A DNA stretch of 64,000 bases, from positions 20,463-84,462 of the forward strand of contig JAJQDV010000032.1 in NCBI GenBank assembly GCA_021202015.1. Reading direction: 5' to 3'. Each line of letters starts with the position of its first letter. The stretch's first letter is position 1. Shown here in pieces: positions 1 to 64,000 of the stretch. The notes beneath the pieces were generated by a model. It ran no database searches. It saw nothing but the letters and a program-made list of their open reading frames with translations, and was not told the origin of the DNA. The DNA comes from Clostridiales bacterium. GTDB lineage: Bacteria > Bacillota > Clostridia > Lachnospirales > Lachnospiraceae. The position numbers and the translations under genes were made by a program.

Positions 1-4
1 AATT

Positions 5-1003
5 GTGCGCGATACGGTGCGTGAGATCGGTTATACGAACGGTGCGGGCGGCTATGACGCGGAGACGATCGCGGTACTTACTTCTATTGTAGAGCAGTCG
101 GCGGACATTGCCCTCGGCGTGGACCGGGCATATGAGTCAAAGCAGGAGGGCGTCACGGAGGATTACGGCACCGGGGCGGGTGACCAGGGAATCATTTTCG
201 GCTATGCAACGGATGAGACGCCGGAATATCTTCCGCCCGCCATTTCCTTCGCTCATCGTCTGGCACGGCAGCTGGCAAAGGTGAGGAAGGACGGGACGCT
301 TCCTTATCTCAGACCGGATGGAAAAACGCAGGTGACCGTTGAATTCGGGGAGGATGGAAGAACGGTGAAACGGATTCACACGATCGTCATCTCCACACAG
401 CATGAGGAATCCGTGAGTCTGGAGCAGATTCGCAGAGATATCATCGCGTTCGTGGTTCGTCCTGTCATCCCGGCAGAACTTCTGGATGAAGACACGATCT
501 ATTATGTGAATCCGACCGGACGGTTCGTGATCGGCGGCCCGCAGGGAGATGTCGGACTGACCGGCAGGAAGATCATCGTGGATACTTACGGCGGATCCGG
601 CCACCACGGCGGCGGCGCATTTTCGGGAAAGGATCCGACGAAGGTGGATCGCTCCGCGGCCTATGCGGCCAGATGGGTCGCGAAAAATCTGGTAGCTGCG
701 GGAGCGGCAAAGCGTGCGGAAGTGGAACTCGCCTATGCTATCGGTGTGGCAAAACCGGTATCCATATCCGTTGACACCTTCGGAACGGGAATCGTTTCGG
801 ATGAGAAGCTCGCCGGGGTGATTGAAACAGTCTTTGATTTAAGACCGGCAGCCATCATCGACATATTGGAACTGCGCAGACCGATTTATAAGCAGACGGC
901 GGCGTACGGGCATTTCGGCAGGACAGATATCGACCTGCCGTGGGAGCGGACGGACCGGGTGGAAGAAATCCGGAAGGCGCTGGACAGATCGGCCGGTAAA
1001 TAA
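5..1003 (+). CDS. metK: S-adenosylmethionine synthetase (5'-truncated by window edge)
   Basis: MetK motifs [64 protein letters not shown]. Confidence 0.97.
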
Positions 1004-1055
1004 CAGGATCCGGTTTTGAGAACAGACATAATTACAGAAAGGAACAGAGACAGGT

Positions 1056-1931
1056 ATGGCCGAAAAAATCGGAAAACATATAGCAATTTACGGAAAGGGC
1101 GGGATCGGAAAGTCCACGACGACGTCTAATATCAGCGCGGCGCTGGCGGAGGCCGGATACCGGGTCATACAGATCGGATGCGATCCCAAGAGTGATTCGA
1201 CGAACACGCTGCGCGGAAACAATTATTTGCCTACCGTGCTGGACAGTTTGCGCGAAGGAAACAAAATACATCTGGATGATGTGTCAGTGAAAGGATACAG
1301 AGATGTGCTGTGTATCGAATCGGGCGGCCCGGTTCCAGGCGTCGGATGTGCGGGGCGCGGGATCAATGCGGCGGTCAGTCTGCTGCAGGAGCTGAATCTT
1401 TTTGAAGAGTTTAAACCGGATTTTGTCCTGTACGATGTATTGGGCGACGTGGTATGCGGAGGCTTTGCGGTACCGATCCGGGATGGGATCACAGACCGCG
1501 CCTATGTGGTGAGTTCCTCGGATTTCATGGCGGTGTACGCGGCAAACAATCTGTTTAAGGCGATTAATAAATATGCGCCGACAGGCGGTGCGAAACTGGG
1601 CGGAATCATCGCAAACAGTATTACGGCAGGTTATTCGAGGACGATCATCGATGATTTTTCAAAAAAAACCGGGACAGCGGTGGCCGGTTATGTGAACCGC
1701 TCATTGGTGGTTCAGCAGAGTGAACTGTACGGAAAGACAGTGATCGAGGCAAATCCTGAATCCGAACAGGCAGATATTTACCGCAAACTCGCAGCGTATA
1801 TCGCGGAGAACGAGGATCTGGTCGTTCCGAATCCGCTCGGAGTCAGTGAGCTGCGCGACTGGGCCAGAGACTGGGGCGACAAAATATATAATCTGGATGC
1901 CGGTGTGGTTTCCGGAGCGGAAGCAATATGA
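1056..1931 (+). CDS. NifH-like (Group IV nitrogenase-like) Fe protein / ATP-dependent reductase
   Basis: P-loop [34 protein letters not shown] and [13 protein letters not shown]; both [4Fe-4S] Cys ligands are retained. Confidence 0.95.
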
Positions 1932-2025
1932 TGCGGACTGCGGCAAGGCTTTTACAATCTGCGATTCGTGCGTCAGGCGGTGCAAGATGCATAAGTTATT
2001 TCATAAAAGAAAGGTGAACATATGA
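1897..2025 (+). CDS. Candidate 42-aa Cys-rich small protein [42 protein letters not shown] (absent from ORF track)
   Basis: Translated by hand. ATG at 1897, CX6CX2CX3C motif, and its TGA (2023-2025) overlaps the ATG (2022) of the NifD-like gene (ATGA coupling). The RBS is weak. Confidence 0.55.
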
Positions 2026-3428
2026 GTTTGACAGAAAAGAAAGCTCTGACAAGAGAAAAGAGGCTGAGCACCCTCAGCCATTATAACGGTTCTCTGGAGC
2101 AGCTTCGGGGGGATATAAAGGGATCGCAGATTAAACAGAGGATCCGAACGTTTTCCCAGGTTTCTGACGATGAAATCCTGTACGCGATCCGGGTTCTGAG
2201 CCGGATCGGACAATCCGCGATTGTCGTTCACGGGGCGGTGGGCTGCGCCGCTTCCGGGATTTATTTTAACAGTGAACATCCGCTGAACTGGTATTCTACG
2301 AATCTGAACGAGCGCGATACGATACTGGGCGGGGATGAGAAGCTTCGCAGAGCGATCCTCCGCGCTTATGAGGAACAGAATCCGGAGGTGATTTTTGTTA
2401 TCGGAACTCCGGTGGTTGCCATCAATAATGACGATATTAATTCCTGCATTCTGGAACTGGAAGCGGAGCTGGATGTGAAAATCCTGTCCATCTACACAGA
2501 CGGATTCAAGTCCAAAGCGCCGACGACCGGATACGATATCGTGCTTCACGCATTGCTGAACGGTGTGGTGAACAGGGAGAATATCGTGAAAGAAGATATT
2601 ATCAACGTGGTGACTGTGTCAGAGAACCGGGAGGACATTGCGTCGGTTGTAAAAATACTGAGGGATCTGGATATTCCCTACCGGCTTTTACCCCGGTATT
2701 CCACCATAGAAGAAATCCGGAATGCGGGAAACGCAAGGGCGTCCATCTGCCTGGATGCGGATGAGGGCGGTTCTTTTGCGGAGGGTCTCGCGGAGCTGAC
2801 CGGGGTGCCGTACATAAAAACGGACCCGCCGGTGGGTCTTCGGGGAACGAGGCAGTTTATCCGGAAGCTGGCGCAGGCATTGTCCATCGAAGACCGGGCG
2901 TCACAGTATATTGAAGAAAAAGAGGCTGTCGTACAGAAAAAAGTACAGCGGAGAATCTTTGCGGGCAGGAGCGTGTTTCTGGATACGCGGACGTCCCTGG
3001 CGGGAAATCTGGTTGATTTTACAGAGAGTCTCGGCGGACAGGTGGCGGGTCTTGCTGTCACTTATGTCGACCTGAACAATCGCAGCGTGATTGAAAAGCT
3101 GGACAGTCTGGCTAATGCTACGCCTGTGGTGATCGCGAACGGACAGCCTTTTGAAAAGGCAAACGCGTTGTCAAAGGATCATGTGCATTTTTATATCAGT
3201 ACAGAGGGTGATGTGGCTTTTGCGGCAAAGCAGGGAAGTATCCCCGTTTCCCTTTCCGACACAGCGATTCTGGGATATGAGGGGATCGAACAGTTTGCAG
3301 ACCGGATTATCCTCTCGGAAGCTGCCGTTGGGCTCGGGAAATATCTGCAGCAGGATAAGAATCCGTTTTACCGGACTTCCTGGCTGAAAAAAAGCGGCAA
3401 CTGGTATGTGAAGCAGGAGGTGAGGTAA
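2022..3428 (+). CDS. Nitrogenase component-1 family protein, NifD/NifE-like subunit (degenerate Cys pattern)
   Basis: IVVHGAVGC, STNLNERDTILGGDEKL, NNDDI, DGFKS and GYEG motifs of the oxidoreductase/nitrogenase component 1 fold; only 3 Cys in total. Confidence 0.9.
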   Translation: MSLTEKKALTREKRLSTLSHYNGSLEQLRGDIKGSQIKQRIRTFSQVSDDEILYAIRVLSRIGQSAIVVHGAVGCAASGIYFNSEHPLNWYSTNLNERDTILGGDEKLRRAILRAYEEQNPEVIFVIGTPVVAINNDDINSCILELEAELDVKILSIYTDGFKSKAPTTGYDIVLHALLNGVVNRENIVKEDIINVVTVSENREDIASVVKILRDLDIPYRLLPRYSTIEEIRNAGNARASICLDADEGGSFAEGLAELTGVPYIKTDPPVGLRGTRQFIRKLAQALSIEDRASQYIEEKEAVVQKKVQRRIFAGRSVFLDTRTSLAGNLVDFTESLGGQVAGLAVTYVDLNNRSVIEKLDSLANATPVVIANGQPFEKANALSKDHVHFYISTEGDVAFAAKQGSIPVSLSDTAILGYEGIEQFADRIILSEAAVGLGKYLQQDKNPFYRTSWLKKSGNWYVKQEVR

Positions 3429-4765
3429 TGCAGACAGTGATTGAGAATCCCAGAAACGGCTGCGGGATGCATGGCGTGCTCCAGACCGTACAGGAGATCC
3501 GGGGCGTCGTACCCATTGTACACTCGAACGCAGGCTGCGCAGTCTCCAATTATCTGGCAAACCGGGCTTCCGGTTCGGGAAACGGCTATGTCAGCGGCTA
3601 TGACATTCCGGGAACGAATGTACAGGAACGGCATGTGATCTTCGGCGGAGCCTCCCGGCTTCGGGAGCAGATCAAGAACACTCTGAAAGTGGCGGATGGC
3701 AGGCTCTACATTGTACTGAACAGCTGTGAATCCGCCATGGTCGGGGATGATGTGGACGCCATGACCCGGGAAGCGCAGGAACAGCATGAGAGCGTCATCG
3801 ATTCCCTGACGGCGGGTTTTCACGGAGACAGCCATTTCGGATATGAGAGTGTACTGGTGGACATTATCCGACAGCTTCCGACTGTAAGACCTGTTCCGGA
3901 GGAAAACATACCGAACCTTGTAAATGTTTTCGGAATCGTGCCGCAGAAGGATGTCTGTTTTAAGGGAAACCTGGAGGAAATCAGACGGATCCTGGAGGGA
4001 ATCGGCGTAAAGGCCAATATCTTTTTCGGCTTCGAGGACGGGACAGAGGAATTTGCGAAAGCCCCTGCGGCCAGCCTGAATCTGGTCTTTTCAAAATGGG
4101 GAATCCGGGCGGCAAAGGAACTTGAAAAGCTGTACAAAACGCAGTATCTCGTCTTCCCGTACATACCGACCGGAATTCGGGAAGTGCGGGCGTTTGCGGA
4201 GGAGATCCTTGATAAGCTGGCTCTGGATCCGGAACCGGCGGATCGTTTTCTGGAAGAGGAGGAGCGGCAGTTTCGCTATTATCTCAGCGGAATTGCGGAA
4301 AGCTTTTACAGAGAAAATGCGGGAAGACGGATTGCAATCGTGGGCGATGAGAGCGATGTGCGCCGATATTCCTCGTATCTGAGCGAATATCTGGGTGCTG
4401 TCGTAACGGACGCCGTCATCACGGATGATTTTCCGGATGGCGAGACGACACAGAATGAGCGGGCGGAAGCGTTAAAGGACGTCGCCGGGCAGGTTTGTTT
4501 TTCGCAGGACAGCGCGGAAATCGCGAAAATCATAAAAAACAGCGAGGCACAGCTGATTCTGGCCAGCTCGCTGGAGGATGAGGCGGCGGGCAGGAAGGGC
4601 ATCCCGAATCTGGCCGTGTCCTACCCGGTATACGGAAAAGCGATTCTTACAAAAAGTCATGCGGGGATTCACGGAGCACTGACTCTCACTGAGGATTATA
4701 TGACGAAAATCAAAGAGAGCAGTCAGGCGAGGGAAAGGGAACTGGAAGCGTTTCTTATCTCATAG
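3428..4765 (+). CDS. Nitrogenase component-1 family protein, NifK/NifN-like subunit
   Basis: ENPRNGC, HSNAGC, NSCESAMVGDD (three NifK-type Cys) and TNVQERHVIFGGASRL; start overlaps upstream stop (TAATG). Confidence 0.9.
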   Translation: MQTVIENPRNGCGMHGVLQTVQEIRGVVPIVHSNAGCAVSNYLANRASGSGNGYVSGYDIPGTNVQERHVIFGGASRLREQIKNTLKVADGRLYIVLNSCESAMVGDDVDAMTREAQEQHESVIDSLTAGFHGDSHFGYESVLVDIIRQLPTVRPVPEENIPNLVNVFGIVPQKDVCFKGNLEEIRRILEGIGVKANIFFGFEDGTEEFAKAPAASLNLVFSKWGIRAAKELEKLYKTQYLVFPYIPTGIREVRAFAEEILDKLALDPEPADRFLEEEERQFRYYLSGIAESFYRENAGRRIAIVGDESDVRRYSSYLSEYLGAVVTDAVITDDFPDGETTQNERAEALKDVAGQVCFSQDSAEIAKIIKNSEAQLILASSLEDEAAGRKGIPNLAVSYPVYGKAILTKSHAGIHGALTLTEDYMTKIKESSQARERELEAFLIS

Positions 4766-4792
4766 GACGAACTTTCCCATGAGATAAAAAAC
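4746..4792 (-). repeat. Truncated inverted copy (A) of the multi-hairpin element, overlapping the NifK-like stop codon
   Basis: AGCGTTTCTTATCTCATAGGACGAACTTTCCCATGAGATAAAAAA is the reverse complement of the copy B first hairpin with 2 mismatches. Confidence 0.8.
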
Positions 4793-4864
4793 ATAAATCG
4801 CTGCATTCCGGAGCGGGGCAGACGATTCACGCGGAAAAACCTGAGAAATAAGGAAAGAGAGGAA

Positions 4865-5332
4865 ATGAACATGGCCTGGAACAGGGAAGAAATAATAAAC
4901 TACATAAAGGACAGCAGAAGTCTGGTGCTGGCGACCGTGGATGAAAACGGATTCGCGCAGCTGCGGTCAATCGGAGGGTATGGTGCGGATGGTCTGCAGG
5001 TGTATTTCGGCACGGCAAAGACGAGCGGGAAGGTGAAACAGATTGAGCAAAACCCTCATGTCGCCCTGCTTTTTCAGCACGAGGGACAGCAGGTTCCGAA
5101 AAATGTCACGCTGTACGGAACGGCGGCTGTTCTGGGAGAGGAAGAGTTTGAATCCGGGGCAGCGGTGATTCGGGAGAGAAGGCCTCAGATTGCTTTTCAG
5201 AAAGAGGAAAGCAATCTATACAGGGTCGATGTTGAAAAAGTAAAAATACTTGATTTCGGAAGTGAGACGAAGATCAAAGAAGTCCGCGCGGAGGAACTGC
5301 GCCGGACAACGGATTCAGGAGGTTCAAAATGA
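4865..5332 (+). CDS. Pyridoxamine 5'-phosphate oxidase-like FMN-binding split-barrel protein
   Basis: LVLATVDENG..LRSI, YFGTAKTSGKVKQIEQNPHVAL pattern; stop overlaps next start (ATGA). Confidence 0.8.
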   Translation: MNMAWNREEIINYIKDSRSLVLATVDENGFAQLRSIGGYGADGLQVYFGTAKTSGKVKQIEQNPHVALLFQHEGQQVPKNVTLYGTAAVLGEEEFESGAAVIRERRPQIAFQKEESNLYRVDVEKVKILDFGSETKIKEVRAEELRRTTDSGGSK

Positions 5333-6396
5333 TAACGATGAAATGGAAAAGTATGAGCGCATTACTGCTTGCGGGAGTTGTTCTGCTTGCGGGCTGCGGC
5401 AGTTCAGACAGCGGTACAACCGCGGAAAGCGGCGGGGAGGAGGGTACGGTCAGTGTGACGGATGAGACAGCGGGCTCTACGAATGAGGAATTCACGGTAC
5501 GCGTAGGCGTAAATTCAGGAGATCAGAATTCAATTCTGAAAATTGTCGATGAGCATACCGGACTGTTCTCAGATAAAGGAATTCATCTGGAAACAACTGA
5601 ATTTGCTGCGGGAATCAATACGATCGACGCCATAGAGCTGGATCAGGTTGATATCGGACTTTTTGCCGATTATGCGGGAGTAAACAGATTCGGAAACACA
5701 TCCGGCAGCTCAGAGCTTCGTGCATTTACGCAAATGACAAAATCAGATGCATGGGATCTGTATGTCAATCCAGATGCGATTCAGAAACCGGAGGATCTGT
5801 ATGACGCCAGTCTGATTTCGTCTGCGGGTGTTGTATTCGAATATTATTATGCAAGGCTTTTTGAAGTGTATGGGCTGGATATATCAGAGGTAACACTTCA
5901 AAATGTTACAAGCACACAGGAAGCACTGGCGCTGGCGGCTGCCGGAACAGGCGATGCCTATTGGTGCAGTTCACAGACGGCTTCCCTTTTTGAAAAATAC
6001 GGATGGGAACCGTTTGTATCCATAAGTGATATAGATGCAGCCATGTACACATTTATGGTGGCCGGAGAGTCATATCTGACGGAACATAGCGACGAGGTGA
6101 TTCGTTTCCTTGAAGTAAGCGAAGAAGGATTTGAATATATTGCGGAGAATCTGGAGCAGGTTGCTCAGTGGGTAGAGGATGATCTGGGACTTGATCAGGA
6201 GCTGTTTATCAGTGATTGGGAAAGCACGGAACATGTATATGAATTTACCCAGGAAGCCTATGATGATCTGGTCAGTGTCAAGGACTGGTGCTATCAGAAC
6301 GGGAAATTTGATACGGATTTTGATATTTCTGATTTTATCAATACAGATGTATTGAAGCAGATGGATCCGGACAGAGTCACGTATACAGCAGAATAA
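5329..6396 (+). CDS. ABC transporter substrate-binding lipoprotein, SsuA/TauA/NMT1 (sulfonate/nitrate) type
   Basis: Signal peptide with lipobox LLAGC; GLFSDKGIHLETTEFAAGINTIDAIELDQVDIG resembles the SsuA-family N-terminal segment. Confidence 0.8.
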   Translation: MITMKWKSMSALLLAGVVLLAGCGSSDSGTTAESGGEEGTVSVTDETAGSTNEEFTVRVGVNSGDQNSILKIVDEHTGLFSDKGIHLETTEFAAGINTIDAIELDQVDIGLFADYAGVNRFGNTSGSSELRAFTQMTKSDAWDLYVNPDAIQKPEDLYDASLISSAGVVFEYYYARLFEVYGLDISEVTLQNVTSTQEALALAAAGTGDAYWCSSQTASLFEKYGWEPFVSISDIDAAMYTFMVAGESYLTEHSDEVIRFLEVSEEGFEYIAENLEQVAQWVEDDLGLDQELFISDWESTEHVYEFTQEAYDDLVSVKDWCYQNGKFDTDFDISDFINTDVLKQMDPDRVTYTAE

Positions 6397-6443
6397 CCGG
6401 CGCCTTTTGCTTTTCGGAATGATGCGGTGAAGGAGATCAAAGG

Positions 6444-7505
6444 ATGTACATAGAATTAAAGCATATTAATAAAACGTTCGGAAATTTCAAAGCATCTGAC
6501 GATGTGAGTTTTGGAATCGAAAAAGGGAAACTGGTCGCGCTTCTGGGACCGAGCGGAAGCGGAAAGACTACCATCCTGCGCATGATTGCCGGTCTGGAGC
6601 ATCAGGACGACGGAGATATCTGTATTGATGGAAAATGTGTGAACCGCGTGCCGGTGCGGGAACGGGAAATCGGATTTGTGTTTCAGAATTACGCTCTTTT
6701 TCCTTATCTGACGGTATACGACAATATTGCATACGGTTTGAAGGCGAGAAAGAAGGATAAAGCGGCTGTCAGGGAGCGGGTCACAGAACTGTTGGAGCTG
6801 GTGGGTCTTCCGGGACTGGAGAAGCGATATCCGTCCCAGCTCTCCGGCGGTCAGAAGCAGCGGGTGGCCTTTGCCAGGGCACTGGCGCCGCAGCCGCATG
6901 TTCTGCTGCTGGACGAACCGTTTGCCGCTATTGACGCGAAGGTTCGCAAAGAACTTCGGAGCTGGCTGAAGGAGATGATCGGAAAAATCGGCATCACCAG
7001 TATCTTTGTGACCCACGACCAGGACGAGGCCGTGGAGGTGGCTGACGAGATCATTGTGACGAATCTGGGTCGGGTGGAGCAGGTGGGAAAACCGACGGAT
7101 ATCTATAAACATCCGCAGACGCTGTTTGTGGCGCAGTTTATCGGGGAATCCACGTTGCTGACCGATTACGATCGGATCAAAGGGTTTGATATCTATAACG
7201 GAAAGCGAACGGCGATCATCCGGCCGGAATTTGTGAAGGTGATAAAGTATGGGTCAGTAAAGCAGTATGAGAGCCTGTATGCGGAAGGCGTGGTGGAGCA
7301 GATCTCCTTTGGTGGAAATTGCATGGAGCTGCTTGTGAATGTAAACGGTATCCGCATAAAAGCCAGGCAGTCTCTGGAAGAAGAACCTTTCGAAAAAGGA
7401 GAAAAGGTAGAGGTGATTGTATACCGCCTGTATGTGGTGGATGAAAATGAAGCGCATCTTTTGCAGAATAAAGGGATGCAGGAGCAGGGAATGTTTTATA
7501 TTTAG
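6444..7505 (+). CDS. cysA: ABC ATP-binding protein, CysA (sulfate/thiosulfate)-type with C-terminal TOBE-like extension
   Basis: Walker A GPSGSGKT, FVFQNYALF, signature LSGGQKQR, Walker B LLLDEPF, VTHDQDEA, FVAQFIGE; 353 aa. Confidence 0.75.
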   Translation: MYIELKHINKTFGNFKASDDVSFGIEKGKLVALLGPSGSGKTTILRMIAGLEHQDDGDICIDGKCVNRVPVREREIGFVFQNYALFPYLTVYDNIAYGLKARKKDKAAVRERVTELLELVGLPGLEKRYPSQLSGGQKQRVAFARALAPQPHVLLLDEPFAAIDAKVRKELRSWLKEMIGKIGITSIFVTHDQDEAVEVADEIIVTNLGRVEQVGKPTDIYKHPQTLFVAQFIGESTLLTDYDRIKGFDIYNGKRTAIIRPEFVKVIKYGSVKQYESLYAEGVVEQISFGGNCMELLVNVNGIRIKARQSLEEEPFEKGEKVEVIVYRLYVVDENEAHLLQNKGMQEQGMFYI

Positions 7506-7524
7506 AAAAGAAAGGAAGAAAAAA

Positions 7525-8748
7525 ATGTCAGAAGCAATCAGCAGAAAAGAATTTTACAGAGAGGTGGAACTGGGAGAACGGATCGGAAATGATGGCATCG
7601 ATTTCGGGGAAGGCGTGCTGGAAAGTCTGGACTTTGAAAATAAGGTTCAGGAGCAGATCCGGGCATGCTTTGATATGAACCATGAGTCTTACGTAAAGAA
7701 TAGGCTTCCTTCCGGGGTCAGACTGCCCAGCAACTATCGTCTGGGGGTTCCTTATCGAAACGGAGCTCCGTTTCATATTGAACTGGAAGGCGGAAGATAC
7801 CTGCTGTACGATAAAAAGAATTTCCTGTATGAGGTAACTTTTATAGAGAAACCTGCGTTTTACAATAAGAAAACGTCAGATGGCGTGAACATGAGCACCA
7901 TCGCCAATGAGATCGGAAAAACGAAAATCTCAGTGGCGTACAGCAATGAATGCGCGCTGCGTGACAAAGGGCTTGACTGCAAATTCTGCAACATTAACGC
8001 CACAAAAGACCGATTTGCACAGCTGCAGGGAATTGAGTGGAAAAACCCGAAACAGATCGCGGAGACCGTGAAAGAGGCCTATGCGGAGGGGTATCAGAGG
8101 ATTACGATTACCGGCGGATTTATACCGGAGCGCAGGGAAGTGGAATATTACATTGATGTGGCGGAGGAAATCCGTGATCTGACCGGACTGGATGATTTTG
8201 GGGGAACCGCGTGTGTGGGAGCCCCGGCGGATCTGAGCGTGATCGAGAAATATAAAGAGGCCGGATACAGCGCCATCTCTTCCAATATGGAGATCTGGGA
8301 TGAAAATATTTTTAAGACGATCTGCCCGGGGAAAGATCAGATCTGCGGAGGACGGCAGAACTGGATAGAGGCGCTGAAAGAGGAAGTGCGGGTATTCGGG
8401 AAAGGTAATGTGAGATCCTTCTTTGTGGCCGGGATTGAGCCGAAATCCACATTGCTCGAGGGAATTGAGTACCTGGCGTCTCTGGGCGTGGTCGCAATCC
8501 CGCTGCACTGGCTTCCGAATCCGGGATCGGAGCTGGAGGGACATCGGGCGCCCAAAGCGGAATGGTACACGGATCTTTATCAGAAGACATACAACATTTT
8601 AAAGAAAAACGGGCTTACGCATCTGGATCTTTACCGCTCCGCAAATGTAGAAAATTCAATTTTTGATTATCTTTATGATATGGACGGGGATCTTCTCCCG
8701 TTCGAGCGCCACAATGCGGATGCCGTACAATTTCTGCCCGCGGTGTAA
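7525..8748 (+). CDS. Radical SAM enzyme with non-canonical CX8CX2C motif
   Basis: ECALRDKGLDCKFC; ITITGG, SSNMEIWD..FKTICPGK. Start placed at ATG 7525 after an AGGAAG RBS. Confidence 0.85.
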   Translation: MSEAISRKEFYREVELGERIGNDGIDFGEGVLESLDFENKVQEQIRACFDMNHESYVKNRLPSGVRLPSNYRLGVPYRNGAPFHIELEGGRYLLYDKKNFLYEVTFIEKPAFYNKKTSDGVNMSTIANEIGKTKISVAYSNECALRDKGLDCKFCNINATKDRFAQLQGIEWKNPKQIAETVKEAYAEGYQRITITGGFIPERREVEYYIDVAEEIRDLTGLDDFGGTACVGAPADLSVIEKYKEAGYSAISSNMEIWDENIFKTICPGKDQICGGRQNWIEALKEEVRVFGKGNVRSFFVAGIEPKSTLLEGIEYLASLGVVAIPLHWLPNPGSELEGHRAPKAEWYTDLYQKTYNILKKNGLTHLDLYRSANVENSIFDYLYDMDGDLLPFERHNADAVQFLPAV

Positions 8749-8759
8749 GGGAAGCGTAA

Positions 8760-9533
8760 ATGGATATGAAGAAAGACAGGAAGATATTTGACAGAATTTT
8801 AAAATGCGGCGTCGTCACATGGATTCTTCTGGTGTTGATCTGGCAGTTCGGATCACTGTTTTACAGTGATGATTTTCTCCCCGGACCGCTTGTAACACTG
8901 GCAGGAGCAGGGAAACTGGTGGCGAACGGCACTCTGTGGGAGGATATCCTGATCAGTCTGCAGCGTGTATTGAAGGGGTGGATTCTGGGAATCGCGGTTG
9001 CGATTCCCCTGGGATTGTGCATCGGATACTTCAAAAAGGTCGGTTATCTTCTGGAGCCTTTTCTGAATTTTTTCCGCTTTATCCCTGCCATCGGTCTTAT
9101 TACGCTGTTTCTGATGTGGTTCGGTGTGGGAGAAACATCCAAGGTCGCCCTGATTTTTTATGCGGTGATTTTTCCGGTGATGATTAATACGATCGCGGGA
9201 GTTAAGACGGTAGACCCGGCTTTGGTGGAAGCGGCCGAGTCCCTGGGTTCTGCGGATGTCCGGACATTTTTCACTGTGATCGTTCCTTCTGCCGTACCGA
9301 ATATTTTTACGGGAGTACGTCTGGGGCTGAGCAGTGCCATCATATGTATTGTGGCGGCTGAGATGCTGGCCGCGTCGGAAGGACTGGGATATCTGATCTA
9401 TACCTCCAGACTATATTACAGAACAGACTGGATCTTTGTCGGCATTTTCACGCTTGGGATTCTCGGGTTCCTGGCTGACAGACTGCTGCAGTTTCTGGGA
9501 AAAAGGTTTCTGAAAAGATTTGGCGTAAAGTGA
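8760..9533 (+). CDS. ABC permease, SsuC/TauC type
   Basis: ISLQRVLKGW..GI, LEPFLNFFRFIPAIG, EAAESLG (EAA motif), IVAAEMLAASEGLGYLI. Confidence 0.9.
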   Translation: MDMKKDRKIFDRILKCGVVTWILLVLIWQFGSLFYSDDFLPGPLVTLAGAGKLVANGTLWEDILISLQRVLKGWILGIAVAIPLGLCIGYFKKVGYLLEPFLNFFRFIPAIGLITLFLMWFGVGETSKVALIFYAVIFPVMINTIAGVKTVDPALVEAAESLGSADVRTFFTVIVPSAVPNIFTGVRLGLSSAIICIVAAEMLAASEGLGYLIYTSRLYYRTDWIFVGIFTLGILGFLADRLLQFLGKRFLKRFGVK

Positions 9534-9583
9534 GGGAAAATGAGACATAAATAAGCCATCCATCATAATAATCTATAAACCCG

Positions 9584-9616
9584 AAAGGCCTGCAGAAAAA
9601 TATTTGCAGGCCTTTT
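9584..9616 (+). terminator. Intrinsic terminator closing the nitrogenase-like operon
   Basis: AAAGGCCTGCA-loop-TGCAGGCCTTTT inverted repeat with T-run. Confidence 0.7.
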
Positions 9617-9703
9617 GGAAACCGCACAGGTGGAAAATATTCGTGCCTTGATTTACTTTTCTCCTTCGCGTTATAATAAGCAAAAGCGGAAAGAGGTAAT
9701 CCT

Positions 9704-10099
9704 ATGATTTCAACCAAAGGACGTTATGCACTCCGTCTCATGATAGATATTGCCGAACATTCGGACGAAGGCTGTATTCCATTGAAGGACATAGCAGAGC
9801 GCCAGGAGATATCCAAAAAATACCTTGAAATTATTGCGAAGGAGCTGGTAAAAGGTAAGATGATATCCGGCCATGGCGGGCGCGGCGGCGGCTATGTTTT
9901 ATGTCGCCGTCCGGAAGAATACACAGTTGGGGAGATCCTTGAATGGACAGAAGGGTCTCTGGCAACGGTAGCCTGTCTTGCGAAGGATGCGCTCCCCTGC
10001 AGCAGATCCTCTGTTTGCAAAACGCTTCCCCTATGGAAAGAGTTTGACAAAATGACAGTTGATTATTTTTATGGAAAGACGTTGGCTGATCTGCTGTAA
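9704..10099 (+). CDS. Rrf2-family transcriptional regulator (IscR/CymR-like, 3 Cys)
   Basis: MISTKGRYALR, IAERQEISKKYLE, GGRGGGY, C-x7-C-x5-C near the C-terminus. Confidence 0.92.
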   Translation: MISTKGRYALRLMIDIAEHSDEGCIPLKDIAERQEISKKYLEIIAKELVKGKMISGHGGRGGGYVLCRRPEEYTVGEILEWTEGSLATVACLAKDALPCSRSSVCKTLPLWKEFDKMTVDYFYGKTLADLL

Positions 10100-10174
10100 T
10101 CAGTTGACCCTCTGATTTTTCTTTGGCTGCTTCTACAGAGATTACCAGCCTGCTTGTGCAGAAGATCACCAGCC

Positions 10175-10239
10175 TTGACATTGACCTCATTGTAAGTTAT
10201 AATCCCCCTATTCGCCTATACATATAATAGGTGAATAGG
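10175..10239 (+). promoter_or_regulatory. Consensus sigma-A promoter followed by a palindromic operator
   Basis: TTGACA (10175)-17 bp-TATAAT (10198); inverted repeat CCTATTCGCCTAT-N7-ATAGGTGAATAGG directly downstream. Confidence 0.75.
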
Positions 10240-10274
10240 TAAATTGATTTTGCAGAAAAAATGTGAGGTGTGGA

Positions 10275-10805
10275 ATGAAAATGCGCAACAGAAAAATACG
10301 GTTTTTCGCAGGGGTTTTCGCAGCAGCCGCGGTTGTTATGGCCGGTTGTTCTTCCGGTACAGAGCAGGAGGAAACACAGGAACATACATCTGAAGCAGAT
10401 TCGGGCGAAACACAGGAAAATGCATCCGGCACAGCTGAGGACGGAATCGAAATCAATGTAGAAGATATAAGCACCGAGGCCAGCTATTATGATACTGAAA
10501 TTGATGGAACAGATGTCGAAATCTTCGCGGTTCTCGCTTCTGATGGCACAGTTCGTCTTGCAATGAATACCTGCCAGGTTTGCAACGGATCCCCCTATGC
10601 TTATTTTGAACAGGAAGGCGATGATTTTGTCTGCCAGAACTGCGGGAATCACTTTTCATCCGATGAAATCGGGCTTACAGCCGGAGGCTGCAATCCCGTC
10701 CCGATTACGGAGGATGATTACACCGAAGAAAACGGGATCATTACGGTTTCCGACTCTTTTCTGGAAGAAAACGCATATCGTTTTTCCAACTGGAAACAGT
10801 TTTAA
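10275..10805 (+). CDS. DUF2318 (FtrD-like, Cys-rich) lipoprotein
   Basis: Lipobox MAGC; NTCQVC...VCQNCG...GGCNPVP motif. Confidence 0.8.
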   Translation: MKMRNRKIRFFAGVFAAAAVVMAGCSSGTEQEETQEHTSEADSGETQENASGTAEDGIEINVEDISTEASYYDTEIDGTDVEIFAVLASDGTVRLAMNTCQVCNGSPYAYFEQEGDDFVCQNCGNHFSSDEIGLTAGGCNPVPITEDDYTEENGIITVSDSFLEENAYRFSNWKQF

Positions 10806-10818
10806 AGGGGGGACTTAA

Positions 10819-12102
10819 GTGAGTAAGGTTGTTTTTCACGTTACCGGCATGACCTGCTCCGGTTGTGAGCGCCGACTGGAAGGAGCTGTATCAGCACTTC
10901 AAGGCGTACATTCCGTAACTGCGGATTACAGCAGAGGGGAATTAACAGCTGAATTCAATCCTCCCTGCACGGAAAGCGTCATCATTGAAACAATTCAAAA
11001 GACCGGTTACGGAGTTGCGAAAAACGCAAAAAAAGCCCGGGATACGGTGGCTGTTCTGGTTATTATTCTCGGAATCTATGTTATCGCCCGGCAGATGGGA
11101 TGGCTGGAGATATTTCAGAACATCCCGACGATCAGTGAAGAACGAATGAGTTATCTTGCTCTGTTCGCGATTGGCCTGCTGACAAGCGTCCATTGTATTG
11201 CCATGTGCGGAGGATTAAATCTGGCTCAGAGTATTTCTTCCGGAGATATAAAACCCGTGCGTCGCAGTATCTTATACAATCTCGGGCGGCTGACCAGTTA
11301 CACTTTGATCGGCGGTATCCTGGGTTTTATCGGTGAAAAAGCTGCCATTACCTTACAGGTGAGGGGTTTGATCGGTCTGATCGCCGGCGGGGTTATGCTG
11401 CTCATGGGCGTCAATATGCTGGGAGGCCTTTCCCTGTCTGTTCGCCTGTTTCCGAAGCTGTCCGGGAAACTTTCTGCCGGAATACAGAGCGTGGGGAAAC
11501 ATAGTTCCTTTGCGACAGGTCTGGCAAATGGTTTGATGCCCTGCGGGCCGTTGCAGTCCATGCAGATTTACGCAATCGCCAGCGGCAGTATGCTGGCCGG
11601 AGCGCTGTCCATGTTTTCCTTTTGTTCAGGCACGATTCCCCTTGTCTTTGCATTTGGCCTGGCGGCGGGGATGCTGAAAATGCACTGGCGGCAGCGAATG
11701 CTTCAGGTCGGGTCTGTCCTGCTGCTTATCATGGGAATCTTTATGATACAGAACAATCTTGTCCTGACAGGCTTTAATGTCTCATCGACAGTTGCTGAAA
11801 CAGATGGGACTGTCGTTTCAACCATTGATGGAGACGTCCAGTATGTTACTACAGAACTTCATGCCAACGGCTACGACGATATTCAGGTCGTAGCAGGGAT
11901 TCCTGTCATATGGACGATAGATGTTGATGAGAATAATCTGAACGGCTGCAATAATGAGATTGTGTTGTCGGCGTTTGACCAGCAGGTGAAGCTTATCGCA
12001 GGCGAAGTTGTCATAGAGTTTACACCTGAGGAAGAAGGAACATATACATATTCCTGTTGGATGGGAATGTTAAAAAATACGATTACAGTCGTTGAGAATT
12101 AA
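10819..12102 (+). CDS. HMA domain + DsbD_2/TauE-like membrane domain + cupredoxin-like domain protein
   Basis: GMTCSGC HMA motif; GLLTSVHCIAMCGG and GLMPCGPLQ membrane motifs; C-terminal GCNNEI..YSCWMGM. Confidence 0.85.
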   Translation: MSKVVFHVTGMTCSGCERRLEGAVSALQGVHSVTADYSRGELTAEFNPPCTESVIIETIQKTGYGVAKNAKKARDTVAVLVIILGIYVIARQMGWLEIFQNIPTISEERMSYLALFAIGLLTSVHCIAMCGGLNLAQSISSGDIKPVRRSILYNLGRLTSYTLIGGILGFIGEKAAITLQVRGLIGLIAGGVMLLMGVNMLGGLSLSVRLFPKLSGKLSAGIQSVGKHSSFATGLANGLMPCGPLQSMQIYAIASGSMLAGALSMFSFCSGTIPLVFAFGLAAGMLKMHWRQRMLQVGSVLLLIMGIFMIQNNLVLTGFNVSSTVAETDGTVVSTIDGDVQYVTTELHANGYDDIQVVAGIPVIWTIDVDENNLNGCNNEIVLSAFDQQVKLIAGEVVIEFTPEEEGTYTYSCWMGMLKNTITVVEN

Positions 12103-12192
12103 GTTGCAGGAAAGGGATTTGAATTCAGATATATCATGCTTTATTCAGAAATGAACAGTGCCTGTAGGGAAGCCGGGGGAGGGGGTTAGCTG

Positions 12193-12221
12193 TTGACAAA
12201 TGGCAAGTATTAGTATAAAAT
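12193..12221 (+). promoter_or_regulatory. Sigma-A promoter for the gshA-like operon
   Basis: TTGACA-17 bp-TAAAAT. Confidence 0.65.
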
Positions 12222-12300
12222 ACCCTCAATAACATACTAAACATATATGAATGATTAGATATAAAAACGACCGGTAAACCGGATACAGAAGGAGAATACC

Positions 12301-13629
12301 ATGGGTTTTCTGCTGGACGAACGAGAATTAAAAAAATATATTTCCAAAGGGGAGTTCGGACTGGAGAAGGAGAGCCTGCGAGTGGATGCGCAGGGTTACC
12401 TCTCTCATACGCCGCATCCTTTCCCGGGTGACAGCAGGATTGACAGGGATTTCTGTGAGAATCAGGTAGAACTGATTACGGGCGTGAGTGACAGTATTGA
12501 AAAGGTGTGGGCGGAGCTGGCCGGTCTCTATCGCGAGACGGCGGACTGCCTGCTGAAACTGGAAACGGGCAGGGAGTATCTCTGGCCTTTTTCCAACCCT
12601 CCCTATGTCCGCGGCGAGGAGGATATTCCGATTGCGCAATTTTTCGGAAGCCAGACGGGAAAGGGCGTTTACCGGGAATATCTGGCCGGGAAATACGGCA
12701 AGAAAAAAATGCTTTATTCGGGGATACACTATAATTTTTCCTTTTCAGAGGAATTGCTGCGGGCGGATTTTGTCTGCCACAGAGAGAAGAAACCCGTTGA
12801 TCATGGAAAGGATGAAGAGAAGGCATACCGTGACTATAAGGATCGGATATATCTGGAACTTGGTAAGAAAGCCGTCAAATACAGCTGGCTGATCGTTTAT
12901 CTGACAGCGGCGAGTCCTGTCCTGGACGGTTCGTATTATCGGGCCGGCGATCTGGATGAAACGGTGGTCAGCAGTTACGCTTCGCCGCGGTGCAGCGAGA
13001 TCGGCTACTGGAATTCTTTTGTGCCGATTCTGGATTTTACGAGTCTGAACGGTTACGCGGACAGCATCGACGGTTATGTGAAGAACCGGATGATCACCGC
13101 ATCCACGGAGCTTTATTATCCGGTGCGCTTAAAAGCGCGCGGCGCGAATACGACGGATAACCTCCGGAAAAACGGCGTCAGCCATGTGGAACTGCGGATG
13201 CTGGACTTAAATCCGCTCTGCCCGGTGGGAATCCGGCGGCAGGATCTTAAGTTTATCCATCTGCTGCTGGTCTGGCTGATGCTTCAGGAGGATGAGGCAT
13301 TCGGGACGACGGAGCAGACGATCGCGATCCGCAATATGAAGGAGGCGGCGCGTTTTGCACCGGAAGAGATTCAGATCGAGTCCGGCTGGTATCAGATCCG
13401 GCCGGTGCGGGAGGCTGCGGCGGAAATTCTGAATGATATGACAGAGAAGCTGCCGGGATATTTTCCCGGTCAGGAGGCTGCGGTACTGGAGTGCCTGAAT
13501 TCTCAGCTGGAAAAAGCGGAGGATCCGTCGAAACGATATGCGGCGCAGATCCGGGAGCGGTTTCAGAAAGGGTATGTGAAGAAGGGAATGCGGCTGGCGG
13601 TAGAATATGCGAAGGGATTTCAAAATTAG
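12301..13629 (+). CDS. gshA: Glutamate--cysteine ligase (GshA domain, no fused GshB domain)
   Basis: FGLEKESLRV, DFCENQVELIT, WPFSNPP, SGIHYNFSF, ELYYPVRLK, GVSHVELRMLDLNP. Confidence 0.8.
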   Translation: MGFLLDERELKKYISKGEFGLEKESLRVDAQGYLSHTPHPFPGDSRIDRDFCENQVELITGVSDSIEKVWAELAGLYRETADCLLKLETGREYLWPFSNPPYVRGEEDIPIAQFFGSQTGKGVYREYLAGKYGKKKMLYSGIHYNFSFSEELLRADFVCHREKKPVDHGKDEEKAYRDYKDRIYLELGKKAVKYSWLIVYLTAASPVLDGSYYRAGDLDETVVSSYASPRCSEIGYWNSFVPILDFTSLNGYADSIDGYVKNRMITASTELYYPVRLKARGANTTDNLRKNGVSHVELRMLDLNPLCPVGIRRQDLKFIHLLLVWLMLQEDEAFGTTEQTIAIRNMKEAARFAPEEIQIESGWYQIRPVREAAAEILNDMTEKLPGYFPGQEAAVLECLNSQLEKAEDPSKRYAAQIRERFQKGYVKKGMRLAVEYAKGFQN

Positions 13630-13670
13630 GAACAGACCGTGTAATATAGCACTACGAGGTTTATGTTGTC

Positions 13671-14441
13671 ATGTGTGAATTATTTGGCGTATGTGCACGC
13701 CGGCCGGTAGAGTGCCGGGATTATTTAAAAGAGTTTTACCGACACAGCCCTCAGCATCCGAACGGATGGGGGCTGGCAATCCTGGACGGGAACAGTGCGG
13801 CCATTGAGAAAGAACCGTTAGAGGCGGAGAAAAGCAATTATCTTCACGAGCGGCTGACGGTTCCGGTGGAGGGCAGACTGCTTCTGGCGCATATCCGTTA
13901 CGCGACCATCGGGAATGTGGAGTATAAAAACTGCCATCCGTTTTCGGGTGTGGACTGTACCGGACGGCGGTGGACCCTGATCCACAATGGGACGATTTTT
14001 GAGTATGAGCCGCTGCATCGTTATGTGGAGCGCCAGCGTGGTGATACGGACAGCGAAAGGATTTTTCTTTTCCTCATGGATGAGGTGAACAGAAGGACCA
14101 GGTCAGAGGGTAAGCTGGACGCGGAAAAACGTTTTCGGTTGCTGGATGAACTGATCGGCGGCATGGCGACGGGCAATAAGCTGAATCTTCTGATCAGCGA
14201 CGGGGAATGCATGTATGTACATACGAATTATGAGAATTCTCTGCACTTTCGCCAACGGAAAGGGCAGGTGTTTTTTTCCACGGAGCCGCTCGGACGGGAT
14301 GCCTGGGAATGTGTGCCGTTGACTACGCTTCTGGCCTGGCGGAACGGGGAACTTCTGTACACAGGGACAGATCACGGACAGGTATTTGAGGATAATGAGG
14401 AGAATATGAAGTTCCTGTATCAGATTTTCTCGAATTTGTAA
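13671..14441 (+). CDS. Class II glutamine amidotransferase-like (Ntn hydrolase; YafJ/EgtC-like)
   Basis: N-terminal MCELFG (Cys2 nucleophile), HPNGWG, AHIRYATIG, NCHPF, HNGTI, GDTDSE. Confidence 0.88.
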   Translation: MCELFGVCARRPVECRDYLKEFYRHSPQHPNGWGLAILDGNSAAIEKEPLEAEKSNYLHERLTVPVEGRLLLAHIRYATIGNVEYKNCHPFSGVDCTGRRWTLIHNGTIFEYEPLHRYVERQRGDTDSERIFLFLMDEVNRRTRSEGKLDAEKRFRLLDELIGGMATGNKLNLLISDGECMYVHTNYENSLHFRQRKGQVFFSTEPLGRDAWECVPLTTLLAWRNGELLYTGTDHGQVFEDNEENMKFLYQIFSNL

Positions 14442-14489
14442 GGAACTGATAAGATTCATTCTTTAACAGTTCCTGAGGGGAGGTTACCC

Positions 14490-15881
14490 ATGATAGATGA
14501 AAAAACAGTGCGCGAGCACCTGTATCGAAAATATATTGAACCAACAAAAAAGGAACGGGAGCTTTATATCGGCATTGAACTGGAACTGCCCATTGTGAAT
14601 CTGGACAGAAAGGCGGTGGATTTTGCCAATGTCCATCAGGCTGCGCGGGAATTTGTCGAGCATTTTCAGTTTCGCCCGACCGGATGGGATGACGAGGGAA
14701 ATATGTGCGCTGCCGAATGTCCGAAAACAGGGGATATTCTTTCTTTTGACTGTTCTTATAATAACCTGGAGCTTTCTATGGGAAGGGAAAAAGAACTTCA
14801 TACGCTGAATAAACGGTTTTCCGGATATTACCGTTATCTGAATAAGTTGCTGGGGCGTTACCATTACACCCTGACCGGGATGGGGATCAATCCATATCGG
14901 ATTTATAATCATAATGTTCCCATTGAAAACGGGCGATACCGGATGCTTTTTCATCATCTGGGTCTCCGGGATAAATATCAGCAGGAAGAGCCGATGTATT
15001 TTCATGAGTACCCGGCGTTCGGAACATTCTGCAGCGCGTCCCAGGTACAGCTGGATGTGAGTTATGACGATCTGCTGCTGACAGTGAATGTGTTTTCGCG
15101 TCTGGAACCGATCACCGCGCTGCTTTTCGGAAACTCCGTCCTGTTGGGGGAGCATGAGGATCTGCTCTGCAGCCGGGATATGCTCTGGGAAAACAGTTCG
15201 CAGGGAATCAATCCGCACAATATCGGCATGTTTGACTGCCATTTTGATACGGTGGAGGATTTGCTGTCGTACATAGAGTCCACGAGTATCTATTGTGTTG
15301 AGCGCGAGGAAAAATATATTAATTTCCGGCCTATGTGTGTCCGGGATTATTTTCAGAAAGAATCGGTTCAGGGAGAATACTTTGCGGACGGCGGTTATCA
15401 TGAGATCGATGTGATTCCTCAGATTGAGGATCTGGCCTGGCTTCGAACCTTTAAGTTCGAGGATCTGACATTTCGCGGAACGGTCGAGTTTCGGAGCGCG
15501 TGCTGCCAGCCGGTTTCCGACAGTATGGCGGTCGCGGCTTTTTACGTGGGACTGAAGGAAAAGCTGTCGGAGCTGTCCGGGATTCTGGCAAATGACCGCG
15601 TGATCTATCACCATGGCTATAACCAGATGGAGCTGCGGAAACTCTTTGTGAAGAGAGAATTGCCGGGGTTTGTGGATGCCGACAGCCTCTATCGTCTGAC
15701 CGGCCGGATTGTGAAGCTGGCCGAAGAAGGACTGCGGGAGAGAGGGTTTGGCGAGGAGTGTTATCTTAGGCCTTTGTATGGCCGCGTAAAATCGAGAGAA
15801 AATCCGGCCATGCGGATGCTGAGGGAGCGTGACGCGGGGCGCAGCATAGAAGAGATTATTCTGGAATATCGGGAATTGTGA
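14490..15881 (+). CDS. GCS2-family glutamate--cysteine/amine ligase (EgtA-like)
   Basis: IGIELELP, NNLELS, GMGINP, SASQVQLD, RGTVEFRS..Q. Confidence 0.8.
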   Translation: MIDEKTVREHLYRKYIEPTKKERELYIGIELELPIVNLDRKAVDFANVHQAAREFVEHFQFRPTGWDDEGNMCAAECPKTGDILSFDCSYNNLELSMGREKELHTLNKRFSGYYRYLNKLLGRYHYTLTGMGINPYRIYNHNVPIENGRYRMLFHHLGLRDKYQQEEPMYFHEYPAFGTFCSASQVQLDVSYDDLLLTVNVFSRLEPITALLFGNSVLLGEHEDLLCSRDMLWENSSQGINPHNIGMFDCHFDTVEDLLSYIESTSIYCVEREEKYINFRPMCVRDYFQKESVQGEYFADGGYHEIDVIPQIEDLAWLRTFKFEDLTFRGTVEFRSACCQPVSDSMAVAAFYVGLKEKLSELSGILANDRVIYHHGYNQMELRKLFVKRELPGFVDADSLYRLTGRIVKLAEEGLRERGFGEECYLRPLYGRVKSRENPAMRMLRERDAGRSIEEIILEYREL

Positions 15882-15894
15882 GCGCAGGCGGAGT

Positions 15895-16767
15895 TTAGGA
15901 TTCGATCACCTCCCGAATCATATCAATGAAAACTTTAATCAACGGTGTAAGCTGATATTTTTTATAAAACATACCATAGGAGAGATGCTCCGCGCCCTGT
16001 AACGGCACATATTTCACACCGGCGTTATAGTAGTCAATTTTTGGCGCTATGGTAAAACCGTAACCCGCACGTATCATAAATAATGCTGCCTGCAGATTTT
16101 CACACATATACGTTTTTTCAATCAGAATATGTGATGCAGCCTGTTCCTGCATAACAACCGCTTTTGACGGAACTTCTTTACAGAGAATGATGCTTTCTGA
16201 ATAAAGCTCGGATTCGAGGATGGATTCACGGCTTGAATATGGATGCGATTCGGGAAAAACACAACAGAGCGGAACCTTATCCAGCTCTTTATAAACCATG
16301 CCGCCGCGAAGCGGAATATCATCTTTGAATCCGAAAAGTATATCAATGTCCCCCTGTGAAAACAATGACAAAATAGAGCGGTGAGGGATGATTTTCAAAA
16401 AAGGATGAATCTCGGGAAGCCGCTTTTTTGATTCTTCTAAAATAATATACAGAAAATCCAGATCAACCTCGTTCCCGCATCCGATCGTTATGACCTGTAT
16501 ATTTGTCTCTGTGTGCTGATGGATTTTGGCGGTAGCGGTGCGGAGAGTCATCATAATTTTTTTTGTATCTTCTAAAAAGCTGAGTCCGGCCGGCGTGAGC
16601 GTTACCGCTCTGGTTGTTCGCAGTAAAAGCTGAACACCAAGTTCTTCCTCAAGCGCACGAATCTGGCGCGATACATTGGACTGCGTCATGTTCAGGACCT
16701 CGGCAGCTCTTGCAAAGTTGAGATTTTCAGCAACCTGTATGAAGGTTTCTAATTGTTGAATGTTCAA
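15895..16767 (-). CDS. LysR-family transcriptional regulator
   Basis: MNIQQLETFIQVAENLNFARAAEVLNMTQSNVSRQIRALEEELGVQLLLRT HTH; TTG start; divergent from the MATE gene. Confidence 0.95.
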   Translation of the reverse strand: MNIQQLETFIQVAENLNFARAAEVLNMTQSNVSRQIRALEEELGVQLLLRTTRAVTLTPAGLSFLEDTKKIMMTLRTATAKIHQHTETNIQVITIGCGNEVDLDFLYIILEESKKRLPEIHPFLKIIPHRSILSLFSQGDIDILFGFKDDIPLRGGMVYKELDKVPLCCVFPESHPYSSRESILESELYSESIILCKEVPSKAVVMQEQAASHILIEKTYMCENLQAALFMIRAGYGFTIAPKIDYYNAGVKYVPLQGAEHLSYGMFYKKYQLTPLIKVFIDMIREVIES

Positions 16768-16878
16768 TTTTTTTACCTCGATTATTGCAATTTTCTCATT
16801 AACGATACCATATATTCATGTATGAATCAAGAAATCCTGTGCTATAATTCCTGCGAATTGCAACAGGAGGTATTACAT

Positions 16879-18237
16879 ATGAGTGAAAATTGTGCAGCTG
16901 CCAATCCGCTTGGAACGGAACGAATTGGTAAATTGATAGTAATGTTCAGTATACCGAGCATTATATCTCTGGTAGTAAATGCTTTCTACAACATTGTTGA
17001 CCAGATTTTTATCGGGCAGAGCGTTGGATATCTCGGAAATGGCGCGACCAACGTCGTGATGCCGCTTACCGTTATTATCATTGCTCTGGCTCTGATGATC
17101 GGAGACGGATCTGCGGCATTTCTAAGCCTGAAGCTTGGGCAGTCGGACGCGGAATCCGCGGCAAAAGGCGTCGGCAACGGGATTGTCATGACCATTGCGG
17201 CGGGAATTATTTTATGTATTCTGTTTCAGATTTTTCTCAGACCGCTGTGCCTGCTGTTCGGCGCCACGGCAGACATCCTGCCCTATGCGCTTGATTACGG
17301 CCGTATCATTTCATGGGGAGTCCTGTTCGCGGCCATCGATTCTTCGCTTGCGAGTATCATCCGGGCGGACGGCAGTCCGAAATACAGCATGGCCGGGCTG
17401 CTGATCGGATGTGCCACAAATATTATTCTTGACCCGGTGTTCATTTTTATCTGCGGCTGGGGCGTAAAGGGCGCCGCGACGGCGACGATTCTCGGAGAGA
17501 TATTCAATGCCGTTTTTTATCTGGCCTATCTTCGGAAATTCAAGAGCATCCGGATGAAAAAAGAATGCTTTGTCCTTTCCGGAAATGTGATGAAAAAAGT
17601 ATGCAGTCTCGGAATTTCAAGCTTTATTCAACAGTTTGCCATTGTTCTGATCATGGCGGTCACAAACAATGTCCTTGTCATATACGGCGCGCAGTCTGTC
17701 TATGGTTCGGATATTCCGCTGACAACCATCGGTATCACCATGAAGGTGAATCAGATCCTGATTGCCGCTGTCATGGGTATGGCCTCCGGCGCCCAGCCGA
17801 TCTTCGGATATAATTACGGCAATCAGCAGGTGGATCGGGTAAAAAAGACTTATCGCCTGGTGCTGACGGCGTCAACGGTCATACTGATTATCGCCTTCCT
17901 GATCTTTCAGTTGAAACCCATGAGTATTGTGAGACTGTTCGGATCGGAATCTGATCTGTATAACGAGTTTGCCGTCAAATGTTTCCGCATTTTCCTTCTG
18001 GCCTGCCCTCTGAACGGATGTCAGATGGTGTCCAGCGTGTTTTTCCAGGCGATCGGGAAACCAAGGCTGGCGACGGTGTTGTCACTTACCAGACAGGTGA
18101 TATTCTTTATACCGGCTGCGCTTTTGCTGCCGCTGGCGTTAGGTGTGGAAGGTGTCCTGTGGACGGGAGCGTTTGCGGATTCGCTGGCCTTTATTGTGTC
18201 AGTGATCCTGATAAAAAGAAACTGGAAAAAACTTTAA
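16879..18237 (+). CDS. MATE-family efflux transporter
   Basis: LGTERIGKLI..FSIPSII, YNIVDQIFIGQ, RADGSPKY; ATG 16879 after an AGGAGG RBS. Confidence 0.93.
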   Translation: MSENCAAANPLGTERIGKLIVMFSIPSIISLVVNAFYNIVDQIFIGQSVGYLGNGATNVVMPLTVIIIALALMIGDGSAAFLSLKLGQSDAESAAKGVGNGIVMTIAAGIILCILFQIFLRPLCLLFGATADILPYALDYGRIISWGVLFAAIDSSLASIIRADGSPKYSMAGLLIGCATNIILDPVFIFICGWGVKGAATATILGEIFNAVFYLAYLRKFKSIRMKKECFVLSGNVMKKVCSLGISSFIQQFAIVLIMAVTNNVLVIYGAQSVYGSDIPLTTIGITMKVNQILIAAVMGMASGAQPIFGYNYGNQQVDRVKKTYRLVLTASTVILIIAFLIFQLKPMSIVRLFGSESDLYNEFAVKCFRIFLLACPLNGCQMVSSVFFQAIGKPRLATVLSLTRQVIFFIPAALLLPLALGVEGVLWTGAFADSLAFIVSVILIKRNWKKL

Positions 18238-18254
18238 GGAAAGGACGATGAAAA

Positions 18255-18860
18255 ATGGAAAAAAATCTGGTTGTTTCGATTGGCCGCCAATATGGAAGCG
18301 GCGGCAGAGAAATCGGAAAAAAACTTGCCGAAAGACTGGGATATGACTACTATGACACACTTCTTTTGGAGAATGCTTCAAAAGGCAGCGGATTATCGGA
18401 GGAAGTGATTGCGAAGTATGATGAAAAGCTTGCCAACAAATGGTTCCACGGATCCCTGGGAATGGTGAGTGCTTCGGAACGTCATATGCTGCCTGTCCCT
18501 CTCAGAACAGCCATTGTTCAGTTTGAGGAAATCCGGAAAATCGGCAAAAAGGGCCGGGCGGTGATCGTTGGCCGCTGCGCGGATCAGATATTGAAGGAAC
18601 AGGGCAATGTTCTCTCCGTCTTTATCCATGCGGAAACGGAACATCGCATCCGGCGTGTCTCGGAGAGAAATCACCTGTCTGAAGCAGAAGCAAAAAAGCG
18701 GATTCGAAACATAGATAAAGAGAGAGCTGCCTATTACAATTACTACACGGATAAAGAATGGGGAAAAACGGAAACGTATCATCTGTGCGTGGACAGCGGT
18801 CTGTTCGGGATAGACGGTGTGGTAAATATTTTGTATGAAGCGGCCGGCGCCTGTGAATAA
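18255..18860 (+). CDS. Cytidylate kinase-like family protein
   Basis: SIGRQYGSGGREIG, AVIVGRCAD, DKERAAYYNYYT..WG. Confidence 0.88.
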   Translation: MEKNLVVSIGRQYGSGGREIGKKLAERLGYDYYDTLLLENASKGSGLSEEVIAKYDEKLANKWFHGSLGMVSASERHMLPVPLRTAIVQFEEIRKIGKKGRAVIVGRCADQILKEQGNVLSVFIHAETEHRIRRVSERNHLSEAEAKKRIRNIDKERAAYYNYYTDKEWGKTETYHLCVDSGLFGIDGVVNILYEAAGACE

Positions 18861-18910
18861 GCAGTGAAAACAGCGACAGAGTAAGAGTCCTGTGGTTTTG
18901 GCGGCAGAAA

Positions 18911-19002
18911 AATAACCTGTTATAGATACAAGCTATAATGGGTTATTTTTTTTATGTATTAGACACTCGGATTTTGGCGTGTTAATATATTGCATATAAA
19001 AT
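18911..19002 (+). promoter_or_regulatory. Palindromic operator (TATAG-N7-CTATA) and promoter upstream of the metY-like gene
   Basis: AAAATAACC..TATAGATACAAGCTATA..GGTTATTTT; TTGGCG-17 bp-TAAAAT at 18974-19002. Confidence 0.55.
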
Positions 19003-19066
19003 CGGTATATAAACTTGGTTTTTAATATGAAAGATGAAGAAACTGATATTCCTGTAAGAGGGGATT

Positions 19067-20314
19067 GTGATGAAATTTAACACGACTTTGTTACACGGGA
19101 CGAAGGAAATCCCGTTTTTCGGGGATGCAGAATCGGGGGCGACTCAGCCGCCGGTCTGTCAGTCCAGCGCCTTCCGGCATACATCGGCGAAGCGCATGGA
19201 GCAGATTTTTCACAATAAAGCGCCGGGGTTTTCATATTCAAGGCTGGGAAATCCGACGGTGGAGGCATTTGAAAAGCGGATGACCGTTCTGGAGGGCGGG
19301 ATCGCCAGTGTGGCCTGCGCCTCCGGCATGGCGGCGGTTTTTAATTCGTTGATGAATATTCTGCGGGCGGGAGATGAGATTGTTTCCAGTGCCAGTTTGT
19401 ACGGCGGGACGATCGATCTGTTCCGGGAACTGAAAGCCTTCGGAATCACAGTGCATTACGTGGAAAATAATGATTGGAAAGCGTTTACGGCAAATACGAA
19501 TGAACACACCCGATGTTACTTTGCGGAAACCATCGGAAATCCCAAACTGGACGTCACGGATATCCGGTGTCTGGCAGATCTGGCTCACAGTAAGGGGTTG
19601 CCGCTTTTTGTGGATAATACAGCAGCGACGGCTTATCTTGTAAAACCGATCGAACTGGGAGCGGACATTGTTATCAATTCTACCTCCAAATATGTCAACG
19701 GCAGCAGCAATTCCATCAGCGGCGTCATCACGGATGGAGGAGGGTTTCGCTGGGATACGAAAAAATATCCGGGATTGCGCGATTTTGCGAAGTTCGGCCC
19801 ATTTGCTTATACTGTGAAGCTGCGCAACGGATTTTTTCGCAACACAGGCGGATGCCTGTCCCCGCAAAATGCGTTTTACAATATCATCGGTATGGAGACG
19901 CTGGGACTTCGGATGGAGCGGATCTCTGACAATGCGCTGGCGCTGGCGCGGTGGCTGCAAAAGGAATTTCCGGATATTACGGTAAATTATCCCGGACTGG
20001 AGACGAATCCCTGTTATGAGCTTGCAAAGGAACAGTTTGGCAGTCATTTCGGCGGGATTCTTACAATCCGCGTCGGAAGCAGGGAACGGGCCTATCGAAT
20101 TCTGGACAGTCTGAAGATTCCGCTGCAGGTGTCGAACATTGGAGATACCAAAACACTTGTGATTCACCCGGAGTCAACGCTGGCGGTGCACAGCACAGAA
20201 GAGGAGAAAGCCGCGGCGGGTGTATACGATGACCTGATCCGGGTGAGCGTCGGGATTGAGGATGCGGAGGATCTCATGAAAGATTTCGGGAGAGCAATCC
20301 GGGAAATGAAATGA
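19067..20314 (+). CDS. metY: O-acetylhomoserine aminocarboxypropyltransferase/sulfhydrylase (Cys/Met PLP family)
   Basis: YSRLGNPT, ASGMAA, ETIGNP, VDNT, NSTSKY (PLP Lys), NIGDTKTLVIHP, LIRVSVGIED. Confidence 0.8.
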   Translation: MMKFNTTLLHGTKEIPFFGDAESGATQPPVCQSSAFRHTSAKRMEQIFHNKAPGFSYSRLGNPTVEAFEKRMTVLEGGIASVACASGMAAVFNSLMNILRAGDEIVSSASLYGGTIDLFRELKAFGITVHYVENNDWKAFTANTNEHTRCYFAETIGNPKLDVTDIRCLADLAHSKGLPLFVDNTAATAYLVKPIELGADIVINSTSKYVNGSSNSISGVITDGGGFRWDTKKYPGLRDFAKFGPFAYTVKLRNGFFRNTGGCLSPQNAFYNIIGMETLGLRMERISDNALALARWLQKEFPDITVNYPGLETNPCYELAKEQFGSHFGGILTIRVGSRERAYRILDSLKIPLQVSNIGDTKTLVIHPESTLAVHSTEEEKAAAGVYDDLIRVSVGIEDAEDLMKDFGRAIREMK

Positions 20315-20324
20315 AAGGAATGGA

Positions 20325-20579
20325 ATGAATATGAGCACAACTTATGAGATTGACGAGACAGTTGACATTACCGACGTGGTATGTCCGGTCACTTTTGTAA
20401 AAGCAAAGGTGGCGCTGGAAGAACTGGATGAGGGTCAGATCCTGTCGATTCACATGAATGACGGGGAAGCGGTGCAGAATGTCCCGCGAAGCATCAAAGA
20501 GGAGGGACATCAGATTTTGAAGCTTTTGAAAAATGAGGACGACACCTATGATCTGATCGTGAGAAAGGCGGGTGATTAG
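20325..20579 (+). CDS. TusA/SirA-family sulfurtransferase
   Basis: VDITDVVCPVTFVKAKVALEEL CP motif; VQNVPRSIKEEGH. Confidence 0.9.
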   Translation: MNMSTTYEIDETVDITDVVCPVTFVKAKVALEELDEGQILSIHMNDGEAVQNVPRSIKEEGHQILKLLKNEDDTYDLIVRKAGD

Positions 20580-20582
20580 ATT

Positions 20583-20900
20583 ATGGCGAAGAGATGGACG
20601 GAGGCGGATTTTGATACGGAAGCATTCGCCGGTGAAAAACTGACCATCGTGGATTTTTATTCTGACAGATGCCTGCCGTGCAGGGCTCTTTCACCGGTGT
20701 TGGCAGAACTGGAGGAGACCTATGCAGATCAGCTGATTGTGGGCAAGGTGAATGCGGTGTATGAGAGCGGGCTGGTTTCCCGCTGGGAGGTAGCTTCGGT
20801 GCCGACGGTTTTATTTCTGAAAAACGGAAAAGAGATTGCGAGATTCAGCGGAGTGCAGAAGAAGGATGACCTGATCCGGGAAATTGAGAAGAATCTGTAG
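20583..20900 (+). CDS. Thioredoxin
   Basis: VDFYSDRCLPC (CXXC), VGKVN, VASVPT. Confidence 0.9.
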   Translation: MAKRWTEADFDTEAFAGEKLTIVDFYSDRCLPCRALSPVLAELEETYADQLIVGKVNAVYESGLVSRWEVASVPTVLFLKNGKEIARFSGVQKKDDLIREIEKNL

Positions 20901-20990
20901 CCGTTCCTGCATGTTGACAGAAGATAATTCATATTGTGATGTAAAATAATTTTTGATAAAATACAGAAATCAGAAAGGATTGATATTATC

Positions 20991-21197
20991 ATGAACATTA
21001 TTGTAGCAGGGGAAAAGAAAACTTATGAGGAAGGCATTACTGTCGAGAAGCTCATTGAGGAGGAAAAAGTGGAGACGCCGCAGTATGTAACCGTTTCCGT
21101 CAATGAAGAATTTGTGCAGAGAGCGGATTTTGCCACCCGTCAGCTGGCGGAAGGGGACGAGGTGGAGTTTTTGTATTTTATGGGAGGCGGAAGATAA
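20991..21197 (+). CDS. ThiS/HcyS-type sulfur carrier protein with capped C-terminus (GGG-R)
   Basis: VTVSVNEEFV..LAEGDEVEFLYFMGGGR; stop overlaps ThiF start (TAATG). Confidence 0.9.
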   Translation: MNIIVAGEKKTYEEGITVEKLIEEEKVETPQYVTVSVNEEFVQRADFATRQLAEGDEVEFLYFMGGGR

Positions 21198-22003
21198 TGG
21201 CTTTCACGAATGAACAGCTGGAGCGCTATTCCAGACATATTATACTGAAAGAAATCGGCGTGAAAGGTCAGAAGAAGCTTTTAAATGCGAAGGTGCTGAT
21301 CATCGGCGCCGGTGGACTGGGGGCGCCTGCCGCCATGTATCTGGCTGCAGCCGGAGTCGGAACGATCGGGATCGCCGACGCGGATGAGGTGGATCTCTCA
21401 AATCTGCAGCGCCAGATCATCCACGGAACGCCGGATGTGGGCAAGGCGAAGGTGCAGTCCGCAAAAGAGACGATGAACCGGATGAATCCGGATGTGACAG
21501 TCAACACGTACCGGACGTTTGTGGCGTCTGACAATATTCTGGATCTGATCCGTAATTATGATTTTATTATTGACGGGACAGATAATTTTCCGGCCAAGTT
21601 TCTGATCAACGATGCCTGTGTGATGGCGAAAAAGCCGTTCTCCCATGCGGGGATCATCCGTTTCCAGGGGCAGCTGATGACATATGTGCCGGGAGAGGGG
21701 CCGTGTTATCGATGTGTATTTCGCGACCCGCCGCCAAAGGATGCGGTACCGACCTGTAAACAGGCCGGTGTGGTGGGCGCCATGGGCGGCGTGATCGGCA
21801 GCCTTCAGGCCATGGAGGCAATCAAATATATCGTGGGGCAGGGCGAGCTTCTGACGGGGACGCTTCTGACTTATGACGCATTGAGCATGACGTTCCGTAA
21901 GGTACCGCTGCCGAAGGATACTTCCGACTGTCCCGTCTGCGGAAATCATCCGACGATCACACGGCTGATTGATTATGAACAGACGGAGTGTGAAGGAATA
22001 TAA
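21197..22003 (+). CDS. ThiF/MoeB/HcyF-family adenylyltransferase
   Basis: ERYSRHI, IIGAGGLG, DEVDLSNLQRQI, DGTDNF, CYRC and CPVC zinc motifs. Confidence 0.93.
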   Translation: MAFTNEQLERYSRHIILKEIGVKGQKKLLNAKVLIIGAGGLGAPAAMYLAAAGVGTIGIADADEVDLSNLQRQIIHGTPDVGKAKVQSAKETMNRMNPDVTVNTYRTFVASDNILDLIRNYDFIIDGTDNFPAKFLINDACVMAKKPFSHAGIIRFQGQLMTYVPGEGPCYRCVFRDPPPKDAVPTCKQAGVVGAMGGVIGSLQAMEAIKYIVGQGELLTGTLLTYDALSMTFRKVPLPKDTSDCPVCGNHPTITRLIDYEQTECEGI

Positions 22004-22005
22004 AT

Positions 22006-22431
22006 ATGAAGATCCAGATTAAAGAAGACGACATAAGGATGATGATTACTTTTGCAAAAGAAAGAACTCCGGAGGAGGCCTGCGGCCTGATTGCCGGGAC
22101 GGAGTCAGAGGGGATCCGGCGCATTGAGAAAGTATATTTTCTGACAAACACGGATCACAGCAGCGAACATTTTTCGCTGGATCCGGCGGAGCACTTAAGT
22201 GCCGTAAAAGACATGCGGCGTTTGGGATATATCCCGCTCGGGAACTGGCATTCTCATCCGCAGACGCCGTCCCGTCCCTCGGCGGAGGATATCCGGTTGG
22301 CTTATGACAGCACGGCGAGCTATCTGATCCTGTCTCTGGAGAATGAGGATGAGCCTGTTCTTAATTCTTTTCATGTAGAGAATGGCAATGCAGAGAAAGA
22401 AGAACTTATCGTGTTTCGTACAGGAGAGTGA
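22006..22431 (+). CDS. JAB/Mov34 (M67) metalloprotease, HcyD/Mec-like
   Basis: EEACG; WHSHPQTPSRPSAED (HXH-X7-S-X2-D JAMM motif). Confidence 0.92.
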   Translation: MKIQIKEDDIRMMITFAKERTPEEACGLIAGTESEGIRRIEKVYFLTNTDHSSEHFSLDPAEHLSAVKDMRRLGYIPLGNWHSHPQTPSRPSAEDIRLAYDSTASYLILSLENEDEPVLNSFHVENGNAEKEELIVFRTGE

Positions 22432-22612
22432 GGAACACGGGAGAACACAGGTCTGGAATACGATATTTTTACGTTTTGCGTCTGTCAGAAATGGCAGGCG
22501 CATTCTTTCATAGATTGACTTGTCGCGGAAGCCTGTGATATAATTTTCCACGGTATTTATGATTTTGTATAGCAGTCTTTGCCCCCGTTATGGGGGAAAT
22601 AAAGGGGCTTTT

Positions 22613-23068
22613 ATGTCGGTAAAGGTGGGAATTATATCGGATACGCACGGCCTTTTGCGGCCGGAGGTGGTTGGTACGCTCAAGAACTGCGATTATATTC
22701 TGCATGCGGGTGATTTTGCGGATGAGCGTATTCTGGAGAAGCTGCGCTTCCTGGGAGGAAAGTTTTATGCCGTGCGGGGGAATAATGATTTTTACTGGGC
22801 GACGGATCTTCAGCACAGATTGCGGTTTCGGATCGAGGATCTGGAGTTTCTGATGGTTCACGACCGCTATGACGCCGGGAAAGCGGCTCAGGAGGCCGAC
22901 GTGATCGTATACGGACACACGCATCGCTATTCCGAGGAAGTGTCGGGCGGCAGACTTTGGCTGAATCCGGGCAGCTGCGGACGGGCCCGGTTCGGCGGGG
23001 AGGTATCCTTTGCCGTGATGGAGATCAGCGGGCGGGAGTATACGGTCCGCAGGATTCTTCTCTCCTGA
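22613..23068 (+). CDS. YfcE-like metallophosphoesterase
   Basis: ISDTHG, HAGD, VRGNND, GHTH, LNPGS. Confidence 0.9.
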   Translation: MSVKVGIISDTHGLLRPEVVGTLKNCDYILHAGDFADERILEKLRFLGGKFYAVRGNNDFYWATDLQHRLRFRIEDLEFLMVHDRYDAGKAAQEADVIVYGHTHRYSEEVSGGRLWLNPGSCGRARFGGEVSFAVMEISGREYTVRRILLS

Positions 23069-23144
23069 AAGCAGCGCCGGCAGTCTGAAATCACTGCGCA
23101 GCTGTTCATCCGGTTCTTTTTCGGGCGAAGAAAAGCCAAAAGAT

Positions 23145-23531
23145 TCAGCTCAGCATGCCGCCGATCATTCCAGCTGCCATGCACATGACCAGAGCGGTGA
23201 CCGTATGTACCGTGTCGGAACTGATTCCCCGGTTCATAAGGAGAGATCCTGCCAGAAGAATCAGGAAATAGACCGCTCCCATCAGGACGCCCCACAGGAA
23301 TTTGCGCGTCCGCATCCGTTTTCCGGCAATGAGACCGCCGAGCAGGCACGACAGGATATAGGTTGCCAGAATGCCGATGTTGATGACGTTTTCATCCGGC
23401 TGCAGTTTCAGCAGCAGCAGCGCAAGGATCAGCAGGGCAAGTCCGGTGATCACATACATGATAAGAAGTGTGCTGATAATCATCAGCGGTCTGTTTTTTT
23501 TCTTTTCTGTTCTTTCCATTTTGATCTCCAT
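23145..23531 (-). CDS. Small integral membrane protein (TIGR04086-like)
   Basis: Four hydrophobic helices; GGLIAGKRMRTRKFLWG..G..Y and AGMIGGMLS end. Confidence 0.7.
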   Translation of the reverse strand: MEIKMERTEKKKNRPLMIISTLLIMYVITGLALLILALLLLKLQPDENVINIGILATYILSCLLGGLIAGKRMRTRKFLWGVLMGAVYFLILLAGSLLMNRGISSDTVHTVTALVMCMAAGMIGGMLS

Positions 23532-23700
23532 TCCGCCGCCTTTTCATCCTGCGGCACAAACAGTAATTAGAATCTGCGTTTTTTCAAAGGAATTCCTCCT
23601 GTTTATATGTATGTTTTTCTTGAAAAAATATACCGGGTGGAGTATCATAAAATTCTATTCGTCAAATTATTTGAAATAAGTATCACATTTTTACGGGAGA

Positions 23701-24975
23701 GTGAAATTTTTGGATTATAATGCTGTGATACAGCTTATCGTTTTGGTGATTTTGCTGGCGCTGTCCGCTTTTTTTTCTTCGGCGGAGACCGCTCTTACCA
23801 CTGTGAGCAAGATTCGTATGAAAACACTGGCTGAGGAGGGAGACCGACGGGCGCAGCTGGTGATTAAGATTACCGATGAGCCTTCCCGGATGCTCAGCAC
23901 CATACTGATCGGGAACAATCTGGTAAATATACTTGCTTCGTCCCTTGCTACGGTACTGGCCGTCCGGGCTTTCGGAAATGCGGGCACGGGGATTGCGACG
24001 GGCGTGCTGACCGTGCTGGTTCTCATCTTCGGTGAGATTTCTCCGAAGACGATGGCGACGATCCGGTCGGAGAGGATCTCGCTGCGCTACAGCAGGGTGA
24101 TCTGGGTGCTCATGTGTGTGCTGACGCCGGTGATTGCTGTGATCAATCGTCTTGCCAACGGAGTGCTCCGAATCCTCCGGGTTGATCCGGGAGAAAAAAA
24201 CAATGTTCTGACGGAGCGTGAGCTCCGTACAGTGGTAGAGATGGGACATCAGTCCGGCGTGATCGAGACGGAAGAAAAGCAGATGATCACCAATGTGTTT
24301 GACTTTGGAGACACAAAGGCGGAGGACATTATGATCCAGCGGATCGATATGGTCTTTGTCCACATCGACGCTTCCTTTGACGAGGTGGCGGAGATCTTCC
24401 GCGAGGAAAAGCTTACCCGTCTTCCGGTATATGAGGAGTCCCGGGATAAGGTGATCGGCATTTTAAATATGAAGGATCTGATCCTTTGCGACCGGGACAG
24501 TTTTTCCGTCCGCGCGATGATGCGGGAGCCCTTTTTTACCTATGAGCACAAAAATACGGCAGATCTTTTCATGGAGCTTCGAAAACGTAAGATCAATATC
24601 GCCATTGTCCTGGACGATTACGGCATGACCGCCGGACTTATTACGACGCAGGACCTGGTTGAGGAGATCGTGGGCGAGTTTCGGGACGATTATGATGAGG
24701 AAGAGGAGGAGCCTCTGCAGAAAATTTCCGACCGTGAATATCTGGTCGAGGGAAATGTGAGGCTGGACGACCTCAATGAGGCGCTGCACCTGCATCTGGA
24801 GTCGGAGGATTATGATTCCGTGGGCGGCTATCTGATCGGGCTGCTGGACCGTCTGCCGGATGTGACCGATTCCTGCATCACGCCGGACGGCATTTTTATG
24901 CAGGTGTGGGGGAAGGAGAAACACCGCATTTCCAGAATATATCTGAGGCTGCCGGAGAACGGGGAGGAAACCTAA
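23701..24975 (+). CDS. HlyC/CorC (CNNM) family CBS-domain transporter
   Basis: LSAFFSSAETA, TILIGNN, FGEISPK, TRLPVY, DDYG.TAGL.T..DLVEEIVGE. Confidence 0.92.
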   Translation: MKFLDYNAVIQLIVLVILLALSAFFSSAETALTTVSKIRMKTLAEEGDRRAQLVIKITDEPSRMLSTILIGNNLVNILASSLATVLAVRAFGNAGTGIATGVLTVLVLIFGEISPKTMATIRSERISLRYSRVIWVLMCVLTPVIAVINRLANGVLRILRVDPGEKNNVLTERELRTVVEMGHQSGVIETEEKQMITNVFDFGDTKAEDIMIQRIDMVFVHIDASFDEVAEIFREEKLTRLPVYEESRDKVIGILNMKDLILCDRDSFSVRAMMREPFFTYEHKNTADLFMELRKRKINIAIVLDDYGMTAGLITTQDLVEEIVGEFRDDYDEEEEEPLQKISDREYLVEGNVRLDDLNEALHLHLESEDYDSVGGYLIGLLDRLPDVTDSCITPDGIFMQVWGKEKHRISRIYLRLPENGEET

Positions 24976-24985
24976 GACACCTGAT

Positions 24986-25471
24986 TCAGAATCCAAGTGC
25001 CTGCAGCATCTTTCTTGCGCAGAGCGCAAGCTCGCGTTTGAGGGACAGACTGCCCGCGCACAGATAAGGAGCCTGGGATTTCAGCGGATTTTTCCGAGTG
25101 CTGTTCCGAAGCGCCGGATGATAGGGAATGCATGCGAGGCGGGTCTGCGGAATCCGCCAGACAGAGGCGATTTTTGACAGATTGAACTCCGGATCCGGGA
25201 CATAGTCCGAGATCAGAATGATATAGTTTGGAAAAGGCAGGGGGCTTTCACAGAGCAGACCGGAGATGTCTTTTGCGTTTTGCGGTAGCGCAATCACGAC
25301 GAGATCTGCCTGCCGCATCAGCCGCAGAGTCCGCCTGTCCCGACCGTTTTTGCAGTCCAGACACTGGATGTCCCCGTATTTTCGGAAAAAGGACGAGAAA
25401 TAGTCCATACAGAGATCAGAGATGAACGTCGGCGACGGACTCCAGAATGCTATATAATAGGAATGATTCAT
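24986..25471 (-). CDS. Hypothetical protein
   Basis: 161-aa ORF filling the gap between convergent/divergent genes; no motif recognised. Confidence 0.55.
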   Translation of the reverse strand: MNHSYYIAFWSPSPTFISDLCMDYFSSFFRKYGDIQCLDCKNGRDRRTLRLMRQADLVVIALPQNAKDISGLLCESPLPFPNYIILISDYVPDPEFNLSKIASVWRIPQTRLACIPYHPALRNSTRKNPLKSQAPYLCAGSLSLKRELALCARKMLQALGF

Positions 25472-25577
25472 TTTTCGGAAAACAAGAATCGAAAAGATCT
25501 TCTATATTGTAGCAGTGTCGTATCGGAATGTAAATAGCGTTTTTGTTCTGAAAAAGGAACAGTTGCGGTATACCGGA

Positions 25578-25705
25578 TTTTTTATCTCATAGGAAAGTTC
25601 GTCCTATGAGATAAAAAACGCTCCGCGGGGATGCACAGCTCGCGGATAGGAAATTTTGCGATGCAACCGCTCGCGCGCGAAGTGTCGCAAGCGACACTTT
25701 ATTTT
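25578..25705 (+). repeat. Dispersed multi-hairpin intergenic element, copy B
   Basis: 17-bp perfect stem TTTTTTATCTCATAGGA/TCCTATGAGATAAAAAA, then CGCTCCGC..GGATGCACA.., terminal hairpin AAGTGTCGC-AA-GCGACACTT, then TATTTT. Confidence 0.85.
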
Positions 25706-25725
25706 CAGCTTCGCGAGTTTACAAG

Positions 25726-25754
25726 TTGACAAAATGAAATCCGTAATTTATGAT
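25726..25754 (+). promoter_or_regulatory. Sigma-A promoter of fabH
   Basis: TTGACA-17 bp-TATGAT. Confidence 0.7.
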
Positions 25755-25827
25755 TAAATGAACGCAAGTGACACATTTATCACTTCGCGTCCTGAATATT
25801 TTTAAACAGATATAACTGGAGGACTGT

Positions 25828-26793
25828 ATGAGAGCACAGATCATCGGAACCGGAAGCTGTCTGCCGGAGAAAATAGTGACAAACGATTTCCTGTCCACCA
25901 TTGTTGACACGAGTGATGAGTGGGTCAGCAGCCGAACGGGGATTCGGGAGAGGCATGTTTCCATTGAGGAGACTACAGTTTCATTGTCCGCGGAGGCGGG
26001 ACGGCGGGCCATGGACATGGCGGGAATCCGGGCGGAGGAACTGGATCTGATCATTGTCGCGACCTGTACGGCGGATACGCTGGTTCCGAGCACGGCCTGT
26101 CTGGTTCAGGACGAGCTGGGCGCGGTGCGGGCAACGGCTTTTGATATCAACGCGGCCTGTTCCGGTTTCGTGTTTGCGCTCAATCTCGCGGATGTCTATA
26201 TGCAGACAGGCACGTACCGGACGGCGCTGGTGATCGGCGCGGAGACGCTCTCCCGCATTGTTGACTGGAAGGATCGGACGACCTGTGTGCTTTTTGCGGA
26301 CGGCGCAGGCGCGGCGGTCGTGCGTGCGGCCGAGACGGGTGTCTCCGTGTCAACGCTCGGCAGTGACGGGAGCCGCGGCGGCGCGATTTATGTAAAAAGC
26401 AGGGAGAATTATAATCCTTTCGTCCCGGAGCAGAAGCCCATGGATTTCTTATATATGGACGGCGGGGAAGTTTTCAAATTCGCGGTGAAAAAGATCCCGG
26501 AGGCTATCCTGGAGACGCTCGGCAAGGCGGGTCTTACCGTGGATGATATCGACTGGTTCCTGCTGCACCAGGCGAACGCACGCATCAATCAGGTCATTGC
26601 GAAGAAGCTGAAGATTTCCATCGACAGGGTGCCGATGAATGTGGATCACTGCGGCAATACCTCAGGGGGGAGCGTGCCGATTCTTCTTGACGAGGTGAAC
26701 CGGAAGGGTCTGTTGAAATCCGGAGACCGGATTGTCTTTGCGGGCTTCGGTTCAGGTCTGACCTGGGGGGTAATGGTCCTGACCTGGGCATAA
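25828..26793 (+). CDS. fabH: 3-oxoacyl-ACP synthase III
   Basis: RTGIRER, AFDINAACSGF (catalytic Cys), LHQAN, CGNTS. Confidence 0.95.
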   Translation: MRAQIIGTGSCLPEKIVTNDFLSTIVDTSDEWVSSRTGIRERHVSIEETTVSLSAEAGRRAMDMAGIRAEELDLIIVATCTADTLVPSTACLVQDELGAVRATAFDINAACSGFVFALNLADVYMQTGTYRTALVIGAETLSRIVDWKDRTTCVLFADGAGAAVVRAAETGVSVSTLGSDGSRGGAIYVKSRENYNPFVPEQKPMDFLYMDGGEVFKFAVKKIPEAILETLGKAGLTVDDIDWFLLHQANARINQVIAKKLKISIDRVPMNVDHCGNTSGGSVPILLDEVNRKGLLKSGDRIVFAGFGSGLTWGVMVLTWA

Positions 26794-26927
26794 AACATTA
26801 GGTTGCTTTTCATTTTAAACTGTGTTATACTCTGACGTGGAATGCGGAAAGCCGATATGAAAACGTCCTGATTCATCCGATGTTTCTTCTGATTCGGCAA
26901 TCTTATTCGGAAAGGAGCGGTTGTGTC

Positions 26928-27068
26928 GTGAAACATGTAAAGACTTTACATACAAAGAGATTACAGAGCACGGTGAAAAAGGGCGGTTGCGGCGAATGCC
27001 AGACATCCTGCCAGTCTGCGTGCAAGACTTCCTGTACTGTTGGCAACCAGAGCTGTGAGAAGAAATAG
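26928..27068 (+). CDS. scfA: SCIFF (six-cysteine-in-45) ranthipeptide precursor
   Basis: GTG start after AAGGAG; MKHVKTL..KKGGCGECQTSCQSACKTSCTVGNQSCE. Confidence 0.96.
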   Translation: MKHVKTLHTKRLQSTVKKGGCGECQTSCQSACKTSCTVGNQSCEKK

Positions 27069-27186
27069 AGAGTGATATTTACATATGAATGATCAGGCCG
27101 TATGCCGGAATGCATGCGGTCAATTTGTTGCGCGGGAGCGCGAATGGAAAATTCACTTTAGATAAGGTATTTTAAGCGAGGCGTTC

Positions 27187-28560
27187 ATGGTTCACCAGTA
27201 TAAAAACAACGGTTATAATATTGTCCTCGATGTGAACAGCGGCTCGATTCATGTGGTAGATGACATTTCCTATGAGATTATCGCCATGTATGAGGATCAC
27301 TCGAGGGAGGAGATCCTCCGCTCCCTGTCCGCTTTCGGACCGGAGGAGGAGTTGGCTGAGGCGTACGACGAGATTCGGGAGCTGGCTGAGGACGGTCAGC
27401 TTTTTACGGAGGATGAGTATGAGCCTTATCTCTCGGATTTTAAAAATCGCCCTACGGTGGTGAAGGCGCTCTGCCTTCACATCGCGCATGACTGCAATCT
27501 GTCCTGCCGATACTGTTTTGCCCAGGAGGGCGAGTATCACGGACGCCGGGATCTGATGAGTTTTGAGGTGGGCAGACGCGCGCTGGATTTTCTGATCGCG
27601 AATTCCGGCAACAGACGGAATCTCGAAGTGGATTTCTTCGGCGGCGAGCCTCTTATGAACTGGGACGTTGTCAGGGAGCTTGTGGCCTACGGGCGGGAGC
27701 AGGAGAAGATCCATGACAAGAATTTCCGTTTCACCCTGACGACAAACGGCGTTCTCCTGGATGATGAGATCATGGAGTTCGCGAACCGTGAGATGGCGAA
27801 TGTGGTCCTGAGTATCGACGGCCGGAAGGAAGTCAACGATCACATGCGTCCGTTCCGCGGGGGACAGGGCAGCTACGACCGGATCGTACCGAAGTTTCAG
27901 AGGTTTGCGGAGAGCAGACATCAGGACAGGTATTATGTCCGGGGTACCTATACGCATTATAATCTTGATTTTTCCGAGGATGTGCTCCATCTGGCCGATC
28001 TGGGATTCCGGCAGATTTCCGTGGAACCGGTGGTGGCGGAGGACTCGCAGGCCTATGCGCTGCGGGAGGAGGATCTGCCGACGCTGTTTGCGGAGTATGA
28101 TAAGCTTGCGGCGGAGATGGTCAGGCGGAAAAACGAGGGCGGAGATTTTAATTTCTTTCATTTTATGATCGATCTGGAGGGCGGTCCCTGTGTGGCGAAG
28201 CGCCTGTCGGGGTGCGGTTCCGGGACGGAGTATCTGGCGGTGACGCCGTGGGGGGATCTGTATCCCTGTCATCAGTTTGTCGGGAATGAACGCTTTCGGA
28301 TGGGAAATGTGTGGGACGGTGTGGTCCGCACGGATATCAGGGATGCGTTTCAGTCCTGCAATGTCTATGCGAAGGAAAAGTGCCGGAGCTGTTTTGCGAG
28401 GTTCTACTGCAGCGGGGGCTGTGCCGCGAATTCCTATCATTTCCACGGGCATATCAACGATGCGTATGACATTGGCTGCGAGCTGCAGAAAAAGCGGATT
28501 GAATGCGCGATCATGATCCGGGCTGCCGAGGCGCAGTCGGAATCCTTTTATGAGAAATAA
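27187..28560 (+). CDS. scfB: SCIFF radical SAM/SPASM thioether maturase
   Basis: CLHIAHDCNLSCRYC, FFGGEP, GCGSGTEY, YPCHQF, CRSCFARFYCSGGC; adjacent to scfA. Confidence 0.95.
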   Translation: MVHQYKNNGYNIVLDVNSGSIHVVDDISYEIIAMYEDHSREEILRSLSAFGPEEELAEAYDEIRELAEDGQLFTEDEYEPYLSDFKNRPTVVKALCLHIAHDCNLSCRYCFAQEGEYHGRRDLMSFEVGRRALDFLIANSGNRRNLEVDFFGGEPLMNWDVVRELVAYGREQEKIHDKNFRFTLTTNGVLLDDEIMEFANREMANVVLSIDGRKEVNDHMRPFRGGQGSYDRIVPKFQRFAESRHQDRYYVRGTYTHYNLDFSEDVLHLADLGFRQISVEPVVAEDSQAYALREEDLPTLFAEYDKLAAEMVRRKNEGGDFNFFHFMIDLEGGPCVAKRLSGCGSGTEYLAVTPWGDLYPCHQFVGNERFRMGNVWDGVVRTDIRDAFQSCNVYAKEKCRSCFARFYCSGGCAANSYHFHGHINDAYDIGCELQKKRIECAIMIRAAEAQSESFYEK

Positions 28561-28648
28561 GGACGTCATTATATTCAGACAAAAGAAACATGTGACGAAA
28601 AGGGGCCGATCGTTGCAGTGTGAATAAATTTTGGAGGTAAAGGACACA

Positions 28649-30883
28649 ATGAAGAAAAGGAAATCATCAGTAGTGGTCTTTATTATAATGATCGCTATTG
28701 TGGCATTGCTGGGATATTACACGTTCGGCATCGTTAAGGGTACCGTGGCGAAGGACAGCGATGCCGGCATTAAGCTGGGTCTGGATCTGGCCGGCGGCGT
28801 GAGTATCACGTATCAGGTTGCCGGGGACGAGGATCCCACTTCGGAGGAAATGTCGGATACGATCTATCAGCTTCAGCAGCGTGTCAGCGCTTACAGCACG
28901 GAGGCTGAGGTATATCAGGTCGGCGACGACCGGATCACGGTGGAGATCCCTGGCGTGTCGGACGCGAACGAGATTCTTTCAGAGCTCGGTTCTCCCGGTT
29001 CTCTGGAGTTCCAGACTCCGGACGGAGAGGTCTATATGACCGGCGAATATGTGGCGGACGCGCAGGCGACGACGACCACGAACTCCACGACCGGCGTGAC
29101 GTCCTACTGCGTGGAACTGACGCTGACCAGTGAAGGCGCGGAGATCTTCGCGGAGTATACGGAGGAGTATCTCAACGATTACCTGCCGATCTATTATGAC
29201 GGCGAATGCATCACCTATCCCGAGGTACAGTCGGTCATCTCAAACGGTGTGGCGGAGATCACCGGCATGGACAGCTATGAGGACGCTGAGATCCTGGCGA
29301 CGCAGATCCGAAGCGGCGCGCTGACGCTGGAGCTTGAGGAGCTGCAGTCTGAGGTGGTGGGCGCAAAGCTCGGTTCCCAGGCGTTGAACACCAGCATTAT
29401 CGCTGCCATGATCGGTATTCTGATCATCATCATCTTTATGTTGATCGCATACCGGATTCCCGGTCTGGCGGCGGCTCTCGCGCTGCTGATCTATGCCGGT
29501 ATCCTGCTTTCCATCCTGCATCTGTATCACATTACGCTGACGCTGCCGGGCATCGCGGGTATCATCCTGTCCATCGGTATGGCGGTCGATGCGAATGTCA
29601 TTATCTTTGCCCGTATCCGGGAGGAGATCGGCGCCGGAAAGAGTGTTGATACGGCGATCAAAACCGGTTTCAAAAAAGCGTTTTCCGCGATCCTGGACGG
29701 CAACGTTACGACGCTGATCGCGGCGGTCGTATTGTATCTGCGGGGTACGGGTTCGATTCGCGGATTCGCGATCACGCTGGCGCTCGGTATTATTTTCTCC
29801 ATGTTCACCGCACTGGTGATCACCCGTCTGCTGCTGAGAGCCCTGTACGGCATGGGCTGTAAGGATAAAAAGCTTTACGGCGAGAAGAAGCAGAGAGAGC
29901 CGATCAACTTTCTCGGAAAGCGTTTCATCTGCATCGGTATTTCGGTGGCGGTCATTGTGGCCGGATTTATCGGGATGGGCGCTTATAAGGCCGGAAGCGG
30001 CAATGTGCTGAATTTCAGTCTGGAGTTTATGGGCGGTACCTCCACAACGGTTACGTTTGATACGGATTATACGATCGAAGAGATTGATGAGGAGATTGTT
30101 CCTTATATAGAGGAAGTGACCGGCGACAGCAATGTCCAGACCCAGAAGGTTTCCGACAGCACGGATGTGATCTTCAAGACACGTACGCTGTCCCTTGACG
30201 AGAGAGAGGAGCTCGTATCGACGCTGGAGGAGAACTTCGGTGTGACAGAGGACGACATCTCCGAGTCGCAGAACATCAGCTCCACGATCAGCAGCGAGAT
30301 GAGACAGGATGCGATCTGGGCCGTGATCATAGCGACGATCTGCATGCTGATCTATATCTGGTTCCGGTTCAAGGATATCCGGTTCGCGGGCAGCGCGGTC
30401 ATCGCCCTGGTTCACGATGTACTGATCGTGCTGGCGTTCTACGCGTTGTCGCGGACAAGCGTAGGCACGACGTTTATCGCCTGTATGCTGACGCTGGTCG
30501 GTTATTCGATCAACGCGACGATCGTCATCTTTGACCGTATCCGTGAGAATATGGCGCTGGAGGCGGGCAACCGCAGCCCGGATCTGAAGCGCGTGGTGAA
30601 CAACAGTATCACGCAGACGCTCTCGCGAAGTATCAATACTTCCCTGACGACCTTTATCATGGTATTTATGATCTTCCTGCTGGGCGTATCTTCCATCCGG
30701 GAGTTCACCGGTCCTCTGATGATCGGCGTGGTCTGCGGCGCGTACTCATCCGTCTTCCTGACCGGGTCGATCTGGTATATGATGAAGAACCGGTCGCTGA
30801 AGAAACAGCAGGCGCAGATCGAGGCGGCGAAGGCAGCGAAATCATCAAAGAAGAAAAAGAAAGCACAATCGGAAAAAGAATAA
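28649..30883 (+). CDS. secDF: Fused protein translocase subunit SecDF
   Basis: LGLDLAGGVS, GMAVDANVIIFARIREE, LEFMGGT, GYSINATIVIFDRIREN. Confidence 0.95.
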   Translation: MKKRKSSVVVFIIMIAIVALLGYYTFGIVKGTVAKDSDAGIKLGLDLAGGVSITYQVAGDEDPTSEEMSDTIYQLQQRVSAYSTEAEVYQVGDDRITVEIPGVSDANEILSELGSPGSLEFQTPDGEVYMTGEYVADAQATTTTNSTTGVTSYCVELTLTSEGAEIFAEYTEEYLNDYLPIYYDGECITYPEVQSVISNGVAEITGMDSYEDAEILATQIRSGALTLELEELQSEVVGAKLGSQALNTSIIAAMIGILIIIIFMLIAYRIPGLAAALALLIYAGILLSILHLYHITLTLPGIAGIILSIGMAVDANVIIFARIREEIGAGKSVDTAIKTGFKKAFSAILDGNVTTLIAAVVLYLRGTGSIRGFAITLALGIIFSMFTALVITRLLLRALYGMGCKDKKLYGEKKQREPINFLGKRFICIGISVAVIVAGFIGMGAYKAGSGNVLNFSLEFMGGTSTTVTFDTDYTIEEIDEEIVPYIEEVTGDSNVQTQKVSDSTDVIFKTRTLSLDEREELVSTLEENFGVTEDDISESQNISSTISSEMRQDAIWAVIIATICMLIYIWFRFKDIRFAGSAVIALVHDVLIVLAFYALSRTSVGTTFIACMLTLVGYSINATIVIFDRIRENMALEAGNRSPDLKRVVNNSITQTLSRSINTSLTTFIMVFMIFLLGVSSIREFTGPLMIGVVCGAYSSVFLTGSIWYMMKNRSLKKQQAQIEAAKAAKSSKKKKKAQSEKE

Positions 30884-30890
30884 CAGGAGG

Positions 30891-30917
30891 GACCCGGTGG
30901 AAAAGCCGGGTCTTTTT
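30891..30917 (+). terminator. Intrinsic terminator after secDF
   Basis: GACCCGG-N8-CCGGGTC followed by TTTTT. Confidence 0.75.
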
Positions 30918-31054
30918 CACCATATAGGAAAGTTCTTCGAACTTCCTATATGATAAAAAACGCTCCGCTGTGGATGCACATGCCGCGCAAAGGAAGATGT
31001 TTGCTTACGCAAACGCGCGGCAGCGCAGGAATCCCGCAAGCGGGATTCTATTTT
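30913..31054 (+). repeat. Dispersed multi-hairpin intergenic element, copy C
   Basis: Near-identical to copy D; hairpins CATATAGGAAAGTTC/GAACTTCCTATATG, GTTTGC-TTAC-GCAAAC, GAATCCCGC-AA-GCGGGATTC. Confidence 0.9.
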
Positions 31055-31077
31055 AACATAAAGGAAGGGGGACCGGT

Positions 31078-31221
31078 ATGAATTTACTGCATTCGGGCAT
31101 CCTGTTTTTGTGGGATTTGTCCAGGTCGTTTTTCGGAACCGTGTTTGTCGCGTGCGTTCTGATGAGCTTTGTCCTGTTTCTGGCGGAACTGGTCATTTAT
31201 CACGCGAAGAAAACAAATTAA
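31078..31221 (+). CDS. Candidate 47-aa single-pass membrane protein (absent from ORF track)
   Basis: AAGGAAGGGG RBS; MNLLHSGILFLWDLSRSFFGTVFVACVLMSFVLFLAELVIYHAKKTN. Confidence 0.6.
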   Translation: MNLLHSGILFLWDLSRSFFGTVFVACVLMSFVLFLAELVIYHAKKTN

Positions 31222-31233
31222 GGGAAAAGAGGG

Positions 31234-32022
31234 ATGATTATGCGGATTGCGTTGATCACGGGTGCATCCAGCGGCCTTGGGAAAACGTTCGCGCAGCACA
31301 TTGACGATTCGGAGAGGGAGATCGATGAGATCTGGCTGGTGGCAAGGCGCAGGGAACGGCTGGAGGAGGTCGCACGGCAGCTGTCCCATCCGGCGAAGAT
31401 CATCGCGCTGGATCTGGTCGCGGAAGGCAGCATGGAGGAGCTGGAGGATCTGCTGAAAGAAAATGTTCAGGTGGGTCTGTTTGTCAACTGCGCGGGCTAT
31501 GCCAAGATCGGAAATTATGAGAAAGTAAGCCGCGCGGATTCGGAGCGGATGATCGATTTAAACTGCCGGGCGGCGGTAAGCACGACCCTTGCGGTTCTCC
31601 CCTTTATGCGGGCCGGAGACCGGATCATGGAGATCTGCTCCACCTCGTCCTTTCAGCCGATCCCGCATCTGAATATCTACGCGGCGAGCAAGGCCTTTCT
31701 GTACAGCTACACGCGGGCGCTGCGGATGGAGCTCCTGCCGCGCGGGATCATAGTGACGGCCGTCTGTCCCTGGTGGGTGAAGGATACGGAGTTTATCTCC
31801 GTCGCCCGGGACAACCGCGCCAACGCGGATGTGGCGGATTCGATCCGCGGCTTTCCCCTGGCGACCAGGCAGGAGGATGTCGTAAGGCGGGCGCTGCGCG
31901 ACAGTCGTCTGAAGCTGGCGGTGTCGACGCCCGGCGTCATGTGCTTTTTTCACCGGATCTTCGCGAAAGTCATTCCGCGGAAGTGGCTGCTGTATTTCTG
32001 GGAAATCTTCCGCCGGATCTGA
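31234..32022 (+). CDS. Short-chain dehydrogenase/reductase
   Basis: ITGASSGLG, VNCAGY, YAASK catalytic motif. Confidence 0.93.
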   Translation: MIMRIALITGASSGLGKTFAQHIDDSEREIDEIWLVARRRERLEEVARQLSHPAKIIALDLVAEGSMEELEDLLKENVQVGLFVNCAGYAKIGNYEKVSRADSERMIDLNCRAAVSTTLAVLPFMRAGDRIMEICSTSSFQPIPHLNIYAASKAFLYSYTRALRMELLPRGIIVTAVCPWWVKDTEFISVARDNRANADVADSIRGFPLATRQEDVVRRALRDSRLKLAVSTPGVMCFFHRIFAKVIPRKWLLYFWEIFRRI

Positions 32023-32370
32023 CGCCGCGGAAATTATGTGTTACATGTCACTCCCTGACTACGCACTTGCTGCGGGGTCAGGCCGAACACGTTGTGGTTT
32101 CAGGCATCCGTCCCATCGCGAAGCGATTTTGCATGGACGGATGCTGTTGCAAGTCACATCCTGTAAGGATTACAAAGCATAAATTCGGTGAAGATGTGAC
32201 TTGTAACAATTTTGTCATGAAATGTTTGCAGTTGCCATGTATCCTGTGGTAAGATAGAACCTGCGGAATGATAAATGTAACTTACCGGAAGTTCACGGCG
32301 CTTGCGGCAGGGGACTTCGTAAGTTAAAGAGCAGCCGGTTTTGCTGCGAGTTCAGAAAGGATGTGTGATT

Positions 32371-32913
32371 ATGCCGCTGCTGAAAGAAAAAGTTTATACG
32401 ATCGATGATATTTATGCCTTACCGGACGGACAGAGGGCAGAGCTGATCGACGGACAGATTTATGATATGGCGCCTCCGAATCGGAGACATCAGTACCTTA
32501 TTTCGGAATTACATTATCAGATTAAAGATTATATCAGGCGAAAGGGAGGTCCTTGCGAGGTGTATCCCGCTCCGTTTGCCGTGAAATTAAATGCCGACGA
32601 CAGAACATACGTTGAACCGGACATCTCTGTGATCTGTGATTCGAAAAAGCTGACGGAGAAGGGCTGCACGGGTGCGCCGGACTGGATTATTGAGGTGGTC
32701 TCTCCGAGTAGCATACGGATGGATTATTCCGTAAAGCTTTTTAAATACCGCACGGCAAGAGTCCGGGAATACTGGATCGTCGATCCGGATAAAAACCGGA
32801 TCATGCTTCACGACCTGGAGGAGGATAATATGGAGGAGTATACATTTTCGGACACTGTGAAAGCGGGTATTTACGATGATCTGATCATTGATTTTTCCGA
32901 ATTGCATCTTTGA
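32371..32913 (+). CDS. Uma2-family (PD-(D/E)XK) endonuclease
   Basis: RAELIDGQIYDMAPP..HQ, VEPDISVICD, GAPDWIIEVVSPS, EYWIVDP. Confidence 0.92.
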   Translation: MPLLKEKVYTIDDIYALPDGQRAELIDGQIYDMAPPNRRHQYLISELHYQIKDYIRRKGGPCEVYPAPFAVKLNADDRTYVEPDISVICDSKKLTEKGCTGAPDWIIEVVSPSSIRMDYSVKLFKYRTARVREYWIVDPDKNRIMLHDLEEDNMEEYTFSDTVKAGIYDDLIIDFSELHL

Positions 32914-32950
32914 TATAAAAAAGAAACCGGGACGGAGGATTTGAGAGAAC

Positions 32951-34051
32951 ATGAAACTTGGAATTGTGGGGCTCCCGAATGTCGGGAAGAGTACGCTGTT
33001 TAATTCGCTTACGAAAGCGGGCGCGGAGTCGGCCAACTATCCATTCTGCACGATCGACCCGAATGTCGGGATCGTGGCGGTGCCAGATGAACGTATCCGG
33101 CTGTTGGGCGACATGTACCATTCGAAAAAGGTGACGCCGGCCGTGATCGAGTTCGTGGATATTGCCGGCCTTGTGAAGGGCGCCAGCAAAGGCGAGGGGC
33201 TGGGGAACCAGTTTCTGGCGAACATCCGCGAGGTGGACGCTATCGTCCATGTGGTACGGTGCTTTGAGGATGAGAATGTTGTCCATGTGGACGGCAGCGT
33301 GGATCCGGCGCGGGACATTGAGACGATCAATCTGGAGCTGATCTTTTCGGATATTGAGATCCTGGAGCGCAGGCTTGCGAAGGTGGGACGGACGGCCCGC
33401 ATGGATAAGAAGGCGGCGAAGGAGGAGGATCTGGTCAAAAGGATCGTGAGCCATCTGGAGGACGGGAAACCGGCAAAGACCTTTGCGGTCGGGGATGATG
33501 AAGACGAACAGGGATGGTTTTCTTCCTACAATCTTTTGACGGCGAAGCCGGTCATTTATGCGGCGAATGTCTCCGAGGACGATCTGGCGGACGACGGAGC
33601 GTCGAACGCTTATGTGCAGTCCGTTCGTGAACTGGCGGCGCGGGAAGGCAGCGAGGTGTTTGCTCTCTGTGCGAGCATCGAAGCCGAGATGGCGGAGCTG
33701 GACGATGAGGAGCGGGCGATGTTTCTCGAGGAGCTCGGTATCCGGCAGTCCGGTCTGGAGAAACTGATTCAGGCAAGCTACAGTCTGCTCGGGCTGATGA
33801 GCTTCCTGACCGCGGGCGAGGATGAGACCCGTGCCTGGACGATCCGGAAGGGAACGAAAGCGCCGCAGGCGGCCGGAAAGATACATACGGATTTTGAGCG
33901 TGGATTTATCCGCGCGGAGGTGGTCAACTACAAGGATCTTCTGGAGTGCGGCTCTCTGGCGGCGGCGCGGGAGAAGGGAATTGTCGGCCTTGAGGGGAAG
34001 GATTATGTTGTCCGGGACGGGGATGTGATCCTGTTCCGTTTTAATGTATAA
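32951..34051 (+). CDS. ychF: Redox-regulated ATPase YchF
   Basis: GIVGLPNVGKSTLFN, NYPFCTIDPN, DIAGLVKGASKGEGLGNQFL. Confidence 0.98.
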   Translation: MKLGIVGLPNVGKSTLFNSLTKAGAESANYPFCTIDPNVGIVAVPDERIRLLGDMYHSKKVTPAVIEFVDIAGLVKGASKGEGLGNQFLANIREVDAIVHVVRCFEDENVVHVDGSVDPARDIETINLELIFSDIEILERRLAKVGRTARMDKKAAKEEDLVKRIVSHLEDGKPAKTFAVGDDEDEQGWFSSYNLLTAKPVIYAANVSEDDLADDGASNAYVQSVRELAAREGSEVFALCASIEAEMAELDDEERAMFLEELGIRQSGLEKLIQASYSLLGLMSFLTAGEDETRAWTIRKGTKAPQAAGKIHTDFERGFIRAEVVNYKDLLECGSLAAAREKGIVGLEGKDYVVRDGDVILFRFNV

Positions 34052-34104
34052 CGGCGCTTTCACACTGTGCGGAGAAACGCATAGAATGAAAAAAAAGGAT
34101 TTTT

Positions 34105-34359
34105 ATGCGCTTTTCAGAATTTTCTAAAAAAGAGGTTGTCAATATTTCCGATGGAAAATGCCTGGGCTGTGTCAGTGACATACAGTTCGATGAATGCCGG
34201 GATCAGATTCAGGCAATTATCATCCGGGGACCGGCGAAATGGTTCCATGCCATCGGCTGCGACAGCGAGTACATTGTGGCCTGGGATCGGATCGTCCGGA
34301 TCGGACCGGACGTCATCCTGGTGGAGGTTTGCGTCGATCAGGTGCTGAAGAAACTGTAA
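34105..34359 (+). CDS. YlmC/YmxH-family PRC-barrel sporulation protein
   Basis: KEVVNISDGKCLGCVSDI, IVAWDRIVRIGPDVILV. Confidence 0.88.
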   Translation: MRFSEFSKKEVVNISDGKCLGCVSDIQFDECRDQIQAIIIRGPAKWFHAIGCDSEYIVAWDRIVRIGPDVILVEVCVDQVLKKL

Positions 34360-34383
34360 TTGGAAAAAACCGGAGGATACATT

Positions 34384-34845
34384 ATGAAATGCCCATACTG
34401 CAGCAGCGATAATACGCGCGTGATCGATTCGCGCCCCGTGGACGACAATACAGCGATCCGACGCCGACGGAACTGCGACGACTGCGGGCGGCGCTTTACC
34501 ACCTTTGAAAAGGTGGAGACGATTCCGTTGATGATTATCAAAAAGGATAATACCAGGGAACGCTACGACCGCTCGAAGATTGAGGACGGCGTCCTGCGCG
34601 CCTGCCATAAACGCCCGGTCTCCGCGGAGCAGATCGGGAAACTGGTGGATGAGGTGGAGACGGAGATCTACAGCAGGGCGGACCGGGAGATCCCCAGCAG
34701 TGACATCGGAGAGCTTGTCATGGATAAGCTGAAGGATCTGGAGGCGGTCGCCTATGTCCGATTTGCCTCTGTGTATCGTGAATTCAAGGATGTGAATACT
34801 TTTGTAAATGAGCTGAAGAAAATGTTGGACAGCGAGGATAAATAG
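34384..34845 (+). CDS. nrdR: Transcriptional repressor NrdR
   Basis: MKCPYC..DSRP..RRRRNCDDCGRRFTTFE; VAYVRFASVYREF. Confidence 0.97.
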   Translation: MKCPYCSSDNTRVIDSRPVDDNTAIRRRRNCDDCGRRFTTFEKVETIPLMIIKKDNTRERYDRSKIEDGVLRACHKRPVSAEQIGKLVDEVETEIYSRADREIPSSDIGELVMDKLKDLEAVAYVRFASVYREFKDVNTFVNELKKMLDSEDK

Positions 34846-34848
34846 CCG

Positions 34849-35388
34849 ATGTTTCAGAAGTTTTATCCCGACATTTACGTGGAGTCCGCTTACGAGATCG
34901 ATTTTGACAGCCTCTATGCGGACGGCTACCGCGGACTGATCTTTGACATTGACAATACGCTCGTGACACACGGAGCGCCCGCGAATGATCAGGCAAGGGC
35001 GCTGTTTGCGCATCTGAAGGAGCTGGGATTTGAATGCTGCCTGCTTTCCAACAACAAGGAACCGCGCGTGAAGATGTTCAATGAGGATGTTCAGGTACAT
35101 TATATCTGCGAGGCGCACAAGCCGTCCGCGGATAATTACGAAAAAGCCATGGAGCTGATGCATACGGATAAAAGCACCACCCTCTTTATCGGTGATCAGA
35201 TTTTTACGGATATTTTCGGCGCGAACCGGGCGGGCATACCGTCCGTCATGGTAAAATACATATACTGGAAAGAAGAAATCCAGATCGTCTTCAAACGAAG
35301 GCTTGAAGCGATCATATTATTATGTTATCGTAGATACAGGAAAAAGAACAGGACCGCGGCAAGAGGGGCGTTTTTCGGGAATCCCTGA
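34849..35388 (+). CDS. yqeG: YqeG-family HAD IIIA phosphatase
   Basis: DIDNTL, LSNN, IGDQIFTDIFGANRAG. Confidence 0.88.
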   Translation: MFQKFYPDIYVESAYEIDFDSLYADGYRGLIFDIDNTLVTHGAPANDQARALFAHLKELGFECCLLSNNKEPRVKMFNEDVQVHYICEAHKPSADNYEKAMELMHTDKSTTLFIGDQIFTDIFGANRAGIPSVMVKYIYWKEEIQIVFKRRLEAIILLCYRRYRKKNRTAARGAFFGNP

Positions 35389-35417
35389 TCCGGTTCAGAA
35401 ACAGAGAGGAAATACAG

Positions 35418-35849
35418 ATGAAGATTTTGATAGCGAACGACCACGCGGCAGTCGATCTGAAAATGGAGGTGAAGGCTTACCTGGAGGGGCTCGGGCACGA
35501 GATCGTCGATGTCGGGGCGATGGAGAAGAAAAGTTGTCACTATCCGGAGATCGGCGCGCGCGCCGGCCGCATGATAGCTGCGGGCGAGGCGGACTGCGGT
35601 GTGCTGATGTGCGGCACGGGAGCCGGGATCGCCATGGCTGCGAATAAGATTAAAGGTATTCGCGCGGTGGCCTGCTCGGAGCCGGTGACGGCGCGGCTGG
35701 CGAAGGAACACAACCACGCGAATATCATCGCGTTCGGCGAACGGATCATCGGCGTGGAGATGGCGAAGGCGATCCTGGACGCCTGGCTGAATGCCGAATG
35801 CCTGGAAGGGCGGCATCAGCTGCGGGCGGACATGCTCGACGCACTGTAG
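35418..35849 (+). CDS. rpiB: RpiB/LacAB-family sugar-phosphate isomerase
   Basis: ANDHAA, CGTGAGIAMAANKIKGIRA, EHNHANII, GRHQLR. Confidence 0.9.
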   Translation: MKILIANDHAAVDLKMEVKAYLEGLGHEIVDVGAMEKKSCHYPEIGARAGRMIAAGEADCGVLMCGTGAGIAMAANKIKGIRAVACSEPVTARLAKEHNHANIIAFGERIIGVEMAKAILDAWLNAECLEGRHQLRADMLDAL

Positions 35850-35917
35850 GATTGATAAGCTGGTTTGCCACAACGTGACGGCAGGCGAAGCGGGCGGACA
35901 TGCTCGACGCGCTGTAG
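35822..35917 (+). repeat. 28-bp direct duplication of the rpiB 3' end
   Basis: GCGGGCGGACATGCTCGACGC(A/G)CTGTAG at 35822-35849 and 35890-35917. Confidence 0.9.
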
Positions 35918-36041
35918 AATCGTCGGGCGGATGAGATTCACAGGAAAAAGTGGTTGAAATATCGCCTGATTTCATATAGAATAGTTTCAATACACCGGTG
36001 TGTCGTCTCACGCCACACCAGAATACGAGGAGGATTTGAAA

Positions 36042-36602
36042 ATGGCAGATGCAGGCAGCGTGATCAAAAAGGGAGTCACGATCGAGCTGGAGGGAAAAGT
36101 ATACAGAGTGGAGGATTTCCAGCATGTAAAACCGGGCAAGGGAGCCGCTTTTATCCGGACGAAGTTAAAGGATGTGATCAACGGCGGAGTCGTGGAGAAG
36201 TCCTTCCGTCCCGCGGAGAATGTCGATACGGCGCATGTTGAGAGAACCGTGAAGCAGTATCTGTATAAGGATGATGATTTTTATCATTTCATGGACGCGG
36301 AGACTTATGACCAGATCGATATGACGCACGAGGATGTAGAGGAGGAGATGAAGTTCGTCAAGGAGAATGAGAACGTGACGATGCTCTCTCATAACGGCAA
36401 GATCTTCGCGGTGGAGCCCCCGCTGTTTGTGGAGCTTGATATCATTGATACCGAGCCCGGCTTCAAGGGCAATACAGCCACCGGTACGTTCAAGCCGGCT
36501 ACGGTGGAGACCGGAGCGGTCGTCCAGGTTCCTCTGTTTGTCAACCAGGGTGACAAGATCAAGATCGATACGAGGACCGGGGAGTATCTCTCCAGGGTAT
36601 AA
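36042..36602 (+). CDS. efp: Translation elongation factor P
   Basis: [40 protein letters not shown]. Confidence 0.97.
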
Positions 36603-36644
36603 GGCTGATACAGGGACAGGGTGCGCAGGAGATGTGTCACCCTG

Positions 36645-36788
36645 TTTTTTATCATATAGGAAAGTTCTCCGAACTTTCCTATATGATAAAAAACGCTCCG
36701 CTGTGGATGCACATGCCGCGCAAAGGGAGATGTCTGCTTACGCAGACGCGCGGCAGCGCGGGAATCCCGCGAAGCGGGATTCTATTTT
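36645..36788 (+). repeat. Dispersed multi-hairpin intergenic element, copy D
   Basis: Perfect 23-bp stem (36645-36693), GTCTGC-TTAC-GCAGAC, GAATCCCGC-GAA-GCGGGATTC; starts in the T-run of the efp terminator. Confidence 0.9.
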
Positions 36789-36794
36789 ATTAAT

Positions 36795-37868
36795 ATGGAA
36801 CATTTTGATTTGAGAAAAACAATACAAGAATATACGGAGCAGATCTCTCCGCCGGATGAAACGGCCATGGCGCAGAGCCGCCGCCGCTGGGACAGCCTTG
36901 CGAAACCGCTGGGCAGTCTCGGCAGGCTGGAGGAGGCGGTCACGCAGATCGCCGGCATTCAGGGCACGCCGGAGATCAGCATTGACAGAAAAGCGCTCGT
37001 CATTATGTGCGCGGATAACGGCGTAGTCGGGGAGGGCGTTTCACAGTGCGGACAGGAGGTAACAGCCACCGTCGCGGAGAATTTTTCGGAAGGAAAATCC
37101 TGCGTTTCCATCATGTGTCAGAAAACCGGAACGGATATTTTTCCGGTTGATATCGGGATGGCGGCGGATACGCCGCGGACGGAAAAGCGCAAGATCGCGT
37201 ACGGCACGCGGAATATGGCGCGGGAAGCCGCCATGACGCGGCGGCAGGCGGAGGATGCCATACATGTGGGCATTCAAAAAGCCTGTGAACTGAAGGAGTC
37301 CGGCTATCAGATCCTGGCGACCGGTGAGATGGGTATCGGAAATACCACGACCGGAAGCGCTGTCACGGCGGTCCTGCTCGATGTCCCGGTCGAGGAGGTA
37401 ACCGGGCGGGGCGCCGGACTTTCCTCTGAGGGACTGGAGAGAAAGATTCAGGTCATCAAACAGGCGATTCGCATGAACCGGCCGGATCCGGCTGACCCGC
37501 TGGAAGTTTTGGCAAAGGTCGGCGGACTGGATATCGCGGGAATGGCCGGCTGTTTTATCGGCGGGGCGTACTGCGGGCTGCCGGTTGTGATCGACGGACT
37601 TATCTCATCCGCCGCCGCGCTGATCGCCGTTCGGCTGGCGCCCGCGTGCGCGCCGTATCTCCTGGCTTCCCATGTCTCAAAGGAACCCGCGGCGAAGCTG
37701 CTTCTGTCGGAATTAAAAAAAGACGCTTTTCTGACCTGCGAGATGGGTCTCGGCGAGGGGAGCGGCGCGGTGGCGCTGTTTCCGCTGCTGGATCTGGCGG
37801 CGGAGGTGTATCGTAAAATGAGTGATTTTGAGGCGGCGGGGATTGAGGCGTATGAAAAGAAGCGTTAA
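36795..37868 (+). CDS. cobT: Nicotinate-nucleotide--dimethylbenzimidazole phosphoribosyltransferase
   Basis: KPLGSLGRLE, ADNGV, GEMGIGNTT, VGGLDIA, MGLGEGSGA. Confidence 0.96.
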   Translation: MEHFDLRKTIQEYTEQISPPDETAMAQSRRRWDSLAKPLGSLGRLEEAVTQIAGIQGTPEISIDRKALVIMCADNGVVGEGVSQCGQEVTATVAENFSEGKSCVSIMCQKTGTDIFPVDIGMAADTPRTEKRKIAYGTRNMAREAAMTRRQAEDAIHVGIQKACELKESGYQILATGEMGIGNTTTGSAVTAVLLDVPVEEVTGRGAGLSSEGLERKIQVIKQAIRMNRPDPADPLEVLAKVGGLDIAGMAGCFIGGAYCGLPVVIDGLISSAAALIAVRLAPACAPYLLASHVSKEPAAKLLLSELKKDAFLTCEMGLGEGSGAVALFPLLDLAAEVYRKMSDFEAAGIEAYEKKR

Positions 37869-38117
37869 CGCTGCATTCGTAATCAGGCTGCAGATATTTT
37901 TCCCGATGATTCTTCCAAAATCAGAGCCGGTTTTTCGGCGACATCCCTTCCGTATAACGGTGATGCCTTGCTTTTTACGGCAGATGCATGAAAATTTTGG
38001 CAGAAAGTTAAAATAAAGGCATCACAGGTTTTACAGGAGGAATTCAAAGTGAACGGCGAAATGATCATTACAGAAGAACAGATTGCGGCATATGGAGTGA
38101 CAGTCAATGGCAGATAA

Positions 38118-38225
38118 AAGGGTTGGAATGGCGTTGTTAACAAGACATTCGTTCAGATAATGGAAACACTGGGGTATGATGTTGAGTTGACTTATGTGAA
38201 GCGCGAGGATGGAGGGGATTTATGA
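38118..38225 (+). pseudogene. 3' remnant of a small phage/ICE HTH protein gene
   Basis: Startless frame NGVVNKTFVQIMETLGYDVELTYVKRE..*, stop overlapping the next ATG. Confidence 0.55.
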
Positions 38226-39307
38226 AAGAACAACTGGTTCAATCCGAAAACGAGTTAGGACTTGGAGATTTATATAAAAAAGCAAAACAGCTGATTGATA
38301 ACGCAAGAGACAGCATAGGATTGATGGCAAATGCGGTTACAGTTTATACCAGCTTTGAACTTGGCAGATATATTGTTGAGCAGGAACAACAGGGACAGGA
38401 TAGAGCGAAATACGGCGCGAAAGTTCTGGATTCTCTGTCGGCTTATCTTACGGAAGAATATGGGAAAGGATTTTCTCGTAGTAATGTTGCCGGTATGCGT
38501 CAGTTTTATATTACCTATCGTGACCGTGAAACAGCAATTGTCCAATCGGGAGTTGGACAATTGCAGATTAACTATGACGAATGGCCGTTTCGTTTAAGCT
38601 GGACACATTATCAGGTTTTGATGAGAATTTCGGACCCACAGGAAAGAGAATTTTACGAAAAGGAAGCCATACGCAGCAACTGGAACGTAAAAACACTGAA
38701 GCGACAGTACAGTTCCAGTCTTTATGAGAGATTAGCGTTAAGCAGAGATAAGGAAGATGTCCTGCGTTTGTCGAGTGAAGGTGCTACGCCACAGAAGCCT
38801 TCGGATATTTTACATACGCCATATATTCTTGAGTTTTCAGGATTGGACGACAAGGCATCTTATCATGAAAGTGATTTGGAACAATCGGTTATCGATAAGA
38901 TGCAAAACTTTCTCTTAGAGATGGGAAAAGGATTTTTGTTTGAACAGCGTCAGAAGAGATTTACCTTTCATGATAAAAATTTCTATCTGGACCTGGTTCT
39001 ATACAATCGTTTCCTGCGCTGCTATGTACTTATTGATTTTAAAATTGATGAGCTTACGCATCAGGATTTAGGACAGATGCAGATGTATGTCAATTACTAT
39101 GACCGGTACGAGATAACGGAAAATGAAAATCCGACAATAGGGATTCTCATTTGCAAGCAGAGCGATGAGGCATTGGTTGATTTGACACTGCCAAAGGATG
39201 CCAATATTTACGCGAAAGAATATAAACTGTATCTGCCGGACAAGAAACTGTTGCAGAGAAAACTGCAAGAGTGGCTTGATGAAGCTGATGAGAAGGATTT
39301 ATTATGA
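38222..39307 (+). CDS. DUF1016/YhcG PD-(D/E)XK nuclease-domain protein
   Basis: YGAKVLDSLS..LTEEYGKGFS, LSWTHY, FYEKEA..NW, FLLEMGKGFLF..RQKR, DLVLYNRFLRCYVLIDFK, DLGQMQMYVNYYD. Confidence 0.92.
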   Translation: MKEQLVQSENELGLGDLYKKAKQLIDNARDSIGLMANAVTVYTSFELGRYIVEQEQQGQDRAKYGAKVLDSLSAYLTEEYGKGFSRSNVAGMRQFYITYRDRETAIVQSGVGQLQINYDEWPFRLSWTHYQVLMRISDPQEREFYEKEAIRSNWNVKTLKRQYSSSLYERLALSRDKEDVLRLSSEGATPQKPSDILHTPYILEFSGLDDKASYHESDLEQSVIDKMQNFLLEMGKGFLFEQRQKRFTFHDKNFYLDLVLYNRFLRCYVLIDFKIDELTHQDLGQMQMYVNYYDRYEITENENPTIGILICKQSDEALVDLTLPKDANIYAKEYKLYLPDKKLLQRKLQEWLDEADEKDLL

Positions 39308-39455
39308 GGAGTTCCAATAATGACTGCAACGACGCGACAAATGTCTATCATGCGCAAAACAATTAAACTCCACAACGATGAACATGGTGCATTATCGTTG
39401 AAAGGGTATGTGCGTTCATCGTTGAGTGAGTATGTGCGTTCATCGTTACATTGTA

Positions 39456-40499
39456 TCAAAATTGGCAGGGCATTGGAAATTCCCACTCAACTTTTAATAC
39501 AATCTGGCGATAACAGACACGTCCTTCCAGTTCTTCCGGGTCTACGTTAAACGCACAGGCATCCCATTTCTCCATCGGCATCCAGCGCACCGCCTGCTTG
39601 ACCCACTGGTTTAAGCGGAGCTGCCGGAAGGAGTTTTCTTCTCCCGGATTCTGTCTGGCCGACTCGCACGCCGCCTTTACCTTATCCACACCGACCGTGA
39701 TACCGAGCGATGGATTTGCCTTCTTCCAGACCTTTGGATCTGTCCAGTCCTCTGTTTCATCCGCTCCGTAAATCACAGGGTAGAAGGTCGGGTCTATTTT
39801 CCTGCCTTCGAGGATGTCCTTCGCCTTCTGGTGTGTCTCATAGCAGATCGAGTTGGTATCCGTCCCGGCTGTCGTGATCAGGAAATAGAGGGGCTGCATC
39901 CTGGCATCGCCGGAGCCTTTCGTCATAACATCAAACAGCTTCCGGTTTGGCTGGGTATGAAGCTCATCAAAGACCACGCCGTGTATATTAAAGCCGTGCT
40001 TGGAGTAAGCCTCCGCCGACAGCACCTGATAGAAGCTGTTGGTCGGTTGGTAGATAATCCGTTTCTGTGAAGCAAGGATTTTCACACGCTTCGAAAGGGC
40101 CGGACACATCCGCACCATATCCGCAGCCACATCAAATACGATTGTGGCCTGCTGCCGGTCAGCAGCGCACCCATACACCTCGGCACGTTCCTCACCGTCA
40201 CCGCAGGTGAGTAGCAGTGCGACCGCTGCCGCAAGCTCCGACTTGCCCTGTTTTTTCGGTATCTCGATGTATGCCGTATTAAACTGCCGATACCCATTCG
40301 GTTTTAAGATGCCGAACAGGTCGCGGATAATCCGCTCCTGCCAGTCAATCAGTTCAAACGGTTTTCCAGCCCAGGTGCCTTTTGTGTGGCACAGGCACTC
40401 GATAAAGCTCACCGCATAATCGGCGGCATCCTTATCATATACAGAGTCCTTTGCCTTAAATTTTGTAGGACTGTATTTTCTTAATTTCCGCATTGCCAC
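39456..40499 (-). pseudogene. terL: Phage terminase large subunit, C-terminal nuclease domain lost
   Basis: IPKKQGKS Walker A, AADRQQA, VVFDELH, ITTAG; homology ends at GRVCY (about 39508) before the expected GGLDL nuclease motif. Confidence 0.9.
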
Positions 40500-40575
40500 A
40501 TGTGCCACCTCCAAACTGGCATGAAAAAAGAGCGGCTCCTCAGTGAGAAGTCACTCTTCATAAAATCAAACAAAC

Positions 40576-41238
40576 TTATTTCTCATATTTTTCAAAATAT
40601 CCCTTATCGTCAAAAGCAAAACGCCTGCTCCTGACTTTTATCGATATCGCAAACGGCAACAGAATTAAGAAGACTGCTATGCCCATAAATATTCCGATTC
40701 CGCCCAAAATCTGCATTCCGGTAAATGAGTGTACCGTCAGCCACTTAACTCCCGCTGCACTCAGCGGAATCATCATACACCATGAAGTGACCGTTCCCGG
40801 ACCATAGATCGTTTTCTTACCTTTTTCGCGATAGCGTCTATACATAAGTATTCCGCTCCGGGTATGGTTTATCGTCTCCCCAAGTCCAAAGAAAATCACA
40901 AGCGTAACAGCGCTGACTTCTATTTTAAGAGTTGAAATTGTCACTAAAATCAAAACAATTTCAGCGCCCAGATTCGTAACCATATTTGTGCACTGGTTTT
41001 GCGGATATACCATAGGCTCCTCAGAGCGAAATCCTACATTGTTCATAAAATAAAATCCCGCAGGGAACGAGTTTTCCTCAAATATGTGCATCGGCACAAG
41101 AATAGCCAGTATGCAGACGAGCTTTTGTGACTGTTCCCACGAACCCCAGTTCCAAATCAGGGTACAGCCCATTGCCACTCCAAGGAAATACACCGCATAC
41201 AGCCATGTCCTGTCACACCACCTTTTTAACATATCCAT
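40576..41238 (-). CDS. HXXEE-domain membrane protein (moron-like cargo)
   Basis: VPMHIFEE motif, several TM helices; own terminator (40521-40559) and putative promoter. Confidence 0.8.
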   Translation of the reverse strand: MDMLKRWCDRTWLYAVYFLGVAMGCTLIWNWGSWEQSQKLVCILAILVPMHIFEENSFPAGFYFMNNVGFRSEEPMVYPQNQCTNMVTNLGAEIVLILVTISTLKIEVSAVTLVIFFGLGETINHTRSGILMYRRYREKGKKTIYGPGTVTSWCMMIPLSAAGVKWLTVHSFTGMQILGGIGIFMGIAVFLILLPFAISIKVRSRRFAFDDKGYFEKYEK

Positions 41239-41365
41239 TGTTTAGACTGCCATCCTTCCACTTGATTTTCTCAAGAAAATCATACTAGCATATGGGATGA
41301 GTATACCACATAAAAACAGAAATTGAAAGACAGCAGTCCACCTAATCTGTGAAATTTTTATCAAA

Positions 41366-41569
41366 TCACTGACCGTCCGTGTATCTGTGGATGGTGTCGA
41401 GAATCTGCGCCTGCTCGGCGCTGTCAACACCGATGCTCTCTAAGGCTTCTCTAATTCCGCAATCAGGGCAGATAAGAGTTTCGTTGTCCTCACGCGAAAG
41501 CGCCGGAGTGGAGCAGTAGGTTTTGCCGCATCGCGGACACACACGTTTTTCAAATTCATCTTTCTTCAT
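41366..41569 (-). CDS. Small phage zinc-finger protein
   Basis: CPRCG..ALSREDNETLICPDCGIREAL; GAAAGGA RBS. Confidence 0.75.
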   Translation of the reverse strand: MKKDEFEKRVCPRCGKTYCSTPALSREDNETLICPDCGIREALESIGVDSAEQAQILDTIHRYTDGQ

Positions 41570-41675
41570 AATCGGTTCCGTCCTTTCAATTTTCGATATT
41601 CGAAGGGGACACCCTTCTACCACCTTAAGACCGCCGTAGCGGTCGGGGAGGTGTCAGGGGGCTGGCTCCTGCGGG

Positions 41676-42320
41676 TTATGCGGTCCTGCTGTTCCGGAAG
41701 GCTGCGTCTCCAGCAAGCCGTCTGGTGAGCAGGTCTCTTGCGGTAGCGAATTCGTCTCCGATGAAGCCGAGGCGGAGGAGCCAGGTGCGCATGTCGCACC
41801 ATTCTTTGAGGAGCGGAGCCACCTGCTTCGTGAGCTTGGTTTCCCAGCGGTCATACGCGCCCATCTCATCCGGCTGTTCGAACTTGCGCATCTTCGCGTG
41901 GGCTGTCACCACCACATGGACACCAGAAGCAATGACCTTATCCAAAGTAATCAGGAACCGTCCGAATTCCTCTGCCAGGTACACATATCCCTTCGAGTAC
42001 CCGAATTCTTCGATACCGTTCTTTTTGTACTTGCCGCAGATATAAGTGGTGGCGAGCTGCTCCGCCCAGTCTGCCGTGTCAACCACAAGCGTCTTGCAGA
42101 TACCGCTCGTTGCCGCGACTTCATTGATAATGGCGATGAGCTCATCCCAGGTCGCCGGTCGGTCAATGCAGCGCACATCCATGTGTGCCGTGCCGCCTTC
42201 CGTATCAATGAAAAGCGGCTCCGGGAACTGCGCCGCCAGCGTGGTCTTCCCAACACCCTCCGGACCGTAGATGACCACGCGCTGCGGCCTGGGGATTTTT
42301 CCGTTTCGAATATTCAGCAT
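41676..42320 (-). pseudogene. Chimeric ORF: phage AAA_24 (Sak4-like) ATPase N-terminus fused to amidoligase-like C-terminal tail
   Basis: YGPEGVGKT, DTEGGT, VVDTADW ... KEWCDM then RTWLLRLGFIGDEFATAR..LAGDAAFR; junction near 41790. Confidence 0.75.
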
Positions 42321-42331
42321 AAAAGCCTCCT

Positions 42332-42452
42332 TTACTTCAGCGAGCAGGACTTATCCTCGACCACGGCACAGCCGGGTACTTTGATTCCTGCGTTAATCAG
42401 TTTCTTTACCTCGGTTTTCGCAACCTCCGGATCCTTCACCCGGTAGAGCGAT
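42332..42452 (-). pseudogene. 3' remnant of a siphovirus Gp157-like gene
   Basis: RVKDPEVAKTEVKKLINAGIKVPGCAVVEDKSCSLK* directly upstream of the AAA gene RBS. Confidence 0.55.
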
Positions 42453-42462
42453 TATCCGAAGG

Positions 42463-42768
42463 ATGGATCAGATCGGCATACGCAATGGTTATCTGACGGA
42501 GCGGAATGAACTCAGTTACGTTTCTGAGATGCAGAGAATCATCGCCCAACTGGAGATTTATGATCAGGCTTGGTATGTTCGTGAAAAGGATTACGCTGAT
42601 TCCCCAGAAGAGAAGCATCATAGCAGGCATGCGAAAAAACTTGTTGAAGAGATGCTTGATATATTGGAGTACTGGGAAGAGAGCAGCACAGCGGAGTGTT
42701 TTCCTATAGATCAGATTGATGAGTTGGAAAAGGAATATGGGATTGTAAGAAAGCATCATTGGAAATGA
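42463..42768 (+). CDS. Hypothetical protein
   Basis: 101-aa ORF with AAGGA RBS; no family recognised. Confidence 0.55.
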   Translation: MDQIGIRNGYLTERNELSYVSEMQRIIAQLEIYDQAWYVREKDYADSPEEKHHSRHAKKLVEEMLDILEYWEESSTAECFPIDQIDELEKEYGIVRKHHWK

Positions 42769-42907
42769 AGTTTATTTCCCTACAGATATGCATAATACTT
42801 TTTGAATGTTATTGCGCGAGTGATTCTTTTTAGTGAAAATGTTTTGAGTGGCACAATTTCAGGAAGTTGACGATGAATATTAAGGGCTGATCCTTCTGCA
42901 AAAAAGA

Positions 42908-42979
42908 TTGCAATTTGATATTTCTGCCGTTATAATGTGAGATGAATGTCAACCATTTGAGGTGGAAAGAAGGTATACA
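42908..42979 (+). promoter_or_regulatory. bioB promoter and possible BirA-type operator
   Basis: TTGCAA-17 bp-TATAAT; TGTCAACC-N17-GGTATACA overlaps the RBS, with a spacer longer than usual. Confidence 0.45.
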
Positions 42980-44011
42980 ATGAATTTGTCAGTTTTAGCA
43001 GATGAGATCATCGAAGGACGACGGCTGACCCGGGAGGATGATCTGTCCGGTTTTGTCGACTGTTCCCTAGAGGAATTGCGCCGGGGCGCGGACCGGATCC
43101 GGGCGCATTTTCGCGGGGACAGGGTGGATCTCTGTACGATCATCAACGGGAGGAGCGGACATTGCAGCGAGGACTGCAAATATTGCGCACAGTCCGGCCA
43201 CAATCACACAGGGATAGAGGAGTACGAATTTCTTTCAACGGAACAGATTGTCCGGGAAGCTCTTGCGAACGAGCGCGGGGGCGTGGACCGATTTTCCATT
43301 GTAACGGCGGGACGTTGTCTCAGTGACAGTGATTTTGAGAAGGCGATCGACGCGTACAGGGCGATGAGCCGACAGTGTAAGCTGGAGCTCTGCGCTTCCC
43401 ATGGGCTGCTCACGGCGGATCAGCTTCGCAGGCTGCGGGAGGCGGGGGTGACCGGATATCACGCGAATATTGAGACGTCCCGCAGGTTTTTCCCGTACAT
43501 CTGCACAACACATACATATGACGACAGGATTGATACAATCCGGCGGGCGCAGGAGGCGGGGCTGCGCGTCTGTTCCGGCGGCATTATCGGTATGGGCGAG
43601 ACGTGGGAGGATCGTCTGGATATGGCGGTCAGTCTGTCGGAGCTTCATGTGATGTCCATTCCGATCAATGCGCTCAACCCGATTCCCGGCACGCCGCTGG
43701 CAGGGCGGGAGAGGCTGGAGGAGAAGGACATCCTGCGGACGATCGCGTTTTTCCGGTATCTGAATCCGGAGGCGGATATCCGGCTGGCTGCCGGGAGAGC
43801 GCTGCTGACGGAGTCCGGGAAGGAAGCGTTTTCCGGCGGAGCCAGTGCAACGATCACGGGAAATATGCTGACGACCACGGGATCGGATATTTGCAGCGAC
43901 CGCAGGATGCTGACGGCGATCGGGCGCAGGATTGCACCGGGCACAGTGCCCAATGATTCGCCGGATGATGCGTCGACTGCAGGGCACAGTGAAATGATAC
44001 GGGGGAAATGA
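42980..44011 (+). CDS. bioB: Biotin synthase
   Basis: CSEDCKYCAQS, LCASHG, HANIETS, CSGGIIGMGE, PINALNPIPGTPL, IRLAAGR, TITGNMLTT. Confidence 0.96.
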   Translation: MNLSVLADEIIEGRRLTREDDLSGFVDCSLEELRRGADRIRAHFRGDRVDLCTIINGRSGHCSEDCKYCAQSGHNHTGIEEYEFLSTEQIVREALANERGGVDRFSIVTAGRCLSDSDFEKAIDAYRAMSRQCKLELCASHGLLTADQLRRLREAGVTGYHANIETSRRFFPYICTTHTYDDRIDTIRRAQEAGLRVCSGGIIGMGETWEDRLDMAVSLSELHVMSIPINALNPIPGTPLAGRERLEEKDILRTIAFFRYLNPEADIRLAAGRALLTESGKEAFSGGASATITGNMLTTTGSDICSDRRMLTAIGRRIAPGTVPNDSPDDASTAGHSEMIRGK

Positions 44012-44014
44012 CTT

Positions 44015-44767
44015 ATGCCGGATCAATTTTCACGGACGGAGCTTTTGCTTGGCAGGGAACGGATGGAAAAGCTTTTTTCATCGCGCGTCGCCGTGTTCGG
44101 GATCGGCGGCGTGGGGGGTTACACCGTGGAGGCATTGGCGCGAAGCGGTGTCGGAACACTGGATCTGATCGACGACGACCGGATCTGTCTGACAAATCTG
44201 AATCGTCAGATCCTGGCGACGAGGCAGACCGTCGGGCAATACAAGGTGGACGTGGCAGAAGAACGAATTCGTTCGATCAATCCGGCCGCGGTGGTTCATA
44301 CTTATAAGACTTTTTATATGCCGGATACCGCGGAGCAGTTTGATTTTTCCGCGTATGATTATGTGGTGGACGCCATCGACACGGTGACGGGCAAGCTGGC
44401 TCTGGTCGTGCGTGCAGAGCAGTCCGGCACGCCCATCATCAGCTGCATGGGCGCGGGAAACAAGATGGACGCTTCCGCCTTTGAGGTGGCGGATATCTAT
44501 GAGACGAGCATCTGCCCGCTGGCGCGCGTGATGCGCCGTGAACTGAAAAAGCGCGGCATAAAAAAACTGAAAGTCGTCTACTCCAGAGAACCGGCCATGC
44601 AGCTCACGGAAGATTCGAAGCTCTGCTGTGAGAGCGGCTGCATCTGTCCTCCGGATACTGCGCGGAACTGTTCGCAGCGCCGCCAGGTGCCGGGCAGCAA
44701 CGCGTTCGTACCGGCTGTGGCTGGATTGATCATCGCAGGGGAAGTCGTGCGGGATCTGAGCGTGTGA
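44015..44767 (+). CDS. tcdA: tRNA threonylcarbamoyladenosine dehydratase (ThiF family)
   Basis: FSRTELLLG, FGIGGVGG, TNLNRQ, VDAIDT, SCMGAGNK, CPLARVMR. Confidence 0.88.
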   Translation: MPDQFSRTELLLGRERMEKLFSSRVAVFGIGGVGGYTVEALARSGVGTLDLIDDDRICLTNLNRQILATRQTVGQYKVDVAEERIRSINPAAVVHTYKTFYMPDTAEQFDFSAYDYVVDAIDTVTGKLALVVRAEQSGTPIISCMGAGNKMDASAFEVADIYETSICPLARVMRRELKKRGIKKLKVVYSREPAMQLTEDSKLCCESGCICPPDTARNCSQRRQVPGSNAFVPAVAGLIIAGEVVRDLSV

Positions 44768-44878
44768 TTTTTTAAGTCTTGCAGTTTCAAAAAACCTATG
44801 CTAGAATAATCACCGGATTACTCCGTTCCGCAGGGGATGGAGTATTTTGGATGAATATAATGAATATGGAGAATCAAC

Positions 44879-45898
44879 ATGCAGGAAAAATTAAAACAGA
44901 TCAGGGAGCGTGCCGTGCATGAGATCGAGATTGCCGACAGTCTGGACAGTCTGAACGCGGTTCGCGTCGCGATCCTCGGAAAGAAGGGGGAACTGACCGC
45001 CGTGCTGAAGGGCATGAAGGATGTCAGCCCCGAGGAGCGGCCGCTGGTCGGTCAGATGGTGAATGAGACCCGTACGGTCATAGAGAAGAAGCTGGAAGAG
45101 AAGAAGAAGAAAATGGAGGCACAGGCTCTGGAGCTGAAATTGCAGGAGGAGGTCATCGATGTGACGCTTCCGTCGAAAGGAAGTCCGGCGGGCCACAGCC
45201 ATCCGAATACGATCGCTCTGGAGGAGGTGGAACGCATCTTCATCGGTATGGGCTATGAGGTCGTGGAGGGCCCTGAGATCGAATATGATTATTATAATTT
45301 CGAGGCGCTGAATATTCCGGCGAATCATCCGGCGAAGGACGAGCAGGATACCTTTTATATCGGAAATGATATCCTGCTTCGGACGCAGACTTCTCCGGTT
45401 CAGGTGCGTGTGATGGAGCAGGGAAAGCTTCCCATCCGCATGATCGCTCCGGGGCGCGTGTTCCGCTCCGATGAGGTGGACGCGACGCACTCCCCTTCCT
45501 TCCACCAGATCGAGGGTCTTGTCATCGATAAAAATATTACGTTTTCAGATTTAAAGGGAACGCTGCAGGAGTTTGCGAAGGAACTGTTCGGAGAGGGTAC
45601 GAAGGTCAAGTTCCGCCCGCATCATTTCCCGTTCACGGAGCCGAGCGCGGAGGTGGATGTGACCTGTTTCAAGTGCGGCGGGAGCGGCTGTCGGTTCTGC
45701 AAGGGCGAGGGATGGATCGAGATTCTCGGCTGCGGCATGGTGCATCCTCATGTACTGGAGATGAGCAACATCGACCCGAAGGAGTACACGGGATTTGCAT
45801 TCGGCGTCGGCCTGGAGCGGATCGCGCTGTTAAAATATGAGATCGACGACATGCGTCTGCTGTATGAGAATGATATACGCTTCCTGAAACAGTTTTAG
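44879..45898 (+). CDS. pheS: Phenylalanine--tRNA ligase alpha subunit
   Basis: [46 protein letters not shown]. Confidence 0.98.
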
Positions 45899-45926
45899 CG
45901 TTGGCATTGAGAAGAAAGGGATAAAA

Positions 45927-48344
45927 ATGGTTACATCTTTAAAATGGATACAGGCCTATGTGCCGGATCTGGACGTTGACGCGCAGGAGTACATGGACGC
46001 GATGACCCTGTCCGGTTCCAAGGTGGAGGGTTATCGCAAACTGGACGTGGATCTGGAGAATATCGTGATCGGACATGTGTTGTCGGTGGAGCCGCATCCG
46101 AACGCGGACAAGCTGCTCATCTGCCGGGTGGATATCGGCGGCAGGACCGTTCAGATCGTCACCGGCGCTTCAAATGTTTTTGAGGGCGCGAAGGTCATCG
46201 TTGTTCTGGACGGCGGCCGTGTAGCCGGAACGCATGCGGACGGAAAGACCGTTCCCGGAGGCGTGAAGATCACCGCCGGCAAACTGCGCGGCGTGGATTC
46301 CTACGGGATGATGTGCTCAATCGAGGAACTGGGTTCGACGACGGATATGTACCCGGACGCGCCGGAGGACGGACTGTATATCCTGCCGGAGGACGCGCCG
46401 GTGGGAGAGAGCGCGCCGGCTTATCTCGGACTGGACGACGTGGTGGTGGAGTATGAGATCACATCAAACAGGGTGGACTGTTTTTCCGTGATCGGCATTG
46501 CCAGGGAGGCCGCCGCGACGTTTCATAAGGATTTTATTCCACCGGTTATCACGGAGACGGGGAATGACGAGGACGTCAATGATTATATTAAAGTGACGGT
46601 GGAGGACAGCGATCTCTGCGCTCGATATACGGCGCGTGTGGTGAAAAATATCCGGCTGGCGCCTTCGCCGGAGTGGATGCAGCGCAGACTGGCCGCGCAC
46701 GGCATCCGTCCGATCAATAATATTGTCGATATTACGAATTATGTCATGGAAGAGTATGGGCAGCCGATGCACGCCTATGATCTGGATCATATCGCGGGCC
46801 GGGAGATCCGTGTGCGCCGTGCCGCACAGGGGGAGACTTTCACTACGCTGGACGGGCAGGAGCGGGTGCTGGACGATTCGGTTCTCATGATCTGTGACGG
46901 AGAAAAGGGCGTCGGCATTGCCGGGATCATGGGCGGCGAGAACTCCATGATCACCGATGACGTGAAAACGATGCTGTTTGAGGCGGCCTGTTTCGACGGG
47001 ACGAATATCCGTCTCTCTTCGAAAAAAATCGGGCTGCGCACGGACGCCTCCGCGAAATTTGAAAAGGGTCTGGACCCGAACAACGCCATGGAAGCGATGA
47101 ACCGTGCCTGCCAGCTGATCGAGGAGCTCGGCGCCGGCGAGGTGGTCGGCGGGGCGGTTGACGTTTACAACCGGCCGATGACGGAGCACAGGGTTCCGTT
47201 TGATCCGGCGTGGATCAACGGTCTGCTCGGCACAGATATTGATGAGGAGACCATGATCGGGTATCTGAAGAAGATCAATCTGGAGGTAGACCGCGCGGCG
47301 CATGAGGTGATCGCGCCGTCCTGGCGGCAGGATCTCCTGCGGGATGCCGATATCGCGGAAGAGATCGCGCGGTTTTACGGGTATGACAATATCCCGACGA
47401 CGTTGCCGCATTCCTCCACGACCGGAAAGCTTTCTTATAAACTCCGCATCGAGGAGATAGCCCGGATGACGGCGCAGCACTGCGGATTTTCCCAGGGGAT
47501 GACCTACTCCTTTGAGAGCCCGAAGGTATTTGACCGGCTTCTGATCCCGGAGGACAGTGACCTTCGAAGAGCGGTGGAGATATCGAATCCTCTCGGAGAG
47601 GATTTCAGTATCATGCGGACGCAGTCGGCTGCCGGGATGCTGACATCCCTGGCTACGAATTTTAACCGGAGAAATAAAAATGTCCGTCTGTATGAGTTGG
47701 GGAATATTTATCTTCCGAAACAGCTTCCGCTCACGGAGCTTCCCGATGAGAGGATGCAGTTTACCCTTGGCTTCTACGGCGACGGGGATTTTTATACCAT
47801 GAAGGGCGCGGTCGAGGAGTTCCTGGCTGCCGTCGGCATGAGGAAACGGCCGGTCTTTGATCCGGACGCCGGAATTCCGTTTCTGCATCCCGGCCGTCAG
47901 GCGAATGTTCTTTATGAAAAAGAAAAAATCGCGTATCTCGGCGAGGTTCACCCGGCGGTGTCCGCGGCCTATGGGAGCAAGGGACGTGTGTATCTGGCTG
48001 TCATCGATATGCCGGAGATTGTGAAGCGGGCGGGCTTTGATCGGAAATACGAGGGGATCGCGCGTTTCCCGGCCGTGACCCGCGACCTGTCTCTGGTTGT
48101 TCCTAAGTCTGTGCTGGCGGGGGAGATCGAGGCGATGTTTATCCAGCGGGGAGGAAAACTGTTGGAGTCCTGCGAGCTCTTTGATATTTATGAGGGAGAG
48201 CAGATTCAGGCGGGATTCAAGTCGCTGGCTTACACCCTGACTTTCCGGTTGAAAGACCGTACGCTTGAGGAGAGCGACATTACGTCCGTGATGAAAAAGA
48301 TCATGAACGGGCTGGAGCGTATGGGGATAGAGCTTCGTCAGTAA
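45927..48344 (+). CDS. pheT: Phenylalanine--tRNA ligase beta subunit
   Basis: HPNADKL, GMMCS, ITSNRVDC, INNIVDITNY, RTDASAKFEKG, FPAVTRDLS. Confidence 0.97.
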   Translation: MVTSLKWIQAYVPDLDVDAQEYMDAMTLSGSKVEGYRKLDVDLENIVIGHVLSVEPHPNADKLLICRVDIGGRTVQIVTGASNVFEGAKVIVVLDGGRVAGTHADGKTVPGGVKITAGKLRGVDSYGMMCSIEELGSTTDMYPDAPEDGLYILPEDAPVGESAPAYLGLDDVVVEYEITSNRVDCFSVIGIAREAAATFHKDFIPPVITETGNDEDVNDYIKVTVEDSDLCARYTARVVKNIRLAPSPEWMQRRLAAHGIRPINNIVDITNYVMEEYGQPMHAYDLDHIAGREIRVRRAAQGETFTTLDGQERVLDDSVLMICDGEKGVGIAGIMGGENSMITDDVKTMLFEAACFDGTNIRLSSKKIGLRTDASAKFEKGLDPNNAMEAMNRACQLIEELGAGEVVGGAVDVYNRPMTEHRVPFDPAWINGLLGTDIDEETMIGYLKKINLEVDRAAHEVIAPSWRQDLLRDADIAEEIARFYGYDNIPTTLPHSSTTGKLSYKLRIEEIARMTAQHCGFSQGMTYSFESPKVFDRLLIPEDSDLRRAVEISNPLGEDFSIMRTQSAAGMLTSLATNFNRRNKNVRLYELGNIYLPKQLPLTELPDERMQFTLGFYGDGDFYTMKGAVEEFLAAVGMRKRPVFDPDAGIPFLHPGRQANVLYEKEKIAYLGEVHPAVSAAYGSKGRVYLAVIDMPEIVKRAGFDRKYEGIARFPAVTRDLSLVVPKSVLAGEIEAMFIQRGGKLLESCELFDIYEGEQIQAGFKSLAYTLTFRLKDRTLEESDITSVMKKIMNGLERMGIELRQ

Positions 48345-48418
48345 ACCGGCCGTAACGTTCTGCGTCAGTTTCCGGAGCGGTTTACAGCCATACGGATTGA
48401 CGGATATGGAATCTTATC

Positions 48419-49462
48419 ATGAAAACAAGTGATTTTTACTTTGATCTGCCGCAGGAGCAGATTGCGCAGGATCCCCTGGAGGATCGTTCGGCGTCACGGC
48501 TGCTTGTTCTGGACAGGGAGACCGGGAAGACGGAGCATACTGTTTTTAAAAATATTTCGGATTATCTGAACCCCGGCGACTGTCTGGTCCTGAATAATAC
48601 GAAGGTGATTCCTGCCCGCCTGTTCGGAGAACGGGAGGGAACGGGCGCACAGATCGAGATCCTGCTGCTGAGACGGCGGGAGAATGATATCTGGGAGACG
48701 CTGGTCAAACCGGGTAAAAAGGCGAAGCCCGGGACGAGGATCCTGTTTGGCGGGGGTCTTCTGACCGGCGAGGTGATCGACATCGTGGAGGACGGAAACC
48801 GGCTGATTCAATTTTCCTATGATGGGATTTTTGAGGAGATTCTGGACCGGCTCGGACAGATGCCGCTGCCTCCCTATATCACACATGAACTGAAGGACAA
48901 AAACCGGTATCAGACGGTTTACGCAAAATATGACGGCTCCGCCGCCGCACCGACGGCCGGACTTCATTTCACACCGGAGCTGCTTCGACAGGTGCGGGAG
49001 GCGGGCGTCGATATCGCGGAGGTGACGCTTCATGTCGGGTTGGGCACCTTCCGTCCGGTAAAGGCGGAGAATGTGACGGATCATCATATGCATTCGGAGT
49101 TCTATCAGATTACGGAAGAGGCTGCGGATGTGATCAACCGGACGAAGGGGCGCGGAGGGCGCGTGATCTGCGTCGGGACGACGAGCTGCCGTACGATCGA
49201 GTCGGCGGCGGATGAGAGCGGGCAGATCCGGCCGTGCAGCGGCTGGACGGATATCTTTATCTACCCCGGCTATCGGTTTAAGGTACTGGACGGCCTGATC
49301 ACGAATTTCCATCTGCCGGAGTCCACGCTGCTTATGCTGGTGTCGGCGCTGGCGGGACGGGAGCATGTGCTGGCGGCGTATGAGGAGGCCGTGCGGACAG
49401 GGTATCGTTTTTTCAGCTTCGGTGATGCGATGCTCATCATAACCGTGATGCCAGAAAAATAA
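48419..49462 (+). CDS. queA: S-adenosylmethionine:tRNA ribosyltransferase-isomerase
   Basis: [50 protein letters not shown]. Confidence 0.98.
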
Positions 49463-49634
49463 CAAAGTCGGATCACGGTTGCTGTCAGCATCGGGCCGCC
49501 ATGCAGATAAACTGATATGGTAATAAACAGTTTTTTTGTATAAAAAGGCGAATACCATTGACAAATCGGATCTTTTCCGATAAAGTAACTGAGTAAGCAT
49601 TTTGTCTGTTTTTATATGGCTTGAAAATGTTTGT

Positions 49635-49707
49635 GGAGATATAGCTCAGCTGGGAGAGCATCTGCTTGACGTGTAGAGGGTCACAGGTTCGAGTCCTGCT
49701 ATCTCCA
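49635..49707 (+). tRNA. tRNA-Val (anticodon GAC)
   Basis: GGAGATA/TATCTCC acceptor stem, TAGCTCAGCTGGGAGAGC D-arm, TCTGC-TTGACGT-GTAGA anticodon arm, GGTTCGAGTCC T-arm; promoter TTGACA-17-TAAAGT at 49558; CCA not encoded. Confidence 0.93.
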
Positions 49708-49900
49708 TTGGAGAACCCCGGAGCGGGTCCTAAGCAAAGATAAGGGAGTCGGCAAACGTCGGCTCTCTGTTTTTTCGTTTATTAACCACTCATAACTTAT
49801 ACCGGAGCCAGCATTGAACGTGCGGTTGAAATACGGAAAAAATCCTGATACAATAACGAACGGTACGGTTCGGTACGATTTCAACCAGGAGGAAAAATAA

Positions 49901-50197
49901 ATGGAAATCAGTAAAAACGGAAGCGGAAGTAACCTGACTTTGTGCCTGAGCGGGCGTCTCGATACAGCGACGGCTCCGCAGCTGGAGGAAGAATTAAAGA
50001 ATACTCTTACCGGTGTGTCGCAGTTGATATTGGATTTTACGGATCTGGCGTATATATCGTCAGCCGGTCTGCGCGTGCTTCTTTTCGCGCAAAAGACGAT
50101 GAACAAACAGGGCAGTATGCTCATCCGAAATGCCAATGAGACAATCATGGAGGTGTTTGATATTACCGGATTCAGTGAAATTCTCACGATAGAATAA
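49901..50197 (+). CDS. STAS anti-sigma-factor antagonist
   Basis: LSGRLDTATAP, LDFTDLAYISSAGLRVL (phospho-Ser), VFDITGF. Confidence 0.92.
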   Translation: MEISKNGSGSNLTLCLSGRLDTATAPQLEEELKNTLTGVSQLILDFTDLAYISSAGLRVLLFAQKTMNKQGSMLIRNANETIMEVFDITGFSEILTIE

Positions 50198-50244
50198 ACG
50201 GCTGCCGGAATGGAGCCTGAAAAAGGGTTTTTATTGAGGATCTT

Positions 50245-52077
50245 ATGCATAAAAAAGATAAGAAAAAGTCTCAGAGAAGAATCACGCGCCTGCTTGGACA
50301 ATGGCTGCTTCTCTGCGTCTGCATTGCTTTAATCTGTTCAGGACTGTTTGTCTGTTTTCTGCAGAACTGGCTGTCAGACAGGGAGACGAAGAATCTCCTT
50401 TCCATTAACATCTCTGATGTGACTGCGGATATTTCGGATGCGTCAGATGAAAATCTTCTGGCGTTGACGCATACGGTGGCAGATCTGCTGGAAGAGGGAA
50501 CAACAGACCTCGACGCGATCGCTGAGGAATACAGCATTGCGGAAATTAATGTCGTCAATGCGGACGGCGTGGTTACGGCAAGCACCTATGAATCTTTTCT
50601 CGGTTATCAGATGGCGGATGGAGAGCAGTCGGGGGAATTCTGTGTGCTTCTGGGTGATGCGGAAGAATACGTGCAGAGTTATCAGGCGATTTCCTATGAT
50701 GAGAGCATTTCCCGCAAATACGCCGGCGTTTCTCTTAGCAGCGGAGGATTTGTACAGGTGGGATATGACGCGGAAGAGTTTCAGAAGGATATCGATGCGC
50801 AGGTGATCGGTGTGACGCGCAATCGGCACGTCGGTCAGAACGGTTATATTATTATTTCCGATGAGAGCGGTATGATTGTTTCTGATCGAAACGGCGGGGA
50901 AGGCGAAGACCTGTCCGTGACCGGTATCACACTCGATACAGATTCCGTGTCTGTTGAGGAGAAGTTTCGCTCCGATGTATATGGGGAATCATGTTTTTGC
51001 ATGTATGAATATACGGAAGGCTATTATATCATTTCGGTGCTTCCGGTGAGTGAAGCATTTTCTTCCAGAAACATGGCTGTCGTGACTACGGTCATCATGG
51101 AAATCATTGTGTTTGCGTGCGAATTTTTCCTGATTTGTTTTCTGATGTGGCATCTTGTCGTAAAAAATATTTATATAATCAATGACAGTCTTTCTGAAAT
51201 TACGGATGGCCATCTGGATGTGACTGTCGATGTCTGCACCAACAGGGAATTTACATCTCTGTCCCATGATATCAATGCGACGGTAGATACACTGAAGCGG
51301 TACATCGCGGAAACGGCTGCACGGATTGACCGGGAGCTTGCATATGCAAAGGAGATTCAGTATTCTTCCCTTCCGGGTATTTTTCCGCCGTACACTGACT
51401 GCATACAGTTTGATCTGTTTGCGTCCATGAACACGGCAAAGGAAGTGGGCGGTGATTTTTACGATTTTTATTTTGCCGGAGAAGACAGACTGGCATTTCT
51501 GGTCGCTGACGTTTCCGGAAAAGGAATCCCCGCAGCGATGTTCATGATGCGTGCGAAGACATTGATTAAGGGGTTTGCGGAATCCGGCATGGAGGTCGAC
51601 GAGGTTTTTACAGAGGCGAATACGCGTCTTTGTGAAAACAATGAAGCGAATATGTTTGTGACGGCATGGCTCGGAGTACTTGATTTGAAGACCGGCATTG
51701 TCGAATATGTGAATGCAGGGCATAATCCGCCGCTGGTGAAATGCAGGGGCAATGAGTTTCATTATCTGAAATCCCATCCGGGATTTGTTCTTGCCGGGAT
51801 GGAAGGTATCCGTTATCGCAAAAATGAGTTGCAGCTTTCTCCGGGGGATACCATTTTCCTGTATACGGACGGTGTCACGGAAGCGGCGGATGCACAGATG
51901 ATACTTTACGGTGAGAGCCGGCTGCTTGCAGTTGTAAACAGGGAAGAGATGACACCGGAGGAGCTTTGTGCCGCGGTGAAAGCAGATGTAGATCTGTTTG
52001 TCGGCGACGCCCCGCAGTTTGATGATATCACAATGCTTGCACTGAAATATAAGGGAGACGGCACAGAAGGAAATTGA
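50245..52077 (+). CDS. Membrane SpoIIE/RsbU-type PP2C phosphatase with extracellular sensor and HAMP domains
   Basis: Two TM segments, HAMP, AKEVGGDFYDF, ADVSGKGIPAA, NAGHNPP, YTDGVTEA, QFDDITML. Confidence 0.92.
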   Translation: MHKKDKKKSQRRITRLLGQWLLLCVCIALICSGLFVCFLQNWLSDRETKNLLSINISDVTADISDASDENLLALTHTVADLLEEGTTDLDAIAEEYSIAEINVVNADGVVTASTYESFLGYQMADGEQSGEFCVLLGDAEEYVQSYQAISYDESISRKYAGVSLSSGGFVQVGYDAEEFQKDIDAQVIGVTRNRHVGQNGYIIISDESGMIVSDRNGGEGEDLSVTGITLDTDSVSVEEKFRSDVYGESCFCMYEYTEGYYIISVLPVSEAFSSRNMAVVTTVIMEIIVFACEFFLICFLMWHLVVKNIYIINDSLSEITDGHLDVTVDVCTNREFTSLSHDINATVDTLKRYIAETAARIDRELAYAKEIQYSSLPGIFPPYTDCIQFDLFASMNTAKEVGGDFYDFYFAGEDRLAFLVADVSGKGIPAAMFMMRAKTLIKGFAESGMEVDEVFTEANTRLCENNEANMFVTAWLGVLDLKTGIVEYVNAGHNPPLVKCRGNEFHYLKSHPGFVLAGMEGIRYRKNELQLSPGDTIFLYTDGVTEAADAQMILYGESRLLAVVNREEMTPEELCAAVKADVDLFVGDAPQFDDITMLALKYKGDGTEGN

Positions 52078-52116
52078 AAACCGGATGATTCTGCATGTGC
52101 TTAAACTGTATATGTA

Positions 52117-52545
52117 ATGATGAGGGAGTATGTAATCATGAATGAATTATCTGTAGACGCAGTTGTTGAAAATATAGAAACGGTTACAGATTTCGTAAAT
52201 AAGTATCTGGAAGCATATGGTTGTCCGATGAAGGCTCAGATGCAGATTGATATCGCCATCGATGAGCTGTTTGGAAATATCGCGCATTATGCTTATCATC
52301 CGGAAATCGGACCGGCGACCGTCCGTGTTGAGGTAATGGAAGATCCCCTGTCGGTCATTATCACGTTTATCGACCGTGGCGCTCCGTTTGATCCGCTGAG
52401 AGCAGGCGATCCGGATACGACACTCTCAGCGGACGAGAGAAGCTTTGGCGGTCTTGGCATCTATACGGTGAAAAAAATCATGGATGATATTTCTTATGAA
52501 TACAGGGACGGGAAAAATATCCTTCGAATCAGGAAGAAAATATAA
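52117..52545 (+). CDS. Anti-sigma factor / Ser kinase (HATPase_c_2)
   Basis: DIAIDELFGNIAHYAY, FIDRGAPFDP, GGLGI. Confidence 0.9.
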   Translation: MMREYVIMNELSVDAVVENIETVTDFVNKYLEAYGCPMKAQMQIDIAIDELFGNIAHYAYHPEIGPATVRVEVMEDPLSVIITFIDRGAPFDPLRAGDPDTTLSADERSFGGLGIYTVKKIMDDISYEYRDGKNILRIRKKI

Positions 52546-52557
52546 AGACAGGGGAAA

Positions 52558-52875
52558 TTGGATTCCCGACACTACCTATGGATCAGGGAGAGATTTATGA
52601 GGACGGCACGCCGGCAGGATACCCTGTGCCGCGCATTTGAGGAAATCTGTGCGATGAATATTATTCCGAATCAGTCGGAAGCATATGTCCTGCGTATTTC
52701 GACGGAATATGAAGAGGATACCGATACGCTCGAAATGCGGTTTGAGTGGAGCGGAGAGCCGTATAACCCGATGGAAGAAGGAGACGAACTTTCCATCACA
52801 CTTGTAAAGGCATATTTGAAGGATGCGGACTATACATATGCAGATGGAGAAAACAGACTGCGGGTGTCCATGTAA
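52558..52875 (+). CDS. Hypothetical protein, degenerate HATPase-like fold
   Basis: FEEIC..., WSGEPYNP, Y..GENRL resemble the upstream HATPase without the N-box Asn or GXG; TTG start. Confidence 0.5.
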   Translation: MDSRHYLWIRERFMRTARRQDTLCRAFEEICAMNIIPNQSEAYVLRISTEYEEDTDTLEMRFEWSGEPYNPMEEGDELSITLVKAYLKDADYTYADGENRLRVSM

Positions 52876-52887
52876 TCCTGAAATATA

Positions 52888-53985
52888 TTATTTTTCATAT
52901 ATTGTATAATGATGCCTGTTCAGCAGCTGTACCGCTTTATCATAGGACGCCTGATCGTAAAACTCCACCTGCAGTACGCCCTGCTGGAACTCGCGGTTGT
53001 GGATGATGCCGATATTCCTGATGCTGATCCCGTTCGTCGCCAGTATGGTGGCGATCGTAGCGATTCCGCCCGCCTCGTCGATCAGATCGAGGAACAGCCG
53101 GTAGATCGGACGGAGCGCGCCGCGGTTGATGTTGAAGGAATCGCGGTATTCCTTTGCGGAACTGAAAAAGTCCCGGATCTCCGTTTCATCGCCGCCATTG
53201 ATGGTATCTCTGGTTTTCTGAATCTCCTCCACATATGCGTCGATCAGATCAAGGATCTGATCCTTGTTGGCGATGCAGATATTCTCCCACATGCAGGGAT
53301 CGGAGGAGGCCACACGCGTGATATCCCTGAAACCGCCGGCCGCGATCGTCCGCAGCGTTTCACTGTCATCGTCCAGATTCTTCACGAGATTGACCAGCGT
53401 GCAGGCGATGACCGTCGGCAGATGGCTGATGGATCCCACGGAGAAATCATGCTTTTTGTAATCCAGAATCAGCGGAATCGCACCGATGCTCTTAATAAAA
53501 GCCTCAAATTCCATGACCTTTGAATGGGAGACCGTCGGCGTCGGGGTCAGGACATAATACGCGTTTTCCAGCATGTAAGGCGTGGAATTCTCATAACCGG
53601 TGTGCTCCGTGCCGCACATGGGATGTCCGCCGATGAAATGCTTTTCCAGTTCCGGGTACAGCTGAATATTTTCATGAATCCTGTTTTTTACGCTTCCGAC
53701 GTCCGTCAGCAGCATATTTGCGTGAAGAAGGCCGGAAAGCTTCTGCACGTAATCGTTATTATCCAGAACCGGGGCGCACAGATAGATATATTCGCAGTCC
53801 GCGAAAGCGTCCGTCACGCCGTCGCAGGCCTCTGTGATCACGCCGTCTTCGAGCGCGGCTGCCAGTGTCTCCGCGGATGTGTCGTATGCGATCAGCGGGA
53901 TATCCGGATAAATGCGGTGAATGGTCTTTGCGACGGAACCGCCGATATGTCCGAGCCCGATAAAGCCGATTTTTTCTGGTTTCAT
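52888..53985 (-). CDS. tyrA: Prephenate dehydrogenase with C-terminal ACT domain
   Basis: IGLGHIGGS, TDVGSVK, GGHPMCGTE, ISHLP, AGGFRDITRVASS, NIGIIHNRE. Confidence 0.93.
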   Translation of the reverse strand: MKPEKIGFIGLGHIGGSVAKTIHRIYPDIPLIAYDTSAETLAAALEDGVITEACDGVTDAFADCEYIYLCAPVLDNNDYVQKLSGLLHANMLLTDVGSVKNRIHENIQLYPELEKHFIGGHPMCGTEHTGYENSTPYMLENAYYVLTPTPTVSHSKVMEFEAFIKSIGAIPLILDYKKHDFSVGSISHLPTVIACTLVNLVKNLDDDSETLRTIAAGGFRDITRVASSDPCMWENICIANKDQILDLIDAYVEEIQKTRDTINGGDETEIRDFFSSAKEYRDSFNINRGALRPIYRLFLDLIDEAGGIATIATILATNGISIRNIGIIHNREFQQGVLQVEFYDQASYDKAVQLLNRHHYTIYEK

Positions 53986-54358
53986 ACTCTTTTCTCCTGC
54001 TGTAATTAAATCCTGCTGTAAGTAAGTTTGAATATACAGATCGTGGCAGCTGCAACGGAGTCTTTTTGTTTACAATACATCAGAAAATACTGCAATGCAG
54101 CCAGATATGATGATAATCTTTTTGCCCGGAAAAGTCAACGCTTTAAAGAGCAAAAGAATCATTTCCATTTTGCCTTTACAAAATCCGGAAACAGGGAAAA
54201 GAATCGCATGGACAGATTGCATAAAAGAGTTGCAAAAACCTCTAAAGTTTAGTAGAATGTAACCAGTGCTGAAAACACGGAGCGGTTGACTTTTTTGTTT
54301 GACAGTATGCTGTGATGTGATGCAGGCACATATGAATCTGGTATTGGAGGAACAGAAT

Positions 54359-56431
54359 ATGAAGATTTACACCACAGACAAGATCCGCAACGTTGCCGTA
54401 CTCGGACACGGAGGAGCCGGCAAGACGACGCTGGTCGAGGCGATGGCCTATCTTGCGGGCGTGACCGGCCGCATGGGAAAGGTGACGGATGGCAACACGA
54501 TCAGCGATTACGATAAAGAGGAGATCAAACGCGGTTTTTCCATCAGCACGTCGATCGTGCCGATCGAGTGGGGCGATACGAAGATCAATCTTCTCGACAC
54601 GCCCGGATTTTTCGATTTCGTCGGCGAGGTAGAGGAGGCGGTTGCGGCTGCGGACGCCGCGATTATCGTGATCAACGGCAAGTCCGGCGTGGAGGTCGGC
54701 ACACAGAAGGCATGGGAGATCTGCGAGAAGTACAATCTTCCGCGTCTGATCTGCGTGACCGGTATGGACGATGACAACGCCAGCTTCCGTCAGGTCGTGC
54801 AGGATATGCAGGAGCTGTATGGGAAGAAGATCGCGCCTTTCCATATCCCGCTTCGCGCGAATGAGAAGTTTATCGGCCTGATCAACCTGATCACGCAGGA
54901 GGCATATAAATGGGACCGCAACGGCAACACAGTTCCGACCGACGTGCCGGATTACTCCAGACCGAATATCGAGCTGCTCCGTGAGGCGCTCCTGGAGGCG
55001 GTGGCCGAGACCAGCGAGGAGTATATGGACCGTTATTTCGAGGGAGATGAGTTCTCTGAGAATGAGATCCGCCAGGCGCTTCGCGTCAGCGTGACGGACG
55101 GCTCCATCGTTCCGATCTCCGTTGCGTCCGGTATCGTTGCGCACGGTGTCTTTACCCTGCTGGATGATATTATAAAATATCTCCCGGGACCGGACAAGAA
55201 ACAGTGCAAGGCGATCAATATCAAATCCAACGAAGTATACGATGCGGATTTCAACTTCTCGAAGGCGAAGAGCGCCTATATTTTCAAGACGATCGTGGAT
55301 CCTTTTATCGGGAAATACTCCCTGATCAAGGTGACCTCCGGCGTCATCAAGACGGACGATGTGCTTTACAACGAGGAGCACGGCATGGATGACAAGATCG
55401 GCAAGGTCTACATCCTGCGCGGCAATAAGCCGGAGGAGGTCGCCGAGCTGCACGCCGGCGATATCGGCGCCCTTGCGAAGCTGAACAAGGTCGTTACGAC
55501 CGACACCCTGTCCACGAAGTCTACGCCGCTTACCTTTGTGAAGACCGCGATCTCGAAGCCGTATACATACATGGCATACAAGCCGGTCAACAAGGCGGAT
55601 GTGGATAAGGTCTCTCAGGCACTGCAGAAGCTGATGCAGGAGGATCTGACGCTGAAGGTGGTCAATGACAGCGAGAATCATCAGACGCTGCTCTACGGGA
55701 TCGGCGAGCAGCAGCTCGATGTCGTTGTAAGCAAGCTGGCTGATAAGTATAAGGTTCAGATTACGCTGGAGAAGCCGAGGGTTCCGTTCCGCGAGACGAT
55801 CCGCAAGAAGGCGGATGTGGAGTCCAAGTATAAAAAACAGTCCGGCGGACACGGACAGTACGGGCATGTAAAGATGACGTTTGAACCCTCCGGAGATCTG
55901 GAGACGCCCTATGAGTTCGATCAGATCGTAGTCGGCGGCGCGGTTCCGAAGAACTATTTCCCGGCCGTGGAGAAGGGTGTTCAGGACGCAGTGGAGAAAG
56001 GACCGCTGGCCGGTTATCCGGTTGTCGGTGTGAAGGCCGTGCTCTACGACGGATCCTACCATCCGGTGGATTCTTCCGAGATGGCTTTCAAGACCGCCTC
56101 TATTCAGGCGTTCAAGAAGGGCTTCATGGAGGCTTCCCCGGTACTGCTGGAGCCGATCTCTTCGCTGAAGGTTCTTGTGCCCGACGCTTACACCGGCGAT
56201 ATCATGGGCGACCTGAACAAACGGCGCGGCCGTGTCCTCGGCATGAACCCCGTGGAGGGCGGCAAGCAGGAGATCGTCGCGGACATCCCGACCTCCGAGC
56301 TGTACGGTTACAATACCGACCTGCGTTCCATGACAGGCGGCAGCGGCACCTATTCCTATGAGTTCGCGCGCTACGAGCAGGCGCCTTCCGACATTCAGGA
56401 GAAGGAGATCGCGGCCCGGGCGGAGGAGTAG
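54359..56431 (+). CDS. Elongation factor G paralogue (EF-G2/FusA2) with divergent G motifs
   Basis: GHGGAGKT, RGFSI, DTPGFFDF, TGMD; YKKQSGGHGQYG, DGSYHPVDSSEMAF, LLEPI. Confidence 0.92.
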   Translation: MKIYTTDKIRNVAVLGHGGAGKTTLVEAMAYLAGVTGRMGKVTDGNTISDYDKEEIKRGFSISTSIVPIEWGDTKINLLDTPGFFDFVGEVEEAVAAADAAIIVINGKSGVEVGTQKAWEICEKYNLPRLICVTGMDDDNASFRQVVQDMQELYGKKIAPFHIPLRANEKFIGLINLITQEAYKWDRNGNTVPTDVPDYSRPNIELLREALLEAVAETSEEYMDRYFEGDEFSENEIRQALRVSVTDGSIVPISVASGIVAHGVFTLLDDIIKYLPGPDKKQCKAINIKSNEVYDADFNFSKAKSAYIFKTIVDPFIGKYSLIKVTSGVIKTDDVLYNEEHGMDDKIGKVYILRGNKPEEVAELHAGDIGALAKLNKVVTTDTLSTKSTPLTFVKTAISKPYTYMAYKPVNKADVDKVSQALQKLMQEDLTLKVVNDSENHQTLLYGIGEQQLDVVVSKLADKYKVQITLEKPRVPFRETIRKKADVESKYKKQSGGHGQYGHVKMTFEPSGDLETPYEFDQIVVGGAVPKNYFPAVEKGVQDAVEKGPLAGYPVVGVKAVLYDGSYHPVDSSEMAFKTASIQAFKKGFMEASPVLLEPISSLKVLVPDAYTGDIMGDLNKRRGRVLGMNPVEGGKQEIVADIPTSELYGYNTDLRSMTGGSGTYSYEFARYEQAPSDIQEKEIAARAEE

Positions 56432-56462
56432 GATTTTGAATTAACGACTGAAATATAATGAT

Positions 56463-56512
56463 AAAAAATCGGCATATCCGGTACAAAATACCGGCCTGTG
56501 CCGATTTTTTTT
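56463..56512 (+). terminator. Intrinsic terminator after the EF-G paralogue
   Basis: AAAAAATCGGCA...TGCCGATTTTTTT inverted repeat. Confidence 0.75.
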
Positions 56513-56634
56513 AGTGGAAATTCTTTTGGTTGCTTTCAGTTTCGTATTGTGCTAAACTTTTGTAGATATCGAAAAAAATTATTTTTGAAATTTAATAAGC
56601 ATAAAATGATTTGTATTATATATGGAGGAAACGC

Positions 56635-59052
56635 ATGGCTGAGTTATACAATCACAAGGTGGTAGAACCGAAATGGCAGAAGATTTGGGATGATGAGAAG
56701 GCTTTTGCCGCGACAGATGATTATACAAAACCGAAATATTACGCGCTGGTAGAGTTTCCTTATCCGTCGGGGCAGGGGCTTCACGTCGGGCATCCGCGGC
56801 CGTACACCGCGCTGGATATCGTAGCCAGGAAGCGCCGGATGCAGGGATACAACGTGCTTTATCCGATGGGATGGGACGCGTTCGGACTTCCGACGGAGAA
56901 TTACGCGATCAAAAACAAAATCCACCCGGCCGTTGTGACAGAGAACAATGTCGCGCGGTTTAAGGGACAGCTCCATGCGCTGGGCTATTCCTTTGACTGG
57001 GACCGCGAGGTGAATACGACGGATCCGGAGTATTACAGATGGACGCAGTGGATTTTCTTGCAGCTGTTCAAAAAGGGTCTTGCCTATAAAAAGGAGATGC
57101 CGATCAACTGGTGTACCTCCTGCAAGGTCGGCCTGGCCAATGAGGAGGTCGTAAACGGCGTCTGTGAGCGCTGCGGCGCGCCGGTGGTGCGCAAGGTCAA
57201 GAGCGAGTGGATGCTGAAGATCACGGATTACGCAGACAAGCTCATCGACGGGCTCGCGGATGTGGATTATATCGAGCGCGTAAAGGTTTCCCAGAAAAAC
57301 TGGATCGGCCGTTCCACAGGGGCGGAGGTAGATTTTCCAATCAAAGGAAAGGAAGAGAAGCTTCGCATCTATACGACGCGGGCAGATACGCTGTTCGGCG
57401 TGACTTATATGGTTGTTTCTCCGGAGCATCCGTATCTGGATCAGTTTAAGGATGAGATCAAAAACTGGGACGAGATCGCGGCCTACCGCGAACAGGCTTC
57501 CCGGAAGTCCGATTTTGAGCGGGCGGAACTGGCGAAGGAGAAGACCGGCGTCGCCATTGACGGGCTTGCCGCGGTCAATCCGGTGAATCAGAAGGAGGTG
57601 CCGATCTGGGTATCGGATTATGTCCTGATGAGCTACGGGACCGGCGCGATCATGGCGGTTCCGGGTCACGACAGCAGAGACTGGGAGTTCGCGAAAAAGT
57701 TCGGACTTCCGATCATTCAGGTGGTTGCAAAGAACGGCGAAGAGGTTGACATCAATGAGGCGGCCTTTACGGACGTGGCGACCGGCATCCTCGTGAACTC
57801 CGGTTTTCTGAACGGCCTGGAGGTGCGCGATGCGAAGAATAAAATGATCTCCTGGCTCGAGGAGCAGGGCATCGGAACGGCAAAGGTGAATTACAAGCTG
57901 CGCGACTGGGTTTTTTCCCGCCAGAGATACTGGGGAGAACCGATTCCGATCGTGGAGTGCGAAAAGTGCGGATTTGTTCCCATTGATGAGAGCGAACTGC
58001 CGCTGCTCCTGCCGGAGGTGGAGAGCTATATGCCGACGGACAACGGCGAGTCACCGCTCGCAGCCATGACGGACTGGGTGAACACGACCTGTCCCTGCTG
58101 CGGCGGCCCGGCGAAGCGGGAGACGGACACGATGCCCCAGTGGGCGGGTTCCTCCTGGTATTTCCTCCGCTATACCGACCCGAAAAATAAAGAGGCGCTT
58201 GCAAGTAAAGAAGCGTTGGATTACTGGATGCCGGTGGACTGGTATAACGGCGGCATGGAGCACACGACGCTCCATCTGCTGTATTCGCGGTTCTGGCACA
58301 AGTTCCTCTACGATGAGGGCGTGGTGCCCTGTCCGGAGCCGTATCAGAAGCGGACGTCTCACGGCATGATTCTCGGTGAGAATGGGGAGAAGATGTCGAA
58401 GTCCCGCGGCAATGTCGTGAATCCGGATGATATTGTCCGGGAGTACGGCGCAGATACGCTGCGCACCTATGAGATGTTTATCGGCGCCTTTGATCTGGCG
58501 GCTTCGTGGTCTGAGGACGGCGTGAAGGGCTGCCGGCGGTTTCTGGAGCGCGTCTGGAGACTGCAGGATATTGTGACGGAGGAGACCGGTTATTCGAAGG
58601 ATCTCGAGACAAAGATGCACCAGACGATCAAAAAGGTGTCCTCTGATTTTGAAAATTTAAAATATAATACAGCCATCGCGGCCATGATGGCGCTGTTAAA
58701 TGATTTTTACGCAAAAGGTTCTCTGACGAGGGATGAGTTTCAAACGCTCCTGATCCTGCTGAATCCGGTGGCTCCGCATATTACGGAGGAGATCTGGAGC
58801 CGGATCGGCTGTGCGGGCAGGATCTATCAGCAGACCTGGCCGGAGTATGACGAGGCGAAGACGGTAGAGAGCACGGTGGAGATCGCGGTTCAGATCAACG
58901 GAAAGATGCGCGCGACCATCGCCATCGGCAAGGACGACCCGAAGGAAGAGGTTCTTGCGAAGGCGAAGGAGGCTGTCGCCGCAAAACTGACCGGCACGAT
59001 CGTGAAGGAAATCTATGTGCCGGGGCGCATTGTGAACATCGTACAGAAATAG
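56635..59052 (+). CDS. leuS: Leucine--tRNA ligase
   Basis: [39 protein letters not shown]. Confidence 0.98.
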
Positions 59053-59109
59053 CAACAGAAACAACGTTTCATAATCACAATTTATTCGGATTGACAGCGA
59101 GGATAATTT

Positions 59110-59898
59110 ATGCGAGTTGATTTGTTTTCAATTGGAAATTTTACGATTCATACCTATGGCCTGATGATCGCGATCGGTATCGTTCTGGCTGTGATCGTTG
59201 GCATGAAGCGGGCGCCGAAAAAGGATCTGGTCAGCGAAGAGGTTTTAAACGTCGCGATTGTCTGCGTGGTGTTCGGTTTCATCGGAGCCAAGCTGCTGTT
59301 TGTTCTGGAGAATTTCAGAGAGTTCCTGGAAAGTCCGCTGTCTGTCATCGGTTCGTCCGGATTTGTGGTATACGGCGGCATTGTGATCGGACTGGTCTGC
59401 GTATTCATCTACTGCAGGCTGATCAAAAAGATCAGTTTTCTGCGCTATATCGACCTGATTTTTCCGGAGCTGTCACTGGCGCAGGCCTTCGGGCGGCTCG
59501 GGTGTTTCTTCGCGGGCTGCTGCTACGGACATGAGACGGACGCCTGGTGGGGCGTGGTATTTCCGGAGGGGAGTTTTGCGCCTTCAGGTGTTGCGTTGAT
59601 TCCGACACAGCTCATCTCATCGGCCGGAGATTTCGCGATCATGATCATACTGATGCTCTACAGCAAAAGAGCGAAAAAGGTGGGCGATGTGGCGGCTCTT
59701 TACCTGTTGCTTTACGGAATCGGGCGATTTTTTGTGGAGTTCCTGCGGGAGAATACGCAGGGGTGGTTCGGTCCGCTCACGACGGCGCAGTTTACATCCG
59801 TGCTTTTCGTTGCGGCGGCGATTATTTTCTTCATCCGGAACCGGGTGTCGCGGCATTCGGAGAACTATGAGGAAAAGATCCATTCGATCTGGTTATGA
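59110..59898 (+). CDS. lgt: Prolipoprotein diacylglyceryl transferase
   Basis: TYGLMIAIG, YGGI, AFGRLGCFFAGCCYG, PTQL, RFFVEFLR. Confidence 0.92.
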   Translation: MRVDLFSIGNFTIHTYGLMIAIGIVLAVIVGMKRAPKKDLVSEEVLNVAIVCVVFGFIGAKLLFVLENFREFLESPLSVIGSSGFVVYGGIVIGLVCVFIYCRLIKKISFLRYIDLIFPELSLAQAFGRLGCFFAGCCYGHETDAWWGVVFPEGSFAPSGVALIPTQLISSAGDFAIMIILMLYSKRAKKVGDVAALYLLLYGIGRFFVEFLRENTQGWFGPLTTAQFTSVLFVAAAIIFFIRNRVSRHSENYEEKIHSIWL

Positions 59899-59985
59899 TT
59901 CTATACCTTTTTGATTTCCGCGCGAAGCGCATGGGTTTACGAGTGCCTGGAAGGTATGAAATTTTGAGTGAAGGAGAATCCCCCT

Positions 59986-61059
59986 TTGATTAAAAAAGCA
60001 CTGATCGCCATGAGCGGCGGCGTGGATTCCGGCGTGGCGGCCTTTTTGATGAAGGAAGCCGGTTATGACTGCATCGGCGTGACGATGAAGCTTTTTGCGA
60101 ATGAGGACGCCGGTCTGCCGCGGGAGCACAGCTGCTGTTCCCTGGATGACGTGGAAGATGCGAGAAGCGTCGCGTTTTCGCTGAGCATGCCGCATTATGT
60201 ATTCAACTTTACCGACCGATTTCGCGAGACTGTGATCGACGGTTTTATCGACGCGTATGAGAACGGCAGGACGCCGAATCCGTGTATTGACTGCAACCGC
60301 TATCTGAAATTTGAAAAACTGTTTCAGCGGGCAAAGGAACTGTCCTGCGACTTTGTGGTGACCGGACATTACGCGAGGATCGAACATGATGAAAACACCG
60401 GTCGGTTTCTTCTGAAAAAGGGGCTGGACCACACGAAGGATCAGAGCTACGTGCTCTATTCCATGACGCAGGAACAGCTGGCGCATGTACAGTTTCCGCT
60501 CGGATGTCTGCGAAAAACAGAGGTGCGGCGGATTGCCGAAGCACACGGATTTATCAATGCCGGAAAGCATGACAGCCAGGACATCTGTTTTGTACAGAAT
60601 GGCAAATACAGTGATTTTATCGAGTCCTACACCGGAAAACACTACCCGGAGGGTGATTTTATCGACCGGGACGGCCATGTGCTCGGAAGACATAAAGGGA
60701 TTATCCGCTATACTATAGGGCAGAGAAAAGGTTTGGGCATTGCATTTTCAGAGCCTCTGTATGTGGTGAACGTCAATCTCCTGGACAATACCGTAACGCT
60801 CGGCACGAACGAGGAATTGTTTTCCACAGAACTGACAGCGAAGGATATCAATCTGATTTCCACGGAGCGGCTGGATGAGCCGATGCGTGTGAAGGCAAAG
60901 GTACGCTATCGTCATACAGAGCAGTGGGCGACGGCGGAGCAGCTGGATGCCGATACGATTCGGGTCGTATTTGATGAACCGCAGCGGGCGATCACGGCCG
61001 GACAGGCTGTGGTGCTATATGACGGGGATGTTGTTGTCGGAGGCGGCACGATCTGTTAG
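59986..61059 (+). CDS. mnmA: tRNA 2-thiouridine(34) synthase
   Basis: AMSGGVDS, TPNPCIDCN, TGHYAR, KDQSY, DSQDICF, TIGQRKGL, AGQAVVLY; TTG start after AAGGAG. Confidence 0.97.
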   Translation: MIKKALIAMSGGVDSGVAAFLMKEAGYDCIGVTMKLFANEDAGLPREHSCCSLDDVEDARSVAFSLSMPHYVFNFTDRFRETVIDGFIDAYENGRTPNPCIDCNRYLKFEKLFQRAKELSCDFVVTGHYARIEHDENTGRFLLKKGLDHTKDQSYVLYSMTQEQLAHVQFPLGCLRKTEVRRIAEAHGFINAGKHDSQDICFVQNGKYSDFIESYTGKHYPEGDFIDRDGHVLGRHKGIIRYTIGQRKGLGIAFSEPLYVVNVNLLDNTVTLGTNEELFSTELTAKDINLISTERLDEPMRVKAKVRYRHTEQWATAEQLDADTIRVVFDEPQRAITAGQAVVLYDGDVVVGGGTIC

Positions 61060-61224
61060 GCACTTATTAATGATTTTATGCAAAAATGTCAAATTTCTAT
61101 TCCGGTTTACCCGGGTTAGATGTTTATTGACGATTTTTTCCTACTTTGTGCAGGAAATATTGGACGGCAGGGACTTTGCGCATGATCTTTTATCTCTGGT
61201 ATCATTCACATGCCGGAGACGATT

Positions 61225-61336
61225 ACGGACGACGAGCAGAAAAGCTGAGGAATCGTCCGTAGATGATAGAGCAGCCAACGGACGAAAAGCAGAAGAACTG
61301 AGGAATCGTCCGTAGGTAATGGGGCAGCCAACGGAC
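61225..61336 (+). repeat. 53-bp tandem repeat (about 2.1 units), each unit with an internal ACGGACGA/TCGTCCGT inverted repeat
   Basis: Units at 61225-61277, 61278-61330 and a partial unit at 61331. Confidence 0.85.
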
Positions 61337-61408
61337 AATGCAGGCAGGAAATAACAATACATATGAGACGGAAGTGCGGCATCACATGAAGAGCGGGAAT
61401 CAGAAGTA

Positions 61409-62605
61409 ATGAATATAGAAGATAAATTAATTCGAGAGCATAAATTAAACCGGGAAGAGTACATCGAGCTCCTACAGCAGTTTGAACAGGAAAATGTCGG
61501 TAACAGTACAGGGAACAGTTCGCAGCAGAGCCTTTTGAGGCAACCTGCAGAAAGCATCGACAGAGCCGGGACAAAGAACAAAGTCGGGACAAAGGACAGA
61601 GCCGGGATAAAGGACAGAGCCGCGAGCAGCGAACAAAAAACCCTCGCAAAGTGCCTGGCCAACGAAGCCGTGCGCCTGCGGCAGGAAATCTACGGCACGG
61701 ACGTCTACGTCCGCGGACTGATCGAGTTTACGAACATCTGTAAGAATGACTGCCTGTACTGCGGCATCCGCAGAAGCAATCCGAATATTGAGCGCTACCG
61801 TCTGACGAAGGAGGAGATCCTTTCCTGCTGTGAGAACGGATATGAACTGGGCTACCGTACCTTTGTCCTGCAGGGCGGGGAGGACGGATACTACACGGAT
61901 GAGCGCATGACCGATATCGTAAGTACGATCCGCAGAATGTGGCCTGACTGCGCGATCACCCTCTCGGTGGGAGAGCGCTCTTACGAGAGTTATAAGCTGC
62001 TGAAGGAGGCGGGCGCCGACCGTTATCTGCTGCGTCATGAGACCGCCAATCCGGAGCATTACCGCATGCTTCATCCGGCGGCGCTGAGCCATGCGAACCG
62101 GATGAAGTGCCTGCAAAATCTCCGCAGCCTCGGCTATCAGGTGGGCGCGGGTTTTATGGTCGGAAGTCCGTATCAGACGACAGAGCATCTGGCGGAGGAT
62201 CTCGTGTTTTTACAGGAGTTCCGTCCGGAGATGGTCGGGATCGGGCCTTTCATTCCGCATCACGATACGCAGTTCGCCGATCATCCGGCCGGCAGTGTGA
62301 AACTTACGCTGTTTCTGCTCTCGGTCATCCGGATCATGCTGCCGTATGTCCTGCTTCCGGCGACCACGGCGCTCGGAACGATGGATCCGCTCGGCAGGGA
62401 GAAGGGGATGCTCGCCGGGGCGAACGTCGTCATGCCGAATCTGTCCCCGGTGAAAAACAGGAAGCAGTATGAACTGTATGACAATAAGATCTGCACCGGA
62501 GAGGAGGCCGCGGAGTGCCGCGGCTGTCTGGCGCATCGGATGAATACGGTGGGATATCAGCTGGTCTCCGACCGCGGCGACTGCAGACCGGTTCGGAGAG
62601 CGTGA
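61409..62605 (+). CDS. hydE: [FeFe]-hydrogenase H-cluster radical SAM maturase HydE, with low-complexity N-terminal insertion
   Basis: RGLIEFTNICKNDCLYCGIR, LRHETA, GPFIPH, LPATTALG, GANVVMPN, YELYDNKIC. Confidence 0.9.
   Translation: MNIEDKLIREHKLNREEYIELLQQFEQENVGNSTGNSSQQSLLRQPAESIDRAGTKNKVGTKDRAGIKDRAASSEQKTLAKCLANEAVRLRQEIYGTDVYVRGLIEFTNICKNDCLYCGIRRSNPNIERYRLTKEEILSCCENGYELGYRTFVLQGGEDGYYTDERMTDIVSTIRRMWPDCAITLSVGERSYESYKLLKEAGADRYLLRHETANPEHYRMLHPAALSHANRMKCLQNLRSLGYQVGAGFMVGSPYQTTEHLAEDLVFLQEFRPEMVGIGPFIPHHDTQFADHPAGSVKLTLFLLSVIRIMLPYVLLPATTALGTMDPLGREKGMLAGANVVMPNLSPVKNRKQYELYDNKICTGEEAAECRGCLAHRMNTVGYQLVSDRGDCRPVRRA
61559..61622 (+). repeat. 18-bp in-frame tandem repeat (about 3.5 units) inside hydE
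   Basis: GACAGAGCCGGGACAAAG-type units encoding DRAGTK/NKVGTK/DRAGIK. Confidence 0.85.
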
Positions 62606-62681
62606 AACCCGGCTCCCGGTTTCGCAGATTATTGAGGGTCGGACTCACAGAGCTTAGAAGTTCAGAAAGGAAAACAGGAGG

Positions 62682-63650
62682 ATGAGTACAAACATAAATC
62701 AGAAGGGTCCCGTTCAGGACGCGGATCTGATCGTCCGCGCGATCCTGGAGGATTATCAGCTGGGAAGGCATATTGATAAAAAGGATGATTTTTTTGATAT
62801 GCCGAGCAAGGAAGTGATCATTGAGATTATCAGTAAGTTGATGAAGATCGTCTATCCCGGTTACTTCCGCGACCGCACATATAAAAGCTACAATTCGGCA
62901 AACCATCTGGCGACGCTGATCGAGGATGTGATGTACCGCCTGCATGCACAGATTGTGAAAGTCGGCAAGTTTTCTCCCGATTTTGAGAACGTATGCCGCG
63001 AGAAAATAGAGCATGAGTCCTATCGTATCACGGTGGAGTTTCTGAACCGGATTCCGAAGATCCGCGCCTATCTGGAGGAGGATCTGGAGGCGGCGCTGGA
63101 GGGAGACCCGGCGGCGAAAACCTATGACGAGGTCATTTTGTCCTATCCTGGTCTGTACGCGATCACGGTCAACCGTCTGGCGCATGAACTGTTTTTGCTG
63201 AAGGTGCCGCTCATCCCGCGCATTATGACGGAGCATGCCCACAGTCTGACCGGTATTGATATCCATCCGGGTGCGACGATCGGACACCATTTCTTTATCG
63301 ATCACGGAACCGGTATTGTCGTCGGTGAGACGACGATGATCGGGGATAACGTTAAGATTTACCAGGGCGTGACGCTCGGCGCGCTGTCGACACGCGGCGG
63401 GCAGAAGCTGCGCGATGTGAGGAGACATCCCACGATCGAGGACAACGTGACCATCTACGCCGGGGCGTCCATCCTTGGCGGCGATACCGTGATCGGGCAT
63501 GACTCCGTCATCGGCAGCAACGCCTTTATCACAAAATCCATCCCGGCGGGAACCCGGGTCAGCATCCGGCAGCAGGAACTGAATTTTTCCGGAAGTTCGA
63601 AAACCGGTGAAAACGATCTTACGGATGATACCTGGTTCTATATCATTTGA
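62682..63650 (+). CDS. cysE: Serine O-acetyltransferase (long EpsC-type)
   Basis: GDPAA, YPGLYAI..RLAHEL, TGIDIHPGATIG, FIDHGTGIVVGET, YQGVTLG, RHPTIED. Confidence 0.92.
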   Translation: MSTNINQKGPVQDADLIVRAILEDYQLGRHIDKKDDFFDMPSKEVIIEIISKLMKIVYPGYFRDRTYKSYNSANHLATLIEDVMYRLHAQIVKVGKFSPDFENVCREKIEHESYRITVEFLNRIPKIRAYLEEDLEAALEGDPAAKTYDEVILSYPGLYAITVNRLAHELFLLKVPLIPRIMTEHAHSLTGIDIHPGATIGHHFFIDHGTGIVVGETTMIGDNVKIYQGVTLGALSTRGGQKLRDVRRHPTIEDNVTIYAGASILGGDTVIGHDSVIGSNAFITKSIPAGTRVSIRQQELNFSGSSKTGENDLTDDTWFYII

Positions 63651-63779
63651 TGATACCAGGAGTAGTTTTTACGGAGCAATCCGCAGGTATCATCATTTGC
63701 AGGGACTTCTGCTTCCAACATTCTGATGACCCCGGGAAAAAAGATTCTGACAGAGGATAATTAAAAAAGGGAATCATAT

Positions 63780-64000
63780 ATGGAGAGAAACCTGACTACC
63801 GGCAGTGTTTTAAAAACTGTCATTTATTTTTCGCTGCCCTATCTGCTCTCGTACTTTTTGCAGACATTGTACGGCATGGCGGATCTGTTTATCATCGGAC
63901 AATTTAACGGCGTGGAGAGCACGACGGCGGTTTCGGTCGGCAGTCAGGTCATGCATATGATCACGGTGATGATCGTGGGGCTTGCCATGGGTACGACGGT
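63780..64000 (+). CDS. MATE-family efflux transporter (3'-truncated by window edge)
   Basis: MERNLTTGSVLKTVIYFSLPYLLSYFLQTLYGMADLFIIGQF. Confidence 0.85.
   Translation, partial: MERNLTTGSVLKTVIYFSLPYLLSYFLQTLYGMADLFIIGQFNGVESTTAVSVGSQVMHMITVMIVGLAMGTT

Follow-up and report, generated by a model that had tools for sequence, protein, structure and literature searches.

MarBHDK of Rhodospirillum rubrum (Group IV-C; PDB 9FMG) is a nitrogenase-like system that cleaves C-S bonds in an ATP-driven reaction for sulfur acquisition; it has a full P-cluster (six cysteines), an [Fe8S9C] cluster held by Cys270 and His429, and a true NifB-like protein, MarB. The Isr family (isethionate reductase, Group IV-F nitrogenase-like), reported in 2024, frees the sulfur of organosulfonates in an oxygen-independent manner (Morimoto et al. 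2024, PMC11423573; review, PMC13474568). Only one other nitrogenase-like enzyme had been linked to C-S cleavage before it, and the genetic work on Isr comes from one phototroph. IsrBHDK/SsuCAB of R. capsulatus has been characterized genetically, and even there the products formed and the function of IsrB are putative (PMC11423573; PMC13474568); isethionate is the only substrate with an experimental precedent (PMC11423573). IsrD keeps only the equivalent of NifD-Cys88, with Arg at the Cys62 position and Pro or Ser at the Cys154 position, and R. capsulatus IsrK keeps the three NifK P-cluster cysteines, as Cys12, Cys37, and Cys99 (PMC11423573). IsrB contains a radical SAM domain only and is unrelated to NifB (PMC11423573; PMC13474568). 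The Isr authors had already predicted members in Firmicutes and in the gut (PMC11423573), and their Table S9 includes Pseudobutyrivibrio ruminis DSM 9787 as an Isr carrier (Morimoto et al. 2024, PMC11423573).

We analyzed a 64-kb stretch of DNA from a Clostridiales bacterium (termed the window), with gene calls from an ORF listing combined with Pfam and NCBIfam. All operon genes within positions 1 to 10099 are on the + strand, and the features considered here are the following:

2-1003, +, metK (S-adenosylmethionine synthetase), partial, 5' end beyond the window edge (Pfam S-AdoMet_synt_C/M/N)
1056-1931, +, isrH-like Fe-protein, NifH family ATPase (Fer4_NifH, 310 bits)
1932-2021, no strand, H-D spacer of 90 bp, non-conserved, crossed by a previously described small Cys ORF (1846-2025)
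2022-3428, +, isrD-like catalytic subunit (Oxidored_nitro)
3428-4765, +, isrK-like catalytic subunit, start overlapping the D stop codon (Oxidored_nitro)
4764-9526, +, 4.76-kb cassette between isrK and the terminator, inserted relative to sister strain L001 (blastn)
4865-5332, +, PNPOx-like (FMN split-barrel) flavoprotein (PNPOx_N, 52 bits)
5329-6396, +, SsuA/NMT1-family substrate-binding lipoprotein, SBP clade 1 (NMT1, 36.5 bits; lipobox LLAGC)
6444-7505, +, CysA/PotA-like ABC ATPase with a C-terminal TOBE domain (ABC_tran and TOBE_2)
7525-8748, +, isrB-like radical SAM enzyme, start most likely ATG 7525 (NF045502, 450 bits)
8760-9533, +, SsuC/TauC-like ABC permease (BPD_transp_1, 97 bits)
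9581-9618, +, intrinsic terminator at the operon end (16-bp stem followed by UUUU)
9648-9677, +, promoter-like site TTGATT-18-TATAAT, 5' of the Rrf2 gene
9704-10099, +, Rrf2-family regulator, separate transcription unit (Rrf2, 105 bits)
19067-22431, +, MetY-like, TusA, thioredoxin, ThiF, and JAB genes, of the sulfur-carrier type for homocysteine/methionine synthesis (Pfam)

This agrees with the gene content and order given in a preliminary description of the same DNA, which had also correctly noted a 52-bp metK-H gap devoid of a terminator-like site and overlapping or short junctions elsewhere in the operon. Likewise, no nifB/E/N, nifU/S, or PII domains were found in 1-10099 with Pfam and NCBIfam. 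Judging from the sequence, the locus is probably an Isr-type (Group IV-F) organosulfonate desulfonation operon, made of metK-isrH-isrD-isrK and a cassette and closed by an intrinsic terminator.

We then analyzed the sequences of the three nitrogenase-like subunits. H contains the P-loop GKGGIGKS, and its Cys98 and Cys134, as read from the sequence, match Cys99 and Cys135 of IsrH. It is 69% identical to IsrH from Rhodovulum strictum, an Isr carrier (Table S9 of Morimoto et al. 2024) that served in our comparisons as a proxy for the characterized R. capsulatus proteins, R. capsulatus IsrBHDK being absent among the 80 homologous genome loci and among the matches to a high-GC representative. With 334 bits on CfbC and 374 bits on nifH, H is what could point to a nitrogenase or to a reductase of tetrapyrroles or cofactors (Cfb/Bch-like), but these scores and those for BchL and BchX are all below the curated model cutoffs. 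More generally, no score on the CfbC/CfbD or BchL/N/B/X/Y/Z models reached its cutoff. Membership among the tetrapyrrole reductases, named in the preliminary description as an outcome that would speak against its proposal, is contradicted by every model score and by a context of sulfur metabolism: no tetrapyrrole or nif accessory genes are present, and a sulfur-metabolism neighborhood is found across 81 loci. Moreover, the locus encodes a K subunit, which Cfb systems lack. As for nitrogenases (Nif/Vnf/Anf), the locus is without NifD Cys275/His442, a full P-cluster, and nifB/E/N, and the scores on the nif equivalogs are far below the cutoffs. With the FeMo-co and P-cluster ligands missing, we consider this explanation extremely improbable.

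D keeps one of the three NifD P-cluster cysteines, Cys75 (the equivalent of NifD-Cys88), while the other two positions are occupied by Arg in a QRIRTFSQ motif (Cys62 position) and by Pro130 in TPVVAINN (Cys154 position). A Glu is found at the position of MarD His429, and the ligands of the L-cluster or FeMo-co (NifD Cys275/His442; MarD Cys270/His429) are absent. The same cysteine pattern was seen in ∼60 representatives of the family and in none of 40 Mar-like ones. Cys243 of D was evaluated as a cluster ligand of the Cys275 type and rejected, as it is offset from that position by two residues and lacks conservation within the family. In K, none of the three NifK P-cluster cysteines has been lost: Cys12, Cys37, and Cys100 line up with the MarK and NifK cysteines and correspond to Cys12, Cys37, and Cys99 of R. 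capsulatus IsrK.

K is 37% identical to R. strictum IsrK. For D, the identity to R. strictum IsrD is only 26%, with a raw score about as distant as that to MarD; the placement of D therefore rests on the signature residues and on a tree. Identities of D are higher to species listed as Isr carriers in the published work, amounting to 48 to 50% for P. ruminis, 41% for Anaerocolumna sedimenticola, and 35 to 41% for three Clostridium species. In a neighbor-joining tree, which did not include R. capsulatus IsrD, the window D was on the same side as the D proteins of 8 designated Isr-carrier species and was split from all 40 Cys154-type (Mar-like) sequences in 60/60 bootstraps. Bootstrapping of the exact clade containing all Isr-like D proteins gave only 20/50, because a few borderline representatives shift in and out, and the question was re-asked as the split from the Cys154-type sequences.

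MarD and MarK are nevertheless the closest solved structures by sequence (E values of 2e-35 for D and 2e-58 for K), and we weighed a Mar-like thioether (methylthio-alkane) reductase, the methanethiol from which would be converted to methionine by a MetY-type sulfhydrylase and then to SAM by MetK. Such a route would be in line with metK being part of the operon, with the MetY-like gene located 9.5 kb downstream in the window, and with MetY next to HDK in some loci. However, two of the three P-cluster cysteines are missing from D, as are the L-cluster ligands that characterize Mar. The only radical SAM gene of the operon is of the IsrB type and unrelated to NifB, and a NifB-like MarB is absent. 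In addition, the transporters are sulfonate importers of the SsuA/TauC type, and sulfite reductases recur in homologous loci, all of which makes a Mar-like reductase improbable.

Further support for the Isr assignment comes from the radical SAM enzyme, which aligns over its full length with R. strictum IsrB (44% identity) and matches the NCBIfam family NF045502 with 450 bits, compared with 426 bits for R. strictum IsrB. The gene is, on this sequence evidence, an IsrB homologue, a relationship that the preliminary description did not recognize. It has a variant cluster motif, C143-x8-C152-x2-C155, and an invariant C267. A search of PDB sequences with the enzyme returned no match, NifB included, and weak NCBIfam matches were to CofH, BioB, and MqnC/E. 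The AF2 model (pLDDT of 94) has as best Foldseek folds HydE, LipA, BioB, PylB, and ThiH, whose TIM-barrel core it matches (E value of ∼5e-8, TM of 0.44 to 0.5); NifB was not among the top 50 folds. Compared with these enzymes, the IsrB-like protein is only 13 to 19% identical in sequence, carries an extra N-terminal beta-rich domain of ∼130 residues, has a Cx8Cx2C rather than a Cx3Cx2C motif, and always accompanies a nitrogenase-like HDK.

The preliminary description had proposed a distinct NifB-independent clade, on the premise that Isr uses a NifB-like maturase. That premise is wrong, and since IsrB itself is not NifB-like, independence from NifB is no distinction. A new Group IV clade, separate from both Mar and Isr and working without any NifB-type partner, would fit the lack of NifB, NifE, and NifN domains at the locus and the 26% identity of D to proteobacterial IsrD. 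Yet the cysteine pattern of D and K is the one published for Isr, D groups with the eight Isr-designated sequences and apart from the Cys154-type ones, the operon does encode a B partner, and P. ruminis DSM 9787, which harbors the same gene set as the window locus, was already listed as an Isr carrier. A new clade is accordingly very unlikely, and by the sequence evidence the locus belongs to the Isr family.

The remainder of the cassette encodes the putative importer and the PNPOx-like flavoprotein. The lipoprotein scored 57.6 bits on TIGR01728, below the cutoff, and a search of PDB sequences with this binding protein gave no match. On TIGR00968, the model for sulfate ABC ATPases, the ATPase reached 358 bits and so exceeded the cutoff of 342.75. 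The permease matched the SaoP, TauC, and SsuC models, each below its cutoff, and is 37% identical to the SsuC-like permease of R. strictum.

The locus thus resembles R. capsulatus IsrBHDK/SsuCAB in its H, D, and K proteins with a pattern of 1 + 3 cysteines and without L-cluster or FeMo-co ligands, in its radical SAM partner, which is a member of NF045502 and not a NifB, and in its SsuA/SsuC-type ABC importer and sulfur-assimilation context. It differs in that metK comes first in the operon, isrB lies downstream, inside the transporter cassette, instead of upstream of isrH, a PNPOx flavoprotein is included, and a TOBE-domain ATPase of the CysA/PotA type takes the place of an SsuB-like one. Furthermore, the window IsrB (apart from R. 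strictum IsrB in 95/100 bootstraps) and the binding protein form their own subclade, so that a sulfonate other than isethionate is a plausible substrate of the operon.

Comparison with the sister strain L001 (blastn) revealed that the HDK stretch, 95.5% identical, ends at position 4763 and that homology returns at 9527; L001 has 24 bp in place of the 4.76-kb cassette. The cassette of L001 is of another kind (IsrB-ABC-SDR) and occupies another position; its IsrB is only 44% identical to the window IsrB. The module composed of the radical SAM enzyme and the transporter is therefore exchanged between near-identical strains. P. ruminis and P. xylanivorans have a cassette of the window type. No recombination repeats of the kind sought at cassette borders were seen at the metK/H junction.

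A single HDK set accompanied by two or three IsrB cassettes was found in 15/42 complete loci. IsrB identity correlated with that of the adjacent binding protein (r of 0.69; partial r of 0.64 given D), a value reached in 0/500 permutations, and far more weakly with that of D (r of 0.33). SBP clade 1 was the nearest SBP for 11 of the 15 window-type IsrB genes, the other 4 having no SBP in range, and the PNPOx family, present in 21 loci, was near 10 of these 15 genes. We tentatively put forward, as a possibility that we rate somewhat below even, that IsrHDK is a constant, shared ATP-driven reductase core and that IsrB paralogues, each with its own binding-protein/ABC importer and a small oxidoreductase, are interchangeable substrate-specific parts, IsrB being a SAM-consuming catalytic partner and not a cluster maturase.

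The genomic context of HDK also bears on the role of SAM. Of the 42 homologous loci whose flanks are complete, 34 have metK within 10 kb of HDK, in several gene orders, and 18 have a nucleosidase of the MTA/SAH (5'-deoxyadenosine) type within that distance. Both linkages fit a stoichiometric turnover of SAM, and because metK is linked to HDK and the nucleosidase co-occurs, MetK most likely supplies the SAM consumed by IsrB. Recurrent neighbors of HDK in the 81 loci were SsuA-type ABC transporters, sulfite reductase, ThiF/JAB, MetY, and CysK. The MetY-TusA-Trx-ThiF-JAB genes are also present in the window, and no sulfite reductase was found within its 64 kb. This survey supports the earlier proposal of a Group IV nitrogenase-like system that scavenges sulfur anaerobically, is tied to Met/SAM metabolism, and does not fix nitrogen.

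By homology with the genetically characterized R. capsulatus IsrBHDK/SsuCAB, we propose that an organosulfonate would be imported by the ABC transporter. The IsrH dimer would hydrolyze ATP to deliver low-potential electrons to a putative [4Fe-4S] cluster of IsrDK, with one Cys ligand from D and three from K. Together with IsrB, IsrDK would then cleave the C-S bond and release sulfite, the reduction of which would feed the synthesis of Cys and Met.

We next consider how the operon may be expressed. From the gene arrangement, we infer that metK through the permease gene are co-transcribed. The preliminary description had placed a small Cys ORF between H and D. We reject it as a gene: L002 and L003, the two next-closest relatives, have no such spacer, and in L001 a 1-bp indel shifts its frame. 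H and D are directly adjacent or overlapping in most loci. The Rrf2 gene, previously counted as a member of the operon, is separated from it by the strong terminator at 9581-9618 (-27.9 kcal/mol; z = -8.9 relative to shuffles) and has its own promoter-like site. Its product matches the IscR and CymR models below cutoff, and Rrf2 is beside HDK in only 7/81 loci. The same terminator element, of ∼70 nt, is located directly 3' of isrK in L001, which has a second copy of it. No riboswitch (S-box, T-box, or other) was found in positions 1 to 20000 of the window (Rfam, E value of ≤1), nor upstream of metK in seven related loci at the Rfam gathering threshold. No public RNA run contained the locus; in the only public run with related sequence, present as contigs of unstated library type, a contig crosses the metK-H junction (602-1541), which is uninformative on transcripts.

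Isr loci occur commonly among rumen and gut Lachnospiraceae/Clostridiales and also in Treponema, where IsrB-transporter cassettes that can be exchanged accompany a metK-HDK core. If the cassettes set the substrate range, a single reductase could give gut anaerobes access to the sulfur of several sulfonates, such as compounds derived from diet, bile, or sulfoquinovose, and natural cassette swaps would provide a direct handle on the role of IsrB. In public records, many IsrB proteins are wrongly labeled "NifB" and the D and K proteins are labeled "nitrogenase"; such labels can cause nitrogen fixation to be overpredicted from gut metagenomes.

We delineated ten genes, all on the plus strand, at positions 1 to 10099 of the window from open reading frames and their Pfam and NCBIfam domains.

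Genes of the nitrogenase-like locus (window coordinates)
2-1003, plus strand: metK, truncated at its 5' end
1056-1931, plus strand: NifH-family ATPase
2022-3428, plus strand: D-like protein, Oxidored_nitro domain
3428-4765, plus strand: K-like protein, Oxidored_nitro domain
4865-5332, plus strand: PNPOx-type flavoprotein
5329-6396, plus strand: NMT1/SsuA-family lipoprotein
6444-7505, plus strand: ABC ATPase with a TOBE domain, above the cut-off of the sulfate-transporter ATPase subfamily
7525-8748, plus strand: radical SAM protein (alignments of homologues begin at the ATG at 7525)
8760-9533, plus strand: TauC/SsuC-like permease
9704-10099, plus strand: Rrf2 regulator

These calls bear out the gene content and order of the preliminary description, with two corrections, as well as its linkage of metK to the NifH/D/K-like genes (HDK): the 52-bp metK-H gap carries no terminator-like site, and the other junctions overlap or span at most 99 bp. 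As it had also reported, no NifB/E/N, NifU/S, or PII domains were found among the genes of this region. The first correction concerns a "small Cys ORF" taken as a gene, which spans the 90-bp H-D spacer; the next two closest relatives lack this spacer, and the sister strain has a 1-bp indel in it, which rules out a conserved gene. The second concerns Rrf2, which is present where described but sits behind a terminator hairpin (9581-9618; 16-bp stem followed by UUUU; -27.9 kcal/mol; z = -8.9) with a promoter-like site of its own (9648-9677), and which lies beside HDK in only 7 of the 81 homologous loci that we compared (80 GTDB species plus Rhodovulum strictum). The hairpin, not picked up by a consensus terminator scan, is the predicted end of the operon after the permease. 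No known riboswitch was found upstream of metK in the seven loci examined. The locus is a real, coherent predicted operon.

We then analyzed the sequences of the D and K proteins. In the isethionate reductase (Isr) family, IsrD keeps one of the three P-cluster cysteines of NifD, the other two being Arg and Pro/Ser, and has no FeMo-co ligands, while IsrK has the full set of three (Cys12, Cys37, and Cys99) (Morimoto et al. 2024, PMC11423573). The window D protein has Cys75, an Arg in QRIRTFSQ, Pro130 in TPVVAINN, and a Glu where MarD of methylthio-alkane reductase (Mar) has His429; the K protein has Cys12, Cys37, and Cys100. This cysteine pattern was common to about 60 of 96 aligned representatives, obtained by searching 1.84 billion proteins, the remaining 40 having Mar/Nif-type cysteines. 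An extra cysteine of the window D protein near the Cys275 position, Cys243, was not conserved in the alignment. In neighbor-joining (not maximum-likelihood) trees, window D clustered with D of eight species listed as Isr carriers, including P. ruminis, Anaerocolumna sedimenticola, C. chromiireducens, Paenibacillus durus, Propionispora vibrioides, Rhodovastum atsumiense, and R. strictum, and all 60 bootstraps separated this group from each of the 40 Cys154-type sequences. The nearest solved structures to window D and K were MarD and MarK (9FMG), which fits Group IV, although the Mar cluster ligands are absent from the window. Identity of window D to IsrD of R. strictum, whose proteins served as reference in place of the R. 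capsulatus Isr, was only 26%. Pseudobutyrivibrio ruminis DSM 9787, one of the Isr carriers named in Table S9 of PMC11423573, has a set of parts identical to that of the window, in the order MetK-H-D-K-radical SAM-binding protein-permease-ATPase-flavoprotein. By these sequence features, the locus is an ordinary member of the Isr family, named Group IV-F in a 2026 Chem Rev review (PMC13474568), in a gut Clostridiales, and the distinct NifB-independent clade claimed earlier is not supported.

The radical SAM protein scored 450 bits against NCBIfam NF045502 (426 bits for IsrB of R. strictum, whose gene order is isrB-H-D-K) and was 44% identical to that IsrB over its full length. The IsrB family has a variant motif, C-x8-C-x2-C, and an invariant cysteine within a CPGK motif. 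The predicted operon, first read as having no NifB-like maturase, does include a B partner, an IsrB homologue by sequence. The closest Swiss-Prot relative of IsrB is BciD. The fold of the window protein's AF2 model (pLDDT 94) resembles HydE, LipA, BioB, PylB, and ThiH; NifB was absent from its top 50 structural matches, and a PDB sequence search with the protein matched no chain, NifB included. Published IsrB has a radical SAM domain only and little in common with NifB beyond the radical SAM motif (PMC13474568), which contradicts the premise that Isr uses a NifB-like maturase; since IsrB itself is not NifB-like, "NifB-independent" is true of Isr generally. Several IsrB-family proteins (P0414, P0417, P0433, and P0483) carry the public label "nitrogen fixation protein NifB", and D/K homologues are labeled "nitrogenase molybdenum-iron protein"; these annotation errors could mislead surveys of diazotrophy.

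We then looked into the gene neighborhood of the 81 loci. The nearest is that of the sister strain, Clostridiales MAG MI.B10_7 (L001; D 99% identical to window D); relatives are mostly rumen/gut Lachnospiraceae/Clostridiales and Treponema MAGs, along with Clostridium, Anaerocolumna, termite-gut "Azoarcus" MAGs, and others. All predicted proteins of the 81 loci were clustered into families.

Protein families across the 81 loci
IsrB-like radical SAM: 93 genes, 64 loci
SsuA-like binding protein (SBP): 88 genes, 61 loci
ABC ATPase: 84 genes, 62 loci
Permease: 65 genes, 57 loci
MetK: 54 genes, 53 loci
MTA/SAH nucleosidase (TIGR01704, above cut-off): 27 loci
MatE: 23 genes, 20 loci
PNPOx flavoprotein: 21 loci
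JAB: 14 loci
Small sulfite-reductase-like protein: 11 loci
ThiF: 11 loci
SDR: 10 loci
MetY: 7 loci
CysK: 6 loci
Arylsulfotransferase (ASST): 6 genes, 5 loci

Flanks of 8 kb or more on both sides were available for 42 loci; of these, 34 had metK at most 10 kb away, in several gene orders, 37 had at least one IsrB gene, 15 at least two, and 18 the nucleosidase. Sulfur genes thus recur beside HDK, and with this gene context a predicted sulfur-assimilation role is well supported. No sulfite reductase was detected within the 64-kb window.

Some loci showed further features. ASST genes adjoin Isr cassettes in L029 (P. ruminis DSM 9787), L049, L061, L071, and L074, a hint that the substrates of these five loci are aryl sulfates or sulfonate esters. 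Isr-linked MetK is ∼82% identical between rumen Treponema MAGs (L016, L028, and L042) and a Pseudobutyrivibrio (L024), with D at ∼50%; such high identity across two phyla suggests either horizontal transfer of the island, metK included, or mis-binned contigs. In two Pseudobutyrivibrio genomes, the Isr-linked metK is preceded at ∼200 bp by a weak tRNA-model match (36 to 38 bits; L024, 7469-7539; L026, 7475-7545), which may be a tRNA gene or a tRNA-like leader.

IsrB paralogues divide into subclades. The window IsrB falls in a 15-member clade (bootstrap 95/100; 54 to 100% identity inside, 40 to 51% to other IsrB) where the nearest binding protein belonged to SBP clade 1 in 11 cases, the other 4 having no SBP in range, and where a flavoprotein was near 10 of the 15 genes. 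Other subclades paired with SBP0 and the nucleosidase, SBP2 and MatE, or SBP3 and SDR. Over 73 cassettes, IsrB identity correlated with that of the adjacent SBP (r 0.69; partial r 0.64 given D; 0/500 permutations in a Mantel test) and at only 0.33 with that of D. As linkage alone adds to the IsrB/SBP correlation, these comparisons show putative IsrB-transporter cassettes traveling as units, specificity not being shown by the correlation itself. The ATPase at 6444-7505 is of the long CysA/PotA type with a TOBE domain, while the same-type cassette of Pseudobutyrivibrio has a short SsuB-like ATPase (only about 150 to 155 bits against the window ATPase), which suggests an ATPase swap inside an otherwise orthologous, differently ordered cassette.

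The sister strain offers the clearest case: comparison with it by blastn gave DNA identities of 95.5% for HDK, 92.6% for metK, and 91.9% for the Rrf2 region. In L001, metK and H are separated by a 4.7-kb cassette (IsrB, permease, ATPase, SBP, and SDR), with nothing intervening between K and the terminator. In the window, metK and H are 71 bp apart, and a 4.76-kb cassette (4764-9526) fills the interval from K to the terminator. Identity between the two IsrB proteins is only 44%, which argues that a nearly identical predicted HDK works with very different IsrB proteins. A ∼70-nt element, composed of a 30-nt conserved prefix (AATAAGCCATCCATCATAATAATCTATAAA) and the terminator hairpin, occurs once in the window (9550-9618) and twice in L001, after isrK and upstream of a LacI-family gene (87-169 and about 12776-12856); this could be no more than a terminator used again, or else a small repeat taking part in the rearrangements. 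A public run, X1, mapped on window positions 1-12000, comes from a strain ∼94% identical, with a contig crossing the direct metK-H junction (602-1541). The cassette at 4.8-9.5 kb is nearly uncovered in this run, as would fit strains that vary further in their cassettes.

Our analysis established family membership (from sequence signatures), the operon anatomy, and the gene context. By homology, IsrH would deliver electrons, driven by ATP, to a [4Fe-4S] cluster on IsrDK, the C-S bond of an imported sulfonate would be cleaved in an IsrB-dependent manner, and the sulfite freed would then be assimilated. From their linkage, metK would supply SAM and the nucleosidase would remove 5'-deoxyadenosine, which would fit SAM as a cosubstrate of IsrB rather than a one-time maturase role. 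Isethionate is the sole precedent for the substrate, and the window IsrB/SBP subclade is unlike that of Rhodobacteraceae. The conserved linkage to metK and the nucleosidase and the swappable IsrB-transporter cassettes around a constant HDK core, neither of which is mentioned in PMC11423573 or PMC13474568, go beyond these two Isr papers and make the role of IsrB directly testable.

Elsewhere in the window, Pfam domains identified a cluster encoding a MetY-like sulfhydrylase, TusA, thioredoxin, ThiF, and JAB (19067-22431). This set resembles protein-thiocarboxylate-dependent homocysteine synthesis (the Wolinella HcyS system), and its 300-bp gap at 20900-21197 is a possible site of a ThiS-like carrier. 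Directly after Rrf2, a perfect sigma-70 consensus (TTGACA-17-TATAAT, 10175-10203) precedes genes for a Cys-rich FtrD-like lipoprotein (10263-10805) and an HMA-DsbD_2 fusion membrane protein (10819-12102); this stretch (10175-12102) may be an Rrf2-controlled metal or thiol-redox unit. A near-consensus promoter at 12193 lies ahead of consecutive genes (12301-15881) for a glutamate-cysteine-ligase-like protein, a class-II glutamine amidotransferase (GATase_4), and a 463-aa protein that no Pfam model matches; these genes may form a pathway for low-molecular-weight thiols.

Follow-up and report, generated by a model that had tools for sequence, protein, structure and literature searches.

A locus of the Group IV-F isethionate reductase type (IsrBHDK) in a gut-type Clostridiales bacterium and the asymmetric, predicted cluster ligands of its D- and K-like subunits

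The window, a stretch of DNA of 64,000 nucleotides, carries near its start a series of genes on the forward (+) strand. The series begins with metK (5..1003), which is cut at the window start; its assignment as an S-adenosylmethionine synthetase gene was read from the sequence alone, and it is 96% identical to metK of the sister genome L001. The next gene, isrH (1056..1931), encodes a NifH-like ATP-dependent reductase (Pfam Fer4_NifH, 1.8e-92) with a Walker A motif (GKGGIGKS) from residue 13 and the cluster cysteines Cys98 and Cys134. It scored below the trusted cut-offs of the NCBIfam models nifH, CfbC, BchL, and BchX and matched IsrH of Pseudobutyrivibrio ruminis with 569 bits. The D-like subunit of 468 amino acids is encoded by isrD (2022..3428) and the K-like subunit of 445 amino acids by isrK (3428..4765). 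Both open reading frames are intact and translationally coupled, with the isrK start overlapping the isrD stop codon (TAATG).

Downstream of isrK lie a gene for a PNPOx-like, FMN-binding split-barrel protein (4865..5332; Pfam PNPOx_N, 1e-13), which has homologues in 17 of 80 related loci, and the components of an ABC importer. The lipoprotein substrate-binding protein (5329..6396; lipobox LLAGCGSS) is distantly SsuA/NMT1-like (Pfam NMT1, 6.3e-9; NCBIfam SsuA_fam, 1.2e-15 and 58 bits, below the cut-off of 163.5). The ATPase (6444..7505; Pfam ABC_tran) has a C-terminal TOBE domain (TOBE_2) and exceeded the cut-off of the sulfate ABC transporter ATP-binding subfamily model TIGR00968 with 358 against 343 bits. 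The permease (8760..9533; Pfam BPD_transp_1) is TauC/SsuC/SaoP-like, although its matches to the SaoP, TauC, and SsuC models of NCBIfam all remained below the cut-offs. Between the ATPase and permease genes lies isrB (7525..8748), encoding a radical-SAM enzyme (NCBIfam NF045502 variant_rSAM, 4e-135). Its NCBIfam matches are NF045502, MSMEG_0568, and CofH-type models and do not include a NifB model; in Swiss-Prot, BciD is the closest relative. The cysteines of its variant CX8CX2C motif (Cys143/152/155) and two further ones, Cys267 and Cys274, are conserved across 87 sequences. This essential partner had been omitted from the sequence-only reading, which described the D and K proteins as a [4Fe-4S] enzyme. 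The last gene of the series encodes an Rrf2-family, IscR/CymR-like protein (9704..10099; Pfam Rrf2, 3.3e-30) that scored above the cut-off of rrf2_super and below those of IscR and CymR. It adjoins isrK in L001, where it is 95% identical, and is a candidate regulator of the isr locus.

The layout metK-H-D-K with a radical-SAM gene and a sulfonate-type ABC transporter recurs across 80 genomes. Of the related loci, 53 extend 5 kb or more to both sides of D; among these we counted K in 53, H in 52, the radical-SAM gene in 50, the permease in 47, the ATPase in 45, and metK in 42. The neighborhood also has a Glu-Cys ligase and a Cys/Met PLP enzyme. In the window and four related loci, Rfam revealed neither a SAM riboswitch nor a T-box by which the metK-isr operon could be linked to the sulfur status.

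The cluster ligands of the D-like subunit were located by two alignments. Residues were placed by phmmer/hmmsearch on the solved methylthio-alkane reductase subunit MarD (9fmg_A) and by a profile-profile alignment of 59 relatives with 29 Mar/Nfa-like proteins whose ligand set is complete. Both procedures gave the same result. Cys75 (HGAVGC, nucleotides 2244-2246) aligns with the Cys88-type cysteine, Pro130 (GTPVV) with the Cys154-type cysteine, and Asp50, the last residue of SQVSDD, with the Cys62-type cysteine. At the cofactor ligands, Asp245 occupies the position of MarD Cys270 (NifD Cys275) and Ala415 that of MarD His429, and no histidine is found from residue 390 to the C-terminus. The sequence-only reading had assigned a single retained P-cluster cysteine to the D-like subunit, SQVSDD to the Cys62 position, and GTPVV to the Cys154 position, and had considered the FeMo-co ligands absent; all of these assignments are borne out. 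An AlphaFold2 model of the subunit (pLDDT 84.9) had MarD 9fmg_A as its best solved match (TM 0.83), the PDB holding no Isr structure. In the secondary structure of the model, Asp50 stands directly before helix 51-59, Cys75 lies within a short helix (73-76), and helix 130-134 starts at Pro130.

The 59 D relatives, which are 28-75% identical, show the same pattern. Cys75 is present in all 59 and is the sole conserved cysteine, and Pro130 occurs in 56, the others having Ser (two) or Ala (one). The two remaining cysteines of the open reading frame, Cys142 (DINSC) and Cys243 (ASIC), are found in 2/59 and 3/59 relatives, respectively. Because they are not conserved, we rejected the possibility that they act as shifted cluster ligands. 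The column of Asp50 contains Asp in 46 and Ser in 9 of the 59 sequences, and the neighboring residue 51, Glu51 in the window, is acidic in all of them. At the Cys275 position, 33 relatives have Asn and 18 have Asp. The only His-rich columns of the family are His70 and His176, and the C-terminal domain contains neither Cys-rich nor His-rich columns in the 59 relatives. Fourteen columns are invariant; E12, R42, T43, NNDD (135-138), E378, and W461/K464/E466 are examples of invariant residues that are not ligands. The earlier reading had named two outcomes that would speak against it. One, that orthologues retain all cysteines, does not apply to these 59 proteins. The other, that a proper alignment places DINSC, ASIC, or Asp residues at ligand positions, holds in part: the two cysteines are discounted by their lack of conservation, but a conserved aspartate, Asp50, does occupy the Cys62 position.

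The K-like open reading frame contains five cysteines. Cys12 (NGC), Cys37 (AGC), and Cys100 (NSC) align with the three MarK cysteines, at the positions of NifK Cys70/95/153, and were present in every K orthologue that covers these positions (n = 78). Cys177 and Cys357 are not conserved among the 78 orthologues. The claim that the K-like subunit keeps three P-cluster cysteines is therefore upheld.

The pattern of one D cysteine, three K cysteines, and no FeMo-cofactor ligands is thus real, but Morimoto et al. (2024, PMC11423573) have already published it, together with the prediction of a [4Fe-4S] cluster, for IsrDK, the isethionate reductase of Rhodobacter capsulatus, and a 2026 review (PMC13474568) gives both as well. 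The link from the window to the characterized R. capsulatus enzyme runs through the orthologue table of Morimoto et al. (PMC11423573). The D-like protein is 48% identical over 465 amino acids to WP_097076486.1 of P. ruminis, the K-like protein is 47% identical over its full length to WP_097076485.1, and the radical-SAM protein is 75% identical over its full length to WP_097076484.1. All three are encoded in the P. ruminis DSM 9787 locus, and exactly these accessions stand under Isr in the supplementary table, as IsrD, IsrK, and IsrB (PMC11423573). The family profile of the window also recovered the Isr-listed genomes of Anaerocolumna sedimenticola and of Clostridium polyendosporum, chromiireducens, and luticellarii. 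IsrD (WP_013067944.1), IsrK, and IsrB of R. capsulatus themselves were absent among the matches listed from the protein searches and from the 80 genome loci. Cluster look-ups of ten distant representatives returned no Rhodobacter names, and a plasmid search for the R. capsulatus Isr proteins gave just two distant nitrogenase-component-1 matches of 26-27% identity. We conclude that these genes of the window encode a gut-Clostridiales member of the isethionate reductase (IsrBHDK, Group IV-F) branch of the nitrogenase-like enzymes, a family that the sequence-only reading had not identified. Since the ligand pattern is the defining signature of this group, it does not mark a new mechanistic class.

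The comparison with IsrBHDK of R. capsulatus (rcc02237-02234, PMC11423573) is close. Both systems have a single D cysteine at the Cys88 position, Pro or Ser in place of Cys154, three K cysteines with nearly equal numbering (Cys12/37/99 in R. capsulatus IsrK, PMC11423573), and no equivalents of Cys275 and His442. They also share a NifH-like partner, a radical-SAM protein that is not NifB-like, and a sulfonate-type ABC importer. The gene order differs, with metK-H-D-K-PNPOx-SBP-ATPase-B-permease in the window versus B-H-D-K with ssuCAB apart in R. capsulatus, and only the window has metK and the Rrf2 regulator adjacent. The window also comes from a different kind of host, an uncultured gut/rumen-type Clostridiales bacterium, and isethionate is a putative substrate of its enzyme. 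Furthermore, our profile alignments place Asp at the Cys62 position, whereas Arg is stated for Isr (PMC11423573).

The other nitrogenase-like groups match less well. The closest solved structure is that of MarBHDK from Rhodospirillum rubrum (Group IV-C; PDB 9FMG, 9D9U; 2e-35 for D, 1.6e-58 for K, TM 0.83). Mar and Isr both serve sulfur assimilation by reductive C-S cleavage and are built from H, D, K, and radical-SAM parts. Mar, however, keeps six P-cluster cysteines plus Cys270/His429, which hold an [Fe8S9C] cluster, whereas four of the eight ligand positions are Asp50, Pro130, Asp245, and Ala415 in the window. MarB is NifB-like and the radical-SAM protein of the window is not; on both counts the locus falls outside Group IV-C. 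DPOR (BchNB/ChlNB, Group V) resembles what is predicted for the window proteins in its single interface [4Fe-4S] cluster, asymmetric 3+1 ligands, cavity-bound substrate, and lack of a complex cofactor. Its polarity is reversed, with three cysteines from D-like BchN and one aspartate from K-like BchB versus one D and three K cysteines here; its substrate is a tetrapyrrole, and it has no radical-SAM partner. The reversed ligand distribution and NCBIfam scores for BchN and BchB far below the cut-offs led us to reject DPOR/COR membership. CfbD, likewise a simple [4Fe-4S] protein on the nitrogenase-component-1 fold, is homomeric and uses its Cys88 and Cys154 equivalents symmetrically. The window has two subunit genes and Pro130 at the Cys154 position, and it reached 44 bits with the CfbD model, whose cut-off is 268, so that CfbCD (Group IV-B) was rejected as well. 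With NifDK, VnfDK, and AnfDK, the window proteins share the fold, the H-D-K architecture, the K Cys70/95/153 positions, and the D Cys88 position. The D-like protein lacks Cys62, Cys154, Cys275, and His442 and therefore cannot hold a P-cluster or FeMo-co. The nifD score (50 bits, cut-off 654) and the nifK score were also far below the NCBIfam cut-offs, and a nitrogenase was rejected with only Cys88 and the three K cysteines kept.

D-Cys75 and K-Cys12/37/100 correspond to the cysteines that bind the K-side cubane in a P-cluster, two of them K-terminal and two bridging. Four conserved cysteines, one from D and three from K, together with the absence of cofactor ligands, fit a single [4Fe-4S] cluster at the subunit interface, whereas a P-cluster combined with an M- or L-cluster does not agree with this set. 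The simple [4Fe-4S] cluster of the sequence-only reading thus agrees with the ligand set and with the published prediction; the part that may need revision is the ligation. At the Cys62 position, the conserved Asp50, with its acidic neighbor, could supply a fifth ligand, bound through oxygen like the BchB aspartate of DPOR. We consider this a smaller possibility; it would give a Cys4+Asp site, which is without precedent in the superfamily.

In R. capsulatus, all four isr genes and the transporter are required for growth on isethionate, and complementation with islAB indicated the release of sulfite. By analogy, the ABC importer of the window would bring in an aliphatic sulfonate, presumably isethionate or a close relative. 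An IsrH dimer, using ATP, would drive low-potential electrons into IsrDK, which is predicted to carry one [4Fe-4S] cluster per DK pair, ligated by D-Cys75 and K-Cys12/37/100. Together with IsrB, reductive C-S cleavage would then take place in the cavity that houses FeMo-co or the L-cluster in Nif and Mar, and the sulfite released would enter cysteine and methionine synthesis. We regard it as probable that positions 1056-9533, comprising isrH-isrD-isrK, isrB, and the sulfonate-type importer, work in this way as a Group IV-F system. Several points count against it. Published data that bear on the cluster are confined to R. capsulatus, whose D and K proteins co-purify as a complex with Fe-S-type absorbance. 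Four cysteines would occupy every Fe of a plain [4Fe-4S] cluster, with no free site for the cleavage of the sulfonate C-S bond, the acidic pair at the Cys62 position may point to a different ligation, and the substrate-binding protein is just weakly SsuA-like.

The comparison with L001 bears on which component selects the substrate. The H, D, and K proteins of the two genomes are 99%, 99%, and 96% identical, yet the cassettes that accompany them are non-orthologous and occupy different positions: the radical-SAM proteins share 47%, the permeases 36%, and the ATPases 40% identity, the binding proteins are different, and the accessory genes are PNPOx-like in the window and SDR in L001. As a near-identical core comes with a different cassette in L001, isethionate as the substrate of the window copy remains putative. 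This observation would also suit a different division of labor, possible though doubtful in our view, in which radical-SAM IsrB is the substrate-specific catalyst, acting via a 5'-deoxyadenosyl radical. HDK would then be a generic ATP-driven low-potential reductase whose electrons re-reduce the IsrB cluster or quench a product radical, and the cassettes would set the sulfonate. The radical-SAM proteins of the 80 loci form two score classes, with both present in 5 loci, and IsrB orthologues outnumber those of IsrD by 65 to 38 (PMC11423573), where both radical-SAM types are grouped in one IsrB clade. The frequent adjacency of metK (42/53 loci) would fit a stoichiometric use of SAM, and the radical-SAM protein is also far closer to its P. 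ruminis counterpart than D and K are (75% versus 48% and 47%). Nevertheless, D and K are themselves strongly conserved and have many invariant residues besides the ligands, which seems beyond the needs of an electron relay; catalysis sits on the D-type subunit in all characterized relatives (Nif, Mar, DPOR, COR, and CfbCD), and the two cassettes may be alternative versions for one substrate. We think it unlikely, but worth stating, that IsrHDK is a shared, substrate-agnostic ATP-driven reductase and that an interchangeable cassette of radical-SAM protein and ABC importer, with a flavoprotein or SDR, rather than DK decides which organosulfonate is desulfonated. If so, "isethionate reductase" would cover just one activity out of several, and the true catalyst of C-S cleavage would be the radical-SAM protein.

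IsrB could instead be a maturase that builds a non-standard cofactor in the IsrD cavity, either without Cys/His ligands or held by Asp50, acidic residue 51, or other carboxylates, in which case IsrDK would exceed a simple [4Fe-4S] protein. NifB and MarB set a precedent for a radical-SAM enzyme that builds a cofactor, IsrB is essential in R. capsulatus (PMC11423573), and its conserved Cys267 and Cys274 could hold an auxiliary cluster; the acidic residues at the Cys62 position and the Asn/Asp at the Cys275 position point in the same direction. Outside the radical-SAM core, however, IsrB is unrelated to NifB, as its matches to BciD and NF045502 illustrate. A maturase would be expected neither beside transporter genes nor to be swapped between strains with a 99%-identical D protein, and the known complex clusters all require at least one Cys anchor. 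We therefore judge this explanation improbable. It is hardly credible that the copy is related to Mar or Nif but has decayed, having lost its ligands and its function. The loss of two P-cluster cysteines and both cofactor ligands is all that speaks for this, and the pattern is kept in 59 D relatives, some of them just 28% identical, as well as in 78 K orthologues, and all of these proteins are of full length. The 14 invariant D columns, the intact and coupled reading frames, the operon context kept in 80 genomes, and the genetic requirement of the family for isethionate use in R. capsulatus argue against decay as well. Conservation and synteny thus rule out a degenerate copy.

The finding mostly confirms what is known, and it shows that a reading of raw sequence alone arrived at the ligand signature that is diagnostic for the Isr branch. 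Possibly useful by-products are the Asp, not Arg, at the Cys62 position, the CX8CX2C motif of the radical-SAM protein, and the exchangeable radical-SAM/transporter cassettes that accompany an HDK core of 96-99% identity, which constitute a natural experiment on the component that sets substrate specificity. The locus would add an uncultured gut/rumen-type Clostridiales bacterium to the organisms able to take sulfur anaerobically from sulfonates.

A single co-directional gene string spans the first 10 kb. It starts with metK (5-1003; truncated by the window edge and named from its sequence), followed by the genes for a NifH-like ATPase (H, 1056-1931) and for a D-like (D, 2022-3428) and a K-like (K, 3428-4765) nitrogenase-component-1 protein, where the stop codon of D overlaps the start codon of K (TAATG). 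Farther along lie the genes for a small PNPOx-like flavoprotein with an FMN-binding split barrel (4865-5332), a lipoprotein binding protein resembling NMT1/SsuA (5329-6396), an ABC ATPase (6444-7505), a radical-SAM protein (7525-8748), a TauC/SsuC-type ABC permease (8760-9533), and an Rrf2 regulator (9704-10099). The downstream neighbourhood (10263-22003) is partly thiol/sulfur-themed, as it encodes, among others, an FtrD-like protein, a DsbD_2/HMA membrane protein, a glutamate-cysteine ligase, a class-II amidotransferase, a Cys/Met-metabolism PLP enzyme, and a ThiF-family protein. Rfam detected neither a SAM riboswitch nor a T-box near metK or isrH in the window (1-64000) or in four related loci (L002, L003, L029, and L048); its sole matches were a tRNA at window positions 49635-49707 and a Clostridiales-1 sRNA in L003 (3776-3932).

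A whole-library HMMER search with D returned 97 representatives below 1e-30. Aligned together, they split cleanly into a group with the pattern of the window protein and a Mar/Nfa-like group with all cysteines. The former comprises 59 full-length D members, which are 28-75% identical to the window D. The residues of D were placed in two independent ways, by comparing the profile of the 59 relatives with the solved MarD and by profile-profile alignment against 29 Mar/Nfa-like proteins, all of which keep the four ligand cysteines. Both placements agreed. The three cysteines of D are Cys75 (HGAVGC), Cys142 (DINSC), and Cys243 (ASIC), and only Cys75 occupies a P-cluster position, that of NifD Cys88; Asp50 and Pro130 are found at the Cys62- and Cys154-type positions. 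Asp245 takes the position of MarD Cys270 (NifD Cys275) and Ala415 that of MarD His429, and direct reading of D revealed no histidine among its 79 C-terminal residues. K has five cysteines, Cys12 (NGC), Cys37 (AGC), Cys100 (NSC), Cys177, and Cys357, the first three of which align onto the three MarK cysteines. The sequence-only reading, which had assigned one P-cluster cysteine to D and three to K and had found the FeMo-co ligands absent, was thus confirmed on all three points.

It had also considered that the orthologues might keep the missing cysteines, which would make the window copy merely degenerate, or that the remaining D cysteines might serve as shifted ligands. Among the 59 relatives of D, Cys75 is invariant, and Pro130 is present in 56 (Ser in two, Ala in one). 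The other cysteines are rare, with Cys142 in two and Cys243 in three of these proteins, and His enrichment is confined to the columns of His70 and His176. Likewise, Cys12, Cys37, and Cys100 are invariant in 78 K orthologues from genome loci, in which Cys177 and Cys357 are not conserved. The missing ligands are therefore absent from the orthologues as well, the DINSC and ASIC motifs are ruled out as shifted ligands, and the shared pattern excludes a degenerate copy.

The same ligand pattern has been published as the signature of IsrDK, the component of the Group IV-F nitrogenase-like isethionate reductase. Anaerobically, Rhodobacter capsulatus needs nflBHDK (since renamed isrBHDK) and an SsuCAB transporter to grow on isethionate as its source of sulfur (Morimoto et al., 2024; PMC11423573). 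According to the same study, an isethionate sulfite-lyase replaces the DK genes, all seven genes (isrBHDK and ssuCAB) together confer the isethionate trait on R. sphaeroides, and IsrD and IsrK co-purify with an Fe-S-type absorbance. IsrD keeps only the Cys88 equivalent, has Pro or Ser at the Cys154 position, and lacks Cys275 and His442; IsrK keeps all three cysteines (Cys12, Cys37, and Cys99). The authors suggest a [4Fe-4S] cluster bound by these four residues (PMC11423573), and a 2026 review repeats the account for "Group IV-F ISR", with the cluster still a prediction only (PMC13474568). The [4Fe-4S] cluster proposed in the sequence-only reading agrees with this prediction, but the reading had missed the described family. 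A literature search found no structural or enzymological work on Isr after those publications, and the PDB holds no Isr structure.

Scanning for relatives of D in one genome per species yielded 80 loci (35-99% identity). They include genomes listed under Isr in the supplementary table of PMC11423573, namely those of Pseudobutyrivibrio ruminis DSM 9787, Anaerocolumna sedimenticola, Clostridium polyendosporum, C. chromiireducens, and C. luticellarii. By exact-sequence look-up, D of the P. ruminis locus is WP_097076486.1, K is WP_097076485.1, and the radical-SAM protein is WP_097076484.1; that table lists them as IsrD, IsrK, and IsrB, respectively. The corresponding window proteins share 48%, 47%, and 75% identity with them over the full length; the tie to the characterised R. 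capsulatus enzyme runs via the authors' orthologue assignment, not via direct alignment. For 53 of the loci, at least 5 kb are available on either side of D, and the genes found near D there encode K (53), H (52), a radical-SAM protein belonging to the same NCBIfam family (50), a permease (47), an ATPase (45), and MetK (42). The AlphaFold2 model of D (pLDDT 84.9) matched MarD best, with a TM score of 0.83. We conclude that the window locus is a further member of the described Isr family.

The nearest solved structure is MarDK of Rhodospirillum rubrum (9FMG, 9D9U), with E-values of 2e-35 for D and 1.6e-58 for K by sequence. MarDK retains all nitrogenase P-cluster ligands and, in addition, Cys270 and His429 for its [Fe8S9C] cluster. 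The Isr set is the mirror image of that in DPOR, where the D-like BchN supplies three cysteines and the K-like BchB one Asp. The two cubanes of the P-cluster share the bridging thiolates of D Cys88 and K Cys95, and the K-side cubane has K Cys70 and Cys153 as its terminal ligands. Hence, the four retained cysteines appear to represent the ligand shell of the K-side half, the D-side half having been lost.

At the NifD Cys62 position, both profile methods gave a conserved Asp (Asp in 46/59 relatives, Ser in 9/59), which is invariant in 62 closer homologues of D and always followed by Glu or Asp; in the window, these are Asp50-Glu51 (2169-2174). The Isr study names an Arg at this position instead (PMC11423573). 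In our alignment, the invariant Arg42 of D matches an Arg that is conserved in Mar-like proteins too. Given the conserved Asp and its acidic neighbour, the Cys62 position may provide an oxygen ligand to the cluster, as with BchB of DPOR. The sequence-only reading had named a further D Cys (DINSC, ASIC) or Asp at a cluster position as evidence against itself; this applies in part, to Asp50 but not to DINSC and ASIC.

The radical-SAM protein (IsrB) matches NCBIfam NF045502 ("variant_rSAM") and carries a CX8CX2C motif (Cys143/152/155; window 7951-7989) instead of the canonical CX3CX2C. Cys143 and Cys155 are present in all 87 homologues from related loci and Cys152 in all but one, which has Tyr instead; Cys267 (87/87) and Cys274 (77/87) are further conserved cysteines. 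The metK gene directly adjoins isrH-D-K in most Firmicutes and Spirochaete loci (42 of the 53 with at least 5-kb flanks), which would be in keeping with a high, perhaps stoichiometric, consumption of SAM by the radical-SAM protein.

The closest genome locus to the window, L001 from a Clostridiales MAG, encodes nearly identical H (99%), D (99%), K (96%), MetK (96%), and Rrf2 (95%) proteins, as opposed to 47% amino acid identity for the radical-SAM protein, 40% for the ATPase, and 36% for the permease. The 4.8-kb window block between K and Rrf2 (4763-9527; PNPOx-like protein, binding protein, ATPase, type-1 radical SAM, permease) is absent from L001, which instead has a 4.7-kb block between metK and H (4291-9035) encoding a type-2 radical-SAM protein, a different permease, a different ATPase, a binding protein of the bona fide SsuA family, and an SDR oxidoreductase. 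The two cassettes, each comprising a radical-SAM protein, an ABC importer, and an accessory redox protein, are non-orthologous and lie on different sides of HDK. A stretch of ~80 nt just 5' of the window Rrf2 gene (9536-9616) recurs in L001 (87-169; 90% identical), ~2.9 kb upstream of metK, and may represent an operator or promoter element common to both loci. Homologues of the PNPOx-like protein, which may be an electron donor, occur in 17 of the 80 related loci, adjoining either radical-SAM type. The radical-SAM proteins of the 80 loci fall into two score classes: 11 loci have only the window type, 48 only the other type, and five have both. The published count is 65 IsrB versus 38 IsrD orthologues (PMC11423573). 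Because of the cassette swap, the two classes, and the surplus of IsrB, substrate specificity may lie with the radical-SAM/transporter cassette instead of DK. We therefore describe the substrate of the window copy as a sulfonate, possibly isethionate.

For a working model, sulfonate import, the dependence on H, D, K, and B, and the D-K Fe-S complex were taken from the literature, where islAB complementation indicates sulfite release. The four conserved cysteines would bind one [4Fe-4S] cluster per DK pair, and electrons would pass from ATP-bound IsrH via this interface cluster to a substrate sitting in what is the cofactor cavity of Nif and Mar. The model builds on the observed parts list, ligand pattern, and conservation; in it, a fully ligated cubane would serve the cleavage of the sulfonate C-S bond. 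To the published description of the Isr family (PMC11423573), our analysis adds the Asp at the Cys62 position, the CX8CX2C motif of the radical-SAM protein, and the cassette swap relative to L001.

Follow-up and report, generated by a model that had tools for sequence, protein, structure and literature searches.

A predicted thiocarboxylate-type homocysteine operon without sulfite reductase genes in a Clostridiales bacterium

Most pathway databases lack the synthesis of homocysteine through a protein thiocarboxylate (PMC5764234), a route that the HcyS/HcyF/HcyD/MetY pathway of Wolinella succinogenes follows (Krishnamoorthy & Begley 2011, as cited in PMC5764234 and PMC8191291). In Wolinella it is the thiocarboxylate of the carrier protein that MetY uses (PMC8191291). 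A gene neighbourhood of the form ThiS-JAB-E1-SirA-Sir-OAHS was described as type 4e by Iyer, Burroughs & Aravind in 2006, with SirA/TusA substituting for the missing rhodanese domain of the E1 protein, and the structural-genomics homologues of the carrier (2k5p/3cwi) and of the JAB protein (2kks) come from species listed in that study (PMC1779556).

The operon described here lies in a 64-kb window, by which we mean the whole stretch of DNA that was analysed. Judged by its sequence, it is assigned to the Wolinella-type pathway and to type 4e; gene content, order and motifs all agree with the preliminary description, which had proposed an HcyS/HcyF/HcyD/MetY-type thiocarboxylate operon. Operons of this kind are widespread in gut and rumen Clostridia, which seem to use the thiocarboxylate route very commonly for making methionine.

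Gene content, motifs and selection

The gene order metY-tusA-trx-thiS-thiF-JAB proposed earlier is confirmed by open reading frames and by Pfam/NCBIfam annotation, the six genes occupying 19070-22431 on the plus strand:

18906..18952, + strand: terminator-like hairpin, 20-pair stem and T-run
18960..18988, + strand: promoter-like site, TAGACA-17-TAATAT with TG extension, a consensus match only
19070-20314 (alternative start 19067), + strand: metY (Cys_Met_Meta_PP 3e-108; OAH_OAS_sulfhy 6e-126)
20315..20324, no strand: metY/tusA junction, 10 bp, the site of the sirS segment in the closest relatives
20325-20579, + strand: tusA (TusA 4e-19)
20583-20900, + strand: trx (Thioredoxin 6e-22)
20991-21197, + strand: thiS, hcyS-like carrier (ThiS 2e-12; TIGR01683 above cutoff)
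21197-22003, + strand: thiF, hcyF-like E1 (ThiF 2e-87)
22006-22431, + strand: JAB, hcyD-like, JAB/MPN+, M67 (Prok-JAB 1.5e-22)
22477..22502, + strand: terminator-like hairpin closing the operon, 11-pair stem with 6 GC pairs

In the gene calls for a Logan contig of identical sequence, metY starts at the ATG at 19070. The first hairpin ends a cytidylate-kinase-like gene upstream and sets that gene apart from the operon; a counterpart, 88% identical, is found upstream of JAB in the related loci L010 and L014. All six open reading frames are intact, every catalytic motif is retained, and the genes still overlap or stand close together. Since this set of genes is found in this order in dozens of species, the operon is not a chance juxtaposition. 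Pairwise dN/dS values against relatives range from 0.01 to 0.21 across the six genes (metY 0.06 and tusA 0.05 versus L010, trx 0.21, thiS 0.01, thiF 0.04 versus L008), and by this measure all six are still under purifying selection; such pairwise values give no date for the loss of sirS, and a very recent inactivation would escape notice.

MetY is a PLP enzyme of the O-acetylhomoserine sulfhydrylase type with an STSKY lysine motif (PF01053 and sequence), and is 88% identical in amino acids to the MetY of L010. The W. succinogenes enzyme (3ri6) is among its top PDB matches (E 1e-84); in this PDB sequence search the Wolinella protein does not stand out as the nearest to the window MetY, so that free sulfide may still be used directly. 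TusA is a SirA/TusA sulfur carrier with its active-site Cys in VVCPVT. The thioredoxin has the motif CLPC, its family carrying C-[VIL]-[PA]-C in place of CGPC, and the CxxC is kept in 46/46 family members. Sir-type and desulfurase-type loci alike contain trx, so that the gene goes with the chemistry of ThiS/TusA rather than with Sir.

The 68-residue ThiS ends in ...EFLYFMGGGR, that is, in GGG capped by Arg. The preliminary description had seen this cap as calling for the JAB protease, and the wider family bears it out: YFMGGG is invariant in about 70 ThiS homologues, the cap that follows varies from 1 to 6 residues, and the PDB homologue 2k5p/3cwi ends in FMGGGK. An invariant YFMGGG followed by a variable cap implies proteolytic maturation. 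The free GG C-terminus of thiamine-type ThiS was not found in this capped carrier, and thiG and thiH are absent from the operon; membership of the thiamine ThiS/ThiF system was rejected on these two points. ThiF (268 residues) consists of the ThiF domain only, with GAGGLG and two CxxC, and has no rhodanese domain in the Pfam/NCBIfam annotation. The JAB protein carries EEACG and HSHPQTPSRPSAED, corresponding to HxHx7SxxD (HSHPx7SxxD), so that the metalloprotease motif is intact; it matches 2kks in the PDB (E 4e-39) and has 5331 homologues. The JAB/operon search of a species-representative genome collection gave at least 572 matched stretches.

Absence of sirS and the sulfur front-ends of relatives

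Searches of the 64 kb by tblastn, with proteins from relatives as queries, found none of SirS, SirL, AprA, AprB, CysD, CysN, a sulfate-binding protein or siroheme genes (best E 0.07-0.7). Pfam likewise detected no NIR_SIR, cysteine desulfurase or rhodanese among the remaining open reading frames of the 64 kb, and DsrE was not found there either. The absence of sir, apr and cysDN reported earlier is therefore real, and it is also unusual, because sirS, encoding a small sulfite reductase, is present in 38/51 fully visible, comparable species loci. Among the 49 loci with sirS, tusA follows it directly in 40 and aprAB/cysDN are present in 24.

The closest relatives are collinear with the window (81% nucleotide identity for L010). 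Window positions 19057-20304 align to 2732-3981 of L010 and positions 20314-22004 to 4953-6663, while the 971 bp in between (3982-4952 of L010), which hold sirS, are without counterpart in the window. This sirS segment is present in both L010 and L014, and the aprAB-cysDN genes that come after JAB in the closest relatives are absent from the window too. On these alignments, the absence of sirS is read as a lineage-specific loss from an operon of the Sir-type lineage.

Across relatives, the sulfur front-end of this operon type is exchangeable: in some loci a small Sir is accompanied by genes for sulfate activation, in others by genes for taurine/isethionate lyase, and in others again the front-end is an encapsulated cysteine desulfurase. 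Most Sir-less loci have the encapsulin and cysteine desulfurase instead; in 13 Sir-less relatives ThiS-ThiF-JAB-TusA is accompanied by a desulfurase encapsulated in an SrpI-type encapsulin, and in 2 further ones by Rhd-TusA-DsrE alone. Since Sir-less relatives carry these genes, TusA-mediated persulfide supply would seem to be an alternative in use among them. The window operon has neither sirS nor these genes and is a form without any front-end in cis, and by sequence it groups with the Sir-type, not the desulfurase-type, lineage. Other departures include metY-metY-tusA-JAB without thiS/thiF (L050 and L055), a split or interrupted thiF (L010/L011), and CysK-JAB2-MoaD/E1-Rhd modules adjoining a family locus (L028). 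The front-end-free form bears on predictions of amino-acid auxotrophy, and of the sulfur sources used, for uncultured gut bacteria.

The upstream nitrogenase-like cluster

A nitrogenase-like (NFL) cluster lies near the start of the window:

5-1003: metK, preceding the NFL cluster
1056..9533, + strand: whole NFL cluster (isethionate-reductase-like; context, from annotation and Cys signature)
1056-1931, + strand: nflH
2022-3428, + strand: nflD
3428-4765, + strand: nflK
4865-5332, + strand: PNPOx-like gene
5329-6396, + strand: SsuA-like binding protein gene
6444-7505, + strand: ATPase gene
7525-8748, + strand: variant radical-SAM gene (variant_rSAM NF045502, not NifB)
8760-9533, + strand: TauC/SsuC-like permease gene

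NflD has a sole conserved Cys, C75 (equivalent to NifD C88 and IsrD C74), with no Cys upstream of it; Thr stands at the position of MarD Cys187 (NifD C154), Asp at that of MarD Cys270, and Thr (MAFFT) or Glu (phmmer) at that of MarD His429, with no His either way. NflK has three conserved Cys, C12/37/100 (equivalent to NifK C70/95/153 and IsrK C12/37/99), and ligands for FeMo-co or the L-cluster are absent. The pair thus carries the Cys signature of IsrDK (NFL Group IV-F) and not that of MarDK, a likeness judged by the Cys positions given in PMC11423573. Given this signature, the expected product is proposed to be sulfite, which would still need Sir, and not a thiol usable by MetY or TusA. The methylthio-alkane reductase MarBHDK (NFL Group IV-C) was rejected as a candidate, since the full set of three P-cluster Cys in the D subunit, the L-cluster ligands Cys270 and His429 and a NifB-like MarB are missing; MarDK (9FMG) is the best PDB match only because no Isr structure has been solved.

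The cluster also includes a radical-SAM-only B protein and an Ssu/Tau-type ABC transporter, and the radical-SAM protein adjoins nflHDK in 50/80 loci. With the isethionate reductase IsrBHDK and SsuCAB of Rhodobacter capsulatus (PMC11423573), it has in common the D/K Cys pattern, the lack of FeMo-co/L-cluster ligands, a radical-SAM partner that is not NifB-like and a sulfonate-type ABC transporter; it differs in its order H-D-K...B, and in having metK and the PNPOx-like gene as conserved neighbours. Nitrogenase homologues of this isethionate-reductase-like type, partnered by metK, PNPOx and radical-SAM, are widespread among such bacteria, which is probably more interesting biologically than the absence of sirS.

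Sulfur supply to the carrier and comparison with known systems

We lean, at a little better than even chances, towards an intact HcyS/HcyF/HcyD/MetY-type operon that would make homocysteine from O-acetylhomoserine via a protein thiocarboxylate, has lost sirS and receives its sulfur in trans. By homology, JAB would remove the Arg cap and expose the C-terminal Gly of ThiS, which ThiF would then adenylate. Addition of sulfur would give ThiS-COSH; a TusA persulfide is the likely donor, since ThiF has no rhodanese domain, and the operon thioredoxin would reduce the acyl-disulfide arising from the persulfide transfer, unless free bisulfide attacks the ThiS adenylate directly. MetY would join ThiS-COSH to O-acetylhomoserine, and after an S-to-N acyl shift JAB would free homocysteine, both again by homology. 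As neither sirS nor aprAB-cysDN is present, reduced sulfur most likely enters in trans, either as sulfide from a Sir encoded elsewhere, which would also be needed for sulfite from the Isr-like enzyme, or as persulfide loaded onto TusA by a housekeeping cysteine desulfurase, as in the Sir-less relatives. TusA and the dedicated thioredoxin are candidates for the central part of the machinery that brings sulfur to the carrier.

The preliminary description had gone further and taken the operon for a candidate downstream half of the NFL system. In that model the NFL enzyme would release a thiol or sulfur in reduced form, which would travel by way of TusA and thioredoxin to ThiS, or directly to MetY, making Sir unnecessary. 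We hold this to be very improbable, even though the two clusters share a strand and their region abounds in sulfur genes (metK, gshA-like, cysE-like), the window has no Sir or dedicated desulfurase, and the feeding of an OAH sulfhydrylase by MAR-type methanethiol is established (PMC13474568). A distance of 14.3 kb separates the clusters, in which there are unrelated genes, one LysR gene on the opposite strand and a terminator-like hairpin, and no common riboswitch or operator of the two was found. The co-occurrence check suggested at the time also speaks against it: NFL genes lie within 10 kb in 0/80 JAB-centred loci, and although thiocarboxylate genes adjoin NFL genes in 3/44 long NFL-centred loci (L110, L121 and L138), all three include Sir. 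On the enzyme side, NflD with only the NifD-Cys88 equivalent and none for MarD Cys187/Cys270/His429, NflK with its three Cys, a radical-SAM partner unlike NifB and the Ssu/Tau-type transporter argue the same way; with sulfite as the proposed Isr product, a relay through TusA/Trx would require Sir, and MetY would be offered no thiol. Moreover, tusA and trx are ordinary operon members in relatives with Sir and without nearby NFL genes. A direct relay from the NFL enzyme through TusA to ThiS is thus unsupported; the cluster supplies sulfite indirectly at most and does not replace Sir. That the Isr-like enzyme, TusA and the operon thioredoxin deliver sulfonate sulfur to ThiS without Sir, possibly by reduction of a TusA-bound S-sulfonate or related intermediate, has only a slim chance of being right; if true, sulfur would pass from organosulfonate to homocysteine along a path that needs no Sir.

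More weight, if still doubtful, belongs to a cysteine-to-homocysteine shuttle in which TusA persulfide from a housekeeping cysteine desulfurase is the only sulfur source since the loss of sirS, so that homocysteine would draw its sulfur from cysteine rather than from sulfite or sulfide. In E. coli, the persulfide of IscS is canonically handed on to TusA, and the strong purifying selection on tusA, the 13 Sir-less relatives with an encapsulated desulfurase, the 2 with Rhd-TusA-DsrE and the cysE-like gene in the window are all in its favour, but the 64 kb contain no desulfurase, rhodanese or DsrE, the operon is of the Sir-type lineage by sequence, and the Isr-like sulfonate system of this genome speaks for a Sir somewhere. 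Gut habitats are sulfide-rich, and the reduced forms in L050/L055 and the damaged thiF in L010/L011 could suggest a decaying remnant whose carrier system is dead and whose MetY alone is useful, by direct sulfhydrylation with environmental sulfide; this is quite unlikely in view of the six intact frames, the retained motifs and spacing, and the low dN/dS values, thiS and thiF included. It is hardly probable, finally, that the carrier serves another product (CysO/CysM-type cysteine, thiamine or a thio-cofactor) with metY merely a neighbour. ThiS/ThiF/JAB modules do serve several products, and L028 has its CysK-JAB2-MoaD/E1-Rhd modules, yet metY is the leading gene of this operon and of those in most relatives, the operon has no cysM/cysK, thiG or thiH, the BioB and TcdA genes at 42962-44767 are unrelated (the ThiH-like match at 42962 being BioB), and a capped carrier with JAB fits HcyS/HcyD.

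The Mycobacterium tuberculosis CysO/CysM/Mec+/MoeZ pathway makes cysteine with a thiocarboxylate carrier, a JAB hydrolase and a PLP sulfhydrylase. The window operon has this logic in common with it, but its acceptor enzyme is MetY (Cys_Met_Meta_PP fold, PF01053) and not CysM (PALP fold), its E1 has no rhodanese and its product would be homocysteine; with MetY and no PALP-fold CysM beside carrier and JAB, membership of CysO/CysM/Mec+ was rejected. The Sir-less SrpI-encapsulin loci (L027, L028, L043, L051, L061, L065, L068, L082, L084, L092) resemble the window in having thiS-thiF-JAB, TusA, sometimes trx, and no Sir, but their gene order differs and they have a cysteine desulfurase, Rhd-TusA-DsrE and E1-rhodanese in cis, of which the window has none. 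With the Wolinella pathway and type 4e, the operon shares a capped carrier, JAB, rhodanese-free E1, SirA/TusA and MetY in one operon; unlike the Wolinella pathway, it has no sulfite reductase or sulfate-activation genes in or near the operon, has an operon-specific thioredoxin (CxPC), and caps its carrier with Arg after GGG, the Wolinella cap reportedly being Ala after GG. Whereas the window is without the sirS, flanking aprAB-cysDN, sulfate ABC transporter, siroheme and islAB-taurine modules of the Lachnospiraceae/Oscillospiraceae metY-sirS-tusA-trx-thiS-thiF-JAB operons (Anaerostipes sp. 494a, L002; the Clostridiales MAG, L010; Eubacterium oxidoreducens, L004), it has their genes, order, motifs and carrier C-terminus in common.

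The thiocarboxylate operon and its capped carrier

From the open reading frames, domain hits and motifs, it is clear that the preliminary description named the gene set metY-tusA-trx-thiS-thiF-JAB, and the GGG-R end of its carrier, correctly. The six genes are closely spaced on one strand, the gaps from metY to JAB being 10, 3 and 90 bp, a 1-bp overlap (thiS/thiF) and 2 bp.

Features of the thiocarboxylate operon and its flanks
18906-18952: hairpin with a T-run, 5' of metY
18960-18988: promoter-like site, 5' of metY
19070-22431, plus strand: the six genes, in the order
metY: Cys_Met_Meta_PP (E 3e-108); NCBIfam OAH/OAS sulfhydrylase (6e-126)
tusA: PF01206 (4e-19)
trx: thioredoxin, PF00085 (6e-22), with CLPC replacing CGPC
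thiS: ThiS carrier of 68 aa, PF02597; TIGR01683 over its cutoff
thiF: ThiF-type E1 of 268 aa, PF00899 (2e-87), without a rhodanese domain
JAB: JAB/MPN+ metalloprotease of 141 aa, PF14464 (1.5e-22)
22477-22502: GC-rich hairpin, 3' of JAB

Since hairpins flank the operon and a promoter-like site precedes it, it looks like a separate transcription unit. The stretch 18906-18964 upstream of metY is 84-88% identical to 9866-9924 of L010 and 5592-5648 of L014, loci of the two closest relatives in which the matching stretch sits directly 5' of JAB, not metY; it therefore appears to be the same terminator-like element at differing operon positions.

All the characteristic motifs are intact, including EEACG and HSHPQTPSRPSAED (HxHx7SxxD) in the JAB protein, GAGGLG and two CxxC pairs in ThiF, the CP cysteine of TusA and the STSKY lysine motif of MetY. 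The carrier is capped, ending in ...EFLYFMGGGR. Among about 70 distinct carrier homologues the YFMGGG core is invariant, and the tail behind it, 1 to 6 residues long, varies (R in 20 homologues, C in 14 and Q in 12; further tails are QR, RV, RYVVY, SYGIN, SDAFYR and others). A constant core with a freely varying tail is what would be expected of a propeptide cleaved by the co-encoded JAB protease, and the earlier proposal that the capped carrier calls for such a protease is supported by this family-wide cap.

Database searching gave 5331 homologues of the JAB protein at E ≤ 1e-5, the majority from metagenome-assembled genomes (MAGs) of Lachnospiraceae and Clostridiales, and a pattern scan over one genome per GTDB species confirmed at least 572 stretches encoding a relative. 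The closest solved structures, 2k5p/3cwi for the carrier (annotated 'ThiS', ending FMGGGK; E 4e-11) and 2kks for the JAB protease (E 4e-39), are structural-genomics orphans.

Sulfur front-ends and the missing sirS

We have mapped 80 loci, each from a different species and centred on a JAB homologue, with a reference-protein panel. A small sulfite reductase (Sir) gene, sirS, whose product of about 287 aa carries NIR_SIR and ferredoxin domains, lies within 6 kb in 38 of the 51 loci showing the whole cluster, and two gene orders were found, metY-sirS-tusA-trx-thiS-thiF-JAB and metY-thiS-thiF-JAB-sirS-tusA. The sirS-tusA pair is fixed whichever side of thiS-thiF-JAB it occupies (relatives L002-L093). 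Because tusA directly follows sirS in 40 of 49 sirS loci, the idea is raised that the small Sir may hand its product to TusA instead of releasing free sulfide. The same loci often contain trx (35/49) and aprAB and/or cysDN (24/49), and frequent neighbours in the relatives are sulfate ABC transporters, siroheme synthesis genes, or a glycyl-radical isethionate-lyase/taurine module. In Anaerostipes, a second Sir of 511 aa adjoins the operon.

A different front-end, whole or partial, was found in 13 loci without detected sirS, some of them on short contigs (L023, L027, L028, L043, L051, L052, L053, L061, L065, L068, L082, L084 and L092). It comprises an SrpI-type encapsulin shell protein, an N-terminally extended cysteine desulfurase, a serine acetyltransferase, a MoaD-E1-rhodanese fusion, a second JAB protein, MetY or CysK, and a rhodanese-TusA-DsrE protein, the last being the only component present in L037 and L059. 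The encapsulin/desulfurase genes are joined to a Sir-less ThiS-ThiF-JAB-TusA set in L051 (2045-11791) and also in L027, L028, L043, L061, L065, L068, L082, L084 and L092, an arrangement suggesting that the encapsulated desulfurase may feed two carrier systems. Since Sir-type and desulfurase-type loci both occur, the sulfur sources are thus exchangeable between operons, and the constant link to the carrier is TusA, often with Trx. The presence of trx in both locus types fits a role for Trx at the ThiS/TusA step, not at Sir. Evidently, the operon has been reduced along other paths in other lineages, for example in L050 and L055 (6986-10402; Lachnospira and Eubacterium MAGs), where metY-metY-tusA-JAB is found with thiS, thiF and sir absent nearby.

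The window operon has neither front-end, and no Sir or desulfurase is present in cis. A tblastn search with six sir/apr/cysDN-type proteins from the relatives gave no match within the 64 kb that the window covers of an uncultured bacterium's 132-kb contig, Pfam scans of its remaining open reading frames returned no NIR_SIR, desulfurase or rhodanese domain (housekeeping genes and a prophage remnant only), and no sirS pseudogene remnant was found there. Logan contigs of SRR15221315 reached by exact-protein look-up (3.9, 10 and 13 kb) held no further sulfur genes. The reported absence of sir, apr and cysDN from the window is therefore correct, and the observation as a whole is real and accurately described. 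Elsewhere in the window, 62682-63650 encodes a CysE/EpsC-like serine O-acetyltransferase of the long form, which shares 54% identity with the acetyltransferase found in the encapsulin/desulfurase loci of other species; 38222-42759, with low GC, reversed GC skew, a truncated terminase large subunit, an AAA_24 ATPase and a YhcG-type nuclease, is suggestive of a prophage remnant; and a tRNA gene lies at 49635-49707.

Comparison with the nearest relatives having gene context (Clostridiales MAGs, L010/L033 and L014) locates the difference precisely. These loci are collinear with the window at 81% nucleotide identity, and the proteins are 78-80% (JAB), 94% (ThiF), 96% (ThiS), 91-93% (TusA) and 88-89% (MetY) identical. 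Window 19057-20304 corresponds to L010 2732-3981 and window 20314-22004 to L010 4953-6663, while the intervening L010 3982-4952 (971 bp, sirS plus spacers) has no counterpart in the window. Downstream of JAB, aprAB-cysDN in the relatives contrasts with a phosphoesterase and unrelated genes in the window. Because sirS occupies the same position in many distant species, its loss in the window's lineage is a more parsimonious explanation than its gain in the others. The genes that remain are under purifying selection and are not decaying, since the pairwise dN/dS values are low (metY 0.06, tusA 0.05, trx 0.21, thiS 0.01-0.10, thiF 0.04, JAB 0.10-0.16). In the closest relatives that have a Sir (L010 5853-10001; L011 3201-7349), an insert of about 3.3 kb separates thiF from JAB and encodes a TrxB-like flavoprotein, a PLP enzyme on the opposite strand and a second ThiF; gene calling splits the first thiF of L011 into two fragments.

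The nitrogenase-like cluster

The nitrogenase-like (NFL) cluster at 5-9533 reads metK-nflH-nflD-nflK-PNPOx-SsuA-like-ATPase-radical SAM-permease, metK (5-1003) being the first, upstream gene. It encodes an SsuA-family binding protein, a CysA-like ATPase, a TauC/SsuC-like permease, and a radical-SAM protein that matches NCBIfam variant_rSAM (5e-135) and is not NifB. The metK and PNPOx-like genes and one to four variant radical-SAM paralogues recur beside NFL genes in many metagenome contigs.

The best PDB matches of NflD and NflK are MarD and MarK of the Rhodospirillum rubrum methylthio-alkane reductase (MAR; 9FMG; E 2e-35 and 2e-58, respectively). We rejected a MAR identity drawn from these matches, since the ligand positions disagree and the matches only mirror which structures are available. 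Of the three cysteines of NflD, only Cys75 (equivalent to NifD Cys88) is conserved, with none preceding it; Thr replaces MarD Cys187 (NifD Cys154), and Asp and Thr stand where MarD has its L-cluster ligands Cys270 and His429, respectively. NflK retains Cys12, Cys37 and Cys100, equivalent to NifK Cys70/95/153. Of 67 homologues, 58 have Thr or Ser at the Cys154 position and 59 have Asn or Asp at the Cys270 position.

This pattern is the one described for isethionate reductase (Isr), in which Cys74 is the only conserved cysteine of IsrD, IsrK has Cys12/37/99, and FeMo-co ligands are missing, a signature unique to that enzyme; its radical-SAM partner is unrelated to NifB, and an SsuCAB transporter is required (PMC11423573). 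Isr occurs in Bacillota, Spirochaetes and intestinal bacteria, and its proposed product is sulfite (PMC11423573; review PMC13474568). NflDK shares the single-Cys/three-Cys signature, a likeness of motif. In contrast to the Rhodobacter Isr system, from which they are absent, metK, PNPOx and one to four radical-SAM paralogues are conserved NFL partners here. The earlier suggestion that MetY could use a thiol product directly holds for MAR, which yields methanethiol, and the features defining MAR were looked for in the NFL enzyme and not found. Sulfite from Isr would still need a six-electron reduction before entering a thiocarboxylate.

Relation between the clusters and the source of sulfur

The operon had been proposed as the downstream half of the nitrogenase-like system, with sulfur relayed directly from that enzyme through TusA/Trx to the carrier. 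The two clusters are 14.3 kb apart, with a terminator-like hairpin and 11 genes between them, including those for an Rrf2 regulator, FtrD-like and DsbD/HMA proteins, two glutamate-cysteine-ligase-like proteins, an EgtC-like amidotransferase, a divergent LysR protein, a MATE pump and a cytidylate-kinase-like protein. At 9704-12102 the Rrf2-family gene is followed by an inverted repeat and then the FtrD-like and DsbD-HMA genes; the repeat (10207-10239; 13 bp, one mismatch, CCTATTCGCCTAT / ATAGGTGAATAGG) is a strong palindrome and has no other copy in the window. Between the sulfur clusters, 12301-15881 encodes a GshA-like glutamate-cysteine ligase, the EgtC-like class-II amidotransferase and a second GCS2-type ligase, suggesting synthesis or turnover of a gamma-glutamyl thiol. 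Over the window, Rfam at gathering score found only a tRNA and no riboswitch; E-value scans, applied to the metY leader and to the region upstream of metK (taken from L012), detected no riboswitch or leader element; and comparing k-mers among ten upstream regions showed A/T-rich or RBS-like similarities only and no common operator.

In none of the 80 JAB-centred loci does an NFL gene (nflH, nflD or nflK) or the radical-SAM gene lie within 10 kb of JAB, a partial test, as this radius is shorter than the window's 14.3 kb. Conversely, among 80 NFL-centred metagenome loci, of which 44 have at least 10 kb of total flank, thiocarboxylate or Sir genes were found in 3 of the 44. One (L121, 7703-20180) reads nflHDK-rSAM-ABC-metY-thiF-tusA-JAB-sir on one strand; another (L110, 525-21028) has NFL genes and an IslA-like glycyl radical enzyme, with sirS-tusA-x-thiF-thiS on the other strand; and the third (L138) has Sir and TusA near NFL genes. 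By our rough reckoning this frequency exceeds chance for a single-copy cluster (which we put at about 1% for each 20 kb in a 3-Mb genome), and it fits the picture that sulfite-producing modules are located near Sir and the carrier system. All three loci include Sir. It is reasonable to regard an Isr-like enzyme as a possible upstream source of sulfite, interchangeable with several others, and not as a substitute for Sir. Thus, given also the separation, the IsrDK signature and the lack of a common riboswitch or operator, coupling of the operon to the nitrogenase-like enzyme is not supported, its direct form is unlikely, and the specific relay through TusA/Trx seems to us very improbable indeed. 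We favour instead a supply of reduced sulfur in trans, from a Sir encoded elsewhere or a housekeeping cysteine desulfurase, and the presence of an Isr-like sulfonate system argues for some Sir in the genome.

By analogy with the Wolinella and M. tuberculosis precedents and TusA biology, JAB would remove the ThiS cap, ThiF would adenylate ThiS, a TusA persulfide would attack the adenylate, and the dedicated thioredoxin would reduce the resulting acyl-disulfide to ThiS-COSH; MetY would then add ThiS-COSH to O-acetylhomoserine, and JAB would release homocysteine. These assignments of function rest on homology and gene context.

The Wolinella member of this family was reportedly shown by Krishnamoorthy and Begley to be the HcyS/HcyF/HcyD/MetY pathway. 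Their work is cited in PMC5764234 and PMC8191291. A specifically Wolinella-like character of the window MetY was considered and rejected, Wolinella MetY not being its top match. The neighbourhood itself was already listed by Iyer, Burroughs and Aravind (2006; PMC1779556) in Wolinella, Geobacter metallireducens, Desulfitobacterium hafniense and several Clostridia, with the proposal that SirA replaces the missing rhodanese domain. Taken together, the operon represents a known and widespread pathway, neglected by experiment, in a form that lacks Sir, and the role of the Isr-like enzyme may be likened to that of islAB or aprAB-cysDN in other species.
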